Shown: positions 1-64,000 of the stretch, piece by piece
Layout of the letters: the number at the start of each line of letters is the position of its first letter
Numbering within the stretch: the first letter of the stretch is position 1
Assembly: GCA_028279595.1 (NCBI GenBank)
Contig: JANQNK010000019.1
Coordinates: 1-64,000 of the forward strand
Source: Thermoplasmatota archaeon
Lineage (GTDB): Archaea; Thermoplasmatota; JAKEGO01
Length of the DNA: 64,000 nucleotides
Direction of reading: 5' to 3'
The notes under the pieces: generated by a model
Seen by the model: the letters and a program-made list of their open reading frames with translations, nothing else
What the model was told of the DNA's origin: nothing
The model's database searches: none
Position numbers and translations under genes: made by a program

Positions 1-2339
1 GAGGTCCCCAGGTGCACGGCGTCGCCGTCATCGCCAACGAAGAGCGCCGCCGATCCGTTGTGAACGTAGGCGCCGTCGTTCGGTACGAAGGACAGGTTGG
101 TCCTGAGCGAAGGGATGAGGGTCCCGTTCCAGGGACCTAGGAGTCCGTTGTTCGGAGCAGTGACCGTTATGTTGACCGGCTGTCCGAGGACGGGCGTCTC
201 GCTCAGGGCGATGTCCTGGACGGCGAAGTCGGGTCCCGTATCGCCGTAAAGCACCAGGGAGAAGTTCTGACCGAGGGCGGAGTCGCGTGCGGAGATGGTT
301 ATCGTGTACCATCCAAGGTCGGGCGAATCGAAGTACACGCACTCGACGTTGTTCCTGTCGTCGTAACCGTTGCCGTCATTGTCCCAGTCGGGATCGGCGT
401 TCAGGTCTCCGGTCACGGAGTGCCCATCGTCGAATATATTGCCCTTGTAGGACCTTCCGTCAGGTGCCTCTATCGTCAGGTCGAGGTCGTTTATCAGGGC
501 GACGCTCGCGAGGGCGCTCGCGGGCTCGTCCGACCAGGTGAGGGTGAACCTGAGCTGGTCCGTGCCGATATTGGGCACCGAATACTGCTGTGATTGTCCC
601 GTTGTGAGGGTCGGTCCGGTGGCGACGAAGAGGACCCGCTCGGGGTCGAGGGCCCGGGTCAGGTTCATACGCCCCCAGCCCTCGTGGACGTTCGGGATGG
701 GATCGAGCGCGCCACCATTTCCGTACTGACCCGCCATGTCGTCCGCCGTGGCGATCAGTATCCCCTTGACGAGGGACGCCGGGACGGAGGGGGTCCGCCA
801 TTCGAGGTACTCCCTGAGAATGGCCGTTGCGCCAGATACGACAGGGGCGGCCATGCTGGTCCCACCCGAGTAGAGGTAGTCTGAATCATAGACGCCCCAG
901 AGCGTGTCGCCAGAGACCTGGGACCTGACCGCGACTATGTTGGTCCCGGGAGCAACGATGTCCGGCTTCATCCGGCCGTCGGACGTCATCCCGCGGGAGC
1001 TGAAGGCAGCCATGCCCTCGGTATCGTCCGAGGTCGTGTCGTTCCGGATGGGGTTGGTATCGAAGTCGCCTGCCCACAGATCGTGCCAAGTGTAGTTGGA
1101 GTACCCTCCCTCGGTACGGAGGGTCTCCGACGCACCGATCGCGATGCCGTTCTTCGAGTTTCCGGGTGACAGGATGCTGTTCCTGTCGACGATCCCGTCG
1201 TCGTTGGCGTCGGTGCCGGAGTTCCCGGCGGAGATCACGATGATCATGTCGGGATTGTCGTTCACGAACTTGTCCACGGCCCTGGAGTCAGTGGTGTAAT
1301 CGTTGGTCTCGTAGCCCCACGAGTCGGAATGTATCCGGGCCCCCTGGTCGTATGCGTCCTGCAGTAAAGGATAGAGCGGTGAGACGCCGATGAATCCCTC
1401 GCTGTCGTCTGCGACGGCCTGGAAGTATATCCTGGCTCCGGGTGCCATTCCGGTGATGTTCCCTCCGGAGGCGGCGCCGGATCCGGCAATGGTCCCGGCC
1501 ACATGGGTGCCGTGGGCCGCGTCGTCGTCGGGTCCGTAGGTCGTGAAATCGGTGATCGCGATGACATTGTGACGGAGGTCCGGATGCATGGAGGCGTTGA
1601 TCACGCCGGTATCCAGTCCCGTGTCGGCGACGGCGACTATCTGGCCGGTGCCGTTGAATCCGTAATCATCCGAGATCATGACAGGTTCAACGATGCCACG
1701 GGCGACGTCGACAAGAGGTCTGTTGTCAGGCCAATCCTCGATGTAGAGGACGCTCTGCAGCCCGGCGATAGCGAATGCGCCTTCCGCCGTGACATCGCAT
1801 CGCAGGTACTCCCCGACGATGGCGCTGGTGATGCCGAGCAGTGCGATATCCGATAATGCTTCCATCGGGTCCGTCGGGACCACCCTGATGTCGCTGCCGC
1901 GGGCGAGCTGCTTCATCTCCGCCGTCAATGGAAATAGCCTGTCTATCTCGTCGTGTTCGGGTTCGGTCTCGAGGTCGACTATCCAGGCGGTCTCGGGAAC
2001 CCTCTCGTAGAAGGTCGCGCCCGCTGCCTCCATCTCGGTGATCGGGATGTCGGAGGTCAGCGAGAACTGAACGATGTAAAGGCCGGGACCGAGGTAATCG
2101 ATACCCTCTCCGGGAATCCCCGACCGCAGATGGACAGGGCGTGAATCGGCCCCGACGTCCGTTCGTGGAACGATCGATGGGTTCTGTTCAGAAATGATCT
2201 CCGGACCGATCGTATCGATCGGAGTGGCAGTATCCTCTTCAGGTTCGCCGTCCATGGTGGCGGGCTGCGGGGCATCACCGAGAACAGCGATCGTCGGCAT
2301 GACTAGCAGCGCTAACACCAGGACTGCGATGGATTTCAT
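1..2339 (-). CDS. Secreted subtilisin-like S8 serine protease (KP-43-like); 3' end lies beyond the window
   Basis: Read by hand on the minus strand from ATG at 2339: signal peptide MKSIAVLVLALLVMP, catalytic motifs GQIVAVADTGLD, HGTHVAGTIAG and GTSMAAP. Not in the ORF track, presumably because it has no stop in the window. Confidence 0.9.
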   Translation of the reverse strand, partial: MKSIAVLVLALLVMPTIAVLGDAPQPATMDGEPEEDTATPIDTIGPEIISEQNPSIVPRTDVGADSRPVHLRSGIPGEGIDYLGPGLYIVQFSLTSDIPITEMEAAGATFYERVPETAWIVDLETEPEHDEIDRLFPLTAEMKQLARGSDIRVVPTDPMEALSDIALLGITSAIVGEYLRCDVTAEGAFAIAGLQSVLYIEDWPDNRPLVDVARGIVEPVMISDDYGFNGTGQIVAVADTGLDTGVINASMHPDLRHNVIAITDFTTYGPDDDAAHGTHVAGTIAGSGAASGGNITGMAPGARIYFQAVADDSEGFIGVSPLYPLLQDAYDQGARIHSDSWGYETNDYTTDSRAVDKFVNDNPDMIIVISAGNSGTDANDDGIVDRNSILSPGNSKNGIAIGASETLRTEGGYSNYTWHDLWAGDFDTNPIRNDTTSDDTEGMAAFSSRGMTSDGRMKPDIVAPGTNIVAVRSQVSGDTLWGVYDSDYLYSGGTSMAAPVVSGATAILREYLEWRTPSVPASLVKGILIATADDMAGQYGNGGALDPIPNVHEGWGRMNLTRALDPERVLFVATGPTLTTGQSQQYSVPNIGTDQLRFTLTWSDEPASALASVALINDLDLTIEAPDGRSYKGNIFDDGHSVTGDLNADPDWDNDGNGYDDRNNVECVYFDSPDLGWYTITISARDSALGQNFSLVLYGDTGPDFAVQDIALSETPVLGQPVNITVTAPNNGLLGPWNGTLIPSLRTNLSFVPNDGAYVHNGSAALFVGDDGDAVHLGT

Positions 2340-2559
2340 CGGCAACCCTAGGAACGAGTCCGATTTATAATTTGTCACACACCTGTTACAATCGTAATGG
2401 AAAACCAATCGGCAAAGACGACGCCCCTATCCTAGTCCTAGCGAGGTGCGTTGTCCCCTGACCTCAGCGGGGACGAGCGCCTCTTTCAGACGTTGTAAAT
2501 GACTTTCATCATCCTCTCCCGGCAATTGATTTTAATAGACCGAGGCCGTTCACGGAAAG

Positions 2560-3672
2560 GTGAAGATATTACACATGTCGGACTCCCACCTTGGGTTCCG
2601 TCAGTTCACGAGGATCGCCCCGGCAGGGGACGAGTACGCTGGTCTGAACCAGCGCGAGGTCGACACCTACAGGGCGTTCCACTGGGCAGTGGACACGGCC
2701 ATCGACAGTAAGGTGGACCTGGTCGTCCACTCGGGCGACATGTTCGACTCCCCGAGGCCGACGAACAGGGCGCTTGTCGAGGCCATTTCCGGTATCAAAC
2801 GACTTGGAGAGGCCGGGGTCCCGTTCGCCGTTATCGCTGGCAACCATTCCACACCCAGACTGCGCCGCACAGGCAGCGTCTTCAGGGTGCTCGAGCAGCT
2901 GACCAACGTCCACGCCGTGTACAGTTCGTATGAGAAGGTCCTCATTGGGGACGTGGCCTTCCATGGGGTACCCCACACGTTCGACGGGGACAGGAGGGAC
3001 GAGTCGATGGCGTCCCTCGTCACCGACGGGGATGCGAGGTACAACATCGCCGCCATCCACTGCGCCGTCTCCGGCGTGGAGAACCATTATGCGGAGATAT
3101 CCCAGATGAAGGTGGACGACACCGAGATCCCCAAGGATTTCGACTATGTCGCGCTAGGCCATCTGCACCAGCACCATGTCATTCGAAAGAACGTGGTTTA
3201 TTCCGGCTCCCTCGAGAGGTTCAGCTTCGCGGAGGCAAAGGACCCGAAGGGTGCTGTGCTGGTCGACCTGGACAATGGCGATTGGGAGTTCATCGAGAGG
3301 CAGGGCCGGAGGATGGACTACGTCAAGGTCGACTGCACCCGCCGCGGGTACGAGGACATCGAGAGGGACGTCGGCAAGGCCATCGATGGTGCACCGGATG
3401 GAGCGTTGCTCAAGATCAAACTCGTGGACATCGCTCGGGACGAGTTCCGCAGCATGGACCTCAGGAAGCTCCGCTCGTCCGGCGAGCGGCTGCTGCATCT
3501 CGATATCTCGCACGAGCTGGCGGAGTCGTCGGTTGGGGCCCCGCGCGGTGAGAGGATCGGGGACCTGGCCTCGGAGTTCGAGGCCTATCTCAGGGACACG
3601 CCGGTGGAGAACGTGAACAAGGACGCGGTCCTCTCCCTGGGACTGAACATCCTGGAGGAGGTGCGGCGTTGA
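2560..3672 (+). CDS. mre11: DNA double-strand break repair nuclease Mre11/SbcD
   Basis: Metallophosphoesterase motifs SDSHLG, GDMFD, GNHS and LGHLH; overlaps rad50 by 4 nt. Confidence 0.93.
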   Translation: MKILHMSDSHLGFRQFTRIAPAGDEYAGLNQREVDTYRAFHWAVDTAIDSKVDLVVHSGDMFDSPRPTNRALVEAISGIKRLGEAGVPFAVIAGNHSTPRLRRTGSVFRVLEQLTNVHAVYSSYEKVLIGDVAFHGVPHTFDGDRRDESMASLVTDGDARYNIAAIHCAVSGVENHYAEISQMKVDDTEIPKDFDYVALGHLHQHHVIRKNVVYSGSLERFSFAEAKDPKGAVLVDLDNGDWEFIERQGRRMDYVKVDCTRRGYEDIERDVGKAIDGAPDGALLKIKLVDIARDEFRSMDLRKLRSSGERLLHLDISHELAESSVGAPRGERIGDLASEFEAYLRDTPVENVNKDAVLSLGLNILEEVRR

Positions 3673-6077
3673 GGCTCGTCTCGCTCACGCTCCAGAACTT
3701 CCGGCGGTTCAGGAACGCAGAGGTCCACTTCCCCGAAGGCATCATAGGTATCATCGGCGAGAACGGCTCGGGAAAGAGCACTCTCATCGAGGCGATCGCC
3801 TTCGCCCTGTACGGTTCGCCCGCCCTGAAGCACAGGGGCGGGAAGGAGAACGTCAGGACCTCCTCGGCGTCGAGCGCGGAACCGTGCTCCGTCACCCTGA
3901 AGTTCGATTTCAATGGGCACAACTACGAGATAATGCGGGAGCTGAAGGGTGTCAACCTCCTTCAGCAGGCCAGGCTGATCGTCGACGGGATGGTGATCGC
4001 AGACTCGTCCAAGGCCGTGGACGCCAGGATCGAGGAGGACCTCAACATGAGGTACGAGCCCTTCAGGATCTCGGTCTACGCCATGCAGAAGGAGACCGAC
4101 CGGCTCATCGAGAGCATCCCCAGCAAGAGGAAGGAGCTGGTCATGAGGCTCATGGGCCTGGAGGACATCGACAGGGCCATCGCGAAGGCCCGCGAGAGGA
4201 CGACGGAGCTCCGCTCGACCGTGTCCGCCCGGAAGGGGGACCTCGAGAGGAAGCCGGAGATCGAGGCCCAGCGGAAGGAGAGAAGGAAGGAACTCTCGTC
4301 TGCCAGAAAGAACCTCGTTGGTCTCGAGTCGTCCATGGCGGAGGCACGCGAGACCGTGGAGAGGCTCGAGGTGGACCTCGAGAAGGTCGAGGAGCGTGAG
4401 CGCGAGGTGGCCGAGATCGAGCGCCGCAGGACGGCGGCCGCTGGGGAGCTGAAGGCTGCGAAGGACGCTCTTGCGAGGATCGGGAAGGACCTCGAGACCA
4501 TCGCCGGACTTGAGGATTCGATCCCGGACCTCAAGGCGAGGACGGAGGGCCTGGCCGAGATCGAGGAACGTATGAAGGAGCTCGCCCGCCTCGACGAGGT
4601 GAGGAAGCGCGCCGAGAGGGTCAAGCGCGACATCGAGACCCGGGGAGAGGAGGTCGAGAGGATCTCGTCGCGACTCGAGGGCCGACCCGACATGGCAGGT
4701 TACGATGAACTGATCACCAAGATAGAGGATGCGATATGGACCTCCGAGAAGGAGCTCGAGACGGCCGAGGAGGAGGAGCGGAAGACTAACCGGTCTCTCG
4801 GGTCCGCAAGGACGGATGCGGAGTCCGCGAAGAAGGACATCGCGGTCGTCAGGACCCGCCTTGACGAGCTCGAGGAGAAGGGCCCGGACAGTGTCTGCCC
4901 CGAGTGCGAACGCCCGCTCGAGGACCACTACGACGTCCTCATGGGACGTTACAGGGACATAATGGCCGAGGCCGAGAACCTCCACGGAAAGGCGGGGGAG
5001 GTCGTTGCCGAGAGGGAATCCGTCCTGAGGGACATCTCAACGCGGATAGCCGGTCTGAAGGATACGATCGAGAGGGCCCGGAAGGAGCTCGAGGACAGGC
5101 GGTCCGCAAGGAAGGAGACCGAGGGCTTCATTGAAAGGCGAAAAGGTCTGGTATCGGAGATCGACGGACTCGAGGCGGAGCTCAAGGCCATCGGTGAGTC
5201 CGAGATCGATCCCGCGGAAGCAGAGGAACTCGGAAAGAGGCTGGACGCCATCCGGAAGGCGAGGGACGAGCTCGTCAGGACCGAGCAGGAGGTCTCCAGG
5301 AAGGGCGGGCTCGTGGACGAGGAGGCAGTGGAGCTCAAGAGGAAACGCTCCGCAGAGAGGGAGATCGCGTCCCTTGAGATGAAGGTCAAGGACATGGGAT
5401 TCTCGCGCGAGGACATGGAGCGCGTCCGGGACGAGGTGCGCTCAGCGAGGAAGGTCCAGTCCGTACGGGAGAAGGAGTTCTACGAGAGACGAGCCGATGT
5501 GGCGCGGCTCGAGGAATCGCTCGTGTCCATCGACAGGGAGATTGAGAACCTGGTGAAGCGTGCCGAGGAGATCGCCGCGGTGCGCAGGGACATCAACCTC
5601 CACGAGACCCTGAGGGAACTGCTTCGTGGTTTCCGCACCCACATGATAGGCAAGGTCAGGGGCGACCTGATGGACCTGTCCTCGGAATGGCTATCGCGGT
5701 TCACCGACGGACGTTACTCGTCCATAGAGATCGACGGCGATTACAACGTCTCGATCGTGGAGGGACGCGAGAGGTACGATGTGAGCAGATATTCGGGCGG
5801 CGAGGTCGACGCCATCAGCCTGAGCCTGCGGATGGCCATCAGCGGTATACTCACGAGGCGCAGCGGTGCGCCTATAAACATGGTCGTTCTGGACGAGGTC
5901 TTCGGAAGCCAGGACGAGTCCAGACGGAGAGCGATACTGACATCGCTGAGCAGGATGAAAGGCGAGTTCGGCCAGATCGTCCTCATCAGTCACGTAGGTG
6001 AGATAAGGGACAGTCTGGAGCATGTGTTCTCTGTAGAGACAATGGACGACGGATCGAGCGTGGTCGTCGAGGCGTGA
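3669..6077 (+). CDS. rad50: Rad50/SbcC SMC-like ATPase
   Basis: Walker A GENGSGKS, long coiled coil with CPEC zinc hook, signature YSGGE, Walker B VVLDEVFGSQD. Confidence 0.93.
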   Translation: MRLVSLTLQNFRRFRNAEVHFPEGIIGIIGENGSGKSTLIEAIAFALYGSPALKHRGGKENVRTSSASSAEPCSVTLKFDFNGHNYEIMRELKGVNLLQQARLIVDGMVIADSSKAVDARIEEDLNMRYEPFRISVYAMQKETDRLIESIPSKRKELVMRLMGLEDIDRAIAKARERTTELRSTVSARKGDLERKPEIEAQRKERRKELSSARKNLVGLESSMAEARETVERLEVDLEKVEEREREVAEIERRRTAAAGELKAAKDALARIGKDLETIAGLEDSIPDLKARTEGLAEIEERMKELARLDEVRKRAERVKRDIETRGEEVERISSRLEGRPDMAGYDELITKIEDAIWTSEKELETAEEEERKTNRSLGSARTDAESAKKDIAVVRTRLDELEEKGPDSVCPECERPLEDHYDVLMGRYRDIMAEAENLHGKAGEVVAERESVLRDISTRIAGLKDTIERARKELEDRRSARKETEGFIERRKGLVSEIDGLEAELKAIGESEIDPAEAEELGKRLDAIRKARDELVRTEQEVSRKGGLVDEEAVELKRKRSAEREIASLEMKVKDMGFSREDMERVRDEVRSARKVQSVREKEFYERRADVARLEESLVSIDREIENLVKRAEEIAAVRRDINLHETLRELLRGFRTHMIGKVRGDLMDLSSEWLSRFTDGRYSSIEIDGDYNVSIVEGRERYDVSRYSGGEVDAISLSLRMAISGILTRRSGAPINMVVLDEVFGSQDESRRRAILTSLSRMKGEFGQIVLISHVGEIRDSLEHVFSVETMDDGSSVVVEA

Positions 6078-6081
6078 ACGA

Positions 6082-6879
6082 CTATTCCCCTTCCTTTGGG
6101 GGTTCTGTCGGCGGGTCCTTGGGCCTTCCCTCGGGTCCCGAAGGCTTCTTCTTGACCACCCTCTTCACGGGCCGCTTCCTCGCGGTCGGCCTCGAGGACC
6201 TGGGCGGCCCCGATCGGCGCACAGGCGCCTGCCGCCTGGGTCTCGGTTCGGCTGGCTCCTCGTAAGGCATGTCCCATGGATACTGTGAGTACGGATCGGG
6301 CCCGTAGGGATCACCGTATTGCGGATAATCGGGTGGTCCGTAGTGCTGGGGCGGAGGCGGACCATAGCCGTACCTGTCCCCGCGCGGCGGAGGGTACCTC
6401 GGATATCTCCCGTACTCGGGCTGGCCGCTCTTGGTCAGGAGGATCAGCGCTATCAGCGAGAGCAGGCTGGATAGAAGCATCGGACCGAACGAGACGATCC
6501 CGAAGACCGCCATCAGCTTCACTATCCCGGGCTTGCCTCCCATGAGGTGGAGGAACCCGCCCATGAGCGGGAACAGGGCCAGGATCATGTAGACCACGGC
6601 GGTGTAGGTGATTATCTCGCCCGAGGCGTCGAAGCCCCAGTCGTCGAGCATTCTGGCAAGTTGGTCCCTCTGCATCAGGAGCACGATCCCGTTCATGACA
6701 CCCAGGAGTCCTGCTAGCAGCAGGAGGGATCCTGGCAGTGTGCTCCGCGGTTCCGGCTCGCCGTACCCATAGGGCGATCTATAGCCGGGATCCGGGCGAC
6801 GTCTCTCCTCGCCGTACCATGGCGGAGGGTAAGGACTATCGTACGGAGGTTCATACATCGAACATTCATACGGTCCCAT
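6082..6879 (-). CDS. Hypothetical membrane protein with Pro/Tyr/Gly-rich low-complexity tails
   Basis: Three hydrophobic segments, PY-rich repeats and a basic C-terminus. Confidence 0.7.
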   Translation of the reverse strand: MGPYECSMYEPPYDSPYPPPWYGEERRRPDPGYRSPYGYGEPEPRSTLPGSLLLLAGLLGVMNGIVLLMQRDQLARMLDDWGFDASGEIITYTAVVYMILALFPLMGGFLHLMGGKPGIVKLMAVFGIVSFGPMLLSSLLSLIALILLTKSGQPEYGRYPRYPPPRGDRYGYGPPPPQHYGPPDYPQYGDPYGPDPYSQYPWDMPYEEPAEPRPRRQAPVRRSGPPRSSRPTARKRPVKRVVKKKPSGPEGRPKDPPTEPPKEGE

Positions 6880-7002
6880 CGTTAAAAGGGTTTTCGAGTG
6901 GGAAAGGGGCGATGATCATCGGGACCGGAGCCCTGAGAACACTTTCACTTTCACCCCACCCCTCGCTCGTAGTATATAAAGAAAGACGCGTTTCTTCCAC
7001 CG

Positions 7003-7233
7003 ATGAGAAGCGTTGACCCGATAACGATGCACGATCACATAAACGGCCTCGGCCTGTGGATCGTGACGCAACTGTCCCGACCCGTGGACCATGACGAGTT
7101 CCTGGTCCGTGCGAGGAGGGCCTTCCCCGAGGTCTCCCGCGAGACCTTCGAGCGGTCGTACGATGTCTTCATGGAGACGACATACAGGACCGACATTCAC
7201 GATGATACCATCCCAGTTCATGCGGTAGCGTGA
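7003..7233 (+). CDS. Small hypothetical protein
   Basis: 76-aa ORF about 25 nt after a TATATAAA box (leaderless archaeal arrangement), followed by a G/C hairpin and T-run. Confidence 0.55.
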   Translation: MRSVDPITMHDHINGLGLWIVTQLSRPVDHDEFLVRARRAFPEVSRETFERSYDVFMETTYRTDIHDDTIPVHAVA

Positions 7234-7342
7234 GCACACCATCCCATCTGTTGGGGGGGACTTCCTCACTGACCCCCCCACTTCTATTTTTTCCCATGGT
7301 GCGATTCTTATATACTGGTGAACATTCTGCCATTGCCTTACT

Positions 7343-7417
7343 GGGCCCGTAGGGTAGCTTGGCCGATCCTCGTGGCTTTGGGAGCCATGGACTCCGGTTC
7401 AAATCCGGGCGGGCCCA
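7343..7417 (+). tRNA. tRNA-Pro(UGG), integration target
   Basis: Acceptor stem GGGCCCG/CGGGCCC-A, anticodon arm GTGGC-TTTGGGA-GCCAT, T-loop TTCAAAT, upstream TTATATA box. Confidence 0.95.
7400..7417 (+). repeat. attL core CAAATCCGGGCGGGCCCA
   Basis: Identical to 21930-21947. Confidence 0.93.
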
Positions 7418-7425
7418 CTTCCTCT

Positions 7426-8418
7426 CTAGCGTCCGTTTTCGGCACTTTCAGAGACATTTCTGCCATTATCAATCACCTCGTTGTTTATATGAGATTGTTG
7501 GGGACCCAAAGACGACAAAGCATCAGTCACCTTTGCGAGCCCATTTTGAACGTCATCAAAGTTGATTCCAAGGTACCGAATCGTCGTTTCGGTATTGGAA
7601 TGACCTAGAGCATAACTCACTGTAGCAACGTTCTTCGTTTCGTCGTACATTAGACGACCGAAGGTTCTACGGAGATCATGAGCGCTGAAATCGAAACCAC
7701 ATCGTTTCGAGATTCGTTTAATAATCAAATCAATTGAAGATCGTTTGTAACCTTTCAACTGATTCTTAGACCGATAGATTATCAATTGACCAGAATCCTC
7801 AATACCCATTCCGGGATGAGTTGCTTCAATCAATTGTTTTTGAAGGTCTCGATATTGAAAATATATTTTGAATGTTTCCTTGGTCCAAGGATTAAAAGGA
7901 ATATCACGTTCTTTTCCATCACGGTATCCCTTACCGCGTACACGAATACGATTCCTGTTCATATCGATGTCGTCGATACGAAGTCGAAGAACATCAACAC
8001 GACGAAGTCCTAGAAGAACCATAAGGTGAACTACCATACGTTCAGTTGGAACTTGTGATTCTCTAAGTAAGGTTTTAACTTGGGGTGTTGTCAACCATCG
8101 ACCAACATGTTGATGTTTCGGAATCAGTATCTTATATTTTTGAAGTACATCATTTCCAAGGAACTTCAAATAGATCTTCAAAACGCGATGATGCCAATTC
8201 ACACGGCCGTGCGCATCAAGAACAGCACCAACATCTTCAATGGTCCATGATTGTGGTAATGATAAGTTTAGTTTGTCTGAAGCTTCAAGCAATCGATGAA
8301 TTACAGTTTCATATTCGTGTATTGTTGTCTCGGCAACTCCCTTTGCGCGTAGCTCTCGTTGCCACCGTTCTACATCGCTCCAACCCGACAGATTCATTGG
8401 GACCACTTCAACGGGCAT
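7426..8418 (-). CDS. int: Tyrosine recombinase/integrase
   Basis: Catalytic residues in LGLRR (R), RGKG (K), HDLRR (HxxR), LGHS (H) and TIRY (Y); ends 8 nt from attL. Confidence 0.95.
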   Translation of the reverse strand: MPVEVVPMNLSGWSDVERWQRELRAKGVAETTIHEYETVIHRLLEASDKLNLSLPQSWTIEDVGAVLDAHGRVNWHHRVLKIYLKFLGNDVLQKYKILIPKHQHVGRWLTTPQVKTLLRESQVPTERMVVHLMVLLGLRRVDVLRLRIDDIDMNRNRIRVRGKGYRDGKERDIPFNPWTKETFKIYFQYRDLQKQLIEATHPGMGIEDSGQLIIYRSKNQLKGYKRSSIDLIIKRISKRCGFDFSAHDLRRTFGRLMYDETKNVATVSYALGHSNTETTIRYLGINFDDVQNGLAKVTDALSSLGPQQSHINNEVIDNGRNVSESAENGR

Positions 8419-8453
8419 CTATATTCAGCAATCCATTATCACTATATATATGT

Positions 8454-8485
8454 TCCTGTTTTCGTTATATTTAACGATAATAGGA
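8454..8485. promoter_or_regulatory. Imperfect palindrome between the divergent int and RHH genes (candidate operator)
   Basis: TCCTGTT-T-TCGTTA-TATT-TAACGA-T-AATAGGA, lying among TATA-like tracts. Confidence 0.45.
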
Positions 8486-8522
8486 CAACATATTACATAT
8501 TCTACTACACTGATATCGACAT

Positions 8523-8693
8523 ATGCCCCGATATCAAGGTGTAAGTATCCCAGTTAATCTGCTTGAACAAATAGACCTATTTCTCAAACTTTATCCTCAA
8601 GCGGGATATTCAAACCGCGCTGATTTCATGAGATCAGCCATTCGCCACCACCTCCTCGAACTTCAAAACCGATATAAAGATGACGATAAGTGA
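8523..8693 (+). CDS. Ribbon-helix-helix (CopG/NikR-like) regulator, 56 aa
   Basis: Manual translation MPRYQGVSIPVNLLEQIDLFLKLYPQAGYSNRADFMRSAIRHHLLELQNRYKDDDK; classic RHH pattern (VSIP..L...ID...GY.NR..F.R.AIR). Confidence 0.85.
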   Translation: MPRYQGVSIPVNLLEQIDLFLKLYPQAGYSNRADFMRSAIRHHLLELQNRYKDDDK

Positions 8694-8725
8694 TTCCTGA
8701 CCTATTTTTTACATATTTTTAACTA

Positions 8726-9397
8726 ATGACTACGGTATTCTACTGTATGAACAAGCGACAGCCATTAATATTCTTCAGCCATCATCATTCCGAGGCAACA
8801 TTATTAACCCCAGTAGTTAATATTCTTGAATTATATGGATTCAATTGCTTTCTTGCTCATCTTCATATTAGCCCTTCAAAAAACTGGAAGCACACAATCC
8901 TAGAAAATTTGAAAAACTGTGATTTTTTTATCCCATTCCTCTCAAACGAATTCAAATCATCTCCATGGTGTGATCAAGAATCAGGGATCGCTTATGAAAA
9001 AAATAAAGTCATTATCCCGATTATTGTCACGCTCGAACCATACGGTTTTCTATATGAAATTCAAGGAATTTCCTATAAATCAAATCAAGCAAATTTACCA
9101 AACGCTATTCTTGATGCAATTGAAACCGGATCATTTTCCCTTCGTTTTCATCTCATTCAACACCTAAAATTTAGTGATTCTTTTCAACAATCTAATCTCA
9201 TAATATCACGTATTCGTAAATATTCAAGATTTAGTATAACCGAATTAGAATCAATTTTGAATGCAATATTTAAAAACCAACAAGTCAACGAAGCATTCGA
9301 AACAAAAAAACTAATTAAGAAAATCATCGTTCAGAATTCACACGACATTTCCGAATATCAAAAAAACAAACTCCTAAATATTGAAAAATCAATCTAA
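8726..9397 (+). CDS. TIR-domain protein (putative NADase or signal-producing enzyme)
   Basis: IFFSH...GFNCFLAH..I.....W...I...L..CDFFIPFLS..F..SPWCDQE.G.A; putative catalytic Glu retained; helical C-terminal extension. Confidence 0.88.
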   Translation: MTTVFYCMNKRQPLIFFSHHHSEATLLTPVVNILELYGFNCFLAHLHISPSKNWKHTILENLKNCDFFIPFLSNEFKSSPWCDQESGIAYEKNKVIIPIIVTLEPYGFLYEIQGISYKSNQANLPNAILDAIETGSFSLRFHLIQHLKFSDSFQQSNLIISRIRKYSRFSITELESILNAIFKNQQVNEAFETKKLIKKIIVQNSHDISEYQKNKLLNIEKSI

Positions 9398-9508
9398 TAA
9401 TCAACTCCATCTTACATTCAAACATATATTCACAGCTTTAAATAACAAGCAAATCCCGTCTAATTCAAATATTCAATTCAGGTACCTCGAGGACTCCTTT
9501 AAATTATA

Positions 9509-9667
9509 TCACATCACTTCTTTGAAGGACGTGAATTGATCACTGCCGCAGTCAGGACAACCGTTCTGGCGATGCTGACAAAGATAACAGATTACGGTAC
9601 CGCATTTTACACAACGGACGTAACTTGCATAGTAACTTGAAACGTTGCAGCTAGTACATCTTACCAT
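9509..9667 (-). CDS. Small zinc-finger protein with 4 CxxC motifs, 52 aa
   Basis: Manual translation MVRCTSCNVSSYYASYVRCVKCGTVICYLCQHRQNGCPDCGSDQFTSFKEVM. Confidence 0.7.
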   Translation of the reverse strand: MVRCTSCNVSSYYASYVRCVKCGTVICYLCQHRQNGCPDCGSDQFTSFKEVM

Positions 9668-9758
9668 CAGTTCACGAAGCGTCAATGAGAATTGGTCATA
9701 TCTCGATTATGACCTTTTTTTTACGCACGTTTTTACTAGTTGAGGAAATCAGTCAATT

Positions 9759-9923
9759 ATGAGTGAAATTTACATCGGATTCATTTGTCCCAAATGTGAA
9801 TTCGGACTCCAATTCCTTTACAAACACTACGAGGAAGCTCTCCGTAGAGATGTAGTCCTAGCATGCCCTAAGTGCCTATTTGAATTCGACGTAAAACAAC
9901 TCAAACAACTAAGAACCAAGTGA
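9759..9923 (+). CDS. Small zinc-ribbon protein, 54 aa
   Basis: Manual translation MSEIYIGFICPKCEFGLQFLYKHYEEALRRDVVLACPKCLFEFDVKQLKQLRTK (two CPKC motifs); GAGG upstream. Confidence 0.7.
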   Translation: MSEIYIGFICPKCEFGLQFLYKHYEEALRRDVVLACPKCLFEFDVKQLKQLRTK

Positions 9924-9930
9924 ACAATAT

Positions 9931-10218
9931 CTACATTGCTGTATTAAAATAATCATCTAGAAGTATTCGGAATATATCCATAGGATCCTCAAGAAAATCT
10001 TTTAACTGTTCTATATTCATATAATCTACTGAACGTATTCCAATATGATCTCCAATCTTGATCTGTACAGACACCTCACTGGTATCTTTATTATAGATGA
10101 CTCTACCGATGAAGACATCTCCATGATATTGGACTTCTGCACGGTATCCAAGTTCTGTATCGCTCTCGAGTTTGGATTTCGCATCGACGTCGACGAAGAA
10201 TCCTTCAGATTCTGACAT
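9931..10218 (-). CDS. Hypothetical acidic protein
   Basis: 95-aa ORF with globular composition, convergent with the zinc-ribbon gene. Confidence 0.55.
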   Translation of the reverse strand: MSESEGFFVDVDAKSKLESDTELGYRAEVQYHGDVFIGRVIYNKDTSEVSVQIKIGDHIGIRSVDYMNIEQLKDFLEDPMDIFRILLDDYFNTAM

Positions 10219-10467
10219 TCAATCAAGACCAGGAGGCGCTATTGATATATCTAATTCCTAACCATTTCTTTACGAAGTCGATTGGTTCGCTCAAAATCAC
10301 AATTATGCAAAATCCTTGATCTCGATCCTTTCCTTGCTTGATAGAAATTGAACGTGAGATCTCGAACCATTCAAGTGGCCTTCTCAAATTCATAACCAAA
10401 GTGACGCACATTGCTAGATATGCGACATTCTTAAGTAAATGTCAACATTAGTACTCCTGGGATCAAC

Positions 10468-10680
10468 ATGCCAAAGGATCAAACTAAGTTTAAAGACATG
10501 ACAGGAAAACAAGCCTGGTTATTTGGAACAAGACTATATCTCGTGGGTATCGGCTCTGCGATTCTAGTAGGCGGGATCGTGCTTGGATTCATCCATGGAT
10601 TTACGCCGATAACTATTGGGCTCAACGTCACAATAGGATTGATTTCAATCGGATTGGGTATTATTTCAAAGGTAGATTAA
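10468..10680 (+). CDS. Small 2-TM membrane protein
   Basis: Two hydrophobic helices; abuts the next ORF. Confidence 0.65.
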   Translation: MPKDQTKFKDMTGKQAWLFGTRLYLVGIGSAILVGGIVLGFIHGFTPITIGLNVTIGLISIGLGIISKVD

Positions 10681-10896
10681 ATGACAAATGAATTATCGAC
10701 GGAAAGATGCCCAGAATGTTCAAACCATCTCGAAGACGGATACTTTGTAAAATCAGGTTATGCATTAGGTTGGTCAACTACACCTAAAGGATGGAAAGCG
10801 GAAGAACTTCTTTTCCACTTTTCTGCGCGACCTAAGAATAATTTCGTTAAGGCAAAACGATGCTCTACTTGTAGAATTCTCATAGTTCAATATTGA
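10681..10896 (+). CDS. Zinc-ribbon protein (DUF6487/PF20097-like pattern)
   Basis: CPEC...LEDGY......W...A.RC..C.I. Confidence 0.7.
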   Translation: MTNELSTERCPECSNHLEDGYFVKSGYALGWSTTPKGWKAEELLFHFSARPKNNFVKAKRCSTCRILIVQY

Positions 10897-10929
10897 TCTA
10901 ATTGTGTAACAATCTCCATAAGATATATT

Positions 10930-11469
10930 ATGGCTATTATCATTCCAACGCATATGCAATTACTAAGCTGTGGGACCATTATCGTGTTATCAATCCTGAT
11001 CATCGGATGTGTTGATCCTACATCATACGATGAAACCGATCCTGGTTACATGTATCACGGAGCAAATTCTTCCGTTAATTTCACAAGTATTGGAGATACG
11101 AATTATCTTGAATACATTGACCAGTTTATCTCCGAGCTAAGTAAGAATATCACTGTAGAATTTGACTCAGACGTTAATATCGTTTGGATCCATGAATCTA
11201 ATCGGACAACATATATTCAAGGAGCTCTACACTATCATAACTATACGAATCATATTGAAAGTCGGATATTCGGCTACTATGTCGGTGGTGACCGATACAA
11301 ACCATACAATACAATGTCAAAATGTCAAGCGAATATTACGGAAGAATATTCTCAGGATCTATCGCTTCTTCGATACCATGTTCGTGTTATCCTGAACGGA
11401 ATTAAGGAAATCTATCATCATGATACGCAAATTGAGGATGAACAGTTTTGGAAAGTATTTACAGGATAA
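10930..11469 (+). CDS. Putative lipoprotein or secreted protein
   Basis: Hydrophobic N-terminus ending in lipobox-like IIGC. Confidence 0.6.
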   Translation: MAIIIPTHMQLLSCGTIIVLSILIIGCVDPTSYDETDPGYMYHGANSSVNFTSIGDTNYLEYIDQFISELSKNITVEFDSDVNIVWIHESNRTTYIQGALHYHNYTNHIESRIFGYYVGGDRYKPYNTMSKCQANITEEYSQDLSLLRYHVRVILNGIKEIYHHDTQIEDEQFWKVFTG

Positions 11470-11557
11470 TCTCAATCAATTACATTTTGCTTAACCCAAC
11501 AACGTCAATTAATCGTTATGATGAATTATCAAGAAGTTGTTATTAGTATTAACAACT

Positions 11558-11794
11558 TTATTTCGAATATAGTTTACAGGATATTATTTTCATCCGTTCC
11601 TCATTTTCAGTTTTAACAGCCATAGTTGCCATTATACCTGCTGTTGATGCGAGAAATGACATTAAAATTAACAATAATAATCCTAGTTTACCATCACAAT
11701 CGTAGACATATGCAGAAATCATTCCAAAAATAAAAGAAACAAGTAATAATCCGCTGGTCAATAACCACATATATTGTGATAAATACCCAACCAT
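11558..11794 (-). CDS. Small 2-TM membrane protein
   Basis: Two hydrophobic helices; GGGGTG RBS-like motif upstream. Confidence 0.6.
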   Translation of the reverse strand: MVGYLSQYMWLLTSGLLLVSFIFGMISAYVYDCDGKLGLLLLILMSFLASTAGIMATMAVKTENEERMKIISCKLYSK

Positions 11795-11861
11795 TAACTA
11801 ACACCCCAGTACTAGTCCTCACAAGCTAATATGAGAACTGTATATTTAATATTAACTAATA

Positions 11862-12071
11862 TTAACAATAATATTTCTTAGCAATAAACGGTGATACGAT
11901 CAATATTGCCCATCCAATCATTATTATAAATAAAAATAACGACCCACCAATCCATACTTCTAGTAATGCTCCAAGGATCATTACGACTAACCCGAGAATC
12001 AAAACAATTCCCGGAACTTGAAAAAGAATCGTAGTTATTGGTACTTTCTCCATCTTGTTTGCCTCTGCCAT
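11862..12071 (-). CDS. Small 2-TM membrane protein
   Basis: Two hydrophobic helices; GGTGGTG upstream. Confidence 0.6.
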   Translation of the reverse strand: MAEANKMEKVPITTILFQVPGIVLILGLVVMILGALLEVWIGGSLFLFIIMIGWAILIVSPFIAKKYYC

Positions 12072-12629
12072 TTCACACCACCGCCTTCTCCCAATTTATT
12101 ATTAGCTGAAAATTATATAAACCTGCCGGTGACATAACAACTTGCTGATCCTTCTGCTCTTTCTCTTCGCTTAAGGGATTAGCGGTCCTATACTGCCTAT
12201 CGATATTTAAGTTTGTAACGTTATAAATACTTATCGCCGATGATCGTTGATTATCATTCTCAATAAGACCATCTATCACACCTATCATATCTGAGCCCCC
12301 GCATTCGATAAATCCACATCACTAGATTATCTAGTTCTGCGAATCTCTAATCGAATCTTATCATCTATCAATTTACACCATATATAATTTATGTTCACAA
12401 GTATAAATTAATATCAATAATTCAACATTCCTTTAAACAACATCTCATTTTCACATATACATTCCCGTTTTAATAATTAATCGCCATTTTCTGAAATCAT
12501 TTTTTCCGTTATTTATTGTAAATTCAATTCTCGCCAAATAATTCTCAACCTCATTTCTCCAATATATTTGAGAGTTGGCCTGGGTTTTCTTAGATTTTCG
12601 ATTTACGATACATCTATTTCTCTCAACCT

Positions 12630-12940
12630 GCCGACCTTAAATTAGATTCATAGGGGGCCCCTGCGGGGCCCCAGGTCGGCCCCCTCCCCACGGAGGCCGA
12701 GAGGGGCACGGAGAATAGGGAGAAGAATGAGAAGAAGAATTGAAACCGCCCCTCTATTCGGCCTCCTAAAGGGTAGGGACTGAACTGCGTTTTAAAGGTT
12801 ACAGGAAACGGCATCAGAACAAAAATAGACGATAGTAAAGTGCGTCGTTTCACACGGTGAAACAACGCCACGTACTTGGATGCCTCTGATAGACCACTAA
12901 TATCCTCGAGAGCGACGGTAAAGATAGTATGTTACGCCGA
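12630..12940. other. Hairpin-rich non-coding island, candidate rolling-circle origin or packaging signal
   Basis: GCCGACCT/AGGTCGGC arms enclosing GGGGCCCC-TGC-GGGGCCCC; GGAGGCCGA/TCGGCCTCC; 12-bp hairpin at 12842-12868; lies directly downstream of rep. Confidence 0.5.
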
Positions 12941-13003
12941 GGATCACAATCCATGCGATGCATACAGGAGGATTTAATTCCATTATCAAAATCATTACAA
13001 CAC

Positions 13004-14254
13004 CTACGTATTTACTGCATCTGAGACTACTTTATCTCCAACAATGTTTCCAGATTTCTCGACTCTTACCTTTTTCAATTTCACTCCTTGTTTCTTCACT
13101 AACTCTGAATCAAGCTCATAGTAATACTGGCCACCAATTAATTTCGCTCTCATTAAATGTCTACTTCCATAGCTCCTATACTTATCTGGAACCTCATGTT
13201 TTTGTACGTATCCACGTCGACGCAAAGTATCCCAAAAACGAACCTCATCTTCATTCACGGCGCCAACCTTCAAGGCGATCTCAAGAAGATCATCGTTGAC
13301 ATCCGCACTACCATCGATGATGTCCTCGATTGGGAAACTCTCGTGGATAGGATTTACGAACTTGGTCCAAAGACTACCCTTGGTGTAAGCAGAATCGAAC
13401 ACCGTTCCAACCTGAGAACTGACCTTGCGTTTCTTGAAGTTGTCTCCTTCTATCATTATCTCGAAACGGATCCTGTCAAGTGCTTTAGCGTATATCTTAA
13501 CCTTGCCACGGTTGTTGAACATGGTACAGATGACGGAGTTAGATTGGAACCGTGGGTCTGAATGGACATTGACTGCGAAGCCTAACTTCGAGGCGAGGTC
13601 TACTCCTTGGTCATAGAAGAATTTGATTATCTCACGCATGACAGCTGTTGCGGTGTGGTCCTCGAAGATGTAGTCCTTGGCAACCTCTACGTGTTTGATG
13701 ACCATCTGTTCGTGGAGCCTTTGAACGTCCATGTATTCGGGGATCTCGAGGCCTACCTTCTCAAGACCGGTGACCATCATTCGATCAACGTCATACCATT
13801 TCGGTAAAGAGGCACGATTGTCATCCATTAACTTTTGTTCTGAAACGCCGGCCAAGTCAACATCAATGAAGTTGTCAGATTTCATCACAATCCGTTTGTA
13901 CCCGTCATAGTCAAGGTCCAGACCATAACCCGCTTTCTGATTGCGGATAGCATTACCCTGAATCCTTAGTTGACTGTTCTTCATCTGGTAGTATCCTTCA
14001 ACGCAAGGTTTTGCCTTCGATGTTGCTGCACCCCATCCATGACGTGCATAGTGCTTCCGGAGGACATCGGGTTGGTATCGGAATTTAGGTAATCCCGATC
14101 TTGACATTTGGTAGAATAGGTCAGAGTTCTTGGTCAAATATTCACGGAGGGCCTCAACGTACTCATCAAAGATGATATCGCCCTGGCGTACTGCTCGCGA
14201 GTAGCCAAGGACAATGACATTGTCTATCAAAGGAGGCGTTGAGGACCACTCCAT
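13004..14254 (-). CDS. Putative rolling-circle replication initiator, Rep_trans/gpII-like
   Basis: Motif order typical of Rep_trans: N-terminal IDNV, IKHVEVAKD (cf. RxDxAxD), VKIYAK (candidate catalytic Tyr), RIRFEI; GGAGG RBS. Confidence 0.65.
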   Translation of the reverse strand: MEWSSTPPLIDNVIVLGYSRAVRQGDIIFDEYVEALREYLTKNSDLFYQMSRSGLPKFRYQPDVLRKHYARHGWGAATSKAKPCVEGYYQMKNSQLRIQGNAIRNQKAGYGLDLDYDGYKRIVMKSDNFIDVDLAGVSEQKLMDDNRASLPKWYDVDRMMVTGLEKVGLEIPEYMDVQRLHEQMVIKHVEVAKDYIFEDHTATAVMREIIKFFYDQGVDLASKLGFAVNVHSDPRFQSNSVICTMFNNRGKVKIYAKALDRIRFEIMIEGDNFKKRKVSSQVGTVFDSAYTKGSLWTKFVNPIHESFPIEDIIDGSADVNDDLLEIALKVGAVNEDEVRFWDTLRRRGYVQKHEVPDKYRSYGSRHLMRAKLIGGQYYYELDSELVKKQGVKLKKVRVEKSGNIVGDKVVSDAVNT

Positions 14255-14274
14255 GTAGATGGTCCTCCGTCACA

Positions 14275-16773
14275 TTATCTTCGTTTTCTAGGTAGCAACA
14301 ACAACAGTATCAGAAGTCCTATGAACACATATAACAGGAAGTTACCTCCGAACATATTCTCCAAGGCAATGTCAACAGTTCCAGTTATCTCCTTAGAGAC
14401 GCCTTCGATGTTAGTCACTTGAACATCGACCTTCTCAGTACCAACGGTATATGGTATCTTGAGGGTCATCGTGATATTAACCGCTTTACCGCCGGCGACA
14501 AGGATCTCATTGTCAATGTCCTCAGTGGTAGTGTATTGGAGGTCAGTGTCAATCTCGACGAAGAACGTGTCCTGAGCGTTCCCGCGATTATAGATCATCA
14601 AGTTCATGACTTCAACATTACCTGGTGAAGCGTCGATGCGTTTTGGAATTAAATCGATGGCGAAACTGTATGCAGGAACGAAGTCATCGGAGGTCCAATT
14701 CTGGGCTTCTATCGAGACATTGTAATACGCATCTTCAGGGTCCTTCACCTGAACTGAGTAATTGCCCCAGTAATCAGTGGTCTGTTGATAGTTTCCGTCC
14801 TGGTCGAGAATAAACACTTCAACGAATGCTTGACGATTAGTTGTTCCAGTACCGATGAGAACTGCACCGTTGTCGTAGACGTACACAGTGGCGTTAGAAT
14901 CGCCATTATAACGCTCTCTGGTGTAGCCTTGAGCCGTGTTAGTGAAGAGGACGTAGTAGCTCGGAGTCAGTTGACCACCGTCTATGTTCTCTACGGGATC
15001 AAAAGCAAAGATTATCTCGTTGATAACAAACGAATCGAAGTTCGTGAGGATGATAGAGTTCTCTGATTCAGTGCCATCTGTTACAGGGGCCCGGAACTGT
15101 AATTTGTCATTGAAATCGTTATACGTCAATGCAACTTGACAAGAGTCTCCATCAGTGCCGGAACGACCGACAAAGGTCTGGTTCAGAGAACCATTCGGAG
15201 GCTCTTCCTGTGTAATGGGAGGAAAGTTCAGTTGGACAGGTATACGATCCCGTGAATACGCCCAATTCGATGTAGATGAATTGCTTGGAGGTACAGGGGC
15301 AGGACCTACCCAACATATCAACAAGAAAGTGCCGGAATAGGAACCTGGAGCTTGTGTTGATGGAATCGGTAGTTCGTCGACAGTGAACTTCTTGTTGTTA
15401 CCTGCTAGGATTGGGAATGGATCTAATGCACCGTGACCAAGACTGTCAAGATAATCGAAATTGACCTCCTCGTTCATGTATTCACAAAGTTTTGCATCTT
15501 CGAAACTGATTGGTGTACCAGGACCGAGCATCGGATTCATTGTTATTTCAATCGAATCAACGTCGTATGTTCCTTCATTCTTGATACGGACAGTATCTAC
15601 AGCATCATTATCCTGATCTGGAATCAGGGTTCCATAACCTAATTTCGTCTTCGCATTATTCGTTACTTTCTCTTTGTACTCCATTGTTAAAAGAAAGTCA
15701 GCACCGCTGGAATATTCTCCCTGGAAGATGTCAACGAGATTACTGTTCCCGTATGCATCATTCACTCCTTGCACTTCGACGTTACAATAGTAATCACCTT
15801 CTGGTTCAGTCGGATCAACATCCTTGATGACACCATCAAATAATAAAAATGCCAAAGGTGCTAGTGGTGTCACGGGAGTATAGGTACACGTAAACTTACC
15901 ATCTGACGCGGTATCATCTTCGATAGGAACAGGAGGTGCCGTAGGCACTATCTGAAAGTTCTGATCGACATAGATGATATCAGCATCCTTGACGAAGTTC
16001 GACACCTCGAAATTGATGTGGTCAATCACAACATTGCCAACGTTTGTTACCTTCAATTGATTGATAGTGGCAGAGGGGCCCTGGACAACTGCCGTTGGAA
16101 AGTTCCAATAGGTTGCCGCATCGGAGATCTCCACTGTTATCTGAACGTTCTCTGCAACATCACCGCCAGATTCACCCTGCGGAGGAGGATCATCACCTCG
16201 AGCTAGACCAACAAGGTTGAACATTTCGGGTTTGATATGCATCGATGCTAATGGCGTGTAGTATGCTGTGATTGTGAAGATGTTTGTCAAGTATCCACGC
16301 AATGAGGTTGAAACGTTCAGTAAGAACACACGGATACGAATCGAATCTCCCTTCTCAAGCGACAAACCACCGATCAGGATTGATTGTTCCGAGGCGTAAT
16401 AGCTCTTGTTGTTCAAGTTATGTGTGACCTTGAAACTGCCTTCTGTGAAGAAGGTCGCGAAATCTCCAGTCATGTCAGGGAATTCTACCAGAATAGTAGT
16501 GTATCGTCGTGATTCGTCGGTATTCTTCAGTTTGATTCGATTGTCAGACTTTACATTAACGATTTCTTCGGAACCGTTGTATGCATTACCCCAGTTCTGA
16601 GTAAATCGAAGCATGTCACTACCGTCAGAATACGTTAGAACAAGGCCTCCACCATCGGCCTTGACTAATCCAACTAGCTCGAGCAAGGGAGTGAATCCCA
16701 TAAGTACGATGACCCCAACAAGAGTCAACGCTACTATCTTCCTACTTGCGAATGTTCTTTTCATTAATCTCAC
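14275..16773 (-). CDS. Large type I membrane-anchored surface protein (candidate spike/adhesin); start probably ATG at 16764
   Basis: Signal peptide, several beta-rich Ig-like modules, C-terminal TM followed by PRKRR; GAGGTGA precedes ATG at 16764. Confidence 0.75.
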   Translation of the reverse strand: MRLMKRTFASRKIVALTLVGVIVLMGFTPLLELVGLVKADGGGLVLTYSDGSDMLRFTQNWGNAYNGSEEIVNVKSDNRIKLKNTDESRRYTTILVEFPDMTGDFATFFTEGSFKVTHNLNNKSYYASEQSILIGGLSLEKGDSIRIRVFLLNVSTSLRGYLTNIFTITAYYTPLASMHIKPEMFNLVGLARGDDPPPQGESGGDVAENVQITVEISDAATYWNFPTAVVQGPSATINQLKVTNVGNVVIDHINFEVSNFVKDADIIYVDQNFQIVPTAPPVPIEDDTASDGKFTCTYTPVTPLAPLAFLLFDGVIKDVDPTEPEGDYYCNVEVQGVNDAYGNSNLVDIFQGEYSSGADFLLTMEYKEKVTNNAKTKLGYGTLIPDQDNDAVDTVRIKNEGTYDVDSIEITMNPMLGPGTPISFEDAKLCEYMNEEVNFDYLDSLGHGALDPFPILAGNNKKFTVDELPIPSTQAPGSYSGTFLLICWVGPAPVPPSNSSTSNWAYSRDRIPVQLNFPPITQEEPPNGSLNQTFVGRSGTDGDSCQVALTYNDFNDKLQFRAPVTDGTESENSIILTNFDSFVINEIIFAFDPVENIDGGQLTPSYYVLFTNTAQGYTRERYNGDSNATVYVYDNGAVLIGTGTTNRQAFVEVFILDQDGNYQQTTDYWGNYSVQVKDPEDAYYNVSIEAQNWTSDDFVPAYSFAIDLIPKRIDASPGNVEVMNLMIYNRGNAQDTFFVEIDTDLQYTTTEDIDNEILVAGGKAVNITMTLKIPYTVGTEKVDVQVTNIEGVSKEITGTVDIALENMFGGNFLLYVFIGLLILLLLLPRKRR

Positions 16774-16775
16774 CT

Positions 16776-17693
16776 CTATCCGAGTAATCGATATTGATAC
16801 AGATCGACCTGGTCCTCATCGTCACCTTGTATTGGTGTATCCCAAGTCGGATACTTCGTTATCTCAGGTTTCGTGATCTTTGCCGTTGTACAAAGACGGA
16901 AATCCGGCAATCCGAACATTTGACTCAACCAACTCAAGTCGAGCCATGTCTTCGTGACTGCACGCATCTGTGTCCATTTCGCTTCTGCATTACCGTCATA
17001 ACCTTTCGCCTTTACATCAAGGTCAGAAGGATCCTCGAGTTCCTTCAATGGGATGAACAGCTCAACAGAATCATAGTAAACATCGTCTCCTTCATCGTAC
17101 ATATCTGGAACAGGGAAGCGAACGAAGAATATCATCGACCAAGACTGATGAGCGACAGTGTTGAAATCGCCAAGAGCACTCGCTTGTTCAACATGAATGT
17201 AAAATGGAAGAACAGTGTTCATACGGTCCCCAATATCTTCAAGGACGAACTCTCCACCATTCGTTATCGGTTTTGGTGTCTTTTCTGCTTCTGAAACGAA
17301 ATCGGTATTCAAGTCACCTATCACAGTTCCTGTGGTTTTCCGCTCTGCCTTGATGATCCTACCGTTAAGAATGTATTCTTCAGTCTTACCTACACGATTC
17401 CCGACCATTGCATCAAATTGATGACGGTAGATTACCGTAGGTTCAGGGGTATGATCATTGCCGATCTCTCCCCAGATCTTCCAATCTTGGACCTTAGCAG
17501 AACCTTCAGTTCTAATGTCCGATTCGACATGAACACTGAAAGGTATTCGGATTAACATACCGACTGCCCCTGCACTTTTCACCGGCCTACGGTCATCAAA
17601 AAGATTAGGGGGGCCATCTCCGCTGAGACAGCCCATCGATACGAATCCGTTGCTGACTACCAGCACAACTAAAGCCAATGCGGTTAGACGCAT
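16776..17693 (-). CDS. Putative lipoprotein (candidate virion envelope protein)
   Basis: Signal peptide ending MGCLS (archaeal GC lipobox); GGAGG RBS. Confidence 0.7.
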   Translation of the reverse strand: MRLTALALVVLVVSNGFVSMGCLSGDGPPNLFDDRRPVKSAGAVGMLIRIPFSVHVESDIRTEGSAKVQDWKIWGEIGNDHTPEPTVIYRHQFDAMVGNRVGKTEEYILNGRIIKAERKTTGTVIGDLNTDFVSEAEKTPKPITNGGEFVLEDIGDRMNTVLPFYIHVEQASALGDFNTVAHQSWSMIFFVRFPVPDMYDEGDDVYYDSVELFIPLKELEDPSDLDVKAKGYDGNAEAKWTQMRAVTKTWLDLSWLSQMFGLPDFRLCTTAKITKPEITKYPTWDTPIQGDDEDQVDLYQYRLLG

Positions 17694-17738
17694 TTTCCGG
17701 CCTCCATTCGTATCTTACGTGTTGTCAGATGGTAGGGC

Positions 17739-18587
17739 TCAGAAACGTCTACGTCCTGACCCTCCTACTCCACGAGCAAGTGGTTTCCCAACGTACGATG
17801 CCAGGAAGAACACCACCATCACGCTAGCAATGATGAGTACCACAAGTATCAGTACTGCAGGGAGTACAAGCATTCCAAGGAACAATGCGCCAATCACCAC
17901 GATTCCGAGTACACCACTGACAAGAGGACTCAATCCAAGCAGGAATATCAGAACAACTCCGATAATGAGTCCGAATATCAGAGTGTAAAGGAGAGATCCG
18001 CCGAGGTAATCTGCGTTCAGGTCGAAGAGATATGGGCTATCGCTATCACCATCTCCCTGAACATCAACTGAGGTGTTACCCTTGACGTAGATGGCCTCGT
18101 TCTTGATGCCATCGCCCTTGATCTCATAGAAGCGCTTGTTCTCGACAAGGATCTCACTAATACCAGAATCGTCAGTAATTCCACGGTAGGTACAGTTACT
18201 GCCCTCGGCAGATACAATGAAATCCTCGACAGGATATCCATTCTCGTCCTCTACGTACACCGATAAGGTAACGTAGTCGTTGAGTGTGTAGGATTGGTTC
18301 TCATCAGTATAGATGATAGTAGAATCACCCTTACGATAGTCGATGAGTTTCCAAAGACCCTTGTCTAATTCGAATGATGCTTCATTCGTGGTCAAGGTCT
18401 TCGTTTTGTTCGTACTTCCTACACCATCATCCCAGTCGTAATCACGAACTGTGATTGGTCTATCAGCACCTGAACTATAGATGCTGACTGTGTGAGCTTC
18501 TGCGGTCACACTCGCCACGATCGACATGCAAAGCAATAGGGCAACGAGCCCTAGTCCAACAGCGTTCATTCGCTTCATATCTTTCAC
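17739..18587 (-). CDS. Secreted-domain membrane protein with three C-terminal TM helices
   Basis: AEA signal peptidase site, beta-sandwich-like segment, hydrophobic C-terminus and basic tail. Confidence 0.75.
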   Translation of the reverse strand: MKDMKRMNAVGLGLVALLLCMSIVASVTAEAHTVSIYSSGADRPITVRDYDWDDGVGSTNKTKTLTTNEASFELDKGLWKLIDYRKGDSTIIYTDENQSYTLNDYVTLSVYVEDENGYPVEDFIVSAEGSNCTYRGITDDSGISEILVENKRFYEIKGDGIKNEAIYVKGNTSVDVQGDGDSDSPYLFDLNADYLGGSLLYTLIFGLIIGVVLIFLLGLSPLVSGVLGIVVIGALFLGMLVLPAVLILVVLIIASVMVVFFLASYVGKPLARGVGGSGRRRF

Positions 18588-18901
18588 GTCTCCATTTCAT
18601 CCAACGATATCGGTGCTGGAACCGTCCATACTACGGCAATGAATTCCTCAATCAACATCTGAAAAAAGAGACGAACATCATCTCCGGCGACGTCCACTCT
18701 TCTTGAAACGACGTTTCCGTCCCTTCCCTCGATAACGGCGCTTCTTCCGGTACGTTGTGGTCTTGGACTTCCATCTACCTGACTTCCCGGTGCCAGCTCG
18801 GAATCTGCCCCGAGGACCGTAGGGCTGACGGAACGAACCTCTGACTCGTGTACCCTTCCGCAGTCTCTTACTGCGAGTCTTTTTATACGCCAGGGTATCA
18901 C
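18584..18901 (-). CDS. Hypothetical protein (element operon)
   Basis: GTGA overlaps with both neighbours. Confidence 0.65.
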   Translation of the reverse strand: MIPWRIKRLAVRDCGRVHESEVRSVSPTVLGADSELAPGSQVDGSPRPQRTGRSAVIEGRDGNVVSRRVDVAGDDVRLFFQMLIEEFIAVVWTVPAPISLDEMET

Positions 18902-19074
18902 CCCTTTAGGTTAAATTTTGCCATTTTTGGCAACATTCTCAGTGTTTTCCGTTTCCGGCGCCGTTCCATTCCATTCCGTAACCGCTCCAATAACAACTGA
19001 CGCAATGAGTCGAAGAATAATCGATATAATATGAAAGAAATAACAAACATAATCGCCCAATATTCGAATTTCAT
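18898..19074 (-). CDS. 58-aa single-TM protein with highly basic C-terminus (not in ORF track)
   Basis: MKFEYWAIMFVISFILYRLFFDSLRQLLLERLRNGMERRRKRKTLRMLPKMAKFNLKG; 4-nt overlaps at both ends. Confidence 0.7.
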   Translation of the reverse strand: MKFEYWAIMFVISFILYRLFFDSLRQLLLERLRNGMERRRKRKTLRMLPKMAKFNLKG

Positions 19075-19403
19075 GCCATACCACCATATACGGAGGCGTA
19101 GGCGTCCATCTTCGCTACGAGATCATCAAGAGCATCAATTCGAGCGAATACATCTGACCTCGAGATTGTGCGAACATTCGTGACAGAACGATAGATCTCA
19201 CTGAGTAGAGTCCTACGATAAGGATTCAAATCTTCTACTACCATATCAACAAGGCAGAGTGATGAAGCAAGGGCGTGAGCCCGTTCTTTCATTGCAGTAA
19301 GTTCGGGATCCATCACGCGATAACGGGACATCTCAACACGGGTTGCACGATATTTTCGAAATATTCGACGACGGTGTACAGCCGGATCCTTCATTTGTTT
19401 CAT
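19071..19403 (-). CDS. Hypothetical helical protein
   Basis: ATGA overlap with the upstream ORF; GGAGG RBS. Confidence 0.7.
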   Translation of the reverse strand: MKQMKDPAVHRRRIFRKYRATRVEMSRYRVMDPELTAMKERAHALASSLCLVDMVVEDLNPYRRTLLSEIYRSVTNVRTISRSDVFARIDALDDLVAKMDAYASVYGGMA

Positions 19404-20035
19404 GGAGTATCGGCCTCCCGGAATGCGCCTTTCTGCTGAGTAATATTGATACCTTTGATCAGTGAAGATGACGATTTAATTACACGCTCATGGTACTGAA
19501 CTTCCTTGTCAAGGTACTTGCCCATGATGTGAATCTTCGCTTGATCCACATTGGCGAATGTGATGCCACTATGATTGACATATTGAATAGGACGGACCAT
19601 CGCCTTTTCGTACAGGTGAGGGCCGAACTTGATGATTCCACCATTAACGGAACGTTCTGCGATCACTACGAAATTATTGGTTTTGTCGTTGTCAGAATAT
19701 ACAGCAGTCTCGACGGTCATTGCAAAACGCATTATGAAATTAATGCCGACCATTATAGACATGACCTGGCCGAAGGTGTACAACATATGGATCTCGTCCA
19801 TTGTAATCGGTTCGTATGGACCGTAGTAATGATGTTCCCGAATCATTCCTCGAGGAAGCATGTAATACTGAGCGAAGAGAAGTACAGCACCACAGAAAAT
19901 GAATGGCATCAGTGAGACGATAACTCGTTTTACCATCTCTTTTCTAAATGCCATGATGTACTCTGCATGTTCTTTGTCGAGGCGCTCTCGAGAGTCTTCA
20001 AAGCCAGGAGTCTCACCCTCGACGATGAAGAACAC
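19400..20035 (-). CDS. 2-TM membrane protein
   Basis: Two hydrophobic helices followed by a soluble domain; overlaps the ATPase stop. Confidence 0.7.
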   Translation of the reverse strand: MFFIVEGETPGFEDSRERLDKEHAEYIMAFRKEMVKRVIVSLMPFIFCGAVLLFAQYYMLPRGMIREHHYYGPYEPITMDEIHMLYTFGQVMSIMVGINFIMRFAMTVETAVYSDNDKTNNFVVIAERSVNGGIIKFGPHLYEKAMVRPIQYVNHSGITFANVDQAKIHIMGKYLDKEVQYHERVIKSSSSLIKGINITQQKGAFREADTP

Positions 20036-20753
20036 CTCCTTTCAATTCGTGGACCGAGAACATATTCTGAAGGATGTCTCGACCCCATGCAGAACCTCGT
20101 AATGCGTAAGGAGACCGATGGCCCACTAGTAAGAAAACGATTCCTCGTTTCCTTCCCTGAAAAATTAGATTTGGGACCATGCTGTTCACGTCGTGACGCT
20201 CTAGACCCTCGGTCTCCTCGAGAACTACTATCGTCCCGAAACGATCTCGGTGAATCTCGTTGGAACGACGGATGAGTGAGGTGATAAGAAGCACTAATTG
20301 AAAGTGGCTATAGTCTGGGTGAGGGGTTATCCGAATCCGTGATTCTAGATTTAAAACCTTGATGATATCTTGACCGTTGAATAACGGGGAAAGCTTGTCA
20401 ATTGCACGGTTGAAAGCATCAGATTGGGTCTTTGACAGACCGTTCAAATCAAATGATTCTCCACGTAATCTAGGAACGAGATAATGCGTGTATTGTGCTT
20501 CAGTACGAAGAAGAGCTTGCACTAATTCTACGTTAACCATTGATCTAGGTAGTCCAACATTAACACGACGACCACGGTATTCGTTTTCATAGTCAAATAC
20601 AACAACACGATGAGGTGTCGAATTCAATAAATCTTGAACGTAACGGGTCTTTCCAGAAGCAACCTTTCCATATAAATAGTGAGCATAACCACGTTGTCCA
20701 CCAACTTCAATTTGTGATAATTCATTCAATACAAACTCAGGGAGTTGATTCAA
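20013..20753 (-). CDS. Minimal FtsK/HerA-superfamily ATPase (A32/P9-like packaging or extrusion motor)
   Basis: Walker A GKVASGKT, VVVFDYENEY, Walker B IVVLEE, arginine finger GRKRG; probable TTG start at 20753 overlapping the upstream TGA. Confidence 0.82.
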   Translation of the reverse strand: MNQLPEFVLNELSQIEVGGQRGYAHYLYGKVASGKTRYVQDLLNSTPHRVVVFDYENEYRGRRVNVGLPRSMVNVELVQALLRTEAQYTHYLVPRLRGESFDLNGLSKTQSDAFNRAIDKLSPLFNGQDIIKVLNLESRIRITPHPDYSHFQLVLLITSLIRRSNEIHRDRFGTIVVLEETEGLERHDVNSMVPNLIFQGRKRGIVFLLVGHRSPYALRGSAWGRDILQNMFSVHELKGGVLHRRG

Positions 20754-21157
20754 CCGAAAACCCCCTGAGAGGGACGCAGTATCCGGATGAAGGGGACCAC
20801 CCAAATAAAGTTTGCAAGTGCTCTGCGCCCCTCGTTGCTTGAAATATGGAAGAGTCCGGCCTTGCGAATGTCGCCCTCACAAGGTGGAAATTCCCGGCAC
20901 TCTTCCAAAGAGAAAAACGATTTCAGTTTACTTAATAGTTGTGTGTATATAACCACACAGTTTGGGGGATACGCAGGGACCAATATTGGTATTCCGGATT
21001 TCAGGTGGCGGACGTATCCCCCGTTGTGGGCTTTTCGGAAGAGAACCCTTAGGGGTGACGATGCGTTTTTCCAATGGGTACAACAATCTATCTCTTCCGA
21101 TAAAGGAACGACATGGATTGACGTATATATACGTTTTAGAAAAAACCGGACAATCAA
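20750..21157 (-). CDS. Hypothetical protein (probable TTG start, 135 aa)
   Basis: AAGGAGG precedes TTG at 21157, which overlaps the upstream stop; its own stop overlaps the ATPase start. Confidence 0.55.
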   Translation of the reverse strand: MIVRFFLKRIYTSIHVVPLSEEIDCCTHWKNASSPLRVLFRKAHNGGYVRHLKSGIPILVPAYPPNCVVIYTQLLSKLKSFFSLEECREFPPCEGDIRKAGLFHISSNEGRRALANFIWVVPFIRILRPSQGVFG

Positions 21158-21345
21158 GGATGATGGCCTCCTTGAGTATAGGGGAGGATATTCGAAGGAT
21201 GGGACGCATCTTTCAAAATCATATCCTCCCCGACGAACAAAGAACCTTGACGTTTTGGAACTCCAAGATACAATCCACATCTCGGGCAGTAATCGTGCGA
21301 TTCACAGTCCCTGAAACCACAACAAGGGCATAGAATGCAAGCCAC
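21154..21345 (-). CDS. Small zinc-finger protein
   Basis: CPCCG and CPRCG motifs. Confidence 0.6.
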   Translation of the reverse strand: MACILCPCCGFRDCESHDYCPRCGLYLGVPKRQGSLFVGEDMILKDASHPSNILPYTQGGHHP

Positions 21346-21374
21346 GAAACCACCAATAAAAATGGGGAGGGGGA

Positions 21375-21818
21375 TTACTCCCCCAGAGTTGCCCTCTCTG
21401 CCATTGTCTCCGCTGCGACTCGGACATCATCCAACGACATGACCGCCATCTCGTCGTAGGTCCGATTGTCGGTGCCCTTCCTCTTGTAGATATGAGCTAC
21501 AAAGAGATCCCCTGGCTCAAGGTTTCGCATAGCATCATGCTTGGCATAGCGCATATGATTCATCTCATAAACGCTATTCACCGGTTCACCCGGACGACCT
21601 CCGATGAACCAGATCTTCGCATCGGTCTGGGGAGTAGACTTCTTCTGTCCATCCTTCTCCCACTCACCAGTGCTGATCTCCTTCGAAAGGAGACAGGCAA
21701 AGTAGAACCCTACGTTGGGTGTTCCCATGTACATCGGGATGTCCGTAGGGATATCACCTACTTCCATACCAAAGAGTTCCGCTGCCGTTCCAATCACGTT
21801 TTCCGCTGCCGCTTCCAT
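21375..21818 (-). CDS. Hypothetical protein, candidate OB-fold ssDNA-binding protein
   Basis: GGAGG RBS; beta-rich LEPGDLFVAHIYKRKG...TY pattern reminiscent of phage SSB OB folds (inference). Confidence 0.6.
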   Translation of the reverse strand: MEAAAENVIGTAAELFGMEVGDIPTDIPMYMGTPNVGFYFACLLSKEISTGEWEKDGQKKSTPQTDAKIWFIGGRPGEPVNSVYEMNHMRYAKHDAMRNLEPGDLFVAHIYKRKGTDNRTYDEMAVMSLDDVRVAAETMAERATLGE

Positions 21819-21929
21819 ATTTTCATTCCTCCAATTATGCTGTCTGTCCTAACTCAGAAGGACCGTGATTCATGAACTCCTCAAGCACTCTGGCATACTC
21901 CGAAATGACCGCCTCAAAATCATTAGTCA

Positions 21930-21947
21930 CAAATCCGGGCGGGCCCA
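21930..21947 (+). repeat. attR core CAAATCCGGGCGGGCCCA
   Basis: Identical to 7400-7417. Confidence 0.93.
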
Positions 21948-21976
21948 TCGTTACTCATTGATCTATCATAGAAGAT

Positions 21977-22212
21977 GGGCCCTTCCTCTCCTCGAAATAA
22001 TCCTAGATCCGATTAAAGCATTTCGAGGATCCGGGTATTCCAACTGATTATTCCAAGCGGGCCCACTCGCCCTCTCGTGGAACAGGTCTTCATTAAACTA
22101 ACATCATGTTCCACGATCCGGGAATAATGCGAGGCCGATCACTTCGGGCCCACTCGCCCTCTCGTGGAACAGGTCTTCAATAACCTAGCATCATATTCCA
22201 CGATCCGGGAAT
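21977..22212. repeat. Tandem hairpin repeat array (three units, 81-87 bp period)
   Basis: 22058-22125 and 22145-22212 are 68-bp copies with 4 differences; a diverged unit starts at 21977. Confidence 0.85.
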
Positions 22213-22213
22213 G

Positions 22214-22951
22214 TTAGGGGAACAGAGAGAGCTTGAAGTTGTCGAGCACCATAACCGCATTTCCATCGATTCCCAGGTTCACCTGCCAGTTCTCAACACC
22301 TCTTGCCTGGGCATCCTCCGCTGCAGCGAAGATCCTCTCGTTATCCTTAGCCCTGGGAGGTGGAACGAACGGAGGCGCATCGTACATGAAGGCGAGCAGG
22401 AGGATGGCTCTGGAACCTTCCCCCTTCTGATCGGCGAGCTCCCCGAAGTGCTTTATCAATCTGTCGAATTGGTCGAACCTCGACGGAGGACGGGTCTTCG
22501 TCTTGGTCCTGGTTCCTACGGGGAGGTCGATCAGAGGCATCTTCACCTCGATGTAGGCGTTTCCGACCTTGAGGTCGAGCCTTGAGTCACCGAGCGCGAC
22601 CTCGTGCTTGATCTCACCTCCTTCCGGAAGCATTTCGTCGAAGGCGCCCTCCCGGATGAAGTGCTCGACGTACTTGTTTATACGGTTCTGGTTGATGCCT
22701 ATCCAGGATTTATTCTTTCGCTCGGGCGGATCGACGGAGATGGCCTCTACGGTAAAGTCGGTCGTCCGGCCCTTGGTCTGGGCGGGTGTCATTAGGCACG
22801 GGACGTCCTCGAAGACGATATTGCCGATCCTTCCCGTCGAGGGACAGTGACAGCGATGCTCCACACCATCGATGTCGACGAACATGATGAACCTGTTCGG
22901 TCTCGACTTGATCAGCCCCTCCACGAGTGGCTCGTTGAACTTGATCTGCAT
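22214..22951 (-). CDS. sfsA: SfsA-family nuclease (sugar fermentation stimulation protein)
   Basis: RPNRF, HCPSTGR, SRLD, YIEVK and RLIKH motifs. Confidence 0.9.
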   Translation of the reverse strand: MQIKFNEPLVEGLIKSRPNRFIMFVDIDGVEHRCHCPSTGRIGNIVFEDVPCLMTPAQTKGRTTDFTVEAISVDPPERKNKSWIGINQNRINKYVEHFIREGAFDEMLPEGGEIKHEVALGDSRLDLKVGNAYIEVKMPLIDLPVGTRTKTKTRPPSRFDQFDRLIKHFGELADQKGEGSRAILLLAFMYDAPPFVPPPRAKDNERIFAAAEDAQARGVENWQVNLGIDGNAVMVLDNFKLSLFP

Positions 22952-22994
22952 TGTCGATGGAAGAGTGCCTTCATACTTATTGTTGACCGCGAAT

Positions 22995-24404
22995 TCAGAA
23001 CTTCTTGAAGACCATGATGATTATCGGCGCCATTATTATCACGAAGACGAAGAACAGGATCGGCATGATCATGTCGCTGCCCTCGTCGGACTCCTCCTCT
23101 CGGGCGTTGTGCTGATAGAAGTTCGTAACGGAGAGCTCCGGGTCGTGGACTATCTTGTCGCCTCCGGGATACGAGAAGCCGCCAATCACGTAATAACCGG
23201 AATAGATACCGTTGTCACCGGGCCATATGATCCTCCTACCGCCCTGGATCTGGAAGTACATGTCCTCGACACTCTCGGTCCCGTTCCTGGTGACCGTTAC
23301 GTTCTTGACCCACGAGAACCGGCTGTACCTGCCCCAGTCGTCGTTGGTATCCAATCTTTCATTGATCAGCTTCTTGGGCTGTTTTACGGCGAACGCATCC
23401 GTGGTCCGGTCCTCCTGGACGGTCCAAAGGCCGTCTTCGGTGCGGTACTCGAGGACTCCGACCCTGTCCTCATCCTGGATGAACTGGAGGTTGATCCACT
23501 TCAGCATTGCGTAGGACACGGCGTTCCCGAGGATGGAATGCGTCTCCAGCAATATCCCAGGGTTCTCATTGGTCGGATCGAGGTCCCATCCCTCGATCAC
23601 ATGGTCGACCTTCGATCTGTATCTGAGGACCCGCCCGTTCACCGTACGTTCACCGGTGGCCTCGGTATTGACGATCTCGGGAGGTTCCGCCGAACTGAGG
23701 TCGCCCTCGGTCGCTGTTATCCTGATGTTGTACTCAGGGACTGTGTATGTAGCGGACCTCATGTAGGCCTGCAGGCTGAACTTGAACTGTACCATGTCGA
23801 GAGTGTCCTCGGTCGCGTTCGGTGTGATGTAAGGGAGGTCCCGTGCCGTGATGGTGAACTCCCATGACTTCCATTTCTCGGTATTGTTCGAGGCTGCCTT
23901 GACATTGCCCGGCTGCCACGAGGTGTTGAGATCGACGGCTTTGAGAATGGGTTCGTTCTTCACCAGCGACAGCGCGCCGAAACCGGTGCCTATCCTGGTG
24001 AGATTGCAGATCCCGTCACCGTTCGTATCATTGAACTCGAACAACGAGGCGAGGCGCACCGCATAGATCGTGCGTATCGCCACCGGTTCCCCCTGGGCGT
24101 AGCTCGCGTTCTCCGTGTCGGTGACGTTCACCTTGCCCAGATAACGGTTCATGCTGACAAAGATCACCGGCGAGTTGGGATTCTCATCGGTCCCATACAC
24201 GACCGCGAAAAGCGCGTCCGTTCCGAACCTGATCCCTATGTAGTCACCGCCGCCAAAGGCCTCGGTGTCCCCCGTCTCCTTGATCAATGACTCCTTGTAA
24301 ACGGTCTGACCCTCCACACCGATGTTCATCATCGGCAGGAGGAGGCAGAACGCCAGAACGATCGACAACAACTTGGTCCCAACAATGAAACTATCGCGTT
24401 TCAT
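22995..24404 (-). CDS. Membrane-anchored cell-surface protein (start ATG 24404)
   Basis: GGAGTGA RBS, signal peptide, EFNDTNGDG motif, C-terminal TM followed by KK. Confidence 0.75.
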   Translation of the reverse strand: MKRDSFIVGTKLLSIVLAFCLLLPMMNIGVEGQTVYKESLIKETGDTEAFGGGDYIGIRFGTDALFAVVYGTDENPNSPVIFVSMNRYLGKVNVTDTENASYAQGEPVAIRTIYAVRLASLFEFNDTNGDGICNLTRIGTGFGALSLVKNEPILKAVDLNTSWQPGNVKAASNNTEKWKSWEFTITARDLPYITPNATEDTLDMVQFKFSLQAYMRSATYTVPEYNIRITATEGDLSSAEPPEIVNTEATGERTVNGRVLRYRSKVDHVIEGWDLDPTNENPGILLETHSILGNAVSYAMLKWINLQFIQDEDRVGVLEYRTEDGLWTVQEDRTTDAFAVKQPKKLINERLDTNDDWGRYSRFSWVKNVTVTRNGTESVEDMYFQIQGGRRIIWPGDNGIYSGYYVIGGFSYPGGDKIVHDPELSVTNFYQHNAREEESDEGSDMIMPILFFVFVIIMAPIIIMVFKKF

Positions 24405-24699
24405 CCAATCACTCCTTGCATCTGAATGGACGCAGCCTGGTCGTCGGTTGCATCCCGCCTGACAAGGCGTTTCAGTGTATATAAAACGAGTAGAAGGACC
24501 GTCCTCGGATAATATCGTTGAAAAAGGCTCATTTCGGGCTCTAGATACTGAAAACAGCATTCTAGATAAATATGAATCGATGTTTCAAGAACATGTTTTA
24601 CAAAATCGAGAATATGACCATTGAAACGCACGATTTCGTGAGTTCTCCACCTGAAACGAGGGATAACTACATAAAGGGGTATTCCCATCCAGGAGCGGG

Positions 24700-25410
24700 A
24701 TGGGAATGCACAAGGCAGATGTCGTCGGTTACAGTCCCGAACCGGTTTCGGTCAGGGGCTGGAAGGAGAAGGAAGCCACCGGTCTCCGTGCTAAGTTCTC
24801 AGTACGCTCCTGGCTGAAACGCTTGTTCAGGCGCAAGAACATCAAGATCGGGATATACGGACCGCCGAACGCCGGAAAGACGACCCTAGCGAACAGGATC
24901 GTCATGGATTGGGCCGGCGAGGTGATGGGATCGGTGTCCGACGTCCCGCACGAGACCAGGAAGACCAAGGTCAAGAAGAACATCGCCATCAAGCATGGCA
25001 AGAAGAGCCTGAGCCTGGACATCGTGGACACCCCCGGTGTCGCGACGAAGATAGACTTCCACGAGTTCGTCGACACCTACGGTATGAGCGAGGACGACTC
25101 GAGGCTCAGGGCCCGCGAGGCGACAGAGGGAGTGATCGAGGCCATCAAGTGGCTCGACGAGATCGACGGCATCCTGCTGGCCATGGATTCCTCGGAGGAC
25201 CCGTTCACCCAGGTGAACATAACGATCCTCGGGAACCTCGAGGCCAGGAAGCTCCCGATACTCATAGTTGCCAACAAGGTTGACATCCCCGGGACGGATG
25301 CCGCCGTGATAAAGAACGCCTTCCCACAGCACCCTTCGGTGCCAGTCAGCGCGTTGACCGGGTACAACATGGAGCGCCTCTACGAGGCGATGGTGAAGCA
25401 CTTCAGGTGA
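24700..25410 (+). CDS. Era-like GTPase (OapA-like)
   Basis: GPPNAGKT, PHETR, DTPG, DPFTQVN and ANKVD motifs. Confidence 0.88.
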   Translation: MGMHKADVVGYSPEPVSVRGWKEKEATGLRAKFSVRSWLKRLFRRKNIKIGIYGPPNAGKTTLANRIVMDWAGEVMGSVSDVPHETRKTKVKKNIAIKHGKKSLSLDIVDTPGVATKIDFHEFVDTYGMSEDDSRLRAREATEGVIEAIKWLDEIDGILLAMDSSEDPFTQVNITILGNLEARKLPILIVANKVDIPGTDAAVIKNAFPQHPSVPVSALTGYNMERLYEAMVKHFR

Positions 25411-25414
25411 TATC

Positions 25415-25837
25415 ATGTCCGACGGTGTTTCTATAAATCTGATCTCCCGGGAGAAGCTAACGACGATGAACGAGGAGGAGAAGGTCGCCTTCATACTGTC
25501 CGAGGTGATGGACGGCAAGGTGCTGGTACTCGAGGAGGGACTGTCCCCCGTCGAGGAGGCGGACCTCATGAGGCGTACAATGGCGTCGATAGACCACGAC
25601 ACCTTCATAGGGATCGAGATACAGGGTTACTACAACGCCAACGACCTGAAGAGATCGGCGTTCAAGCGGTTCTTCGCACGACGGACCCCTCCGAGGATGA
25701 CCGTCATCGGACCGGCAGCGCATCTTAGGACCATCTACAAGGACGGTTCCGTGATCCAGGCGCTGATCCTGACCGAGAAGCCGTACATCGAGGGCCAGGC
25801 CGAGGCCCCGCCGGTCGCCCAGGCGACGGAGGCGTGA
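25415..25837 (+). CDS. DUF2073-family protein (OapB-like)
   Basis: VLVLEEGLSP.EE..L...TM..ID...F.GIEI and MTVIGPA; syntenic with the Era-like GTPase. Confidence 0.85.
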   Translation: MSDGVSINLISREKLTTMNEEEKVAFILSEVMDGKVLVLEEGLSPVEEADLMRRTMASIDHDTFIGIEIQGYYNANDLKRSAFKRFFARRTPPRMTVIGPAAHLRTIYKDGSVIQALILTEKPYIEGQAEAPPVAQATEA

Positions 25838-25904
25838 CCTTGGACCCGAAGGAGAAGAAACGGAACCCTCGCGATATCTCGTACATCGACGAGTGGACAT
25901 GATC

Positions 25905-26924
25905 CTAGAAGAAGTCCTCGAGGCTCTTCTGGCTCGCCGCATCACGGTATTTCGCCATCTTCCTTATCGATGACTCGACACGGGACTCCGAGAATTCGTA
26001 ACCGTTGCAGAGCAGCGCCTTCAACCTCTCCTCGTCCGGCGCGGGCCAATCCAGCTTGTAGTCGTCGGTGACCTCTGGTTCGAGGAATAGACCGAGGATC
26101 TCGTCGAGGTCAGGGATCTCGTACTCCTTGGCCTCGATCACCGACCGGACGTCGCCGTGCTCCTTGATCAGTTTCAATCCCTTCTTCGGGCCGATCCCCT
26201 TGATCCCGGGATTGAAATCCGTTCCGGCGAGGACCGCGAGGCCGACGAGCTGCTCCCTGTCGATGTCGAGCTCGTTCAGGACCACGTCGAGGTGGATGAC
26301 CTCGGGGACGACGTCGACGTACCTCTGCTGCCTGGGCAGTTTCCGGCGACCGCTAATTGTCATGTTCCTGACGAGCCTGGGCGCGCCGAAGAGGAGGGAA
26401 TCGAAGTCCTGGGACCCGGCACCCCAGACATCTCCCTTGGCTGCCATGTAGCTCGCCTGGGCCTCCCCCTCGGAGGGTGCCGTGAGGTACGGGATCCCCA
26501 GCGCTGACAGGAGTTCCCTGCTCGACAGTATCACGTCGTCGGTGATCCGGGTCGTCTGCATCGCCTTCGATCTGGCTCGCTCCATGTCGCCTGCCGCGAG
26601 GGCCTCCTTGTACTCCGCCTCGGCCTTGACCTTGCGCTCCTTCCGGGCGATGAGGGTCTCCATCTTCAGTGGGTGCGGAACGCCGTCGAAGACGAAGACT
26701 GGCTGGACCCCGTTCGCCAGCAGGTTCGTCGTCCTCTGAAGGATCCCGCTCAGATGGGAGACTACCCGACCCCTGCTGTCCATCAGCGGCTTCCCGTCGG
26801 GCATTCGTACGCTGGAGAGGAACTGGTAGATCGTGTTGTAGGCGTCTATTGCGATGGCCTTGCCTGCGAGGTCTGGAATGCCGCGTCTCTCGGCGACGAT
26901 CAGTCCGGACAGATCGAATCCCAT
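25905..26924 (-). CDS. fen: Flap endonuclease 1
   Basis: AIDAYN.IYQFL, APSEGEAQA, SQDFDSLLFG, GTDFNPG and C-terminal PIP box QKSLEDFF; start MGFDL. Confidence 0.95.
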   Translation of the reverse strand: MGFDLSGLIVAERRGIPDLAGKAIAIDAYNTIYQFLSSVRMPDGKPLMDSRGRVVSHLSGILQRTTNLLANGVQPVFVFDGVPHPLKMETLIARKERKVKAEAEYKEALAAGDMERARSKAMQTTRITDDVILSSRELLSALGIPYLTAPSEGEAQASYMAAKGDVWGAGSQDFDSLLFGAPRLVRNMTISGRRKLPRQQRYVDVVPEVIHLDVVLNELDIDREQLVGLAVLAGTDFNPGIKGIGPKKGLKLIKEHGDVRSVIEAKEYEIPDLDEILGLFLEPEVTDDYKLDWPAPDEERLKALLCNGYEFSESRVESSIRKMAKYRDAASQKSLEDFF

Positions 26925-27014
26925 GGGTCTCCGGCCGATATCTGCAAAGCGGTATTTAGAATTGACAGTCGGAACCTCGACAATGTATTTTAGGGGCGAA
27001 ATGGATGGAGGCAC

Positions 27015-27683
27015 ATGACGTTATCCGTCGTTCTCCTGTCGGGCGGGCTAGATTCCACCACGATCCTGGCGATGGCGCTGAAGGAGGGTGACGCCGTCGC
27101 CCTCACCTTCGACTACGGACAGAGGCACAGCCGAGAGGTCGAGAGGGCGAAACGTATCTCGGAGCATTACGGGATTCAGCAGATAGTGTTCCCTCTCTAC
27201 CTGCAGGGATTCGACTCGGCCCTCATCAAGAAGGCGGACGAGATCCCCGAAGGGGTCGAGGTCCGGGAGGAGATACCGGAGACCTACGTCCCCGCGAGGA
27301 ACATCCTCTTCCTGACGGTCGCCCTCGGTGTGGCCGAGTCCATCGGCGCCGACAGGATATACATCGGGGTCAATGCGGTGGACTACAGCGGATATCCCGA
27401 CTGCAGACCGGAGTTCATCGAAGCGTTCCAGAGCATGGCCGAGGTCGGCACCAAGGCCGGCGTCGAGGGGCGTGCCCCGAGGGTGATGACGCCCATCCAG
27501 GACATGTCCAAGGCCGAGATAGTAAAGGTCGGAAAGGAGCTGGAGGTCCCCTGGGAGCTCACATGGTCATGCTACCGGGGCGAGGAGAAGGCCTGCGGGC
27601 GCTGCGACACATGCCTGCACCGATTGAAGGGCTTCCGGGAGGCCGGCGTCGAAGACCCAGTACCCTACGAGGAGATGGAATGA
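27015..27683 (+). CDS. queC: 7-cyano-7-deazaguanine synthase
   Basis: SGGLDS, YVPARN, GYPDCR and TWSCY...CGRCDTC. Confidence 0.95.
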   Translation: MTLSVVLLSGGLDSTTILAMALKEGDAVALTFDYGQRHSREVERAKRISEHYGIQQIVFPLYLQGFDSALIKKADEIPEGVEVREEIPETYVPARNILFLTVALGVAESIGADRIYIGVNAVDYSGYPDCRPEFIEAFQSMAEVGTKAGVEGRAPRVMTPIQDMSKAEIVKVGKELEVPWELTWSCYRGEEKACGRCDTCLHRLKGFREAGVEDPVPYEEME

Positions 27684-28351
27684 GGGTCGCGGTCCTCTTC
27701 TCTGGCGGAAAGGATTCCACCTATTCACTGCAATGGGCCGTCGATCAGGGACACGAGGTCGTATGTCTGCTGACGGTCATTTCGGAAAGAACGGACTCGT
27801 ACATGTACCAGGTCCACGGGATCGGTCTCGCATCATTCATCGCGGAAGCCCTCGGATATCCCCAGATCGTCGTTGAGACGACCGGTGAGAAGGAGGAGGA
27901 GCTCCTGCCCCTCCGGGAGGCACTTGGGGAGCTGGAGATCGACGGCGTCGTTTCCGGAGCCATCAGATCGACGTACCAGAAGAACAGGATCGACCTGATC
28001 TGCGAGCAATTAGGCCTGGAATCCTTCTCCCCATTGTGGCATACCGGCATGGGAAGGATCGACGGTATGGTCGAGGACGGATACGAGATAATGATCGTCG
28101 CGGTCGCGTCGATGGGGCTCGGCCCCGAATGGCTGGGCCGGACCCTCGACATCCCGGACCTGGAGGAGCTGCAGGAGCTCGAGAGGGAGTACGGCATGAA
28201 CCCTGACGGCGAGGGTGGCGAGTTCGAGACCTCAGTCCTGTACGGTCCCGGTTACTCGAAGAGGGTGACTATCGTTGAGAGCGAAGCCGTCTGGGAGCGT
28301 GACTCGGGACATCTGTCGATCAAGAAAGCGGTCCTGGAGGAGGTGAGCTGA
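27680..28351 (+). CDS. Diphthine--ammonia ligase
   Basis: LFSGGKDS, SYMY, GAI.S.YQ..R and GEGGEFET; ATG at 27680 overlaps the queC stop. Confidence 0.9.
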   Translation: MRVAVLFSGGKDSTYSLQWAVDQGHEVVCLLTVISERTDSYMYQVHGIGLASFIAEALGYPQIVVETTGEKEEELLPLREALGELEIDGVVSGAIRSTYQKNRIDLICEQLGLESFSPLWHTGMGRIDGMVEDGYEIMIVAVASMGLGPEWLGRTLDIPDLEELQELEREYGMNPDGEGGEFETSVLYGPGYSKRVTIVESEAVWERDSGHLSIKKAVLEEVS

Positions 28352-28740
28352 TGTCGGATTGGCGGAAGTACATGGAGAGGCGGTTGAAGCGGGACGCGAG
28401 GATCATCGGCCTGCTGGTCGTCCTGATCGGGTTCATACTGTTCATAGCCGGTGTGATCACCACACAGACGAGCGAGTACGTCGTCAAGAGGTACGAGGAC
28501 CCGGGAGGCACACTGATCCGACTGGTGTCCGACGAGGACGAGAGGAACTACCAGAACGCCAAGGACTCCATCGAGACCGGAAGGGGCCTGTCTGGATTGG
28601 GGTGTTTGATCGGACTCCTGGGATTGGTCGTGGTCATCAGGCCCGGTGTATACAGATGGTTCGAACGGCGCATCTTCCGGAAGGACAGGGAACGTGAGCG
28701 AAGCCTCAGGGGTCCTGACCCTGAAGAGAAGATGAAGTGA
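28351..28740 (+). CDS. 2-TM membrane protein
   Basis: GAGGTGA RBS and two hydrophobic helices. Confidence 0.65.
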   Translation: MSDWRKYMERRLKRDARIIGLLVVLIGFILFIAGVITTQTSEYVVKRYEDPGGTLIRLVSDEDERNYQNAKDSIETGRGLSGLGCLIGLLGLVVVIRPGVYRWFERRIFRKDRERERSLRGPDPEEKMK

Positions 28741-28874
28741 TGCGATGATCCAGCGCCCTGGAGCGTCTCGGTGAACACTCGACAAGCGTTGTCGACTCGA
28801 AGGGTGGTCGACGAGCGCATCGTCCCGACCCTCGTTAACGTTACTTTTATAACATCAACCCGATTGCGTGGGCG

Positions 28875-29882
28875 ATGGAAAGGATCCCGACAGTGCCCAG
28901 GGCCGAGGAGCTCAAGGACAGAGCGTTCCGCAGAGCCTCGAAGATCGAGGTTAAGAAGGGCAGTGCGGTCCCGGACACCAGGAAGAAGATCAACAGCGTT
29001 ATCGACTACGTCGGAGGAAGGCTGAACAAGGTCGTCAAGTCCTTCCCGACGTTCGAGAACCTCCATCCATTCTATCGTGAGCTCTTCGACCTGATGTTCG
29101 GCATCGACAACGCGCGGCAGAGCCTCGGTGCGGTGCAGTGGGCCAAGGACAACGTCCAGTCGCTCGGCCCGCAGGCAAGACAGAGGCTGAAGAAGGGCGA
29201 CGACCCGGACACCGTCCGGAAGATGGTCTACGGTAGGATCTCGTCCATAGTCGACAAGGTCGCCGACGACCTGCTGTTCCTCGACGATATCAGGAACGTG
29301 ATGAAGAAGACGCCCGAGCTCGACATGGAGGCGCCGACGCTTGTCATATGCGGGTATCCGAACGTCGGCAAGAGCACGCTTCTAAGGAGGCTGACCCGTG
29401 CGGAGCCCGAAGTAGCCCATTATCCGTTCACGACGAAGGAGATACACATCGGACACCTGAGGATCGGCAAGATCAGGATACAGATAATGGACACGCCCGG
29501 CCTCTTCGATCGGGCCGTCGACGAGATGAATCCCATCGAGAGGCAGGGGATAGCCGCCCTGAGACACATCGCCGACGCGGCCCTTGTCATCATGGACCCG
29601 ACGGAGACATCGGGTTTCGAATGGGAGAGCCAGCTGAGCCTCCTGGACATGATCTCCGGGACCTTCGATCTCCCGAAGGTCATCGTCGAGAACAAGTCGG
29701 ACCACGAGCTCTACAGGACCAGGATGGAGGGAAGCGTTCGATTCTCTGCCCTCTCGGCCACGGATGATGAGGTCGACGAACTGGTCTCCACCATCGAGGA
29801 GCTCATGAGCTCCGGTCCGAACTGGGCAGTGAAGCCCCCATCCACAGCCCGTGGAAGGGCACCTCGGGCAAGGGATAAGTAA
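28875..29882 (+). CDS. NOG1-family GTPase
   Basis: LHPFY, GYPNVGKS, YPFTT, DTPG..DR and MN.IE. Confidence 0.9.
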   Translation: MERIPTVPRAEELKDRAFRRASKIEVKKGSAVPDTRKKINSVIDYVGGRLNKVVKSFPTFENLHPFYRELFDLMFGIDNARQSLGAVQWAKDNVQSLGPQARQRLKKGDDPDTVRKMVYGRISSIVDKVADDLLFLDDIRNVMKKTPELDMEAPTLVICGYPNVGKSTLLRRLTRAEPEVAHYPFTTKEIHIGHLRIGKIRIQIMDTPGLFDRAVDEMNPIERQGIAALRHIADAALVIMDPTETSGFEWESQLSLLDMISGTFDLPKVIVENKSDHELYRTRMEGSVRFSALSATDDEVDELVSTIEELMSSGPNWAVKPPSTARGRAPRARDK

Positions 29883-29902
29883 GGGGAGCGGTATCCGCCC
29901 TC

Positions 29903-30337
29903 ATGACCGAGACCTGCGAATTATCATGGCATGATAGTACCGATCCCGAGATAATTGATATCCTCGAGAAGAATGACAGGATCGCCGTGGTCGGGATATC
30001 CTCTAAACCCGAGAAGGCGAGCAACGAGGTCGCGAGATATCTCCTCGAGAACGGTTACGACGTCATCCCAGTGAACCCTTTCCAGGAGGAGGTCCTCGGA
30101 CGGAAGTGTTACCCTGATCTTGCATCCGTACCGGGAGATGTGCATGTGGTCGACATCTTCAGGAGGCCGGACGACGTACCTCCAGTGGTCGACGAGGCCA
30201 TCGGGATCGGGGCAAGGGTGGTCTGGATGCAGGAGGGTATTGTCAACAACGCTGCCGCCGACAAGGCTCTCGCTGCGGGATTGAAGGTCGTCATGGACCG
30301 CTGTATGAAGAAGGAACATCGACGCCTGGAGAAGTAG
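29903..30337 (+). CDS. CoA-binding protein (YccU-like)
   Basis: IAVVG.S, VIPVNP, VDIFR, VWMQEG and MDRC. Confidence 0.92.
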   Translation: MTETCELSWHDSTDPEIIDILEKNDRIAVVGISSKPEKASNEVARYLLENGYDVIPVNPFQEEVLGRKCYPDLASVPGDVHVVDIFRRPDDVPPVVDEAIGIGARVVWMQEGIVNNAAADKALAAGLKVVMDRCMKKEHRRLEK

Positions 30338-30624
30338 ATCCCAGGGCCCACTGTCACCGAAGTATCTTCAAAAGGAAGATGGTGGGGGCCCTGCTGCCCC
30401 CAATTGCGTCTTCCTTCGGGAATGACCCGAATTGATTATGTCTAATGTTACAATGATATAAATAGATTACCGGGAAATGCGTTAAACGTGCGTTTTAACG
30501 CATATAGCTTAAGTTCAGCGATTTCGAGGAATATTGACATTTGGCTTTTCCAGGGCGTACTTGAGCCGATCCGAGGCGGAAAAGAACGCATTCTTTTTAT
30601 ACGGAGTTCTCGATGCGAGTGAGA

Positions 30625-30697
30625 GCCGCGGTAACTCAGTTGGGAGAGTGCCAGACTGAAGATCTGGATGTCGCCGGTTCGAGTCCGGCCCGCGGCA
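30625..30697 (+). tRNA. tRNA-Phe(GAA)
   Basis: GCCGCGG/CCGCGGC-A acceptor stem; CCAGA-CTGAAGA-TCTGG anticodon arm. Confidence 0.95.
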
Positions 30698-30930
30698 CCT
30701 CCCCTTCTCAGATGTGTTTCCGAAATAGAGACCACGGTGCGCTTCCATTGGAGCTACGTTGGGAAAGCGGCAACAGCGCGGTCGGTCCGTTCAGGCCCGA
30801 TGCAGAACGCATCTACTTTCACCCAACCCTCCCTTCCATTGAAATATTAAATACCCCACACTGCATTACCCAAGGTGCAGCGTTCACCGGACTATAACCG
30901 GAGCTAACGCTATCCTGATGGGGGGAACCG

Positions 30931-33135
30931 ATGGCACTCGATCTGTCGAAGAACGCAATGACGATACTCGAAAAACGCTACCTCAAAAGGGACGTTACCG
31001 GCAAGGTAACGGAGACCCCTGAGCAGATGTTCAGGCGCGTGGCCAGGAACATCGCCAAGGCCGATGCCAACTACGGCAAGGACCAGCGGGAGGTCAACAA
31101 GACCCAGCGGAAGTTCTACAACCTGATGACCAGGTTCTACTTCCTCCCCAACTCCCCGACCCTCATGAACGCAGGGAGGGAGCTGCAGCAGCTTTCCGCG
31201 TGCTTCGTCCTCCCGGTCGACGACTCCATGGAGAGCATCTTCGAGACCCTCAGGGACTCCGCCCTCATACACAAGAGCGGCGGCGGGACCGGTTTCTCGT
31301 TCTCGCGGATCAGGCCGAAGGCGGATGTCGTGCAGTCGACCATGGGCGTCTCGAGCGGTCCGATCTCCTTCATGAAGGTGTACAACGCCGCGACCGAGGC
31401 GATCAAGCAGGGCGGCACGCGGCGCGGAGCCAACATGGGCATCCTCCAGGTCGACCACCCTGACATCATCGATTTCATAACCTGCAAGCAGGACGAGAAG
31501 GAGCTCACGAACTTCAACATCTCCGTTGCCATCACCGAGGAGTTCATGAAGGCCCTGGACGACGGGATGGCGTACAACCTGAGGAACCCGCGGACCAAGG
31601 AGATCGTCCGGTCCCTCGACGCGAGCGAGGTCTTCGAGAAGATCGTCGCCAACGCGTGGAAGTCCGGGGAGCCGGGTATCGTCTTCCTTGACAGGATCAA
31701 TGCAGCGAACCCCACCCCCAAGGTGGGGATGATAGAGAGCACGAACCCGTGCGGTGAGCAGCCGCTCCTGCCCTACGAGAGCTGCAACCTCGGCTCCATC
31801 AACCTCATGGCCATGTTCATAGACGGCGAGTTCGACTGGGACCTCCTGCGTGAGGTCGTCAGGGACTCCGTACATTTCCTCGACAATGTCATCGACATGA
31901 ACCAGTTCCCTCTGGAATCCATCGCCGAGAACACGAGGGCCAACCGGAAGATAGGCCTCGGGGTCATGGGATTCGCTGACATGTTGATCGCCATGGGCAT
32001 ACCCTACGACAGCGAGGAGGGGCTAGCGATGGGGGAGAAGGTCATGGCCTTCGTCAACGACGAGGGCTGGCAGATGTCCAAGGAACTCGCGGAGGAGCGG
32101 GGACCGTTCCCGAACTTCAAGAGGTCGCGCTTCGCCAGGAGGACGCCGGTCCGGAACGCGTCCGTTACGACCATCGCACCGACGGGGACCATCTCGATGA
32201 TAGCCGACGTCTCGAGCGGTATCGAACCGCTGTTCGCGGTCGCCTTCGTCAAGAAGGTGCTCGAAGGTGAGGAGCTCGTCTACGCCCACAAGGAGTTCGA
32301 GGCAATCGCCGTCAAGGAGGGCTTCCACACCGACGACCTCATGAAGACCGTCGCGAAGGTCGGCAGGATCGGCGACCTCGACGGGATACCGGACGAGGTC
32401 AAGACACTGTTCAAGACCGCGATGGAGATCGATCCGGAATCGCACGTCAGGATGCAAGCGGCGTTCCAGAAGCACACCGACAACGCGGTATCCAAGACCA
32501 TAAACTTCCCTAACTCCGCCACCGAGGACGAGGTGAGGACCGCATACCTGCTGTCATACCAACTCGGGTGCAAGGGGATCACGGTCTACAGGGACGGGTC
32601 ACGGACGACCCAGGTCCTCTCGACCAAGAAGGAGAAGCCTGAGGCGCAGGTCGCCACCGGGAAGCTGAGGCCGAGGGCCCGGCCGAACACCACGGTGGGA
32701 AGGACCCTCAAGGTCCAGAGCGGCTGCGGGAACCTCTACGTCACGATAAACGAGGACGAGCACGGCCTGTGCGAGCTCTTCGCCACCATGGGCAAGTCCG
32801 GCGGATGCGCAGCAGCACAGACGGAGGCCGTCGCAAGACTGACCTCGCTGTCATTGCGCTCGGGCATCGAGACCGAGGTCGTGATAAAGCAGCTCCGTAC
32901 CATCCGCTGCCCGAAACCCATCCTCGCTCCGGGTGGAATGACGTATTCATGTCCAGACGCGATCGCCCAGGCGCTCGAGCAGTACCTCGAGTCCTTCAAG
33001 GGGATACGCGTCTCGAAGGTCGACCTGCTGAAGGACAACGGGACGTCCCCGGAGTGCCCGGAGTGCGGAACGCTCCTGGTCTTCCAGGAGGGCTGCCTCA
33101 TCTGCCCGAGCTGCGGCTGGAGCCAGTGTGAGTGA
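30931..33135 (+). CDS. nrdJ: Class II (B12-dependent) ribonucleotide reductase
   Basis: PNSPTL, SACF, TNPCGEQPL, CNLGS and APTGT; C-terminal TSCPD-like domain and zinc ribbon. Confidence 0.93.
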   Translation: MALDLSKNAMTILEKRYLKRDVTGKVTETPEQMFRRVARNIAKADANYGKDQREVNKTQRKFYNLMTRFYFLPNSPTLMNAGRELQQLSACFVLPVDDSMESIFETLRDSALIHKSGGGTGFSFSRIRPKADVVQSTMGVSSGPISFMKVYNAATEAIKQGGTRRGANMGILQVDHPDIIDFITCKQDEKELTNFNISVAITEEFMKALDDGMAYNLRNPRTKEIVRSLDASEVFEKIVANAWKSGEPGIVFLDRINAANPTPKVGMIESTNPCGEQPLLPYESCNLGSINLMAMFIDGEFDWDLLREVVRDSVHFLDNVIDMNQFPLESIAENTRANRKIGLGVMGFADMLIAMGIPYDSEEGLAMGEKVMAFVNDEGWQMSKELAEERGPFPNFKRSRFARRTPVRNASVTTIAPTGTISMIADVSSGIEPLFAVAFVKKVLEGEELVYAHKEFEAIAVKEGFHTDDLMKTVAKVGRIGDLDGIPDEVKTLFKTAMEIDPESHVRMQAAFQKHTDNAVSKTINFPNSATEDEVRTAYLLSYQLGCKGITVYRDGSRTTQVLSTKKEKPEAQVATGKLRPRARPNTTVGRTLKVQSGCGNLYVTINEDEHGLCELFATMGKSGGCAAAQTEAVARLTSLSLRSGIETEVVIKQLRTIRCPKPILAPGGMTYSCPDAIAQALEQYLESFKGIRVSKVDLLKDNGTSPECPECGTLLVFQEGCLICPSCGWSQCE

Positions 33136-33782
33136 TATCCATGGAGAACGAAGTGAAGGTGCTTGACAACGGTTTCGCTAGGCTTGTGGACTTCGTGGGC
33201 GGCGACAGGAGCGCCGCGACGTCCGCCAGGATCTCGACCATGACGAAGGGCGACGAGAAGGACGACGCCAAACTCGTCCGCTACCTCATCAAGATGAAGC
33301 ACGGGACGCCCTTCGAACACTCCTACTTCACGTTCTACATCAAGTGCCCGCTGCTCGTCGCGAGGCAGTGGTTCCGCCACAGGATCTCATCGTACAACGA
33401 GATGTCAATGCGCTACGTCCTGGCAGACAGGGATTACTATGTCCCCGCGGACCTGACGGACTCGCAGAAGGAGAGGTACGTCGCCGCCGTCGAGAACTCC
33501 TTCGACACGTACGAGGAGCTCGTCCAGGACGAGCTGAGGAAGGAGCTCGCCAGGGGGGTCCTGCCGGTCTCGACCTACACCCAGTTCTACTGGACCGTCA
33601 ACGCTAGGGCGCTCATGAACTTCCTGGACCTGAGGTTGGACATAGCAGCCCAGTACGAGATCAGAGAGTACGCGAAGGTGCTGCACGGCTTCTTCCTCGA
33701 TAAGATGCCGTACACGGCACAGGCCTTCGAGGACCTCATCCTCGGCAATCTGGAGACTCCGAGGACCGAAAAGGACCTGTAG
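33132..33782 (+). CDS. thyX: Flavin-dependent thymidylate synthase
   Basis: HGTPFEH and the RHRISSYNEMSMRY motif. Confidence 0.95.
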   Translation: MISMENEVKVLDNGFARLVDFVGGDRSAATSARISTMTKGDEKDDAKLVRYLIKMKHGTPFEHSYFTFYIKCPLLVARQWFRHRISSYNEMSMRYVLADRDYYVPADLTDSQKERYVAAVENSFDTYEELVQDELRKELARGVLPVSTYTQFYWTVNARALMNFLDLRLDIAAQYEIREYAKVLHGFFLDKMPYTAQAFEDLILGNLETPRTEKDL

Positions 33783-34010
33783 TCGAATTCTTATTGAGGA
33801 TCGGGGAAAGACCGTCCTTCATCGATCATGGTGACAAGGGGCGGGTGGGAAGGATCGGACGCTTAAGAACGGGGCATGTTGATGGATTCACGTCCGAACC
33901 AGACGATACTGCGTTTCTCAATTATTCGGGCGAGGAGTATCGTTGGACCCCAGGCCGGACGGGGCCGGGTCTAATCCCGTTTGACCGTAAACGTATTATC
34001 GTAAGATACC

Positions 34011-35069
34011 GTGCATGATTGCATGAGGACCTTGCTGCTAGCCGTCTGCCTGAGCATTCTCGCATTATTCATATCCGTTTCAGCGGCCGTCGCCCAGGAC
34101 ACCGTGGAGTGTCCCGAGGGCACTGTCCCGACGATCGACGGGACGCTCGAACCGGGTGAATGGGACGATGCCGAGAACATCACGATGTCGTTCTCGCTCG
34201 AGGACGACTGCACGGCATTCTACAAGTATTCCGGACGTTACCTGTTCGTCGCCTTCCAGTTCGAGGAAGGACACACCACCAACATACCCGATACTCGGGT
34301 CCTCCTCGACACGAACAATGATATGGCAGACAGTCCCCAGACCGACGATTTCGAACTCTACATCAATCCCGACAACGGAGGGGCGAGGGAGCGCCGTGGC
34401 ACGGGGAGCAACTGGGCGGTCGTCGACATCGACAACTGGACCGGCGAGTGGAACGACACCGATTCGGACCGTTGGTCGTCAGAGTATTCCATTTCGTTCT
34501 CGAAACTGCAGGGTAATGGTTCGTCCAGCATCCTCGGATTCGGCATAGTTGTCTACGGAAATTACGGTGAATCCTCGGGATGGCCGAACGGTGCTGACGA
34601 GGATGATCCGGGAACCTGGGGCAACATGACGTTCGGCGGGGCCGGTCCCGGTGTTCGCAGTCTCGGATTGCGGGTTCCCACGCTCATCGATGTAGAGGCG
34701 GGAAAGGATGCCACAGCCGCTTTCACGGTATCCAACACGGGGTCCGAGACGGAATTGGTCCGTCTCGAAATTGGGGGTGATGTCGTGAGGTGGGCCTCAC
34801 TGGACATCGATGAGTTCACCATCGAACCCCGGGAGGAGATCATGATCAACATCACGGTCACGGTCCCAGGTGATACGGAGGAGGGTCTGTACTCGATAGA
34901 TATCACGGCCGAGGCCAGGAGCGGTATCAACAGCACGGCATCGGTCAGGATTGATGTTTCCGCATCCGAAGGTGGCGGTGGTGGGAGCGATGACGACACC
35001 CCCGGGTTCGACCTGATACTTGTAACGATAGCCCTCGCTGTGGTCGTACTTCTCTACAGGAGACGATAG
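34011..35069 (+). CDS. Surface protein with CBM9/DOMON-like and Ig-like domains and a PGF-CTERM sorting signal
   Basis: Signal peptide, PTIDG....EW, and TPGF followed by TM and RRR. Confidence 0.8.
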   Translation: MHDCMRTLLLAVCLSILALFISVSAAVAQDTVECPEGTVPTIDGTLEPGEWDDAENITMSFSLEDDCTAFYKYSGRYLFVAFQFEEGHTTNIPDTRVLLDTNNDMADSPQTDDFELYINPDNGGARERRGTGSNWAVVDIDNWTGEWNDTDSDRWSSEYSISFSKLQGNGSSSILGFGIVVYGNYGESSGWPNGADEDDPGTWGNMTFGGAGPGVRSLGLRVPTLIDVEAGKDATAAFTVSNTGSETELVRLEIGGDVVRWASLDIDEFTIEPREEIMINITVTVPGDTEEGLYSIDITAEARSGINSTASVRIDVSASEGGGGGSDDDTPGFDLILVTIALAVVVLLYRRR

Positions 35070-35076
35070 TCCGGGA

Positions 35077-36012
35077 TCACTCGTGCGGACCGGGGAAGGG
35101 GAGCAGTCCCTTCTCCTCGAGTTCCTTCGAGAAACGCTCCTTCTCCAGCAGCGTCTCCCAGCGGGCGTCCATCTTCCTCTCCCAGTCCTTCAGGAAATCC
35201 TCGGGGAGATGCCGGAACCTGCCCTGCATCCTCACGTATGCCATGAAGTCGGTCTTCTGGGGTTTCTGGTTGATCGTGTAGACGCCGTGGTCGACCTCGA
35301 AGAGGGGCCAGAGATGTGTCGAGACCGCCATCTTGGCGAGCTCGATGGTCCTGCTCGGGTCGGAGCGCCAGCCGGTCGGGCAAGGTGCGTAGACCTGTAT
35401 GAACTTGGGTCCATGGATCGTCTTGGCCTTCTGGAACTTGCGGATCATGTCCTCGGGATAGGCGACCGAAGCGGTGGCGACGTAGGGCGCCTTGTGGGCG
35501 ACCATTATATCGACCATGTCCTTCTTCTCGTCGGCCTCCCAGAACTGGGTGCTTCCCACGGGAGTGGTGGTCGTCCAGGCTCCCACCGGCGTCGAGGAGC
35601 TCCTCTGAATGCCGGTGTTCATGTACGCCTCGTTGTCGTACATAACGTAGATCACGTTGGTGCCGCGCTCGACCATGCCGGAAAGTGCCTGGATCCCGAT
35701 GTCGGCCGTTCCGCCGTCGCCGGCCCAGCCCATGACCTGGACGTCGTCCTTCCCCTGGAAGTCCAGCGCCGCGCGGATACCTGATATGGATGCACCGGTC
35801 ACCTCGAAGGCTGTGTAGAGCAACGGGACCTTGAGGTTCTGGTTGGGCCAGACCCCTGGGATCACAGCCCAGCAGCATGCCGGGATGCTGACGATGGTGT
35901 CCTCGCCCATTGCCTTTAGGGCGTAGCGCATCGCGTGCGCCGCGCCGCAGCCCTGACACGCCACGTGCCCGGACCTCATGTGCTCGTCAGTGGGTATCGT
36001 GAACCTTCCCAT
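35077..36012 (-). CDS. porB: Pyruvate/2-ketoisovalerate:ferredoxin oxidoreductase beta subunit
   Basis: ACQGCG, GDGG and DNEAYMNTGIQRS. Confidence 0.92.
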   Translation of the reverse strand: MGRFTIPTDEHMRSGHVACQGCGAAHAMRYALKAMGEDTIVSIPACCWAVIPGVWPNQNLKVPLLYTAFEVTGASISGIRAALDFQGKDDVQVMGWAGDGGTADIGIQALSGMVERGTNVIYVMYDNEAYMNTGIQRSSSTPVGAWTTTTPVGSTQFWEADEKKDMVDIMVAHKAPYVATASVAYPEDMIRKFQKAKTIHGPKFIQVYAPCPTGWRSDPSRTIELAKMAVSTHLWPLFEVDHGVYTINQKPQKTDFMAYVRMQGRFRHLPEDFLKDWERKMDARWETLLEKERFSKELEEKGLLPFPGPHE

Positions 36013-37196
36013 CAGGCATCACCTCCCGGTCCGACCAGACCATGCCATGTCATCTCCTCGTCGAGCCCCTCGCGGCTCACCTTGACGAGGTTCTTGTAGA
36101 CGTCCCTGATGTCCCTCGGTCGGACATCGCGCCCGCCGATGCCGACGAGGTAGTTCTTGAGAAGAGGTCGCTCCTCCTGTCCGTATAGGGCAGCGAGGAT
36201 CTCGGTGTAGAACGGTCCGAAGGCCCCGTAGGTGTATGTCCTGTCGATCACTCCGATTGCCTTCACACCCTTTGCGAGAGCCCTTACATCGTCCACCGGG
36301 AACGGCCTGAACACGCGGACCCTGGCCATGCCGACCTTCTCGCCCTCGTTTCGGAGCTGGTCGACGACCTCACGGGTGGTCGAGCTGTTCGTGCCGGAGG
36401 CGACGAGGAGGTAGTCAGCGTCCTCGGTCCGGTAGTGCTCCACCAGCCCGCCGTAGGACCTTCCGAAGGTCTTCTCGAACTCCCTGTCCACCTCGACGAT
36501 GCGCTCCTTGGCGGTGTCGTAGGCCTTCGCCATGAGGTATCTGAACTCGAGGAAGTTGTCGGGCATGACGAGCGATCCGAAGCCGTACGGTTCGTCCACG
36601 TCGAGCTTGTATCGCGGTTCGTATGACGGAAGGAACTCGTCGACGAGCTCCTGGTCCGGTATGTCGACGGGCTCGACCGTATGGGACAGATAGAAGGCGT
36701 CCTCGGTGAGCATCGACGGCATGAGGATGTCCGAGGACTCGCTCACCCTGTATGACATGATGGTGGTGTCGAGGACCTCCTGGTTGTTCTCGCAGTAGAT
36801 CTGCATCCATCCTGTGTCCCTCTGTGCGATGGAGTCCTGATGGTCCGCCCATATGCTCCACGGGGGACCCATGGCGCGGTTGATGTTGACCATGACTATC
36901 GGGAGCCTGGCGGCAGCTGCCCACATGAGCATCTCGTGCATAAGCGCGAGTCCGTGGGCCGAGCTGGCCGTGAAGCTCCTCACTCCGGTGTTCTGTGCGG
37001 AGATGCACGCGCTCATAGCGGAGTGTTCGCTCTCGACCTTGATGAACTTGCAATCGAGCTCGCCGTCGGCGATGAAATCGGCGATGTACTCCACGACCGT
37101 GGTCTGCGGTGTGATGGGGTAAGCGGCGATGACGCCCGGCCTTGAGAGCTTGGCCCCGTAGGCGGCGGCGTGGTTACCGGTGATGACCTTCCTCAT
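36012..37196 (-). CDS. porA: Oxidoreductase alpha subunit
   Basis: GNHAAA, YPITPQT and ESEHSAMS; real start MRKVITG at 37196. Confidence 0.92.
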   Translation of the reverse strand: MRKVITGNHAAAYGAKLSRPGVIAAYPITPQTTVVEYIADFIADGELDCKFIKVESEHSAMSACISAQNTGVRSFTASSAHGLALMHEMLMWAAAARLPIVMVNINRAMGPPWSIWADHQDSIAQRDTGWMQIYCENNQEVLDTTIMSYRVSESSDILMPSMLTEDAFYLSHTVEPVDIPDQELVDEFLPSYEPRYKLDVDEPYGFGSLVMPDNFLEFRYLMAKAYDTAKERIVEVDREFEKTFGRSYGGLVEHYRTEDADYLLVASGTNSSTTREVVDQLRNEGEKVGMARVRVFRPFPVDDVRALAKGVKAIGVIDRTYTYGAFGPFYTEILAALYGQEERPLLKNYLVGIGGRDVRPRDIRDVYKNLVKVSREGLDEEMTWHGLVGPGGDA

Positions 37197-37198
37197 CG

Positions 37199-37471
37199 TC
37201 ACACCTCCTTCTCCATGTCTATCGCATCCTTCGGGCACTCGTGGGCGCAGATCCCGCATCCCTTGCAGTATTCGTAGTTGATCTCGGGGAAGGAATCCTC
37301 GTCCTCGACGATCACGGAGACGTCGGGACAGAACTTCCAGCAGATGAAGCACTTGATGCACTTCTCGTTGTCTATGACCGGCTTGAAGGTCCTCCATGAC
37401 CCGGTCTTGAGCTTCATCTCCTTGTCATATGTTATCGGGGTCGGGGTGAGCTTGTCGAACGGTATCGTCAT
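37199..37471 (-). CDS. porD: Oxidoreductase delta subunit (2x[4Fe-4S])
   Basis: TGSWR and two CxxCxxCxxxCP motifs. Confidence 0.93.
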   Translation of the reverse strand: MTIPFDKLTPTPITYDKEMKLKTGSWRTFKPVIDNEKCIKCFICWKFCPDVSVIVEDEDSFPEINYEYCKGCGICAHECPKDAIDMEKEV

Positions 37472-38028
37472 TCGGCCACCTCCATCTCTACCATATCGAA
37501 GGCATCCCTGGCCGCCTGGATGTTGGGTTCGACCTTCCTCTTGACCTGGCGCTTGACGGCCTCGGCCACGGACTCGATGGAGACCACGCCGGTCTTCGCG
37601 AAGGCGCCGACCATAGATGTGTTGACTATCGGCGACTCCCTGCTGCCAAGACCGTGTTCGAGAGCGATACCGGTGCCGTCGACGACGTCGACCGTCGCGC
37701 CGAGCTTCTTCTTGTACTCTGCGGCCATGGCAGCGGGCGCGTTGATGAGTATCCTGCCGTCATCCTTGAGGCCCTCTCCCACATTGATGTACTCCAGCAG
37801 TGCGGTGTCGAGGACGATGACGTAGTCAGGCTCGTAGATCATCGATTTGACCCTTATCGGCCTGTCGTCGACCTTCGTGAACGCCGTCACGGGAGCTCCC
37901 CGCCTTTCGACGCCGAAGAACGGGAACGCCTGGACGTCCTTTCCCTCTATGAAGGCCGCTTCGGCCAGCAGACGGGATGCGATGACCGCACCTTGACCTC
38001 CCCTTCCGTGGAACCGTATCTCTATCAC
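37468..38028 (-). CDS. porG: Oxidoreductase gamma subunit
   Basis: [11 protein letters not shown] and FGVERRGAP; GTG start at 38028. Confidence 0.92.
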
Positions 38029-38257
38029 ATCAAACCCCGTTGACCTATTCGCCCCTGATATTTTTACCTTTCTGCCATTGTCTGGTCGGTTGAGGATTCT
38101 CAAGTTACTTGTGGGACATTTTCCCGAAATCACGACGAGAATGAACGTCTCCGGGAGCTTCCTGGCCGATCTATCATGTGTGCTGGTCGAAGGCGAAGGT
38201 CGTCAGTGTGAACCTTTAAATTGTGTGTCAGGGCTGACCGTTCTTGGTGGAGCGAAG

Positions 38258-39325
38258 ATGAGGACAGCACTTTACGACAGACACGTCGGGCTCGGAGCGA
38301 AGATGACCGATTTCGGGGGCTGGGAGATGCCGCTCTGGTACAGCAGCATCATCGACGAGCACATGGCGGTCCGCAGGGACGCTGGCCTCTTCGACGTCTC
38401 CCACATGGGGGACCTGGTCATCTCGGGACCGGATGCGGTGGCGTTCATCGACACGGTCCAGACAAATCACTTCGGCAAGGTCGAGGTGGGCGGAATGAAG
38501 TACTGCCACATCCTCAACGAGGACGGCAACATCATCGACGACACGATAATTACGAGGATAACGGAGGAGGAGTACCTGATGGTGCCCAACGCGGGGACCA
38601 CGCCGAAGGTCCTCTCGTGGCTGAGGGAGCATTCCGAAGGCTTCGACGTCTCCATCGAGGACAGGTCGGAGATGTTCTGCGTGGCATTGCAGGGTCCTAA
38701 GGCAGCCGAGGTCTTTGAAGCGGCGGCCGGTGCGGCAGGTGACATGGAGTTCTTCACCATGCGCCGGATGGCCATAGACGATGTCGACTGCATGGTCGAG
38801 GCATCCGGGTACACCGGAGAGCAGGGCTACGAGATCATGGGGCCGCCGGAGGGCGCGGAGGCCGTCTGGGACGCGTTGATGGAAGCCGGAGCAGGCCACG
38901 GGATGAGACCGTGCGGGCTCGGCGCCAGGGACACCCTGAGGCTGGAGAAGTGCTTCCTGCTGTCCGGTCAGGACTTCGATTCCGACAGGACGCCCCTGGA
39001 GACGACCTACGACTTCGTACTCAAGTGGGACCATGACTTCATCGGGAAGGACGCGCTCCTGGCACAGCGGGAGTCGGACGATTTCGATCGTTGGACGGCG
39101 TTCATGATCGAGGGCAAGGGGGTCCCGCGTCATGGCGACAGGATCCTCAAGAACGGAGATCCGGTCGGGGTCGTCTCGAGCGGTGGGATGTCACCGATGC
39201 TCAAGGTCGGGATCGCTCTTGGTTACGTACCGAAAGACCTGACCGGGACGGGTACCAAGGTGGACATCGAGACACGAACAAGGACACTTGACGCGGTGGT
39301 CGTCGAGAAACCTTTCATTAAGTGA
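38258..39325 (+). CDS. gcvT: Glycine cleavage system T protein (aminomethyltransferase)
   Basis: FGGWEMP, LFDVSHMG, GYTGE.G.E and GLGARDTLRLE; start MRTALY. Confidence 0.93.
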   Translation: MRTALYDRHVGLGAKMTDFGGWEMPLWYSSIIDEHMAVRRDAGLFDVSHMGDLVISGPDAVAFIDTVQTNHFGKVEVGGMKYCHILNEDGNIIDDTIITRITEEEYLMVPNAGTTPKVLSWLREHSEGFDVSIEDRSEMFCVALQGPKAAEVFEAAAGAAGDMEFFTMRRMAIDDVDCMVEASGYTGEQGYEIMGPPEGAEAVWDALMEAGAGHGMRPCGLGARDTLRLEKCFLLSGQDFDSDRTPLETTYDFVLKWDHDFIGKDALLAQRESDDFDRWTAFMIEGKGVPRHGDRILKNGDPVGVVSSGGMSPMLKVGIALGYVPKDLTGTGTKVDIETRTRTLDAVVVEKPFIK

Positions 39326-39393
39326 TTCGTAACTAGATGGTTTTCTACCGTCCGTGAAGGCCCTGGCCGTCGACGACCATGGGAGCTACTTGT

Positions 39394-40446
39394 CTATAGC
39401 ACCTTTACCTTGTCGCCGACGTAGATGTCGTCCTCTATGCGGACACCGCCGATCCCGGGGATGTATACACCGGGTTCGATCGTGAATGTGTTGCCCTTCC
39501 TGACGACGTCCTTCTTCGGGCTGGCTATCCGCACCCAGGGTCTCTCGTGGACCTCCAGGCCGAAGCCGTGTCCGGTGGAGTGGACGAAATATCGGTCGTA
39601 GTCCGGCTTGAGCGTCTCCCTGATGGCCGCCTCTATCTCGCAGAACGGAACGCCGACGCCGACCGTCTCGATGCCTGTCAGCTGGGCCTTCTCGACCGCC
39701 GCGTAGATCTTCTTCATCTTCGCCGAGGCATTGGGCATGAGCAGGGTCCTGGATATATCGGAGCAGTATCCGTTGATGAACACTCCGAAATCGATGATGA
39801 CCGCGTCGGACTTCCCGATCCTCCTATTCGTGACGTCGTGATGGGAATATGCCGAGTTCTGCTTCCCGGAGGCCACGATGGTGGTGAAGGACAGAGCCGT
39901 ACCGCCAGCGGACCTCAATGCATGGTCCAGGTCGACCGCGGCCTGGTTCTCGGTCTTTCCGGGGACGATTATCTCGGGGAGCTCCTCGCCCACCTTCTTG
40001 GTTATCCTCACGGCCTTCCTGATCTGGGCCATCTCGTACTCGTCCTTGACCTCGCGCATCTCCTCGACCTTGTCGCTGACCTTGACCTTGACGCCCTTGA
40101 TGCGATCCTTGGCGTCCATCAGGGCCGTCGTGATGTCATAGTGATCAACCACCTTCTTCAGGACCTCTACCGCGGACGCCCCGTCCTTGGGGATCCCATC
40201 GTATGGGCCGAATATCTTCAATGTGTCACAGACAGCCTGTTCCCTGGCCCTGAACTCCTCGAGGGTGGACGTTATGCCGATCGTTCGCCTCGGCGTCACG
40301 ACCAGGTACGTGAGCATGGCAAAGGTCGGTACGTGGGAGCAGGACAGGTAACGGATGTTACCGGGTGTCTTGAATATGAACGCGTCCGCTTCCTTCTCCC
40401 GCATGTGTGCCCTGACCTGGCGTAACCTATTCCTGTAATCGATCAT
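39394..40446 (-). CDS. Xaa-Pro aminopeptidase/dipeptidase (M24)
   Basis: DFG....YCSDISRT, HSTGHG.GLEVHE, TIEPG and GVRIED. Confidence 0.92.
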   Translation of the reverse strand: MIDYRNRLRQVRAHMREKEADAFIFKTPGNIRYLSCSHVPTFAMLTYLVVTPRRTIGITSTLEEFRAREQAVCDTLKIFGPYDGIPKDGASAVEVLKKVVDHYDITTALMDAKDRIKGVKVKVSDKVEEMREVKDEYEMAQIRKAVRITKKVGEELPEIIVPGKTENQAAVDLDHALRSAGGTALSFTTIVASGKQNSAYSHHDVTNRRIGKSDAVIIDFGVFINGYCSDISRTLLMPNASAKMKKIYAAVEKAQLTGIETVGVGVPFCEIEAAIRETLKPDYDRYFVHSTGHGFGLEVHERPWVRIASPKKDVVRKGNTFTIEPGVYIPGIGGVRIEDDIYVGDKVKVL

Positions 40447-40466
40447 TTGCGATCACCTCTTCGTGA

Positions 40467-43328
40467 CTATTCCACTAGGTCTACCTCAGTGGTCGCCCCG
40501 GTATCGTGCCTGCCATACATAAGCTCATCGTACAGCCTGCCCCGTATGAGGTAGGTGTAGATCGCCGTCAGATAGAAGAGCGCGGCGAGCACGCAGAGCA
40601 CGAGCAGGAACTGGATGAGGCCGATGAACACGTAGATCGGCTGGATCGGTATGAAGAACCCGGCGAAGAGCCCGGCGAGGGTGACCGCGGTCGCCTCGAC
40701 GAAGGACCTCCCGGACGTCTCGATCGTCGTTCTGATGCCGTCCAGCGTTTCCCCCTCTTCGCGGAGACGTTCGGTCGTGTGGATAGAGAAATCCACCCCT
40801 GCACCCACGACTATGGACCCAAGCATGGCTGTAATGATCGTCAATGGCGTGTTGAAGAGATACAACGTCAACGGCAATAGACCTACCACTATCGAGAGCG
40901 GAATTACGGTGATGACGGAGTACCGGACGGACCGGAATATGACCATGAGGACTATGAGGACGAATACGAGGGACAGGATCATGCTCGTGATCGCGTTCAC
41001 GAAGATCAGGTCGTTGACGGTGATGCCGATGGCGGCGACACCGGTCAGCTTCGATGTGCTGAGCCCGGCGGGCACCTCCTTCACTGCGGCGTTGACGCCC
41101 TCCACCTTGGACCTCGACTTCTGGACGCTCTCGATGGGCATGTCGATGAAGATGAGCATCTTCGAGTAGTCCGAGTTGATGAAGAACTCCCTCAGTTCCG
41201 GGGAGAGGCTGTCGTAGACCATCTCGATCCAGAACAGGCGGAGGTTGTAAGGCTGCTTGTTCTCGGGGGATTGCTCGATGAGGTCCCAGTAGGTCATGTT
41301 CAGGTACTCGTCCTGCTGGTTGATGTTCGCCAGGCCTGCGACGGAGAGCAAGGCGGGTATGACGTCGTAATCGTCCTGTGCATCCAGAAGGTTCCTGAGG
41401 CGGAGGGTCTTGAAGATATCGACGATGCTGATGGCCCATGTGTCCTTGACCTCGTTTATCCTGTTCTCGAGGTGCTCGGCGCTCCTCAGTACGTCGTAGT
41501 CCTTCATGCTGTACTCGTAATCGTCGCCGATCGCCGGGGCGCCGCGGACGATGACCATCCCGATCTCGCCGCCCTTGAATATCTCGGCGTAGTCCTTGTA
41601 GGTCACCAGGGACTCCTGGTCCTCCGGTGCGAACGATAGGAAGTCGACGTCGGAGCCGACGCCGCCGCTGAGCATAATGGACAACGACAGTAGAAGGAGG
41701 ACGATCCCTCCGGCTAGGATCTTCTTGGTGTGCTTGATGGGTATGGGGGAGATGACCTTGAACTTGTCACCAAGGGTGTCGCCCCTCTTGTGGTAGTCGA
41801 GGAGAAGGACGAGGGGGGGCACGAGGAGCATCGCCATCATGTAGTTGACGATGATCCCGAGGGTGAGGGTCAGTCCGACGGTCTGCATCGGTAGGATGTT
41901 CGTGACCATGAGGGATGCGAAACCGCCCGCGGTGGTTATCGCGGAAAGGAAGACGGCCTTGCCGGTCGTCCGCACGGCGACCTTTATCCTCTCCTGTTTG
42001 TCCTCTATCTGGGACTCCTCCGCGTAACGGTTGGCGATGTAGAGCCCGTAGGCCACACCCAAGGCTATCAGGATCGGACCTACCGCTATCACCTGCGGTG
42101 TGATAGGTAGCTTGGTGATGGCTATGATCGAGAACGTGAGCGCGATGGACACGGAGACCGGTACCAGCGCGATGAACAGGATCTTGAGGGTCCTGTGGAA
42201 GACGAACAGGGCGACGAGGATGAAAAGGGTCGCTATGATGAGGGCGTTGATCCCCTCACGGACGGAGCGGTCCTGGACGTCCTTGGTGACCGGAATGGTA
42301 CCCGTGTCCCTGACCTTGAGCTTCATGTTGGCCGGAACGCGGCCGTTGTAGTCCGCCACCTCGTTCTGGTAGGAGTCCCTGACCCTTACCGTGATCTCGT
42401 CGAAATCGAGGTCCGAGACGAGCCCGATGAGGCAGATCGCGGAGTCCCAGACACCGTCGCCGTTGGTGTCGAGGACGATGTGGTTGAGGATGCGCTCCTC
42501 GACCTGGTTGACCCAGTCATTGACGTCATCCTGGTCCTCTGGAATCTCGTACGAGCCGGACTGGTTTGCCATGATGTCTATCCAGGTGTCGGCCCAGCCG
42601 GTATTGGTCCCGGTGGCCTTCTCGACCTGGTGCTGGAAGGCGTAGAGCGCCTGGGGGGTGCTGCCGTTGAGCTCGCGGATGATGCTGGCGATCGACAGGA
42701 CGTATATGACATCATCCTCGGCCCCGCGGTCGCTCTCGACCGTGTTCAGTCCGCGTTCTATGACGGTCATCTCCTGGAGGATGCCCACGTCGGTGATGTT
42801 GGTGCCTATATTCCTGTCGAAGGCGTTCATGGTCTCGAAGTAGAGCACGAACAGGTCGATGGTCCAGTTCTCCCTCACCTCGTTCAGGATGTTCGACGTC
42901 TCCTCACCTTCTGGTAGGTACACGTCGAAAGCGGCGTTCATGTTGAGATTCAGATAACCAAGCATGTTGGGGGGATCCTCGTTCTCGTTCAGCTTCTTGT
43001 CCACCGCATCCCACTTGACCAGCGGAACGATGAGGATCGATGTGAGGATGAGTGTGACCATGAGCGTGGTCTTGGGGTGCTCGATCATCTTGTCGAACAG
43101 GTTGTAGAATCCCTCCCGGCTGAACACGATGTCGATGTAACGACCACCGGTCTCGTCCACCTTCTTCATTGCGGCGGACGCACGGTCCTTTGCGGAACCT
43201 GCAGCCTCGGTAGAGCGGTCCACGGACTCGGCGGCCTTTGTCAGGCGCTTGTCGAGCGATCTGTCGATCGAGTCCTTGAGGCCCTTCAATCGAGAGAGGG
43301 CCTTCCCTGAACCTGGCTCTTCAGCCAT
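40467..43328 (-). CDS. RND/MMPL-family transporter
   Basis: Two repeats of a large extracellular loop plus TM bundle; G.GVDF.IH motif. Confidence 0.88.
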   Translation of the reverse strand: MAEEPGSGKALSRLKGLKDSIDRSLDKRLTKAAESVDRSTEAAGSAKDRASAAMKKVDETGGRYIDIVFSREGFYNLFDKMIEHPKTTLMVTLILTSILIVPLVKWDAVDKKLNENEDPPNMLGYLNLNMNAAFDVYLPEGEETSNILNEVRENWTIDLFVLYFETMNAFDRNIGTNITDVGILQEMTVIERGLNTVESDRGAEDDVIYVLSIASIIRELNGSTPQALYAFQHQVEKATGTNTGWADTWIDIMANQSGSYEIPEDQDDVNDWVNQVEERILNHIVLDTNGDGVWDSAICLIGLVSDLDFDEITVRVRDSYQNEVADYNGRVPANMKLKVRDTGTIPVTKDVQDRSVREGINALIIATLFILVALFVFHRTLKILFIALVPVSVSIALTFSIIAITKLPITPQVIAVGPILIALGVAYGLYIANRYAEESQIEDKQERIKVAVRTTGKAVFLSAITTAGGFASLMVTNILPMQTVGLTLTLGIIVNYMMAMLLVPPLVLLLDYHKRGDTLGDKFKVISPIPIKHTKKILAGGIVLLLLSLSIMLSGGVGSDVDFLSFAPEDQESLVTYKDYAEIFKGGEIGMVIVRGAPAIGDDYEYSMKDYDVLRSAEHLENRINEVKDTWAISIVDIFKTLRLRNLLDAQDDYDVIPALLSVAGLANINQQDEYLNMTYWDLIEQSPENKQPYNLRLFWIEMVYDSLSPELREFFINSDYSKMLIFIDMPIESVQKSRSKVEGVNAAVKEVPAGLSTSKLTGVAAIGITVNDLIFVNAITSMILSLVFVLIVLMVIFRSVRYSVITVIPLSIVVGLLPLTLYLFNTPLTIITAMLGSIVVGAGVDFSIHTTERLREEGETLDGIRTTIETSGRSFVEATAVTLAGLFAGFFIPIQPIYVFIGLIQFLLVLCVLAALFYLTAIYTYLIRGRLYDELMYGRHDTGATTEVDLVE

Positions 43329-43378
43329 CCAATCTCCTCATCCGGGGCTATTCCAAGGTATGATATAGGTTTTTCGCA

Positions 43379-43576
43379 TCAGGCGTGGTATTCCGCCCAC
43401 CTCTCGGCCGTGTACCACATCGGATGCTCCACCCTGTCGTACCTCTCGCAGGCGCCAGCTATGTTCCCGTTGCAGGTCCCGTCGAGGTATCCCCGGCAGA
43501 AACTGCATCGCTCGGAACTCACCGCGCTCCGCTTCATCTTCACCATCATCTCACCTTTTCGACTCATCCTTCGCAA
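43379..43576 (-). CDS. Small Cys-rich hypothetical protein
   Basis: CSFC...C......C; AGGTGA motif suggests a start near 43549. Confidence 0.55.
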   Translation of the reverse strand: MRRMSRKGEMMVKMKRSAVSSERCSFCRGYLDGTCNGNIAGACERYDRVEHPMWYTAERWAEYHA

Positions 43577-44334
43577 GAGTACAGGCTGTCGAACAGTATG
43601 TTGTTGAACGTTACCAATGCCTGGTTCTCCGTGACAATGCCGACCATGTCAGCTCCGGTCCCCGAGGTGTCCAGACCACCGACGTAGACCTGTCGGCCGT
43701 CGATAATAAGCAGTCCCGCGTTCGGGACGTTCTGGATGCTCGCTTCCAGGAAGTCCACCGCCTCCTGCGGGACTAGTTCTGGCGGCAGGATCGCCTTGAC
43801 ATCGAGACCTGCCTTCTTCGACTCCACAAGGAGGTCCGTGATCTTCTCGACGATCGACTGGGGAACGACCGTCGCCACGACCTTCACCTCGTGTTCCGCC
43901 GTCTTGATCATCTCCTCGATCCGCTTGAAGGCCTCCAGTCCACGGACTACGGTGATCTCGGACATCTTGACAGGGATGTTGTTGTAGACCGGTTTCAGGG
44001 CACCGACGGCCGTCTTGTAGGCCTTCGAGACCGCCTTCCGCCTGAGGTCGAGGACCTTCTCCGGGTCCACGGGTGCGAACATGCGAGGCGCTTCCGAGAC
44101 CTTCTTGACCCATCCCTTGGACATCAGTCGGTCGAAGATCCCGTAGACCTTCGTCCTCGAAAAACTGAGGTATTGACTGATGTCTCCGACCGTGGAAACG
44201 CCCTTGGTCAGGAGGAGCCTGTAGACGTCGGCCTCCTCCCGTTCCAGTCCCATGTCCTCGAGGGCATGGAGCACCTCTTCGGTCCCCGTCTCCTCGGTCT
44301 CGCCGTCCGGTTCCTTGGGCTCGTCAGGGTTCAC
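43564..44334 (-). CDS. TrmB-family transcriptional regulator
   Basis: GL...EA.VY..LL, SRTKVY.....L..KG.V and a C-terminal PLD-like effector domain; GTG at 44334 follows a TATA box. Confidence 0.88.
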   Translation of the reverse strand: MNPDEPKEPDGETEETGTEEVLHALEDMGLEREEADVYRLLLTKGVSTVGDISQYLSFSRTKVYGIFDRLMSKGWVKKVSEAPRMFAPVDPEKVLDLRRKAVSKAYKTAVGALKPVYNNIPVKMSEITVVRGLEAFKRIEEMIKTAEHEVKVVATVVPQSIVEKITDLLVESKKAGLDVKAILPPELVPQEAVDFLEASIQNVPNAGLLIIDGRQVYVGGLDTSGTGADMVGIVTENQALVTFNNILFDSLYSCEG

Positions 44335-44522
44335 CAGTCCGTCCTTACGGCCTGAGGGTATATAAACGTTCTCTAAAAAAGAAACAGTAATAACAATGGG
44401 GTGCATTTATACTGACTGGACAAAACGTCTGCAATCGACGAAATTATGCCGAAAAATCGAAAAAACGAGATTCAAATGTATCAAAATCACATGAAGGATT
44501 TTGACATTATATCTATCGGCAT

Positions 44523-44983
44523 GTGGGCCCGCTGAGACCCGGGCGCTTAAGACCTCATTGATCTAGAATTCTAACGCACGGGTAAGGCGGGGCTACGATT
44601 GTCAGAGTGCAAGAATTAGAGTGGGCTTGCCGAGACCGGACGCTTAAGACCTCATTGATCTCCCGTTATAACGTCCGGGCTAGATGGCCCGTAGGGTCAT
44701 CGAGATTCGACCTAGATGAAGCTCCGCTTCATCAGGGTTTGTGAATGGTCGACATATCGAATACAGCATTCACAAACACTCTGTTGAAGAGCGACTTCTT
44801 ATCAAGGCGGGCCCGTCGCTAATTAATTAATTAGGAGTGGGCCCGCCGAGATTCGACCTGGATGAAGCGGAGCTTCATCAGGGTTCGTGAATGATCGAGA
44901 ATTCAATTACTTCATTCACAAACACTCTGTTGGAGAGCGAGTTCTTATCAACGCGGGCCCATCGCTAACTCATTGATTCTGAG
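44523..44983. repeat. tRNA-Pro 3'-trailer repeat array (two ~96-bp A units and two 146-bp B units)
   Basis: Repeated GTGGGCCCGC.GAGA tRNA 3'-end fragments and shared hairpins. Confidence 0.85.
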
Positions 44984-45098
44984 TGGGCCCGCGGAGATTC
45001 GAACTCCGGTATCCAGCTGTCCGTTTCATCGGAGGGAAGCGGCTCCCCTCTCTACGAACCCCGAGCTGGGAGGATGGACCAAGCTACCCTACGGGCCC
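44984..45098 (-). tRNA. Intron-containing tRNA-Pro (probably GGG; 40-nt intron)
   Basis: Aligns with the tRNA-Pro at 7343; CCAGC/GCTGG anticodon stem enclosing 47 nt. Confidence 0.82.
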
Positions 45099-45311
45099 TT
45101 GTAATCAGTGGATACCTTTTCGATATATAAACTCGATGTCATGGTCCCATCCTCCAGCTCCCACAAGCGCGATATTGTGTTTTGATGTGGCGGAGAAATT
45201 GCGACGATTGGTGGAACGAATATCAAGTGACGAGATCGGTCGACTGCCTGATGAATTTATGTCTAGAGGTCGGCCACGCGTCGACGGAGTACCGGTCGAA
45301 TGGTTTGGAAA

Positions 45312-46418
45312 TCAGATCAGGAGTTCCCCATCCTTGATCACGGTCTCCCTGTCGCCATCCTCGTAGAGGAGGACGACCGTGGGCTCCTTGACAAGGCCGT
45401 CAAGATGTGTCAGCGCCTTGGCGTCCTCGTCGTAGTTGGAGCCGAGGGCGAAGTGGCAGGTCCGGAACACCTTCTCGTCCTCGAGCATGTTCCCGACGAT
45501 CTCGGCTGCAGGGTTGAGACCGATGCCGAACTCTCCGATGCTGTACGTGTTCTTCGAATACGACTCGGCGTCGGATGCCGAGATCTTGCCATCTTCCACG
45601 AACTGGAAAGGGAGCTTGGATGAGCGTTTCAGCGCAGCGTCCAGCAGCGTGGCTTCGAAGCCGCCGGCGATGTCGTAGGCGTAGCCATCCTTGACGTGTA
45701 CGACGATGGGCTCCTCGGGAATGACCTCGCCTTCGGGTAGGGACATGACTCCGTCGAAGGCTATCACGCCCTCCGACGTCCCGAGCTCTGGTGAAACGAA
45801 CGTCTCACCTGCCGGAAGGTTCCCTCCAGTGCCGGGATCCCTGAAGTCACCATCGTCGGACTTGCCCTTCCTTCCGTTCAGTCCCACGGACAGGTCGGTG
45901 CCTCCCGGCGCGGTGATGTGGGCGGACACTCCTTTGTCTATCCGGCCCTTCAGTGTGGAGCTCCTTCGACGAAGCTCGTCGTAATCGATGGGGACGGTCT
46001 TGACGAACATCTCCGTCGTTACGCCTGGTGACCAGAACGACCTGGATATCTTCTCTCCGAGAAGGTAGGTGAAGATGTGGTCATATGTCTTCTCACCGGT
46101 CATGTACGGGGTCTTGAGTGCCTCCCTGTCCTTGCCGATCTTCTCGTGACTGATCGAGAGGATGATGTCTGGCTCGGTCTTGAGAGCGGCGATCACGGCC
46201 GGCTCCGCGAAATCCAGCTGACCCTTCACCTTCTGGTAGACGAGGATCGGGGCACCGTCCAGGTCCATGCTCGCATCGAAGAGAGCCTCGGAAATGGCCT
46301 TTACGTTCTCCCTGGGATTGGTGACGATGAGTACAGATTCATCCTCCTTGAGCCCCATGACCTCGGACATGGCCACGTCTGCGGCCTTCCTTAGTTCGCC
46401 GTCAGCGCCGAACATCAT
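45312..46418 (-). CDS. M29 (AmpS/T-like) aminopeptidase
   Basis: [22 protein letters not shown]....H.ALG.N and HLD. Confidence 0.88.
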
Positions 46419-46425
46419 ATCACAC

Positions 46426-48495
46426 TCACACGAAGAACGGCAGGAACACGAGCGCGACAATGCTCATCAGTTTGATCAGGATGTTCAGGCTCGGCCCGGC
46501 AGTGTCCTTGAGGGGGTCGCCGACCGTGTCACCGACAACGGCGGCCTTGTGGGCATCGGAGCCCTTTCCACCCAGGTTCCCGGCCTCGACGTACTTCTTG
46601 GCGTTGTCCCAGGCGCCCCCCGCGTTGGACATGAATATTGCAAGGAGCAGGCCCGATACGAGGGATCCTGCCAGGAATCCTCCGAGCGCCTCGAGGCTCC
46701 AGTAACCGATGGCAAGCGGCATGACGATGACGATTATCGTTGGCAGGACCATCTCGCGGAGCGAGGACTTCGTCGCGATGGCGACGCAGCGCTCGGTGTC
46801 CGGCTTCGCCTTGCCCTCCATCAGGCCCGGGATCTCCCGGAACTGGCGCCTGACCTCGTCCACGATGGACATGGCGGCCTTTCCGACGGAGTTCATGGCC
46901 ATGGCGGAGAAGATGAACGGCATCAGTGCGCCGAGGAACAGACCGACGGTCACGTTCGCCTCGGCGAGGTCGATGTGATCTATCCCGGATACGGACTGGA
47001 AGGTGGAATACAGGGCGAGGGCCGCGAGAGCAGCCGAGCCGATCGCGAAACCCTTGCCTATCGCGGCGGTTGTGTTGCCGACCGCGTCGAGCTCCTCGGT
47101 CCGCTGGCGAGCGACCTTTCCGCGTCCTGCCATCTCCGCGATCCCTTGTGCATTGTCCGCCACTGGCCCGTAGGTGTCGATGGCCAGTGTGACCCCAAGA
47201 GTAGAGAGCATGCCCATGGCCGCGAGAGCGATGCCGTAGAGGCCAGCGACCTCGAAGGAGATCAGGATGGCGATGCAGATCACGACCACCGGAATGGCCG
47301 TGCTGAGCAGTCCCACGGCAAAACCGGAGATGATGACTGTACCGGCCCCTGTCGTGGCCGACTTGGCGATATGCTTCGTCGGCGATCTCTCCTCCGATGT
47401 GAAGTAATCGGTGGAGAATCCGATGGCCATTCCGGCCAGGAGACCGGCCATGAGAGCGATGTAGAGCTCGCTGACGAACTCGCCTATGTACATGGTGATC
47501 ACTGGGATGGAGAGGAGCCCCATCATGATGGCGCCGACGACGGTCCCGCTGAGAAGGGCGGTCCTCGGGCTCTTACCGCCCTTTAGACCGTAGACTGCGA
47601 GTATTCCGACGATCGATGATAGGATCCCGACCGATGTCAAGAGCAGGGGAAGGATCATCGCCTGGTCGCCGGTGATGGAGACGTCCCCCATGAGCCTGAC
47701 AAGCATGTCGTCGTCCTCGGGAGTGAAGGGCTGTCTGGCCTTGACCACGGCCATTGCAGCGCCTAGCGCCATGGCGGCGATGATGGCATCGACGTAGGAT
47801 TCGAAGAGGTCGGCTCCCATACCGGCCACGTCGCCCACGTTGTCGCCGACGTTGTCAGCGATGCCAGCCGGGTTCCGGGGATCGTCCTCGGGTATGCCGG
47901 CCTCGATCTTGCCGACGAGGTCGGCGCCGACATCGGCTGCTTTCGTGTAGATGCCTCCACCGAGGCGGGCGAAAAGGGCGATGGAACTCGCTCCGAAGCC
48001 GAAGGCATAGAGCGCCTCGATATGGGATTCGCCTACCAGAAGGAACATCGTCGCGACGCCCAGCAGACCGAGACCCGATACGGTCAGGCCCATTATGGCC
48101 CCGCTCGAGAAGGCGGTCTGAAGGCCGTGCATCAGGGACCTCTCGGCGGCGTATGTGGTCTTCCCATTCGCCATGGTCGCCACGCGCATGCCGATGTTCC
48201 CGGCGAGGGCCGAGAGGAGCGCGCCCATGCCGAAGGCGATCCACGAATACTGTTCGATCTTCCCGTAGTGCGTCTCGCCGATCATCAGGATCATCATTAT
48301 GACGACCACGAAGATTATCAGCACCTCGTATTCCTTGTTCAGAAACGTCACTGCGCCCTTCTGGATCTCCTTGCTGATCTCCTGGATCTTCTTGGGTCCG
48401 GAAGACCTGCCGGCCAGCCAGATGGCTATGGTAACAGCACCTATTATGGCCAGAAGTCCAGTCATTATGGCGAGGTAGATCAGGTTCACGTCCAT
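46426..48495 (-). CDS. hppA: K+-dependent, probably Na+-translocating membrane pyrophosphatase
   Basis: [33 protein letters not shown] and DLFESY. Confidence 0.95.
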
Positions 48496-48510
48496 TTTGT
48501 CACCTCAAAG

Positions 48511-48601
48511 TGCCGGGGGCGGGGTTCGAACCCGCGACCTTCGGATGCCTCAGGCGGAATCCCTATGAGTCCGACGCTCCGCCAGGCTGAGCCACCCCGG
48601 C
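48511..48601 (-). tRNA. tRNA-Met(CAU), elongator, with 17-nt canonical intron
   Basis: TCGGA-CTCATA-[GGGATTCCGCCTGAGGC]-A-TCCGA; CTCA/TGAG BHB helix. Confidence 0.9.
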
Positions 48602-48683
48602 ACGCCCGATACATCGACGTTCAACATATAAGATTAGCGGTTGAACATGATTTTTTATACTAGCCTGGACGTCCTGTGGACAG

Positions 48684-49766
48684 ATGCCCGAGCTCCGCTG
48701 GAAGAACATGAAGATCGCCCACGGAAAGCCCCCGATGGGATGCGTCCAATGCGAGAAGGGAGCGAAGATGGTACTGCTCGCGACCGGCCTCTGCGACGTC
48801 GGTTGTTGGTACTGTCCCTTGTCGGCGAGGAAGCTCGGGAACGACGTCGCTTTCGCCAACGAACTCCAGGTCGAACCCGAAGACAAGGACTCCATCATCA
48901 GGGAGGCAAGGATGGTCGACGCTCTGGGGACCGGCATCACAGGAGGAGACCCTGCTGTGGTGCTCGACAGGACCGTCGATTACATCTCGACCCTGAAGTC
49001 AGGGTTCGGGGACTCCCATCACGTTCATCTATACACGGGAACTCCGCTCGGTCCGGCTCAGCTCGACAAGCTGAGCGAAGCGGGATTGGACGAGGTCAGG
49101 TTCCATCCCAAACCCGCAGGCTGGAAGGACCTGCCCGAACCTCACAGAAGGGCTGCATCCGATGCGATGGACCGGGGTATCGTCACCGGCTTCGAGATAC
49201 CGGCCATTCCCGGGACTAAGAAGGACATCCTTGCGTTGGTGGACACTCTCGAGGCCATGGAGGTAGCGTTCATCAACCTCAATGAACTGGAGTACTCGGA
49301 GACGAACTGGGACGCCATGCAGGAGAGGGAGCACACTTGGCGGACCGACACCTCGAACGCCATCAGGGGCAGCGAGAAGGTCGCGGTCCAGGTCGTCACC
49401 TTCGCACACGACGCAGACCTCAACATGACCGTCCATTTCTGCAGTTCCGCCTACAAGGACGGCGTTCAGCTCAGGAACCGGCTCAGAAGGAGGGCGAAGA
49501 ACGTCGCCTGCGCAAGGGACGTTATCACAACCGACGGCACGATCATGAAGGGGATCGTCGAGACCAACGACCCCGAGAAGGTCATGAAGAACATCGTGGA
49601 ACTGTTCGAGGTGCCGAAGGAAATGGTCGGAGTGAACGAGGGAAGGGTCGAGATCGCGCCCTGGATACTCGAGGAGATAGCCTCCAGGATCGAGGAGAAG
49701 GCGTTCATCATCGAGGTCTACCCGACCGAGGACAGGCTCGAGGTCGAAAGGGCCCCATTGAACTGA
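48684..49766 (+). CDS. Conserved archaeal radical SAM protein
   Basis: GCVQC, CxxxCxxC (CDVGCWYC), ITGGDP and LDEVRFHP. Confidence 0.9.
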   Translation: MPELRWKNMKIAHGKPPMGCVQCEKGAKMVLLATGLCDVGCWYCPLSARKLGNDVAFANELQVEPEDKDSIIREARMVDALGTGITGGDPAVVLDRTVDYISTLKSGFGDSHHVHLYTGTPLGPAQLDKLSEAGLDEVRFHPKPAGWKDLPEPHRRAASDAMDRGIVTGFEIPAIPGTKKDILALVDTLEAMEVAFINLNELEYSETNWDAMQEREHTWRTDTSNAIRGSEKVAVQVVTFAHDADLNMTVHFCSSAYKDGVQLRNRLRRRAKNVACARDVITTDGTIMKGIVETNDPEKVMKNIVELFEVPKEMVGVNEGRVEIAPWILEEIASRIEEKAFIIEVYPTEDRLEVERAPLN

Positions 49767-49837
49767 ATCAATCAATACTGGGGGGCTAGTTCGTCATCTC
49801 AAAGCAAAGGTGGCCTCTAACGTGCTTATTTTCACGT

Positions 49838-50890
49838 TTAAAGCAGGTCCCAGCGGCCTTTCAGGTTCTCGGCGACCTCGTCGAGCATCTTTTCGTTCTC
49901 TTCGTGGACCAGTTCACCGGGGAACCTCGGATGTCCCTCGTAGGCGCCTTCATCGAAGGGCACCGTCAGGTCGATTCCGGTAGCACCCGACCATATCTGA
50001 AGCCATCCCGGGACGGCATGGTCCCCGTACCCCGAGATCGGCAGGTCGACCAGGGGGGCATCGACCCCCTTTGCCATCTCCCGAATGGCTCCGCCCATCC
50101 ATCGGAACCCCGTCATGGACATGCCGAGCGCGGTCAGCTGGTCCCTGTAATGGGGGTCAGCACCGCCGTTCCTGATCATCATGTCCGGATCGAACTGCTC
50201 GACGATGGGCCGAACGGCCCGTTCGAAGGCCATCTCATAGTCCTGGTCCCTCGAGAAGGGGAACATCGGTATGTTCACCGTGAATCCTGTACCATCGCCG
50301 TCGCCGGTCTCGTGGGCGAAGCCCCTTCCGGGATACAGCGTCCTTGGATGCTGGTGCAGGGAGAGGAAGAGCACGTCCATCGAACGGTAGAAGATGTCCA
50401 TGGTACCGTTGCCCTGGTGGGCGTCTGTGTCGATGATCATGACCTTCCTGGCCCCAGATCCGAGAGCGTGGTCCGCAGCGACTGCAACGTCGTTGTAGAT
50501 GCAGAAGCCCTCCCCGTAATCGACGCCGGCGTGATGGAATCCGCCCGTGCACAGAACGACGTCCTCACCGCCCAATGCGAGGTCGACCGCCTTCACCGCG
50601 CCACCGACGACTGCCTTGGCCGCATCGGGCGTCCCCGGTGCCACCCACGTGTCCATCGACAGGTGGCCCGACCTCTTCTCGAGACGCAGGACCTTCTCGA
50701 TGTAGTCAGGGGAATGGACGGCAAGCAGCAGATCGTCAGAGGCCGGTTCCGAGGCCACGACGTCGATCGATCCATCGTCGATATGAGGCTGCAGGTACTC
50801 CCTGAGGTCGCTCACGTTCGCCGCCCTGAACGGGTGCTTCCCGAAATCGTAATTGGCCATTCCTGGATTGTAGACGAAGGGGACCGGCAT
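49838..50890 (-). CDS. Histone deacetylase family (AcuC-like) protein
   Basis: GGFHHA, GFCIYND, DTDAHQGNG and GAD.H..D. Confidence 0.92.
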   Translation of the reverse strand: MPVPFVYNPGMANYDFGKHPFRAANVSDLREYLQPHIDDGSIDVVASEPASDDLLLAVHSPDYIEKVLRLEKRSGHLSMDTWVAPGTPDAAKAVVGGAVKAVDLALGGEDVVLCTGGFHHAGVDYGEGFCIYNDVAVAADHALGSGARKVMIIDTDAHQGNGTMDIFYRSMDVLFLSLHQHPRTLYPGRGFAHETGDGDGTGFTVNIPMFPFSRDQDYEMAFERAVRPIVEQFDPDMMIRNGGADPHYRDQLTALGMSMTGFRWMGGAIREMAKGVDAPLVDLPISGYGDHAVPGWLQIWSGATGIDLTVPFDEGAYEGHPRFPGELVHEENEKMLDEVAENLKGRWDLL

Positions 50891-50965
50891 ATCCGGATAT
50901 CGTCATCCACGAATTAATACCTTCGATTCCGTGGTCAACGCTCACGCTTGACCGGAGAATGAAAT

Positions 50966-51003
50966 TGAAAAAAAAGGGGGGTCGGCGGGGGGTTCCCCGC
51001 CGT
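50966..51003 (-). terminator. Hairpin plus T-tract terminator of the giant surface protein gene
   Basis: CGGCGGGG/CCCCGCCG stem followed by a T-run on the minus strand. Confidence 0.6.
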
Positions 51004-51020
51004 TCTTTCCGTGTTCGCAC

Positions 51021-54000
51021 CTACTGCTTCAGGCGCAGGGTCGCGGCACACTTCTCGCACTTGATCTCCAGCGGGCGCTTCGGATCCTTCACGTCGATTA
51101 TGTTGCCGCACTTCGGACACTTCACCTTCACCGGCTTGGCTCCTGCTGGCGGGGCTGCTGCAGCTCCGGCCGCCGCTCCTGCTGCTGCCGCGGGGGCCGC
51201 TCCGGGTGCCGGAGGCGCTCCGGGCTTCGGAGGTTCGCCGGGCTTCCCGGGAGCCGCTGGCGGGGCGCCAGGTGTTCCGGGTGCCGGGGGCGCGCCGGGC
51301 TTCGCCGCGTCCTTCGCGGGCTCCTTGGCGGCCTCCTTCGGTTGGTCCTTCTTACGCCTGCCGCCGAAGAGCAGCATGCCGATCAGTATACCGAGTATCA
51401 GACCGCCCGCGAGCGATCCGCCGACGTACATCATCAGGTCTCCCGATGCGAGCTCGTCCGTCTTCTCGTCGAAGGTGTAGTCCTTCTTCACGTTGATCTC
51501 GATCGGCTGGGCGCCGGTGGTCTGGATCCGGATGCTCTGCTTGCCGTCCCCGACATTGTCCCAATCGAAGGTCAGGTCCTCGAACCTGTCCGCACCGAGC
51601 TCCTCGATCGTGAAGGTGTCCTTGACGGTGCTGCCGATGAGGAACTTGACCTCCAGGTCCGCTATCGGACCGGAGCCGTTGTTCCACACACGGACCTCGA
51701 CGACCACATCGTCACCCTTCTCGACCGAACTCGGGCTCGTGTCGAGCTTGATGTCGTGCTTCGAGATGCGGATGTCGGCCGCGAGGACCGTGACCACGAA
51801 GGTCTCGGTCTGGGAAGTTCCGCCCTCGGAGGAGGACACGCGGATCTGGAAGGAGAGTGTACCCTCCCTCGCATCCTCGTCGGCCGTCAGCTCCATCTCG
51901 ACGACCTCCTCACCATCAGGATCGATCTGGAACGTTGCCGGATCTCCCTTGTTCGCGAAGTCGACGTCCAGGTCAGCGGACATTCCCAGCGTCTGCAGCT
52001 TGAAGGTGTCCTCGAAGTTACCCTCGTTGTGGATGGTTATCGGCACCTCGACGAGGTCCTGCTTGTCGAGTCCGGTCGGATCTATCTCGGCGGTGGTGAT
52101 GTCGATGGTCAACTCGAACCCTGCCACCTTCTCCACCTCGAGGGTCACGTTCTGCCAGACCCTCGCCTGGGTGTCGCCCGGACCGCCGCCCTTTGACTCT
52201 ATGGCGATCATGTAGGAGTACTTGCCCTCCTCCGCGTCGACAGGTATCGTACCGACGTCGAACTCGAGGAACACCGTGCCGGGCGTTCCCGTCTCCATGT
52301 CCTCGATGGTCAGCGAGGTCCCGGTTCCGGAGATATCCTCGTACTTGAGGCTCACCCAGCTCGTGTCACCGGGTATCAGGTTCGAGTCCTCGAGGTCGGG
52401 TGTCTCGAACACGCGGATCTCGATGTTGTCCGGGTCGTCGCCGGTGTTCTCCACGTCGAACTGTAGTGTCACGTTGTGGTCGTCCTGCTCGGGGCTCACC
52501 TTTGCGGAGGATGTCGAGAACGCCACCGAGATGGAGTACGACTTCTCCTCGACCTCGGTTCTGTAGTCGATGTCGATCCTCTCGTTGGAGTCGATGCTGG
52601 ACGTTATCTGGATCTTCTCCGCGAACTCGTCGATCTCCTTGTCCTGGATGTCGTCCTTGTCCCCGGTGATGATGTAGTCGACGAGCTCCTCGCCTCCCAC
52701 CTTGATGGGCACGTTGATCGACTTGCCCTTCTTCTCGACGCCCTGGGAGTCGATCCACAAGAGGTTTCCGTACTTCAGGTTCTCATCATCGGTCAGCCTT
52801 ACCTTGGCGATGTCCACCTTGTTCCCGTAGTTCGATATCTTGAACGTGTAGGTGGTGTTACCACCAGGTTCCACGGTCGTGTCGTCATCGAGGCGCTCCT
52901 CCTCGAGGTCCGCCTTGGTGTCGATGCCGACGGTCACTGTGAACATTTCCTCCTGGGTGTCGTCCTCTTGAGACTCGACGGTCACCTCGATGTCATAGTC
53001 GCCTGCCGGTACACGCCAGAGCTCGTTCTTCGTGTCGTCGATGTCCATCAGGATGTTGACGGTCAGCTTGGCCTGGTCGTCGATCATTCCGCTGACATCG
53101 AAGCTGTGGCTGATATCGAGGAAGCTGTTGTTGGTGTTGTAGCTCACGGAGTACTTGTCCTCGGAGATACCGGTGTTCCTCACGGTGATGTCGAAGTCTA
53201 CGTCCTCATCCTCCTTGGGATCGGTGATCGTCTGCTTGAGCTGCGCCGGAAGGTCCAGCTCGAACCTGTAGACGTCGATGACCGTGGCGGTTATCTTGTC
53301 GTCAGCGTCTCCGAACGGGAACGTCGAGCCGTCCTCAGCGACGAGAGAGAACTCGAAGGTGATCTCGTTGTCGTCGTCGGCGTCGAACTCGTCGAGGACC
53401 TCGTCGATGTCAGGGGTTATCTGCAGCTTCACGGTGACCTCGGTGTCATGGTTTATGTTGATGTCCTGGAGGCTGGAACCGGATTCCGCACCTCTCGCGA
53501 ACACATACCAGTCGTTCGTCGGGGTCACCTTCGATGCGGAGATGTCGAACGTGTCGTCGCCGTTGCCCTTGTTGATCACGTTGATCTCGAACTCGGTCAT
53601 CTCCTCGACCTTCACATCCTTCTCGTTCTGGTCGATGTTCAGGTCCAGGTTGTAGAACTGCTCGACCGTGAAGTCGAAGTTGATGGTCTCGACGACGGTG
53701 GTGTTCCCGTTCGACAGGACGTCGACGATGAGCCTTGGCGTACCGGCCTCGATGTCCTTTGGCTGGCCCGTCCTGCTCATCGTGATCGTCACGTCGACCT
53801 GACCCGTCCTGTTGGATATCTTCGCTCCGGAGTATCCGGTGGTGGCGAACGATACCTTGCCCGGGAACGGGTTGGAGACCACGTCGACGGTGTATGCATC
53901 GTCCCTCGTTCCAGTGTTCTTTATTCGGAAGTTGAAATCGATCTCGTCCGTGCCCTCGTCGGGGTCGGGGTTCCAGTTGATGTTCACGTCGAGCGGCTGG

Positions 54001-57000
54001 AGCTCGAAGTCGATGGAGAACTCCTCTATGTTGAAGTTCAGGATGAAGGTCCGGACGACGTCGTTGTCGCCACGGGATGTCACTTCGATCTCGACCTCGT
54101 AGGAGCCGGTCTGGATGTCGTTGTCGTTCGCCGGCAGTGTCACCCTCACGTCGATCTCCTCCGACTCGCCCGGCTGGACCTTCTGGCCGCCGTAGTCGAT
54201 GGATACCTGCATCTTCTGAGGGCTCGAGAGCTTGAGGATGGTGTATGTATCCTCCCTCGTACCTTCGTTCTGTATCTCGAAGGCCAGTTCCGCCTCGTCG
54301 GCCGAGTTGGCATCGACGTCTATGTTGTCCTGTGTCTCGACGATCTCGAAGTCGAAGACGGCCTTGAACTCGACGGTCAGGTTGATGTAGTCCTCCTTGT
54401 CCTCGTCCTCGAGCGAGTATCCCTTGATCTGTATCCTGTCGCTCGCGAGGGTGTCATCGCCGTACAGGTCCTCGATGGTGTCCCTGTTCGGTATCCTCAC
54501 GGTCACGTTGACCGTGTGGGTGACACTCGCGTTCTCGAGGATGATGTCGATCTCATCGACGTTCTGCGTGTTCTTGTAGCTGAAGTAGGTGTAGGATGCG
54601 AGCTTACCATCGGACACGAGCAGGTGGACGGTGTCCTCGCCGTTGCCCTTGTTCTCCACGTTGATCTGGAAGGTCAGGTTCTTCTCGAACCGGCCCGTCT
54701 TGGTATCGGCGGGTGACTGTAGGTCCAGGTCGTACAGTGTGTTCACCTTGACGGTGAAGTTGAAGTCCTCGGAGAGATCGGAGTCGCCCTGCGACCTGAC
54801 GCGGAGCACCATGATGTACTCGAGGGACTCTGCGTCGTCCGGTACGTCGATGTCGATCTCGAAGGTCTGGAACGTTCCCTCGTTGACGGTGATCTGGTTC
54901 GCCATGCCGATGGTCCATTCGTCGCCGCCCTCGTTCAGAACGATCTGCAGGCCGTAGGTGTCATCGTCGTTCCCCTCGTTCTCGAGGGTGATCTCGAATG
55001 TGACGTTGTCGCCCGCGTCGACCTCCTTCCTCTCGTCGCCGGTCACCCGGAACTTGTAGAACTGGTCGACGTCGATGTTGAGCTCGATCGAGTCGGTCTT
55101 CGTCTCGTCGCCTATCGACTGTACGGTCATGTTGATGTAGTGGGGTCCTGTCTCGATGTTCTCGCCGGATATCTTCTCCGGGACCGGAATTGTCAGGTAG
55201 ACAAGGACAAGCTGTTCTGGATCGAGCGGCCCGATCTCCGTCAGGATGGTCCTGTTAATGTCGTCGTCGTCGAGATCGAACACGTCGGTGGAATTGCCCT
55301 CGAAGGACCATCCCGCCATCTCGTCAGTGAGCTCGAACGAGTAGGTGTCCTCGGCGTCCCCGGTGTTCTTGACACGAACGGTGAAGGTCACCGAGGTTCC
55401 CGGGTCTCCGACGATGGATGTGGTGAACGAATTGATCTCGACATCGAAGGTCTCGTCAATGACGATGGTCAGGTTCATCACCCTGTGGCCGTCATCGTGC
55501 GAGACGTTCAGCTCGACGTAGTAGGTTCCGGGGTCCTCATCCTCGGGAACCTCGACCCAGACGTATGCGAAGTCCTCCTCCTCGGGATCGAGGGTCATCG
55601 AGGACAGGGTCTGACCGCCTCCGTCTGCCTGGCTTCTGATGGACGCCCAATCCTGTTCCGTCCCCTGCTTAGCCAGGGAGAACACGTCGTTGCCGTTGCC
55701 TTCGTTCGATACCTTCACGACGAAGTCGAACTTGTCGCCCGGTTCGACATCCTGGGAAGGCCCGCTCGTGAAGAGCTCGACCTCGTGGAACTGGTCGACG
55801 TTCACTTCGATCACATCTGATGCGATGTCATTTCCCTTTCCATCGGATTCGAACTCGATGTCGATGAAGTAATCGCCTTCCGCTGCGTCATCCATGTCGT
55901 TCGGCAATGTGATGTTGATGCCGAGGATCTCGTTCTCCTCGGGATCGAGCCTGACGCGGGAATCGTTCGCATCGAAGAAGCTGACGTCCCAGTTGGTCGG
56001 TATGTCGCCGAACGTCACGTTGAACGTGTCGGTGTGCGTTCCCTTGTTCGTGATCACTATGGAATAGTTGATCATCTCACCCGGAAGGCCGGACTTCGGA
56101 TTGATCTGGCCGATCTGGACCTCGTACTGGGGCTTGATCGACACGGTGAACATGACCGTATCGGTGACTGTAGGCTCCTTCTGACACGTCACCTTGAGGC
56201 CGATCTCGAAGTAGCCGTCGTTCTGGATCGTCGGGTTGATGTCCTCCCACTCGGGGAGCGTGATGTTCAGGAAGGCGATCTTGTCGTCTCCCGCCTTGAT
56301 GTTCGGGGAGACCGGTTCGTGCGTGGCCCACGACCTGCCCTGTCCGGTCTTGTTGACCCAGAACCTGCTGTCGCCGGTCCCGATGTTGCTGATCTGGAGC
56401 TCGAAGTAGACCGTCTGCTCGGGCTCTACCTCGTCCCACACGTCGGAGCTTGTCAGGAAGAGCTCGTAGACCGGCTCGATCACGATGGTGAAGGTTATCT
56501 CCTTCACGATGTCGTCGGTGTCATCGTAGGCGGTCCCGTTCTCGGATGTGGCCTGGTATGTGATGTTGAACGCTCCCAGGTCGATGTCCTCCTTCTCGGG
56601 GAGGTCCACCCTTATCGTCGACCTGTTGACCATGCCGGCTGTGATCGAGTGGGTGGTGTTGATCAGTGTGACAGTGGCCTCGGTCGGAAGCTCGCTGCTG
56701 ACCTCCTCCATCTCGATCGAGTCAGGTCCAGTGCCCTTGTTCTCCACATTGATGTAGAAGTAGACCGTGTTCTCGGGCTTGGAGCTGACCTGCTCGACAG
56801 GGGTCGTGAGTCCGATGTCGTAGAGCTGGTCCACGACGACGGTAACACCGGCCGTGTTATGGAACACGCTGTTTCCCGGTCCGGTCGTCGCGTTGAAGTT
56901 GATCGCATAGGTATCCTCTGCCGCATCGTCCGGGGGTGTCACTGTGAGGGTCAGGTTCACATTGGAGTTCGCATCGATCTCGGGGTTGCCCTGACTGAAC

Positions 57001-59255
57001 TCGTAGGTCCAATCGACGGCCGGGTTCGAGATCTCGATCTTGATGTTGTCCTCTCCGTTCCCTTCGTTGTGCAGCCGTACCGTGAATGTGATCGCCTCAC
57101 CTGGATCGGCGTGCTGGCTGTCGACACCAGGGATCGTCACCTTGCAGTCGAACACCTGGTTCACGTTGATGCTGACGTCGTAGGTATCGGTCGTCAGAAG
57201 GGTCGCCTTCGATATCGCCTCGACCGTTACCGCGTAGGTGTCGTCGAGCGCGTCCTCGCCGATCTCGATCTCGAGGACTATTATCGTCTCTTCGGCCTCA
57301 TCGAGCACGATGGAGGACGGAGTGAAGGTGTAGAAGTCCCATCCGGTGGGTCTGACCGCATCGAACTCGACGGTCGCCCTGTCGTTCCCGATGTTCTTGA
57401 CCTGAAGGTCCACGTACACGGTGCCTTCGGGGTCGAGGTCGGATGTGGTCGCATTGATCGTTCCGGTCATGATGTCGAAGTCATAGTACTGGTCGACAGT
57501 GACCGTGAAGACCAAGGGGGCGGAATAACTGCTGTCGCCCATCTGGGCCCGAACCGTCCACTGGTAGTCGCCTGCGGTGTACTCGACCGGTACCTTAACC
57601 GAGAACTGGATCTCGGCCGATTCGTCCGGGTCCAACTCGATGCTGGTCGGGCTGAAGGTTATCGAGCCCCAGCCGGTGGAATCCTCGTCGACGTATTCGA
57701 ACGTAAAGGTATCCTGCCTGTTACCATCATTGGTGATGGTGAAGTTGAATCCGATCACCTTCGCCTGGTTCTGGATGTCCACTGCCTTGTTCGCCTCACC
57801 GTAGGTCCCTATCTCGACTCCGTAGTCCTGATCGACCTCGACAGCTAGGGCGAGCGGGATCGATGATACCGACTCGTCACCAGTGGATGTCGCGTTGCAA
57901 TACACGTTGTGGGGTCCATAGGACGCATCCTCGTGCACGTAAACACGCAGGGTGAGGGTGTCCTGCGAGTTTCCTGCGACCGTGAGGGTGGCCGACGGAT
58001 CGAAGTTGAATCCCCAATCCTCGGGTACTTGGGCGAGCATGCTGAACGTGTCCTCGCCGTTCCCGTCGTTCACCACTGTAATGGTGGCGTTGCCCCATTC
58101 GCCTGGCATGATCTTTCCAGAAGGAGCGGTACCTTCGAGATGCACGTCGAATATCTGGTCCACCTCGGTGGATAGGACGATCGAGGTATTGGTGCCCTTT
58201 CCAACCTCCGGCACGATCACGACTGTCGTGTCGATCGTGGTATCCGCGAGTGCATCGTCGTCAGGCTGGACCTTGACGTTGATCACCCTTTCGTCGCTCT
58301 CGTCCAGGGTGAACGACGACGGGTTGATCGAAAAGGTCCATGGTGAGATGTCCTCGACGATGGTGACATCGAAGTCGACCCTTACATTCCCGGAATTGTT
58401 GAATGTGAGGTTGTACTCGATCCACTCGTTGGGAAGGCCGTTCTTCGCCGCATCGTCCACCGTGATGGAATATGTGTAATCCTCGTTCACGGTGATGTTG
58501 ATCTGTGCGGTCTCGGAGTCGCTGCCCTGAACCGATTCAGCGTTGAATATCAACGAATACTTCTTGGCCGTCGCGTACCGGCCGATCGTAACCTGGACAG
58601 GTACTGGCTTCGACGCTCCGGCTGCCAGCGAGTGGAGCTCGCCGAATGTGGTCGTAAGGTCTCCCGGGGTCTGGGTCAGGTTGATCTGGATCTGATCGTC
58701 ACCGTTCCCGTAGTTGAAGATCCTCAGATTGAAGGAGACATCTTCCGATACGTTCCCGAACCTGCTGTCCGATCCGATGACGACGATGTCGACATCGTCC
58801 TCGAAGAGGATGTCGGTCCTGAAGTATATCGGAGCCTCCTCTGTACCATTAGTATTTGTTATGGTCACGTAAGTCTCCTCGTAATCACCGACCTCTGCGT
58901 CAGCAGGGGCTGTGATCTTCACGGAGGTGTACTTCCAACCGGAGTTGGTCACGTGCCAGCTGGATACACCGCCGACGAACTCGTTGGACCAATCCGTGGT
59001 CGGAGTGCTGAGTGAAAGACTGATATCCGTCTCATATGGAGACGAACCGTCCTTCGTCAATCGCACACCCACCTGGTATGTCACCGACTTGTTGGCTTCG
59101 ACTTCCTTGTTGGCGCTGTCGACCGACGTAGCGTCGTTATCGACGTCAGCAACAGCGTTCCCGGTGGTCATCATCAGGAACACGAATCCAACAACTAACA
59201 ATCCTGCGAGCACCAAGAGTGCTCGTGTTCTCCCGTTTTTCTGGGCAAACATCAA
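51021..59255 (-). CDS. Giant (2744 aa) acidic cell-surface protein with about 20 tandem Ig-like (CARDB/NEW3-like) repeats, C-terminal TM and cytoplasmic zinc ribbon
   Basis: Signal peptide, recurring N.GN..D motif about every 110 aa, TM, Pro/Ala-rich linker, CPKC...CEKC. Confidence 0.88.
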   Translation of the reverse strand: MMFAQKNGRTRALLVLAGLLVVGFVFLMMTTGNAVADVDNDATSVDSANKEVEANKSVTYQVGVRLTKDGSSPYETDISLSLSTPTTDWSNEFVGGVSSWHVTNSGWKYTSVKITAPADAEVGDYEETYVTITNTNGTEEAPIYFRTDILFEDDVDIVVIGSDSRFGNVSEDVSFNLRIFNYGNGDDQIQINLTQTPGDLTTTFGELHSLAAGASKPVPVQVTIGRYATAKKYSLIFNAESVQGSDSETAQINITVNEDYTYSITVDDAAKNGLPNEWIEYNLTFNNSGNVRVDFDVTIVEDISPWTFSINPSSFTLDESDERVINVKVQPDDDALADTTIDTTVVIVPEVGKGTNTSIVLSTEVDQIFDVHLEGTAPSGKIMPGEWGNATITVVNDGNGEDTFSMLAQVPEDWGFNFDPSATLTVAGNSQDTLTLRVYVHEDASYGPHNVYCNATSTGDESVSSIPLALAVEVDQDYGVEIGTYGEANKAVDIQNQAKVIGFNFTITNDGNRQDTFTFEYVDEDSTGWGSITFSPTSIELDPDESAEIQFSVKVPVEYTAGDYQWTVRAQMGDSSYSAPLVFTVTVDQYYDFDIMTGTINATTSDLDPEGTVYVDLQVKNIGNDRATVEFDAVRPTGWDFYTFTPSSIVLDEAEETIIVLEIEIGEDALDDTYAVTVEAISKATLLTTDTYDVSINVNQVFDCKVTIPGVDSQHADPGEAITFTVRLHNEGNGEDNIKIEISNPAVDWTYEFSQGNPEIDANSNVNLTLTVTPPDDAAEDTYAINFNATTGPGNSVFHNTAGVTVVVDQLYDIGLTTPVEQVSSKPENTVYFYINVENKGTGPDSIEMEEVSSELPTEATVTLINTTHSITAGMVNRSTIRVDLPEKEDIDLGAFNITYQATSENGTAYDDTDDIVKEITFTIVIEPVYELFLTSSDVWDEVEPEQTVYFELQISNIGTGDSRFWVNKTGQGRSWATHEPVSPNIKAGDDKIAFLNITLPEWEDINPTIQNDGYFEIGLKVTCQKEPTVTDTVMFTVSIKPQYEVQIGQINPKSGLPGEMINYSIVITNKGTHTDTFNVTFGDIPTNWDVSFFDANDSRVRLDPEENEILGINITLPNDMDDAAEGDYFIDIEFESDGKGNDIASDVIEVNVDQFHEVELFTSGPSQDVEPGDKFDFVVKVSNEGNGNDVFSLAKQGTEQDWASIRSQADGGGQTLSSMTLDPEEEDFAYVWVEVPEDEDPGTYYVELNVSHDDGHRVMNLTIVIDETFDVEINSFTTSIVGDPGTSVTFTVRVKNTGDAEDTYSFELTDEMAGWSFEGNSTDVFDLDDDDINRTILTEIGPLDPEQLVLVYLTIPVPEKISGENIETGPHYINMTVQSIGDETKTDSIELNIDVDQFYKFRVTGDERKEVDAGDNVTFEITLENEGNDDDTYGLQIVLNEGGDEWTIGMANQITVNEGTFQTFEIDIDVPDDAESLEYIMVLRVRSQGDSDLSEDFNFTVKVNTLYDLDLQSPADTKTGRFEKNLTFQINVENKGNGEDTVHLLVSDGKLASYTYFSYKNTQNVDEIDIILENASVTHTVNVTVRIPNRDTIEDLYGDDTLASDRIQIKGYSLEDEDKEDYINLTVEFKAVFDFEIVETQDNIDVDANSADEAELAFEIQNEGTREDTYTILKLSSPQKMQVSIDYGGQKVQPGESEEIDVRVTLPANDNDIQTGSYEVEIEVTSRGDNDVVRTFILNFNIEEFSIDFELQPLDVNINWNPDPDEGTDEIDFNFRIKNTGTRDDAYTVDVVSNPFPGKVSFATTGYSGAKISNRTGQVDVTITMSRTGQPKDIEAGTPRLIVDVLSNGNTTVVETINFDFTVEQFYNLDLNIDQNEKDVKVEEMTEFEINVINKGNGDDTFDISASKVTPTNDWYVFARGAESGSSLQDININHDTEVTVKLQITPDIDEVLDEFDADDDNEITFEFSLVAEDGSTFPFGDADDKITATVIDVYRFELDLPAQLKQTITDPKEDEDVDFDITVRNTGISEDKYSVSYNTNNSFLDISHSFDVSGMIDDQAKLTVNILMDIDDTKNELWRVPAGDYDIEVTVESQEDDTQEEMFTVTVGIDTKADLEEERLDDDTTVEPGGNTTYTFKISNYGNKVDIAKVRLTDDENLKYGNLLWIDSQGVEKKGKSINVPIKVGGEELVDYIITGDKDDIQDKEIDEFAEKIQITSSIDSNERIDIDYRTEVEEKSYSISVAFSTSSAKVSPEQDDHNVTLQFDVENTGDDPDNIEIRVFETPDLEDSNLIPGDTSWVSLKYEDISGTGTSLTIEDMETGTPGTVFLEFDVGTIPVDAEEGKYSYMIAIESKGGGPGDTQARVWQNVTLEVEKVAGFELTIDITTAEIDPTGLDKQDLVEVPITIHNEGNFEDTFKLQTLGMSADLDVDFANKGDPATFQIDPDGEEVVEMELTADEDAREGTLSFQIRVSSSEGGTSQTETFVVTVLAADIRISKHDIKLDTSPSSVEKGDDVVVEVRVWNNGSGPIADLEVKFLIGSTVKDTFTIEELGADRFEDLTFDWDNVGDGKQSIRIQTTGAQPIEINVKKDYTFDEKTDELASGDLMMYVGGSLAGGLILGILIGMLLFGGRRKKDQPKEAAKEPAKDAAKPGAPPAPGTPGAPPAAPGKPGEPPKPGAPPAPGAAPAAAAGAAAGAAAAPPAGAKPVKVKCPKCGNIIDVKDPKRPLEIKCEKCAATLRLKQ

Positions 59256-59552
59256 TATCCCTCAGCCCTCAACTAAATACACACCGAATATAAACGTTGT
59301 GGTTAACATGTCACAACAATTTAAAGTTCTAATTAAATAATTAAAGAATTAATTATGAATAGATTGGTTAATAACCTTTATATTATTTTACTATTTTTTT
59401 ATATTTCTCTTAATTTTCCACGATTTTAGGCGATTTTCGGGGTTGAAATCGGCCCGATTTCGGGCCCTTTTTCGGATGTCTGTCTACCCCCAAGGTGTTG
59501 TGGTGTTTCTGAATAAGAGACAGATGTCCGTTAATTGACGAATTCCAAGCCG

Positions 59553-60455
59553 CTAGAAGGAGATCTTTCCGCCCTTTTTGAGCTCTTCGAGGGTCTTGTC
59601 CTCCACTTTTTCGAGCTCCTTCTTGTCCGTGAGGGCCTTGTCGACCGCCTTCGCCTGGTCCTTTATGACCTTGCGGGCCTGCTGTCTCTCGTCGCGGTCC
59701 TCCTTCTTGAGCGAGAGCACCTTCGAGCGCATCTCGAGGGCCTTCTGATGCTGGGCATCGGCCTTCTTCTTGACCTCGATGAACTCGGCGTGCTTCTTGT
59801 TGGCCTCGATTATGAGATAGCTGACGGAATTGTAGATCTCGACGACCTGCTCGTGGAACGTCTGGGAGTCCTGGTAGTACTGGACCACGTAGGTGTGCTC
59901 CTCGTCGGCCTTCTTGAAGAGGTCGTCTATGGAGGCGTTCAGGGAATCGAGGTCCTCTATGATGCTCTCCTGGTCCACGAGGTTCTTCTGCATCTCGATG
60001 TACTGGTGCATCTTGTCCCTGATCTTGTCTATGAGGTCCTTCTCGGCGGACAGGGACATGGGTACGGTCTGCTGCTTGAGCTCCAGGGACTTGATCTCGG
60101 CGTCCAGTACCTGGACGTCCTTCGGGAGCGCCCTGTTGAGGTTCTTGTTCCTCTCCCGCTTCTCCTCGATCATGGACCTGGCCTTTGACTGGTACTCGTT
60201 CCTGCGCTTCTTGTGCTCGCGCATCTTGCGGACGAGTGCGTCCCTCTCGGCCTTCAGCTTGTCAACGCCCGCCAGTGCGTTCTTCCTCTCCTCGTTGAGG
60301 GCGTCCCTCTCCTCCCGGAGGAGCCTGGCATCGGCGTTCAGCTCGTTCCGACGGTCGATAATGGACTGGTGGACCTTCTCGGCGCTCTGTATGGCCTTGC
60401 GCCTCTGCTGACCCTTGTCGTCCTCGGCGTCCTTCTCGCGTTTCCGTCGTGGCAC
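59553..60455 (-). CDS. Conserved archaeal coiled-coil protein
   Basis: Continuous heptad pattern, QQTVPMSL..EK.L and the C-terminal KKGGKISF; GTG at 60455 follows a TATA-like box. Confidence 0.8.
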   Translation of the reverse strand: MPRRKREKDAEDDKGQQRRKAIQSAEKVHQSIIDRRNELNADARLLREERDALNEERKNALAGVDKLKAERDALVRKMREHKKRRNEYQSKARSMIEEKRERNKNLNRALPKDVQVLDAEIKSLELKQQTVPMSLSAEKDLIDKIRDKMHQYIEMQKNLVDQESIIEDLDSLNASIDDLFKKADEEHTYVVQYYQDSQTFHEQVVEIYNSVSYLIIEANKKHAEFIEVKKKADAQHQKALEMRSKVLSLKKEDRDERQQARKVIKDQAKAVDKALTDKKELEKVEDKTLEELKKGGKISF

Positions 60456-60722
60456 GGGCCGAGACAAGAACTCTATCCATAAAAACGTTTGGCTGGAGGG
60501 ATCGGACATACCCGAGGAGCTGTCGTTACATATCGGACGGGTGCGCTCACGGGATTCATATGCGGGGCGCTGTGCCAGGAACTGAGGGCCCTGGCGCGCG
60601 CCCCGCACGAGTGGTACCGTGGCCTCCCCCCCGTTCGGACGGACGTTGTCGACCCAAGAGGGGACGAACCGACGGATTTCAGGCCAAAAACGTTTATATC
60701 GTAGCCCACGTTAGACGGAGGG

Positions 60723-61405
60723 ATGAGCGCAGTAGAGGATGCGTTGGAGGCGCTGAAGAGGGGCGAGTTCGTGCTCGTCTTCGATGCGCCCGACAGGGAG
60801 GGCGAGACCGATCTGATAAAGGCGGCCATACACACGCAGCCAGAGGACATATCCAGGATGCGGAACGACGGCGGCGGCCTCATATTCATGATGGTCGGCC
60901 ACGAGACCTCCGAGAAGCTGGGGCTTCCCTTCCTTTCGGACCTCTTCTATCGAGAGGGCGGGCGTTATCCGGTCCTCAAGGAACTGATACCGAACGACAT
61001 CCCCTACGACACGAAATCGTCGTTCTCGGTGCCTATCAACCACAGGAAGACGTTCACGGGCATCACAGACGTAGATCGCTCCCTCACCGTACGCAGGTTC
61101 GGCGAGATGGCCGACGAGATACCAGACCTCACCCCAGCGAAGGCCCAGAGGGTCTTCGGCCAGGAGTTCCGCGCTCCGGGGCACGTGGCGATCTGCAGAG
61201 CGTCCGAGCATCCCCTCAGGGACCGGTTCGGACATACAGAACTGGGTGTCGCACTCATGATCATGGCTGGATTCACTCCCGTGGCCGTAGGCTGCGAGAT
61301 GATGACCGAGGGAAAGGCCCTTCCGCCGGAGGAGGCAAGGAAGTACGGCGAGGAGAACGGGCTCATGTTCCTCGAGGGCAAGGAAGTTCTGGGGGCCTGG
61401 AGAGA

Positions 61406-61418
<13 letters not shown>
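60723..61418 (+). CDS. ribB: 3,4-dihydroxy-2-butanone 4-phosphate synthase
   Basis: DREGETD, TGITD.DR, FRAPGHV, R.GHTE and CEM. Confidence 0.95.
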
Positions 61419-62334
<916 letters not shown>

Positions 62335-62343
62335 GGTGATGAG

Positions 62344-62754
62344 ATGAAACTGGCGTTCGTCATATCCGAGTTCAACTATGACGTCACGATGATGATGCTG
62401 GAGCGGGCGAGGGAGCACGCTACGTTCCTGGGAGCCGAGGTCAGCCACGAGGTGACCGTTCCCGGGGTCTTCGACATGCCCCTGGCCATCAAGGCGCTCC
62501 TGGAAAGGAACGACGTCGATGCCGTCGTGACCCTGGGCGCTGTCATCGAGGGAGAGACCGAGCACGATGATATCGTGATCGGCCATGCCTCGCGCAAGAT
62601 CGCCGATCTGGCTACACAGTTCGGGAAACCAGTGACCCTCGGGATCACCGGACCCGGAATGAGCAGGCTCCAGGCGGAGGCGAGGATCGAACGCGCAAAA
62701 ACGGCCGTCGAGGGCGCCGTCAAGATGCTCAAGAGGCTCGACAGCATCGAGTGA
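62344..62754 (+). CDS. ribH: 6,7-dimethyl-8-ribityllumazine synthase
   Basis: EFN.DVT, VPG.FD.P, G.T.HD and KPV.LGI.GPG. Confidence 0.95.
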   Translation: MKLAFVISEFNYDVTMMMLERAREHATFLGAEVSHEVTVPGVFDMPLAIKALLERNDVDAVVTLGAVIEGETEHDDIVIGHASRKIADLATQFGKPVTLGITGPGMSRLQAEARIERAKTAVEGAVKMLKRLDSIE

Positions 62755-62831
62755 GCATATCTGTAGATCCATATCCGGCAGCGAAGCTGCCATGTTTTGA
62801 ATGAGATCGTTCTGGACCCAAGGGACCTAGC

Positions 62832-63491
62832 CTAATGCCCGGTATCCAGGTCGCCGGCGAAGATGACCTCGACCTTCTCAATGTCCCATAGGCGGTCGAG
62901 ACGCTCGTGGATCTCCTCGTTGATGTTCTCCGCGAACGGGTGGTCGGCGTCGAGGCCGACGGTGACCGTTATCTCTCCATCCTTGACTCCGACACCGGTC
63001 ACGAGGTTCATCTTTACGATGTCCAGACCGGTTATCGGGTTCATCACATGGGTGAGCCTCGAAAGGACCACCTCGGACGTCGTCTCGATGAGTTCCTCTG
63101 GCGGTATGAGCCCGTGCGTCTCCTCGTAGGTCCTGATCGCCTCGCGAAGCGTCTCGACGGCCAGCACCGAGCAGTGCGCCTTCACCGATGGCAATCCGCC
63201 GAGCTCGTCCGAGGCCGACTTCCAGTCTATCTCCTTCGCCTCGTCGAGGGTCTTCCCCTTGGCCATCTCCGTGATTATGGAACCGGTCGCGATGTTCGAG
63301 GCGCAACCGTACGACTCGAAGGAGATGTCCTCGATGACCAGAGTGTCCGGGTCGACCTTCAGATAGAGGGTCACCATGTCACCGCACGCTGGACTCCCTT
63401 CGGTAGCCTTCGCGTCGGCCTCGTCCAGGCAGCCCACGTTCTGGGGGTTCTTGAAGTGCTCCATCAGCTTGTCTGTATACTTCAGGACCAT
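62832..63491 (-). CDS. IscU/NifU-type Fe-S scaffold fused to a C-terminal DUF59-like domain
   Basis: HFKNPQNVG, GSPACGD, GCAS and K.HCS, then V.NP..GLDIV...LV; start MVLKY at 63491. Confidence 0.88.
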   Translation of the reverse strand: MVLKYTDKLMEHFKNPQNVGCLDEADAKATEGSPACGDMVTLYLKVDPDTLVIEDISFESYGCASNIATGSIITEMAKGKTLDEAKEIDWKSASDELGGLPSVKAHCSVLAVETLREAIRTYEETHGLIPPEELIETTSEVVLSRLTHVMNPITGLDIVKMNLVTGVGVKDGEITVTVGLDADHPFAENINEEIHERLDRLWDIEKVEVIFAGDLDTGH

Positions 63492-63601
63492 GGGCGTCGA
63501 TTCCCAGACCCCTTTATTAATGTTGGTCCTATAAAGTTGACAAGACGTTATGTCCAGAGCCTGCGCTGTACTTAGGATACTAGTTTCGGTGGACCATGCG
63601 A

Positions 63602-64000
63602 TCATTCTACGAATACGATGGTCGAATCGGTGCTGGCGTACAGCCCTGAGCCGTCGTCGTCTGGATCGGCGATGGACACATACACGATGAAGTCGCTTCC
63701 GCGGTCCTCGTATTCGTAATCATTGTCCGCGTTCTCGCCGTAGTCAAAACGCTCGTTATCGCTCTCCTGCTCCGGGAAGGTCCAGACTATATCGGCATCG
63801 TCCTTGTCGGTGCTGGTGTCGATGTCGCCCTTGTTCTCGTCCATGTAGTGGACCTCGAAATAGACGGTGTCCTCACCCGCGAAGGGCGGGTTCGCCGTCT
63901 GGTTTGGTCCAGCGTCCACGAGTGGTCTCGCGTTGTAGTATGTCTCCGGCAGTTCGATGTCGACCTCGTGGATGTCAGAGGATTCGATGACGGGATTGTG
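63602..64000 (-). CDS. C-terminal part of an acidic, probably extracellular protein (starts beyond the window)
   Basis: The frame appears to stay open to the window edge; D/E-rich with a PKD-like DAGPNQ motif. Confidence 0.6.
   Translation of the reverse strand, partial: HNPVIESSDIHEVDIELPETYYNARPLVDAGPNQTANPPFAGEDTVYFEVHYMDENKGDIDTSTDKDDADIVWTFPEQESDNERFDYGENADNDYEYEDRGSDFIVYVSIADPDDDGSGLYASTDSTIVFVE

Follow-up and report, generated by a model that had tools for sequence, protein, structure and literature searches.

The locus analyzed here raises the question of whether a small reading frame, made whole only when an integrated element leaves its tRNA gene, is a working gene and, if so, what its product does. 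The window (the whole 64,000-nucleotide stretch of DNA that was analyzed) corresponds to contig C7 in a Thermoplasmatota genome that is 86% complete, and in it a 14,530-bp low-GC element lies between exact 18-bp direct repeats (Table 1). The stop codon of its tyrosine integrase gene, int (7426-7428), falls 8 nt short of the att core. An earlier note on this DNA, made from the sequence alone, had described a Shine-Dalgarno (SD) site and an ATG on the minus strand inside the 3′ end of int, opening a frame that runs through the att core, and this description is exact at every coordinate. The ATG (7466) lies 40 nt inside int, within its last 14 codons and in another frame, and 16 element-encoded residues precede the core. 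In the integrated state the frame runs antisense through the tRNA and ends after 42 aa (stop 7338-7340). In the excised circle it ends after 53 aa (stop 21835-21837), with GGAGG (21828-21832) following 2 nt on and the ATG of the next gene (21818) 16 nt on; these lengths and positions, too, hold as the note gave them. Its proposal that integration splits a separate small gene also stands, as int stops before the core and stays whole.

Table 1. Features of the integrated element and its surroundings (positions in the window).
Feature	Position	Strand	Remarks
tRNA-Pro(TGG), integration target	7343..7418	+	Left intact
18-bp att core, integrase-proximal copy	7400..7417	+	3′ end of tRNA-Pro; on the minus strand encodes codons 17-22 of the junction gene
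Junction gene, 5′ half (22 codons including the core)	7400..7466	-	59% identical to the C14 sister, but the stretch also encodes the int tail
Tyrosine integrase (int), 330 aa	7426..8418	-	Intact; PF00589, E 3e-22; XerA-like by PDB search
SD site of the junction gene (within the 3′ end of int)	7472..7479 (GAGGTGA, 7473-7479)	-	Kept in C14 and C19
TATA box	8443..8450	-	32 nt before the int start
Divergent ribbon-helix-helix (RHH) regulator, 56 aa	8523..8693	+	Family match below cut-off; beside int also in C14 and C19
Hairpin-rich region after rep, candidate replication origin	12616..12940	-	Folding z -5.6 for 12560-13004
Replication initiator (Rep), 416 aa, last gene of the block	13004..14254	-	Possible TBP-like fold; resembles Rep_trans / Rep-Arvir
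Co-directional block	14275..21280	-	P-loop ATPase (20013-20804); small membrane proteins; secreted or anchored proteins of 282, 305 and 832 aa
63-aa ORF, second operon gene	21154..21345	-	Two CxxC motifs
Short G/C stem, then T5, after the 147-aa gene	21357..21388	-	Possible partial terminator
RBS (21828-21832) and first operon gene, 147 aa	21375..21832	-	No homologue found; possibly ssDNA-binding (weak lead only)
Junction gene, 3′ half (31 codons and stop)	21835..21929	-	Amphipathic helix; predicted integrase-binding part is circle residues 27-45
18-bp att core, far copy	21930..21947	+
In-frame ATG beyond the far att, host side (37-aa frame)	21946..21948	-	Weak SD; probably accidental

The SD site of the junction gene pairs over 9 nt with the 3′ end of the host 16S rRNA (-14.1 kcal/mol), and a site of this kind precedes only 0.15% of the ATGs in the genome. 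By the codon usage of the element, the frame after the core scores +10.3, and the other five frames score -4 to -23. The earlier note had cautioned that a run of 31 open codons can arise by chance, and with p = 0.13 for such a run alone it was right to do so; conservation decides the matter instead. A 37-aa frame beginning on the host side of the far att could also be translated in the integrated state. Its SD, however, is weak (-5.0), and a start like it is absent from six of seven relatives, the seventh having a TTG without an SD. The host side of the far att carries an array (21948-22212) in which two 68-nt repeats and hairpins start with fragments of the tRNA-Pro end, and this array is the source of the accidental ATG at 21948.

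Other parts of the window were also noted. Beyond the RHH gene, the element carries AT-rich cargo on mixed strands (8726-12288), including a stand-alone TIR protein (PF13676, E 2e-17), three small zinc-finger proteins and small membrane proteins; a TIR homologue stands beside int in one relative (L028). Outside the element, a 146-nt tandem repeat with tRNA-like ends (44701-45098) adjoins a divergent tRNA call resembling tRNA-Pro (44983-45061), and a long minus-strand gene of many diverged repeats (51400-59900) probably encodes a large surface protein. Low-threshold ARAGORN output was treated as noise.

The same genome holds three further elements with related integrases (C9, C14 and C19), and these allowed the frame to be compared. 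The C19 element has an intron-containing tRNA-Trp as its target and an integrase 44% identical to that of the window, and its circle contains a 57-aa junction ORF with its own SD. The post-core halves of the two peptides align with a score of 47, against 16.9 ± 3.7 for shuffled sequences (0/20,000 shuffles reached it), while comparisons in other frames scored 14-22. Identity by codon position is 14/20/9 of 32, which places third positions at chance, and the last four residues are the same although all four third bases differ. Because the match is confined to one frame, with saturated third positions and identical ends despite third-base changes, conservation shows the circle-form protein to be under selection, and the 42-aa integrated product not. 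The C14 element (G000 C14:112203-117733) is a decayed sister at a tRNA-Arg, with int broken by a stop codon and a truncated rep 84% identical to that of the window; its far end abuts a tRNA-Leu and offers two possible att matches. It keeps the SD, the ATG and the N-terminal half, and its C-terminal half is not homologous (p 0.46); owing to its decay and ambiguous far att, we did not rely on it. In C9 the att is in the other orientation and there is no such junction ORF. Among relatives, the integrated products vary from 20 to 98 aa and are tRNA- or host-derived. The earlier note had suggested that integration swaps the C-terminus of the protein. The split itself is confirmed, but two working tails are not; because the integrated 42-aa form looks like junk, the split looks like an on/off arrangement.

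Relatives of the window integrase were gathered from metagenomes and 400 genomes, and those with both att copies were circularized in silico. The earlier note had proposed conservation of the frame in related elements as its own test, and the frame is kept, both in the C19 homologue and more widely: in about 19 of the 21 circularized Thermoplasmatota elements, a frame opens at the int side and passes through attP. The exceptions are C9 and L206, which has a broken int and a stop in the core. Nine elements have a separate short ORF with 30-36 post-core codons (window, C19, L133, L185, L186, L187, L194, L204 and L131/L139), with a chance p of 0.05-0.09 for each of the eight tested. In five elements the start is fused in frame to a HUH-type Rep (L073, L082, L175, L176, L178), and in one it overlaps the Rep start; in the tRNA-Tyr clade, a short junction ORF overlaps the TTG of Rep in two elements (L076, L195). 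The int ORF itself crosses the core in three elements, and two have other, longer ORFs (L086, L197). At the int end, an SD and start open to the core were found in 12 of 25 non-redundant sequences versus 1.7 expected from shuffles, an excess that is overstated as kin are not independent. The joined gene also occurs naturally in six metagenome contigs (L027, L046, L049, L080, L091, L096), which may be circles or the inner junctions of tandem insertions. When held out, five of these six matched a profile of Methanomassiliicoccales-side peptides at p ≤ 0.001. One pair shows both states in the frame of the window: L044, integrated at a tRNA-Pro, and L046, joined, are 98% identical over int. Several searches came back empty: the exact joined-junction pattern had no match among viral contigs, an alignment of the two far-end halves (window and C19) found no homologue as a query, and a junction-peptide search of 400 genomes gave four weak matches at chance level. 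A phage collection yielded distant bacterial integrases only and no Rep match, and a scan of genome contigs for integrase relatives likewise gave only bacterial integrases.

The short peptides appear to comprise at least two types in Thermoplasmatota, between which homology is not established. A second group shares a motif of its own, and the window and C19 peptides have the same place, length and helical pattern but score p 0.12-0.45 against the profile of the other group; we provisionally rejected a single peptide family. A derivation of the peptide as the detached tail of att-crossing integrases also found no sequence support (p 0.07-0.48).

Several side observations concern the relatives. 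In the tRNA-Tyr clade (e.g., L073:4062-5407 with 10934-10972), a HUH-type Rep gene directly follows the far att with its frame open to the core, and the int-start/Rep products fused by excision would be 418-453 aa, possibly from an att-split Rep gene. We make no claim that Rep is always fused across att in this clade, since the frames agree in just 5 of about 11, close to the expected one-third; no junction-Rep link was resolved in L060, L084, L095/L098 or L100. L175 and L176 (G256:C1, about 1,587,700-1,611,700) are two elements in tandem at a tRNA-Tyr whose inner junction rebuilds an attP-like join, so that the int of the first element could activate the Rep of the second with both still in the chromosome. 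Same-clade integrases in L039, L072/L067 and L191 carry their own ORF across att, a tail swap like that of Mx8, and the tail predicted for the L072 circle is the natural joined form in L067.

On the far side of the junction, the genes from 21818 to 13004 lie on one strand with short gaps or overlaps. A TATA box stands 31-32 nt before int in the window, C14 and C19, and by a simple pattern none was found inside int or before the 147-aa gene, so the Rep/structural block probably depends on the int side. The layout fits a joining of int to this operon on excision, for which SNJ2 offers a precedent. The stem and T5 after the 147-aa gene may limit read-through of the long transcript. Among candidates for genes in common with pleolipoviruses, the P-loop protein (NTPase) has weak family matches only, and the small transmembrane ORFs (VP3-like) have none. 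The 832-aa protein gave no PDB or PHROG sequence match, nor one by sequence to the membrane fusion protein VP4; its homologue has weak Ig-like matches. For the 147-aa protein and a 128-aa protein of C19 (E 0.02), we make no claim of homology. In Rep, Y255 and K257 (Tyr-x-Lys, a YxK/YxxK-like motif) are invariant in six homologues. A moderate structure model of Rep (pLDDT 57) resembles TBPs and Rep_trans initiators, all at Z under 8: 4cij (Z 7.5, rmsd 5.1, 188 aligned, the longest of the top matches) and 4cwc (Z 6.5), with TBPs throughout the matches. It also matched the inovirus protein A0A345MNV4 (E 2.7e-3). None of the six Rep members had a Pfam match, to DUF7845 (PF25227) or otherwise, in a library copy that may lack the DUF7845 model. 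The hairpin stretch after rep (12616-12778) is 81-83% identical in C14 and C19 (C14:115210-115353 and C19:190119-190281). Both sisters lack an intact rep and may be satellites replicated in trans by the Rep of the window. Two metagenome contigs carry comparable genes. L124 (SRR20820740, 4184 bp), a second virus-like element from a sample that also holds the C14 locus, encodes a homologue (809 aa, 37%) of the 832-aa protein and, immediately after it, a Rep homologue (33%). L126 (3-902 and 2989-4179), from another metagenome, has a Rep homologue with a series of small genes and a divergent gene that resembles an integrase (weak, E 0.03).

Comparison among the relatives bears on the partner of the peptide. 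The integrase gene is common to all short-ORF elements and is the only such gene. Rep varies in type (Rep_trans-like in the window, HUH-type in L185, L186 and L194), and none was found in C19, L133, L187 or L204; a Cys-rich gene is directly next to the junction gene in L133, L204, L139, L027, L046, L080 and L091. In L185, L186 and L194 the next gene begins about 130 nt after the junction stop, so that coupling to it is not the constant and the protein matters beyond read-through. L079 has the peptide as an in-frame fusion with int (p=0.013), and in the nearest clade of the integrase tree (weak support, 94/88) int itself crosses att. We chose the integrase as the candidate partner because it is the only shared gene, because of the gaps in three elements and the L079 fusion, and because of the att-crossing neighbor clade.

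A complex model of the integrase with the 37-aa far-end frame scored 0.79 in three runs (best of three controls, 0.02), the chain modelled being this frame and not the 53-aa product, with alignments of two to three rows and controls that were not matched amphipathic helices. Contacts agreed to at least 64%, and partner pLDDT was at least 65. Of 80 solved pairs, 58 attain the mark applied, as do 2 of 110 mismatched ones, and in the tool's own test 7 of 44 blind neighbors passed. The conserved part of the peptide is one amphipathic helix of about 20 residues, and the predicted contacts place peptide residues 11-29 (27-45 of the circle protein, all post-core) on integrase residues 111-118, 135, 172-179 and 256-270. 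This surface we take, from what is known of Cre, to be the groove that receives the C-terminal helix of the neighboring subunit (the helix-N groove). Many solved recombinase tetramers have a helix in that groove. It is also just where a model would place any helix by memory of solved structures, and the pass may be of that kind. The window integrase keeps its own C-terminal helix (287-301). On this evidence, we consider the chances evenly balanced that the circle-only helix binds the integrase catalytic domain. In archaeal XerA, the C-terminal helix and its groove switch recombination on and off (PMC3646895).

From these observations we propose a mechanism. The integrase would excise the 14.5-kb element at the tRNA-Pro core, and the SD and start at the int end would thereby be fused to 31 codons from the far end, giving the 53-aa protein, as the sequence shows. 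By the same join, the int-side promoter would probably come to lie ahead of the 147-aa gene, the ATPase, the membrane and surface proteins and Rep, as shown for SNJ2, such that replication and particle genes would probably be off in the chromosome and on in the circle. The new C-terminal helix could, with about even chances, bind the catalytic domain in the groove normally taken by the C-terminal helix of a neighbor in the recombining tetramer. If it does, the filled groove would somewhat more probably hinder synapsis than promote it, and a fresh replicating circle would not be put back. We lean toward inhibition over activation on two grounds: occupation of the groove should prevent synapsis, and mutants of SNJ2 orf26 excise without amplifying. 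After integration the peptide would be lost, leaving the integrase free to excise again. The peptide would serve as a directionality factor does, controlled by nothing but the recombination product itself. We hold this reading overall, of an excision-made integrase modulator that probably blocks re-integration and heads the rejoined Rep/structural operon, at roughly even confidence. It faces one difficulty, as an inhibitor made by the incoming circle must still permit the first integration.

Other explanations were weighed against this modulator. The ORF could be a translational or transcriptional bridge only, which carries ribosomes from the end of int over attP into the first operon gene and protects the mRNA, with the peptide sequence secondary. 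Such a bridge would account for junction stops that overlap or abut the next start in most elements (-4, -1 or +16 nt), for the tRNA-Tyr clade, where the int-side start is fused to HUH Rep or overlaps its TTG, and for the variation in length and sequence of the haloarchaeal CDS (PMC7911831). It would not require conservation at the protein level with saturated third positions, or the motif shared in the second peptide group, and it sits poorly with the 130-nt gaps and with a 147-aa gene that has its own RBS (-9.7); we regard it as unlikely. The same complex model could also be read as a peptide that binds the integrase and stimulates integration, whose loss would lower integrase activity and stabilize the provirus, much as an Mx8-like tail supplied in trans or in a role like that of SNJ2 Orf2/Orf3. 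The L079 fusion and the att-crossing integrases nearby in the tree are in keeping with this, and a XerA-like enzyme could become active once its cis-packed C-terminal helix is displaced; Mx8 offers a precedent for the role. A peptide in the groove should, however, compete with the trans-docked helix needed for synapsis, the integrase keeps its own C-terminal helix, and the peptide has no homology to att-crossing tails, which makes stimulation unlikely in our view.

A role in replication or maintenance, through Rep, a host partner or as a small toxin or antitoxin, has been suggested for SNJ2 ORF26, which is needed for genome amplification and has an HHpred match to HopBA1, and the junction gene here does head the Rep operon. 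Yet the peptide persists with unrelated Rep types and where no Rep was found, and its 53 aa show no toxin feature, so that this role seems improbable. Lastly, an open frame might lie by chance beside a chance SD: the run of 31 codons is unremarkable in itself, the N-terminal similarity of C14 could stem from the overlapping int tail and att arm, and C9 has no ORF. The C19 comparison already contradicts chance, as do the excess of SD and start, the circularized relatives, the profile scores, the joined forms and the codon usage, and we consider it extremely unlikely.

The layout itself is already known. CDS spanning attP between int and a CxxC gene were described in haloarchaeal pleolipoproviruses (Dyall-Smith et al. 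2021, PMC7911831, section 3.7). In the haloarchaeal virus SNJ2, ORF26 is expressed and needed for amplification, and an int-to-Rep operon (int-orf26-orf25...orf19(Rep)) forms only on circularization (Wang et al. 2026, PMC13107129). The earlier note had named SSV1 int and the mycobacteriophage BPs repressor as analogues; the closest are instead these attP-bridging CDS and SNJ2 ORF26, so the idea had already been published. As in the haloarchaeal CDS, the start here is near the int end, the core is inside the CDS, the gene is whole only in the circle, and its stop is beside the next co-oriented gene. The host phylum (Thermoplasmatota) differs, selection on the peptide is shown here, and the gene that follows encodes the 147-aa protein, the CxxC gene coming after it (CxxC is next in many relatives).

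The likeness to SNJ2 is one of layout: the junction gene is downstream of int, and the operon ends in a Rep of apparent TBP fold followed by a conserved hairpin, with both Reps matching A0A345MNV4 and Rep_trans structures. The SNJ2 operon promoter, however, is inside int (start site 419 nt in) and not at the int promoter (PMC13107129), whereas no start site was found in int here by a simple TATA pattern. In place of the co-oriented coiled-coil Orf2 and wHTH Orf3 of the SNJ2 integrase module, a divergent RHH gene is upstream of int; the operon also holds membrane and surface genes, and no integrase-binding role has been proposed for ORF26. SNJ2 orf26 nonsense mutants excise but do not amplify, all eight operon genes give the same mutant phenotype, and the authors favor a toxin-antitoxin explanation (PMC13107129). 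The orf26 phenotype fits unchecked re-integration, but polarity explains it equally well.

In SSV1 and pTN3 (PMC8371274) and in Mx8 (PMC6070905), recombination rewrites a frame that bears on recombination, as here, and the clade of L039, L072 and L191 is of this type; in the window, the rewritten frame is a separate gene and int stays whole. In BPs (PMC3694055), attP is likewise inside a small gene co-oriented with int, but there the integrated form is an active repressor and the viral tail a degradation tag, whereas here the circle form is conserved and has no DNA-binding domain. Directionality factors (lambda Xis, Cox; SNJ2 Orf2/Orf3) share with the proposed modulator the part of a small protein that biases the direction of recombination. 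The peptide differs from them in lacking a winged helix, in its predicted helix mimicry on the catalytic domain and in an existence that depends on the recombination state. The archaeal integrases characterized so far both integrate and excise with no directionality factor (PMC8371274).

Literature searches in an incomplete library found no report of the layout in Thermoplasmatota or of an integrase-binding role. What appears new is the range in Thermoplasmatota, the integrase as the only common gene and a model of a circle-only helix on the integrase; without the binding result, the finding would extend the known range of a switch already published. Far from being peculiar to haloarchaea, the layout spans a whole Thermoplasmatota integrase clade and persists through changes of tRNA target and Rep type. 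For the attP-bridging genes, described in 2021, the mechanism proposed here offers a candidate function that could be examined without a cultured host. Tentatively, attP-bridging genes might constitute a new kind of directionality factor, in which a circle-only helix mimics the swapped C-terminal helix and plugs the groove between subunits. If true, a peptide able to block or release synapsis by tyrosine recombinases would amount to a new principle of control and might serve as a tool, and one integrase clade would put its junction to three uses: a re-tailed integrase, a free peptide and a start codon for Rep.

Follow-up and report, generated by a model that had tools for sequence, protein, structure and literature searches.

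Hairpin units carrying copies of tRNA 3' ends form an array beyond an island attachment site in a Thermoplasmatota archaeon and belong to a genome-wide family

What is the repeat array that lies directly beyond the right attachment site (attR) of an integrated island in a Thermoplasmatota archaeon (GCA_028279595.1), and did it arrive with that island? The question is raised by a 64,000-nt stretch of DNA (JANQNK010000019.1:1-64000, hereafter the window), in which an initial annotation had described the two halves of the island's att core as recurring around different 22-nt inserts, and had offered three explanations, namely scars of integration, att sites serving as decoys, or an array of small RNAs processed like tRNAs. 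The locus is composed of the following features (strand in parentheses):

7343-7417 (+): tRNA-Pro(UGG) (ARAGORN, Rfam, sequence, direct repeat)
7400-7417 (+): attL copy, the final 18 nt of tRNA-Pro(UGG), CAAATCCGGGCGGGCCCA (direct repeat)
7418-21929 (strand not applicable): integrated low-GC island of 14.5 kb between two 18-nt repeats (GC content, Pfam, PHROGs)
7426-8418 (-): Xer-like tyrosine integrase of the island (Pfam PF00589, E 3e-22)
8726-9397: TIR-domain protein in the island cargo (Pfam)
21930-21947 (+): attR, sense copy S0, to which the original tRNA-Pro 3' end was displaced (exact 18-nt match to 7400-7417)
22214-22951 (-): sfsA-like gene, convergent with the array, host-side boundary (Pfam SfsA_N, SfsA)

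The 14.5-kb segment is an ordinary integrated island. An integrase beside the tRNA gene, an exact 18-nt repeat and a drop in GC content (0.35-0.47 inside vs. 0.55-0.63 outside), which together mark an att duplication, were found at this locus for the 14.5-kb island only. The 15-nt core ATCCGGGCGGGCCCA occurs at 7403-7417 (the end of tRNA-Pro(UGG)) and at 21933-21947, i.e., as two exact matches where 0.18 would be expected even with two mismatches permitted, and the true identity extends over the 18 nt of CAAATCCGGGCGGGCCCA. The best NCBIfam family of the integrase is XerA-type (115 bits, under the cut-off of 220), and its score with the integron integrase model TIGR02249 is 46.9 bits (cut-off of 265). 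Most of the island cargo has no genes recognisable with Pfam or PHROGs, and none of the 11 island ORFs matched PHROGs. On the host side, the array ends 2 nt short of the stop codon of the sfsA-like gene. At gathering score, Rfam yields just three tRNAs in the window; over the two arrays of the window (the second is described below), its best sub-threshold matches have E 0.5-4.7. Rad50, FEN1, and XerA-like recombinases identify the DNA as archaeal.

Beyond attR, the following elements were distinguished (E-values refer to the covariance model R1, defined below):

21948-21975 (+): 28-nt linker, the opposite strand of which contains GATCAATGAG (sequence)
21976-21982 (+): antisense copy of the tRNA end, TGGGCCC, which opens unit A (inverted repeat)
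21980-22038 (+): hairpin module A, i.e., TTCCTC, stem TCCTCGAAAT/ATTTCGAGGA, 21-nt loop, TCCGGG (R1, E 1.4e-8)
22036-22057 (+): 22-nt insert 1, linker-like, with TATTCCAA twice (sequence)
22058-22065 (+): CGGGCCCA, acceptor part of the sense copy, which closes unit A (sequence, predicted fold)
22066-22125 (+): hairpin module B, i.e., CTCGCCCTC, stem TCGTGGAACA/TGTTCCACGA, 22-nt loop, TCCGGG (R1, E 1.6e-10)
22123-22144 (+): 22-nt insert 2 (sequence, predicted fold)
22145-22152 (+): CGGGCCCA, which closes unit B and opens unit C (sequence)
22153-22212 (+): hairpin module C, inside a 68-nt repeat that matches the one around B at 94% identity, one A.C stem mismatch (R1, E 1.9e-10)

The array consists of three stacked copies (A, B, and C) of one small non-coding hairpin module, which is built partly from the final bases of tRNA-Pro. 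The annotated recurrence of ATCCGGG and CGGGCCCA exactly 22 nt apart was confirmed at 22029-22065 and 22116-22152, and these two matches had no counterpart in 100 shuffles. The described alternation with stems enclosing 21-22-nt loops holds as well, and takes the form of three 10-bp hairpins, two of them 100% complementary (A, 21989-21998/22020-22029, with a 21-nt loop; B, 22075-22084/22107-22116, with a 22-nt loop) and one with a single A.C mismatch (C, 22162-22171/22194-22203). The 68-nt repeats (22058-22125 and 22145-22212; 94% identity) start 87 nt apart, with 19 unrelated bases between them. What had been overlooked is a 9-bp inverted repeat, GGGCCCATC/GATGGGCCC, at 21941-21949/21974-21982, so that, 28 nt past attR, the tRNA end is present once more in antisense orientation. 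The hairpin at 21940-21983 folds with z = -3.3, and the word GATCAATGAG recurs in the linkers and hairpin loops of other units.

In the predicted fold of unit A, TGGGCCC (21976-21982) pairs with GGGCCCA (22059-22065), with the hairpin inside and the 22-mer as a bulge. A separate antisense arm is lacking in units B and C, but since GGGCCC is self-reverse-complementary, the CGGGCCCA at the end of one unit can also serve as the start of the following one; here the inner GCCC can pair with GGG from TCCGGG. What looks like a split att core is thus the closing stem's sense arm, in two parts of 6 and 8 nt, with a linker-like 22-mer set in at the junction of the T-stem and the acceptor stem.

Judged by their sequence, the 22-nt inserts appear to be parts of the units rather than foreign spacers. 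They had been called unrelated, which is correct only in part: insert 1 carries twice the motif TATTCCAA, known from linkers that trail tRNA genes in this genome and in another family, namely the linker of tRNA-Pro(CGG) (inverted) and linkers of three other genomes (G019, G193, and G038). Insert 2 contains GCGAG, which in the predicted fold can pair with CTCGC of the module B flank, although these five base pairs may be due to chance. The repeat-spacer geometry, in which unrelated DNA separates 68-nt repeats and both inserts measure exactly 22 nt, recalls an array of CRISPR-like kind, into which 22-nt pieces of invading DNA would be taken up, or a decoy for integrases. We consider this explanation very unlikely, as there are just two inserts, the first of them linker-like. 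When inserts and loops were searched against the genome (up to four substitutions), the loops of B and C matched each other and nothing else was found, and the inserts had no match in viral contigs in an exact search, which is of limited sensitivity. Moreover, in G001, the sole other genome of the same family compared, the insert is equal at two loci save 3 bases. CRISPR arrays likewise alternate repeats with short unrelated DNA of fixed length, but they have several near-identical repeats of 23-50 nt and unique spacers about as long, whereas here the repeats are of 68 nt (two at 94% identity and one diverged module), the "spacers" are of 19-22 nt, and there are two to three units. The statement that no cas gene is nearby agrees with the lack of PF01867 (Cas1) matches in the genome, which at 86% completeness does not prove absence; a casposon or CRISPR origin was set aside on this ground, and so was a bridge-RNA system, as the IS110-type recombinase has no match in the genome either.

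The proposal of decoy att sites did not hold. The array copies start at TCCGGG, preceded by GA or CGA and not by CAAA, the T-loop part of the 18-nt identity, and their acceptor part lies 22 nt off. As CAAA is missing, they are unlikely to serve the island integrase as att sites or as decoys.

The general form of the module is CCCTC, a 10-bp stem, a 20-26-nt loop, the returning stem and TCCGG, and the covariance model R1 was made from an alignment of eight copies. In this alignment 95% of the cells of the 10-bp stem are paired (vs. 71% in shuffles), six of the 10 pairs change on both sides, and the resulting covariation score was reached by none of 500 shuffles; slid controls drop to 29-56% paired. 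Applied to the 2.29-Mb genome, R1 gives exactly six strong hits, all of them behind tRNA-Pro(UGG)/attR, tRNA-Pro(CGG) or tRNA-Tyr, and the next-best matches have E 0.12 and 0.34. Behind tRNA-Pro(CGG) (contig C1), the flank CGCCCTC is followed by the stem TCGGGGAAC/GTTCCCCGA, which shows compensatory changes relative to TCGTGGAAC/GTTCCACGA, and by TCCGGG; two further copies lie behind tRNA-Tyr (contig C4).

Across 151 genomes of the phylum, R1 matches were found in the genome under study (G000), G001, and G117 only. The three hits in G001 lie behind both of its tRNA-Pro genes, and the 22-base insert between TCCGGG and CGGGCCCA is again present; at the two loci the module and the 22-mer are nearly identical. 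In G117 a unit stands behind tRNA-Pro(CGG) and reads, 26 bases on, TGGGCCCG, TCCTC, a 13-bp hairpin, TCCGGA, and CGGGCCC. Two genera have conserved stems (TCCTCGAAAT, TCGTGG...), and the loops are free. The variant with a split sense arm is likewise common to both genera.

These results leave hardly any credit to chance or to a plain tandem duplication of a terminator hairpin. Such a duplication could account for modules B and C, located in adjacent 68-nt repeats of 94% identity; however, the 19 unrelated bases show that the copies are not head to tail, and the stem of module A differs while its flanks are the same. The covariation of the stem contradicts it as well, as does the presence of the module at three further loci and in two further genomes, and the split pattern was absent from all 100 shuffles.

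The tie between the array and attR proposed in the initial annotation is thus to be narrowed: the array is bound to the 3' end of a tRNA and to a preferred place of integration, but it is not special to attR or to the island, being found behind other tRNAs and in G001, which has no island at this place. For the same reason the array can hardly be an integration scar of the present island. The array is older than the 14.5-kb island: the stack stood behind tRNA-Pro(UGG) before the island entered the 3' end of this tRNA and displaced the stack by 14.5 kb. This order follows from the genome-wide pattern of units trailing tRNA genes and from the logic of integration, according to which all DNA beyond attR is former tRNA trailer. 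The empty-site counterpart is seen at tRNA-Pro(UGG) of G001, which has the same convergent neighbour (a homologue, 48% identical, of ORF 22995-24560) and no island, with the modules directly between the tRNA and that neighbour. In the empty-site state the array of the window would likewise lie directly behind tRNA-Pro, and as no run of four or more T was seen on the plus strand of 21948-22212, co-transcription of the tRNA and the array would be possible there, in agreement with the original proposal.

A second case was found at tRNA-Ala on contig C9, where a 10.2-kb integrase island ends with an exact 18-nt repeat starting with CAAAT, and just beyond it there is a unit consisting of a 26-nt linker, an antisense copy, TC, the hairpin TCCTCGAG/CTCGAGGA, and a sense copy. 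The arms of these two clean islands (at tRNA-Pro(UGG) and at tRNA-Ala of C9) have no such hairpins. These are two clear cases in which a real island was placed between a tRNA and an older stack, in addition to the empty-site counterpart in G001. The genome holds seven tyrosine recombinases and three islands with exact tRNA-end repeats. At tRNA-Arg(tcg) on contig C14, the segment between the exact repeats contains, close to its far end, a degenerate three-hairpin unit (of the alpha type described below) as well as a hairpin unit; this island is less clean than those at tRNA-Pro and on C9.

The hairpin module is one member of a family whose units are spread over the genome, behind many tRNA genes. 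An exact copy (at least 12 nt) of the gene's own 3' end lies 83-290 nt downstream in 14 of the 47 predicted tRNA genes (the search used the last 14 nt of each tRNA only, and the copies measure 12-14 nt), and an upstream copy was found for none of the 47, the longest upstream match being 10 nt. An inverted copy of the end occurs 19-29 nt downstream in about 10 tRNA genes, and the downstream sense copy is usually preceded by this inverted copy and one to three hairpins. The typical order is therefore the tRNA end, a 21-30-nt linker, the antisense copy of the end, one to three hairpins, and the sense copy, and tRNA genes for Ser, Glu, and Arg are also trailed by such units. As read from the sequences, the antisense copy takes in the complement of the discriminator and, where CCA is encoded (tRNA-Met, Tyr, and Ser), the complement of CCA, which identifies it as an inverted copy of the 3' end and not a copy of the tRNA 5' end. 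Having both an antisense and a sense arm, the unit can close into a long hairpin, the base of which repeats the duplex of the tRNA 3' end.

The hairpin bodies group into families that are common to different tRNAs. A three-hairpin body, here called alpha, gave 16 nhmmer hits, 14 of which lie at most 300 nt behind a tRNA of the same strand. The median pairwise identity of alpha bodies is 58% (at most about 70% between different tRNAs), and all three hairpins are kept by compensatory changes. In alpha units the sense copy begins in the T-loop, as do the repeats of real islands. One-hairpin bodies also occur, and the module of the array represents them behind tRNAs whose T-stem reads CCGGG. Another stack is present in the window:

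44520-44982 (-): second stack, behind an intron-bearing tRNA-Pro-like gene (44984-45098) (Tandem Repeats Finder, sequence)

It comprises two 146-nt alpha units and, by our reading of the sequence, two one-hairpin units, with linkers of 21 nt, each unit being bounded by an antisense and a sense copy of the end of the intron-bearing tRNA.

In other families of the phylum, the pattern of a tRNA-Pro-type end followed after 16-36 nt by its inverted copy was found in eight of 401 genomes (11 sites), and the same pattern read backwards did not occur in these 401 genomes. At these sites, the inverted repeat extends 3-6 bases into the trailer, the unit ends with the full TCCGGGCGGGCCCA, and two or three units are often stacked. 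In G019 a unit of about 160 nt stands, with about 3 differences (counted from the sequences), behind tRNA-Pro(CGG) and behind a second tRNA, which has the same last 17 nt and, judged by its anticodon, would be called tRNA-Val(CAC) by ARAGORN. Furthermore, G000 and G001 do not have the same units behind a given tRNA species. Many of the linkers open with T-runs; considered as remnants of integrase gene ends or as promoters, the linkers showed only a loose pyrimidine-rich similarity and badly spaced TATA-like words.

The family is apparently undescribed in print: full-text literature searches and the text consulted of a review of archaeal tyrosine recombinases (PMC8371274) gave no account of such units. 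Among the closest known systems are the tRNA-linked repeats (TLRs) of Escherichia coli, which, according to PMC8144298 (citing Egan and Landy 1978), are non-coding, lie directly downstream of tRNA or rRNA genes in one to five copies per locus, finish with the final 18-19 nt of the tRNA or rRNA before them, and are mostly of unknown function. The archaeal units share with them the position behind the tRNA (six of six R1 hits, 14 of 16 alpha bodies, and the empty site of G001). The 3' end copied in the archaeal units amounts to at least 12-14 nt at 14 of 47 tRNAs (14 nt having been tested) and to 6 + 8 nt, split by 22 nt, in the array. They may differ from the TLRs in carrying an antisense copy of the tRNA end and closing into a long hairpin, and they differ in having body families common to different tRNAs, in their archaeal host, and, in the array, in the split of the sense copy.

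Taking the evidence together, we give a probability of about 0.55 to the explanation that the units are recombination or insertion modules acting at the DNA level, an archaeal analogue of the E. coli TLRs. Several observations favour the DNA level: the folding energy has no strand bias (the sense strand is more stable in eight of 20 units, with a mean difference of 0.06 kcal/mol), the inverted repeat includes trailer bases outside the mature tRNA, and the antisense arm, unlike a tRNA, pairs the discriminator and CCA. The same is suggested by near-identical units behind different tRNAs (G019) and at both tRNA-Pro loci of G001, by the differing sets of units that G000 and G001 have behind tRNAs of one species, by the start of the alpha sense copy in the T-loop, as in the repeats of real islands, and by the presence of seven tyrosine recombinases in the genome. 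According to this model, units would have been created, duplicated, and exchanged among tRNA loci with a common 3' end via recombination there. Any of the seven tyrosine recombinases could be the agent, and its substrate may be the folded unit. We infer that the units are neither acquired spacers nor debris of the present island. In one DNA sequencing run that contains the locus (possibly the source sample), the contigs break at 22063-22174, within the repeat, and none joins 7417 to 21948.

Some observations speak against a DNA-level role: the units are tied to no enzyme, the arms of the two clean islands are free of such hairpins, the array units have no T-loop part of the 18-nt identity of the island ends, and this reading does not account for the fit of the inverted copy to each tRNA. 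The conservation of stems with free loops across two genera is predicted by no recombination model considered. Moreover, as old alpha bodies keep their three hairpins, selection on resident copies (for an RNA or a DNA structure) fits as well as mobility does.

The main rival explanation, though on balance rather unlikely, is that the units instead give rise to structured trailer RNAs, transcribed with or after the tRNA, in which the mimic of the acceptor and T-stem would lead processing enzymes to free a hairpin RNA or would shape the formation of the tRNA 3' end, which is close to the small-RNA array proposed at the outset. This would agree with stems kept by compensatory change and conserved in two genera, with loops held to 20-26 nt and inserts to 22 nt, with the position of the units, always on the tRNA strand and directly downstream, and with the lack of a T-run in 21948-22212. 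There is a precedent in E. coli, where, according to PMC8144298, three TLRs (rrA, rrB, and rrF) are transcribed and processed into RNAs that bind Hfq and CsrA. The unbiased folding energy (eight of 20), however, is not what a trailer RNA would lead one to expect, and an antisense arm whose pairing takes in the discriminator, CCA, and even bases of the trailer does not make a tRNA-like end. T-runs stop archaeal transcription, and those with which many linkers begin should therefore halt it. In addition, two stacks (the array and that of C9) are tolerated 10-14 kb from the tRNA promoter, and no Rfam family matches.

The att duplications and tandem accretion of tyrosine-integrase elements at tRNA genes (PMC8371274; tRNA fragments in PMC9897764) are another close known system. 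A further, doubtful explanation is that the units are fossil scars of successive integrated elements which accreted at the tRNA and were deleted down to their att-proximal ends. As in att duplications, copies of the tRNA 3' end lie downstream at an occupied integrase site, and the copy in the three-hairpin units has its start in the T-loop, as has the island's 18-nt repeat; the locus is a proven integration site, the genome has seven tyrosine recombinases and three islands with exact tRNA-end repeats, and the units at tRNA-Arg(tcg) on C14 are found within a repeat-bounded segment near its far end. The units are, however, gene-less, 80-200 nt long, regular, and structured, they have an inverted copy, and the array copies start after the T-loop; no such mini-units are described in the text consulted of the two papers. 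Random decay would not yield a regular size and architecture or intact hairpins at 58% identity, and scars would leave unaccounted for an antisense copy tailored to each tRNA, the arms of two clean islands without such bodies, and array copies without the bases on the crossover side.

Integron attC sites and the CTX-phi attP(+) hairpin, which recombine as a folded single strand, are imperfect palindromes with a variable centre, the stem of which re-creates a target duplex, and both are used by tyrosine recombinases. The palindrome of the units likewise re-creates a duplex target, and the island integrase is Xer-like. There is, in contrast, no integron integrase, there are no gene cassettes, the stem is specific to the tRNA rather than a common R box, and the folding energies of the units show no strand preference. 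A bolder version of the DNA-level explanation, in which the units would be folded-hairpin recombination sites, one strand rebuilding the tRNA 3'-end duplex, so that Xer-like integrases could insert, stack, or swap them via single-strand exchange, is speculative and in our judgement improbable. If true, it would point to an integron- or CTX-phi-like platform at archaeal tRNA genes, in which the target is re-set via the two arms. MITEs have equal terminal inverted repeats in every copy, a target-site duplication, and a dispersed distribution; the units do not fit this description, as the end sequences vary with each tRNA and copies were found only behind tRNAs.

Searches for further members beyond the genomes described above gave the following results. 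Metagenome relatives of the sfsA-like protein were found at 16 loci (best identity 57%), none of which has an R1 module or tRNA-Pro nearby, integrase relatives in genome contigs yielded none that was confirmed, and the array had no match in phage and plasmid collections. The pattern CGATCCGGRCGGGCCC occurred at 54 loci in viral contigs and at no fewer than 120 in genomes, which to judge from the titles are mainly those of GC-rich bacteria; as R1 had no hit in the 54 viral loci and in 80 of the genome loci, these are regarded as chance matches. The pattern TGGGCCCG-N40-70-TCCGGRCGGGCCCA was found at three loci in viral contigs, all of them true viral tRNA-Met genes.

Should the units be recombination modules, a tiny gene-less DNA would be homing to many tRNA genes with its ends fitted to each target, which would bear on the evolution of integration sites and on programmable insertion. 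Should they be RNAs, at least 14 of the 47 predicted tRNA genes would have an unrecognised class of processed trailer RNA. On either reading, annotation pipelines should not call the copies att scars of the nearest island or tRNA pseudogenes. To this family the array described here adds the variant with a split sense arm, together with the two inserted islands and the empty site noted above, and it gives context rather than a new principle.

The 14.5-kb integrase island of the window (7418-21929) carries, next to its integrase, a gene which may represent defence cargo:

8726-9397, + strand, TIR-domain protein (PF13676, E 2e-17)

Two further integrase-bearing segments were found at tRNA genes of the same genome (G000):

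C9:44275-54576, 10.2-kb island in tRNA-Ala(cgc), with an exact 18-nt repeat at both borders
C14:112203-117598, 5.3-kb segment behind tRNA-Arg(tcg)

In the first of these, the integrase (44417-44923) is localized beside the far repeat, and a hairpin unit follows immediately past the island. In the second, the tRNA-proximal flank of the integrase is similar to that in the window's island, and the segment's right border is ambiguous, because a degenerate alpha (three-hairpin) unit and a two-hairpin unit are placed just ahead of the exact 14-nt repeat.

The number of assembled copies of the B/C unit (the second and third hairpin modules of the array beyond attR) depends on a single 112-nt unitig of normal depth, since in the sole sequencing run containing this locus the contigs end within the 87-nt repeat (window 22063-22174). 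At the end of contig C1 stands the alpha body behind tRNA-Ser(cga), and 43 nt of it match the end of C15 with 100% identity:

C1:238948-238990 and C15:45057-45141, matching contig ends

Judging from this identity, the two contigs are probably adjacent and joined at that alpha body.

Particular words recur in linkers and hairpin loops. Behind several tRNAs, GATCAATGAG or its complement is repeated in linkers and in the loops of units with one hairpin. TATTCCAA / CCAATTGG is repeated in linkers of G000 and of another family. Both may be protein-binding sites. The sites of the recurring linker/loop words are:

window 21948-21975
window 44962-44983
hairpin loops of G000

The window also contains an intron-bearing tRNA:

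44984-45098, - strand, tRNA whose acceptor stem and D-arm are those of a tRNA-Pro

Sequence comparison revealed that it shares its initial 28 bases with the tRNA-Pro(CGG) of contig C1, and the anticodon would be either GGG or CGG. Rfam gave no call for this tRNA, and ARAGORN labelled it "tRNA-???" (span 44983-45061).

In G001, the other genome compared from the same family, a distinct repeat (loci L234, L236, L240, L249, and L252) lies directly behind tRNA-Thr, tRNA-Ala, and tRNA-Ser (twice), as well as after the alpha unit of tRNA-Arg. Its layout, palindromic ends ACTTTTTCGAA ... GAAAAAGCAC followed by GGGACCATTCGCCC ... GGGCGAATGGGCC, looks like that of a second family of tRNA-trailing repeats.
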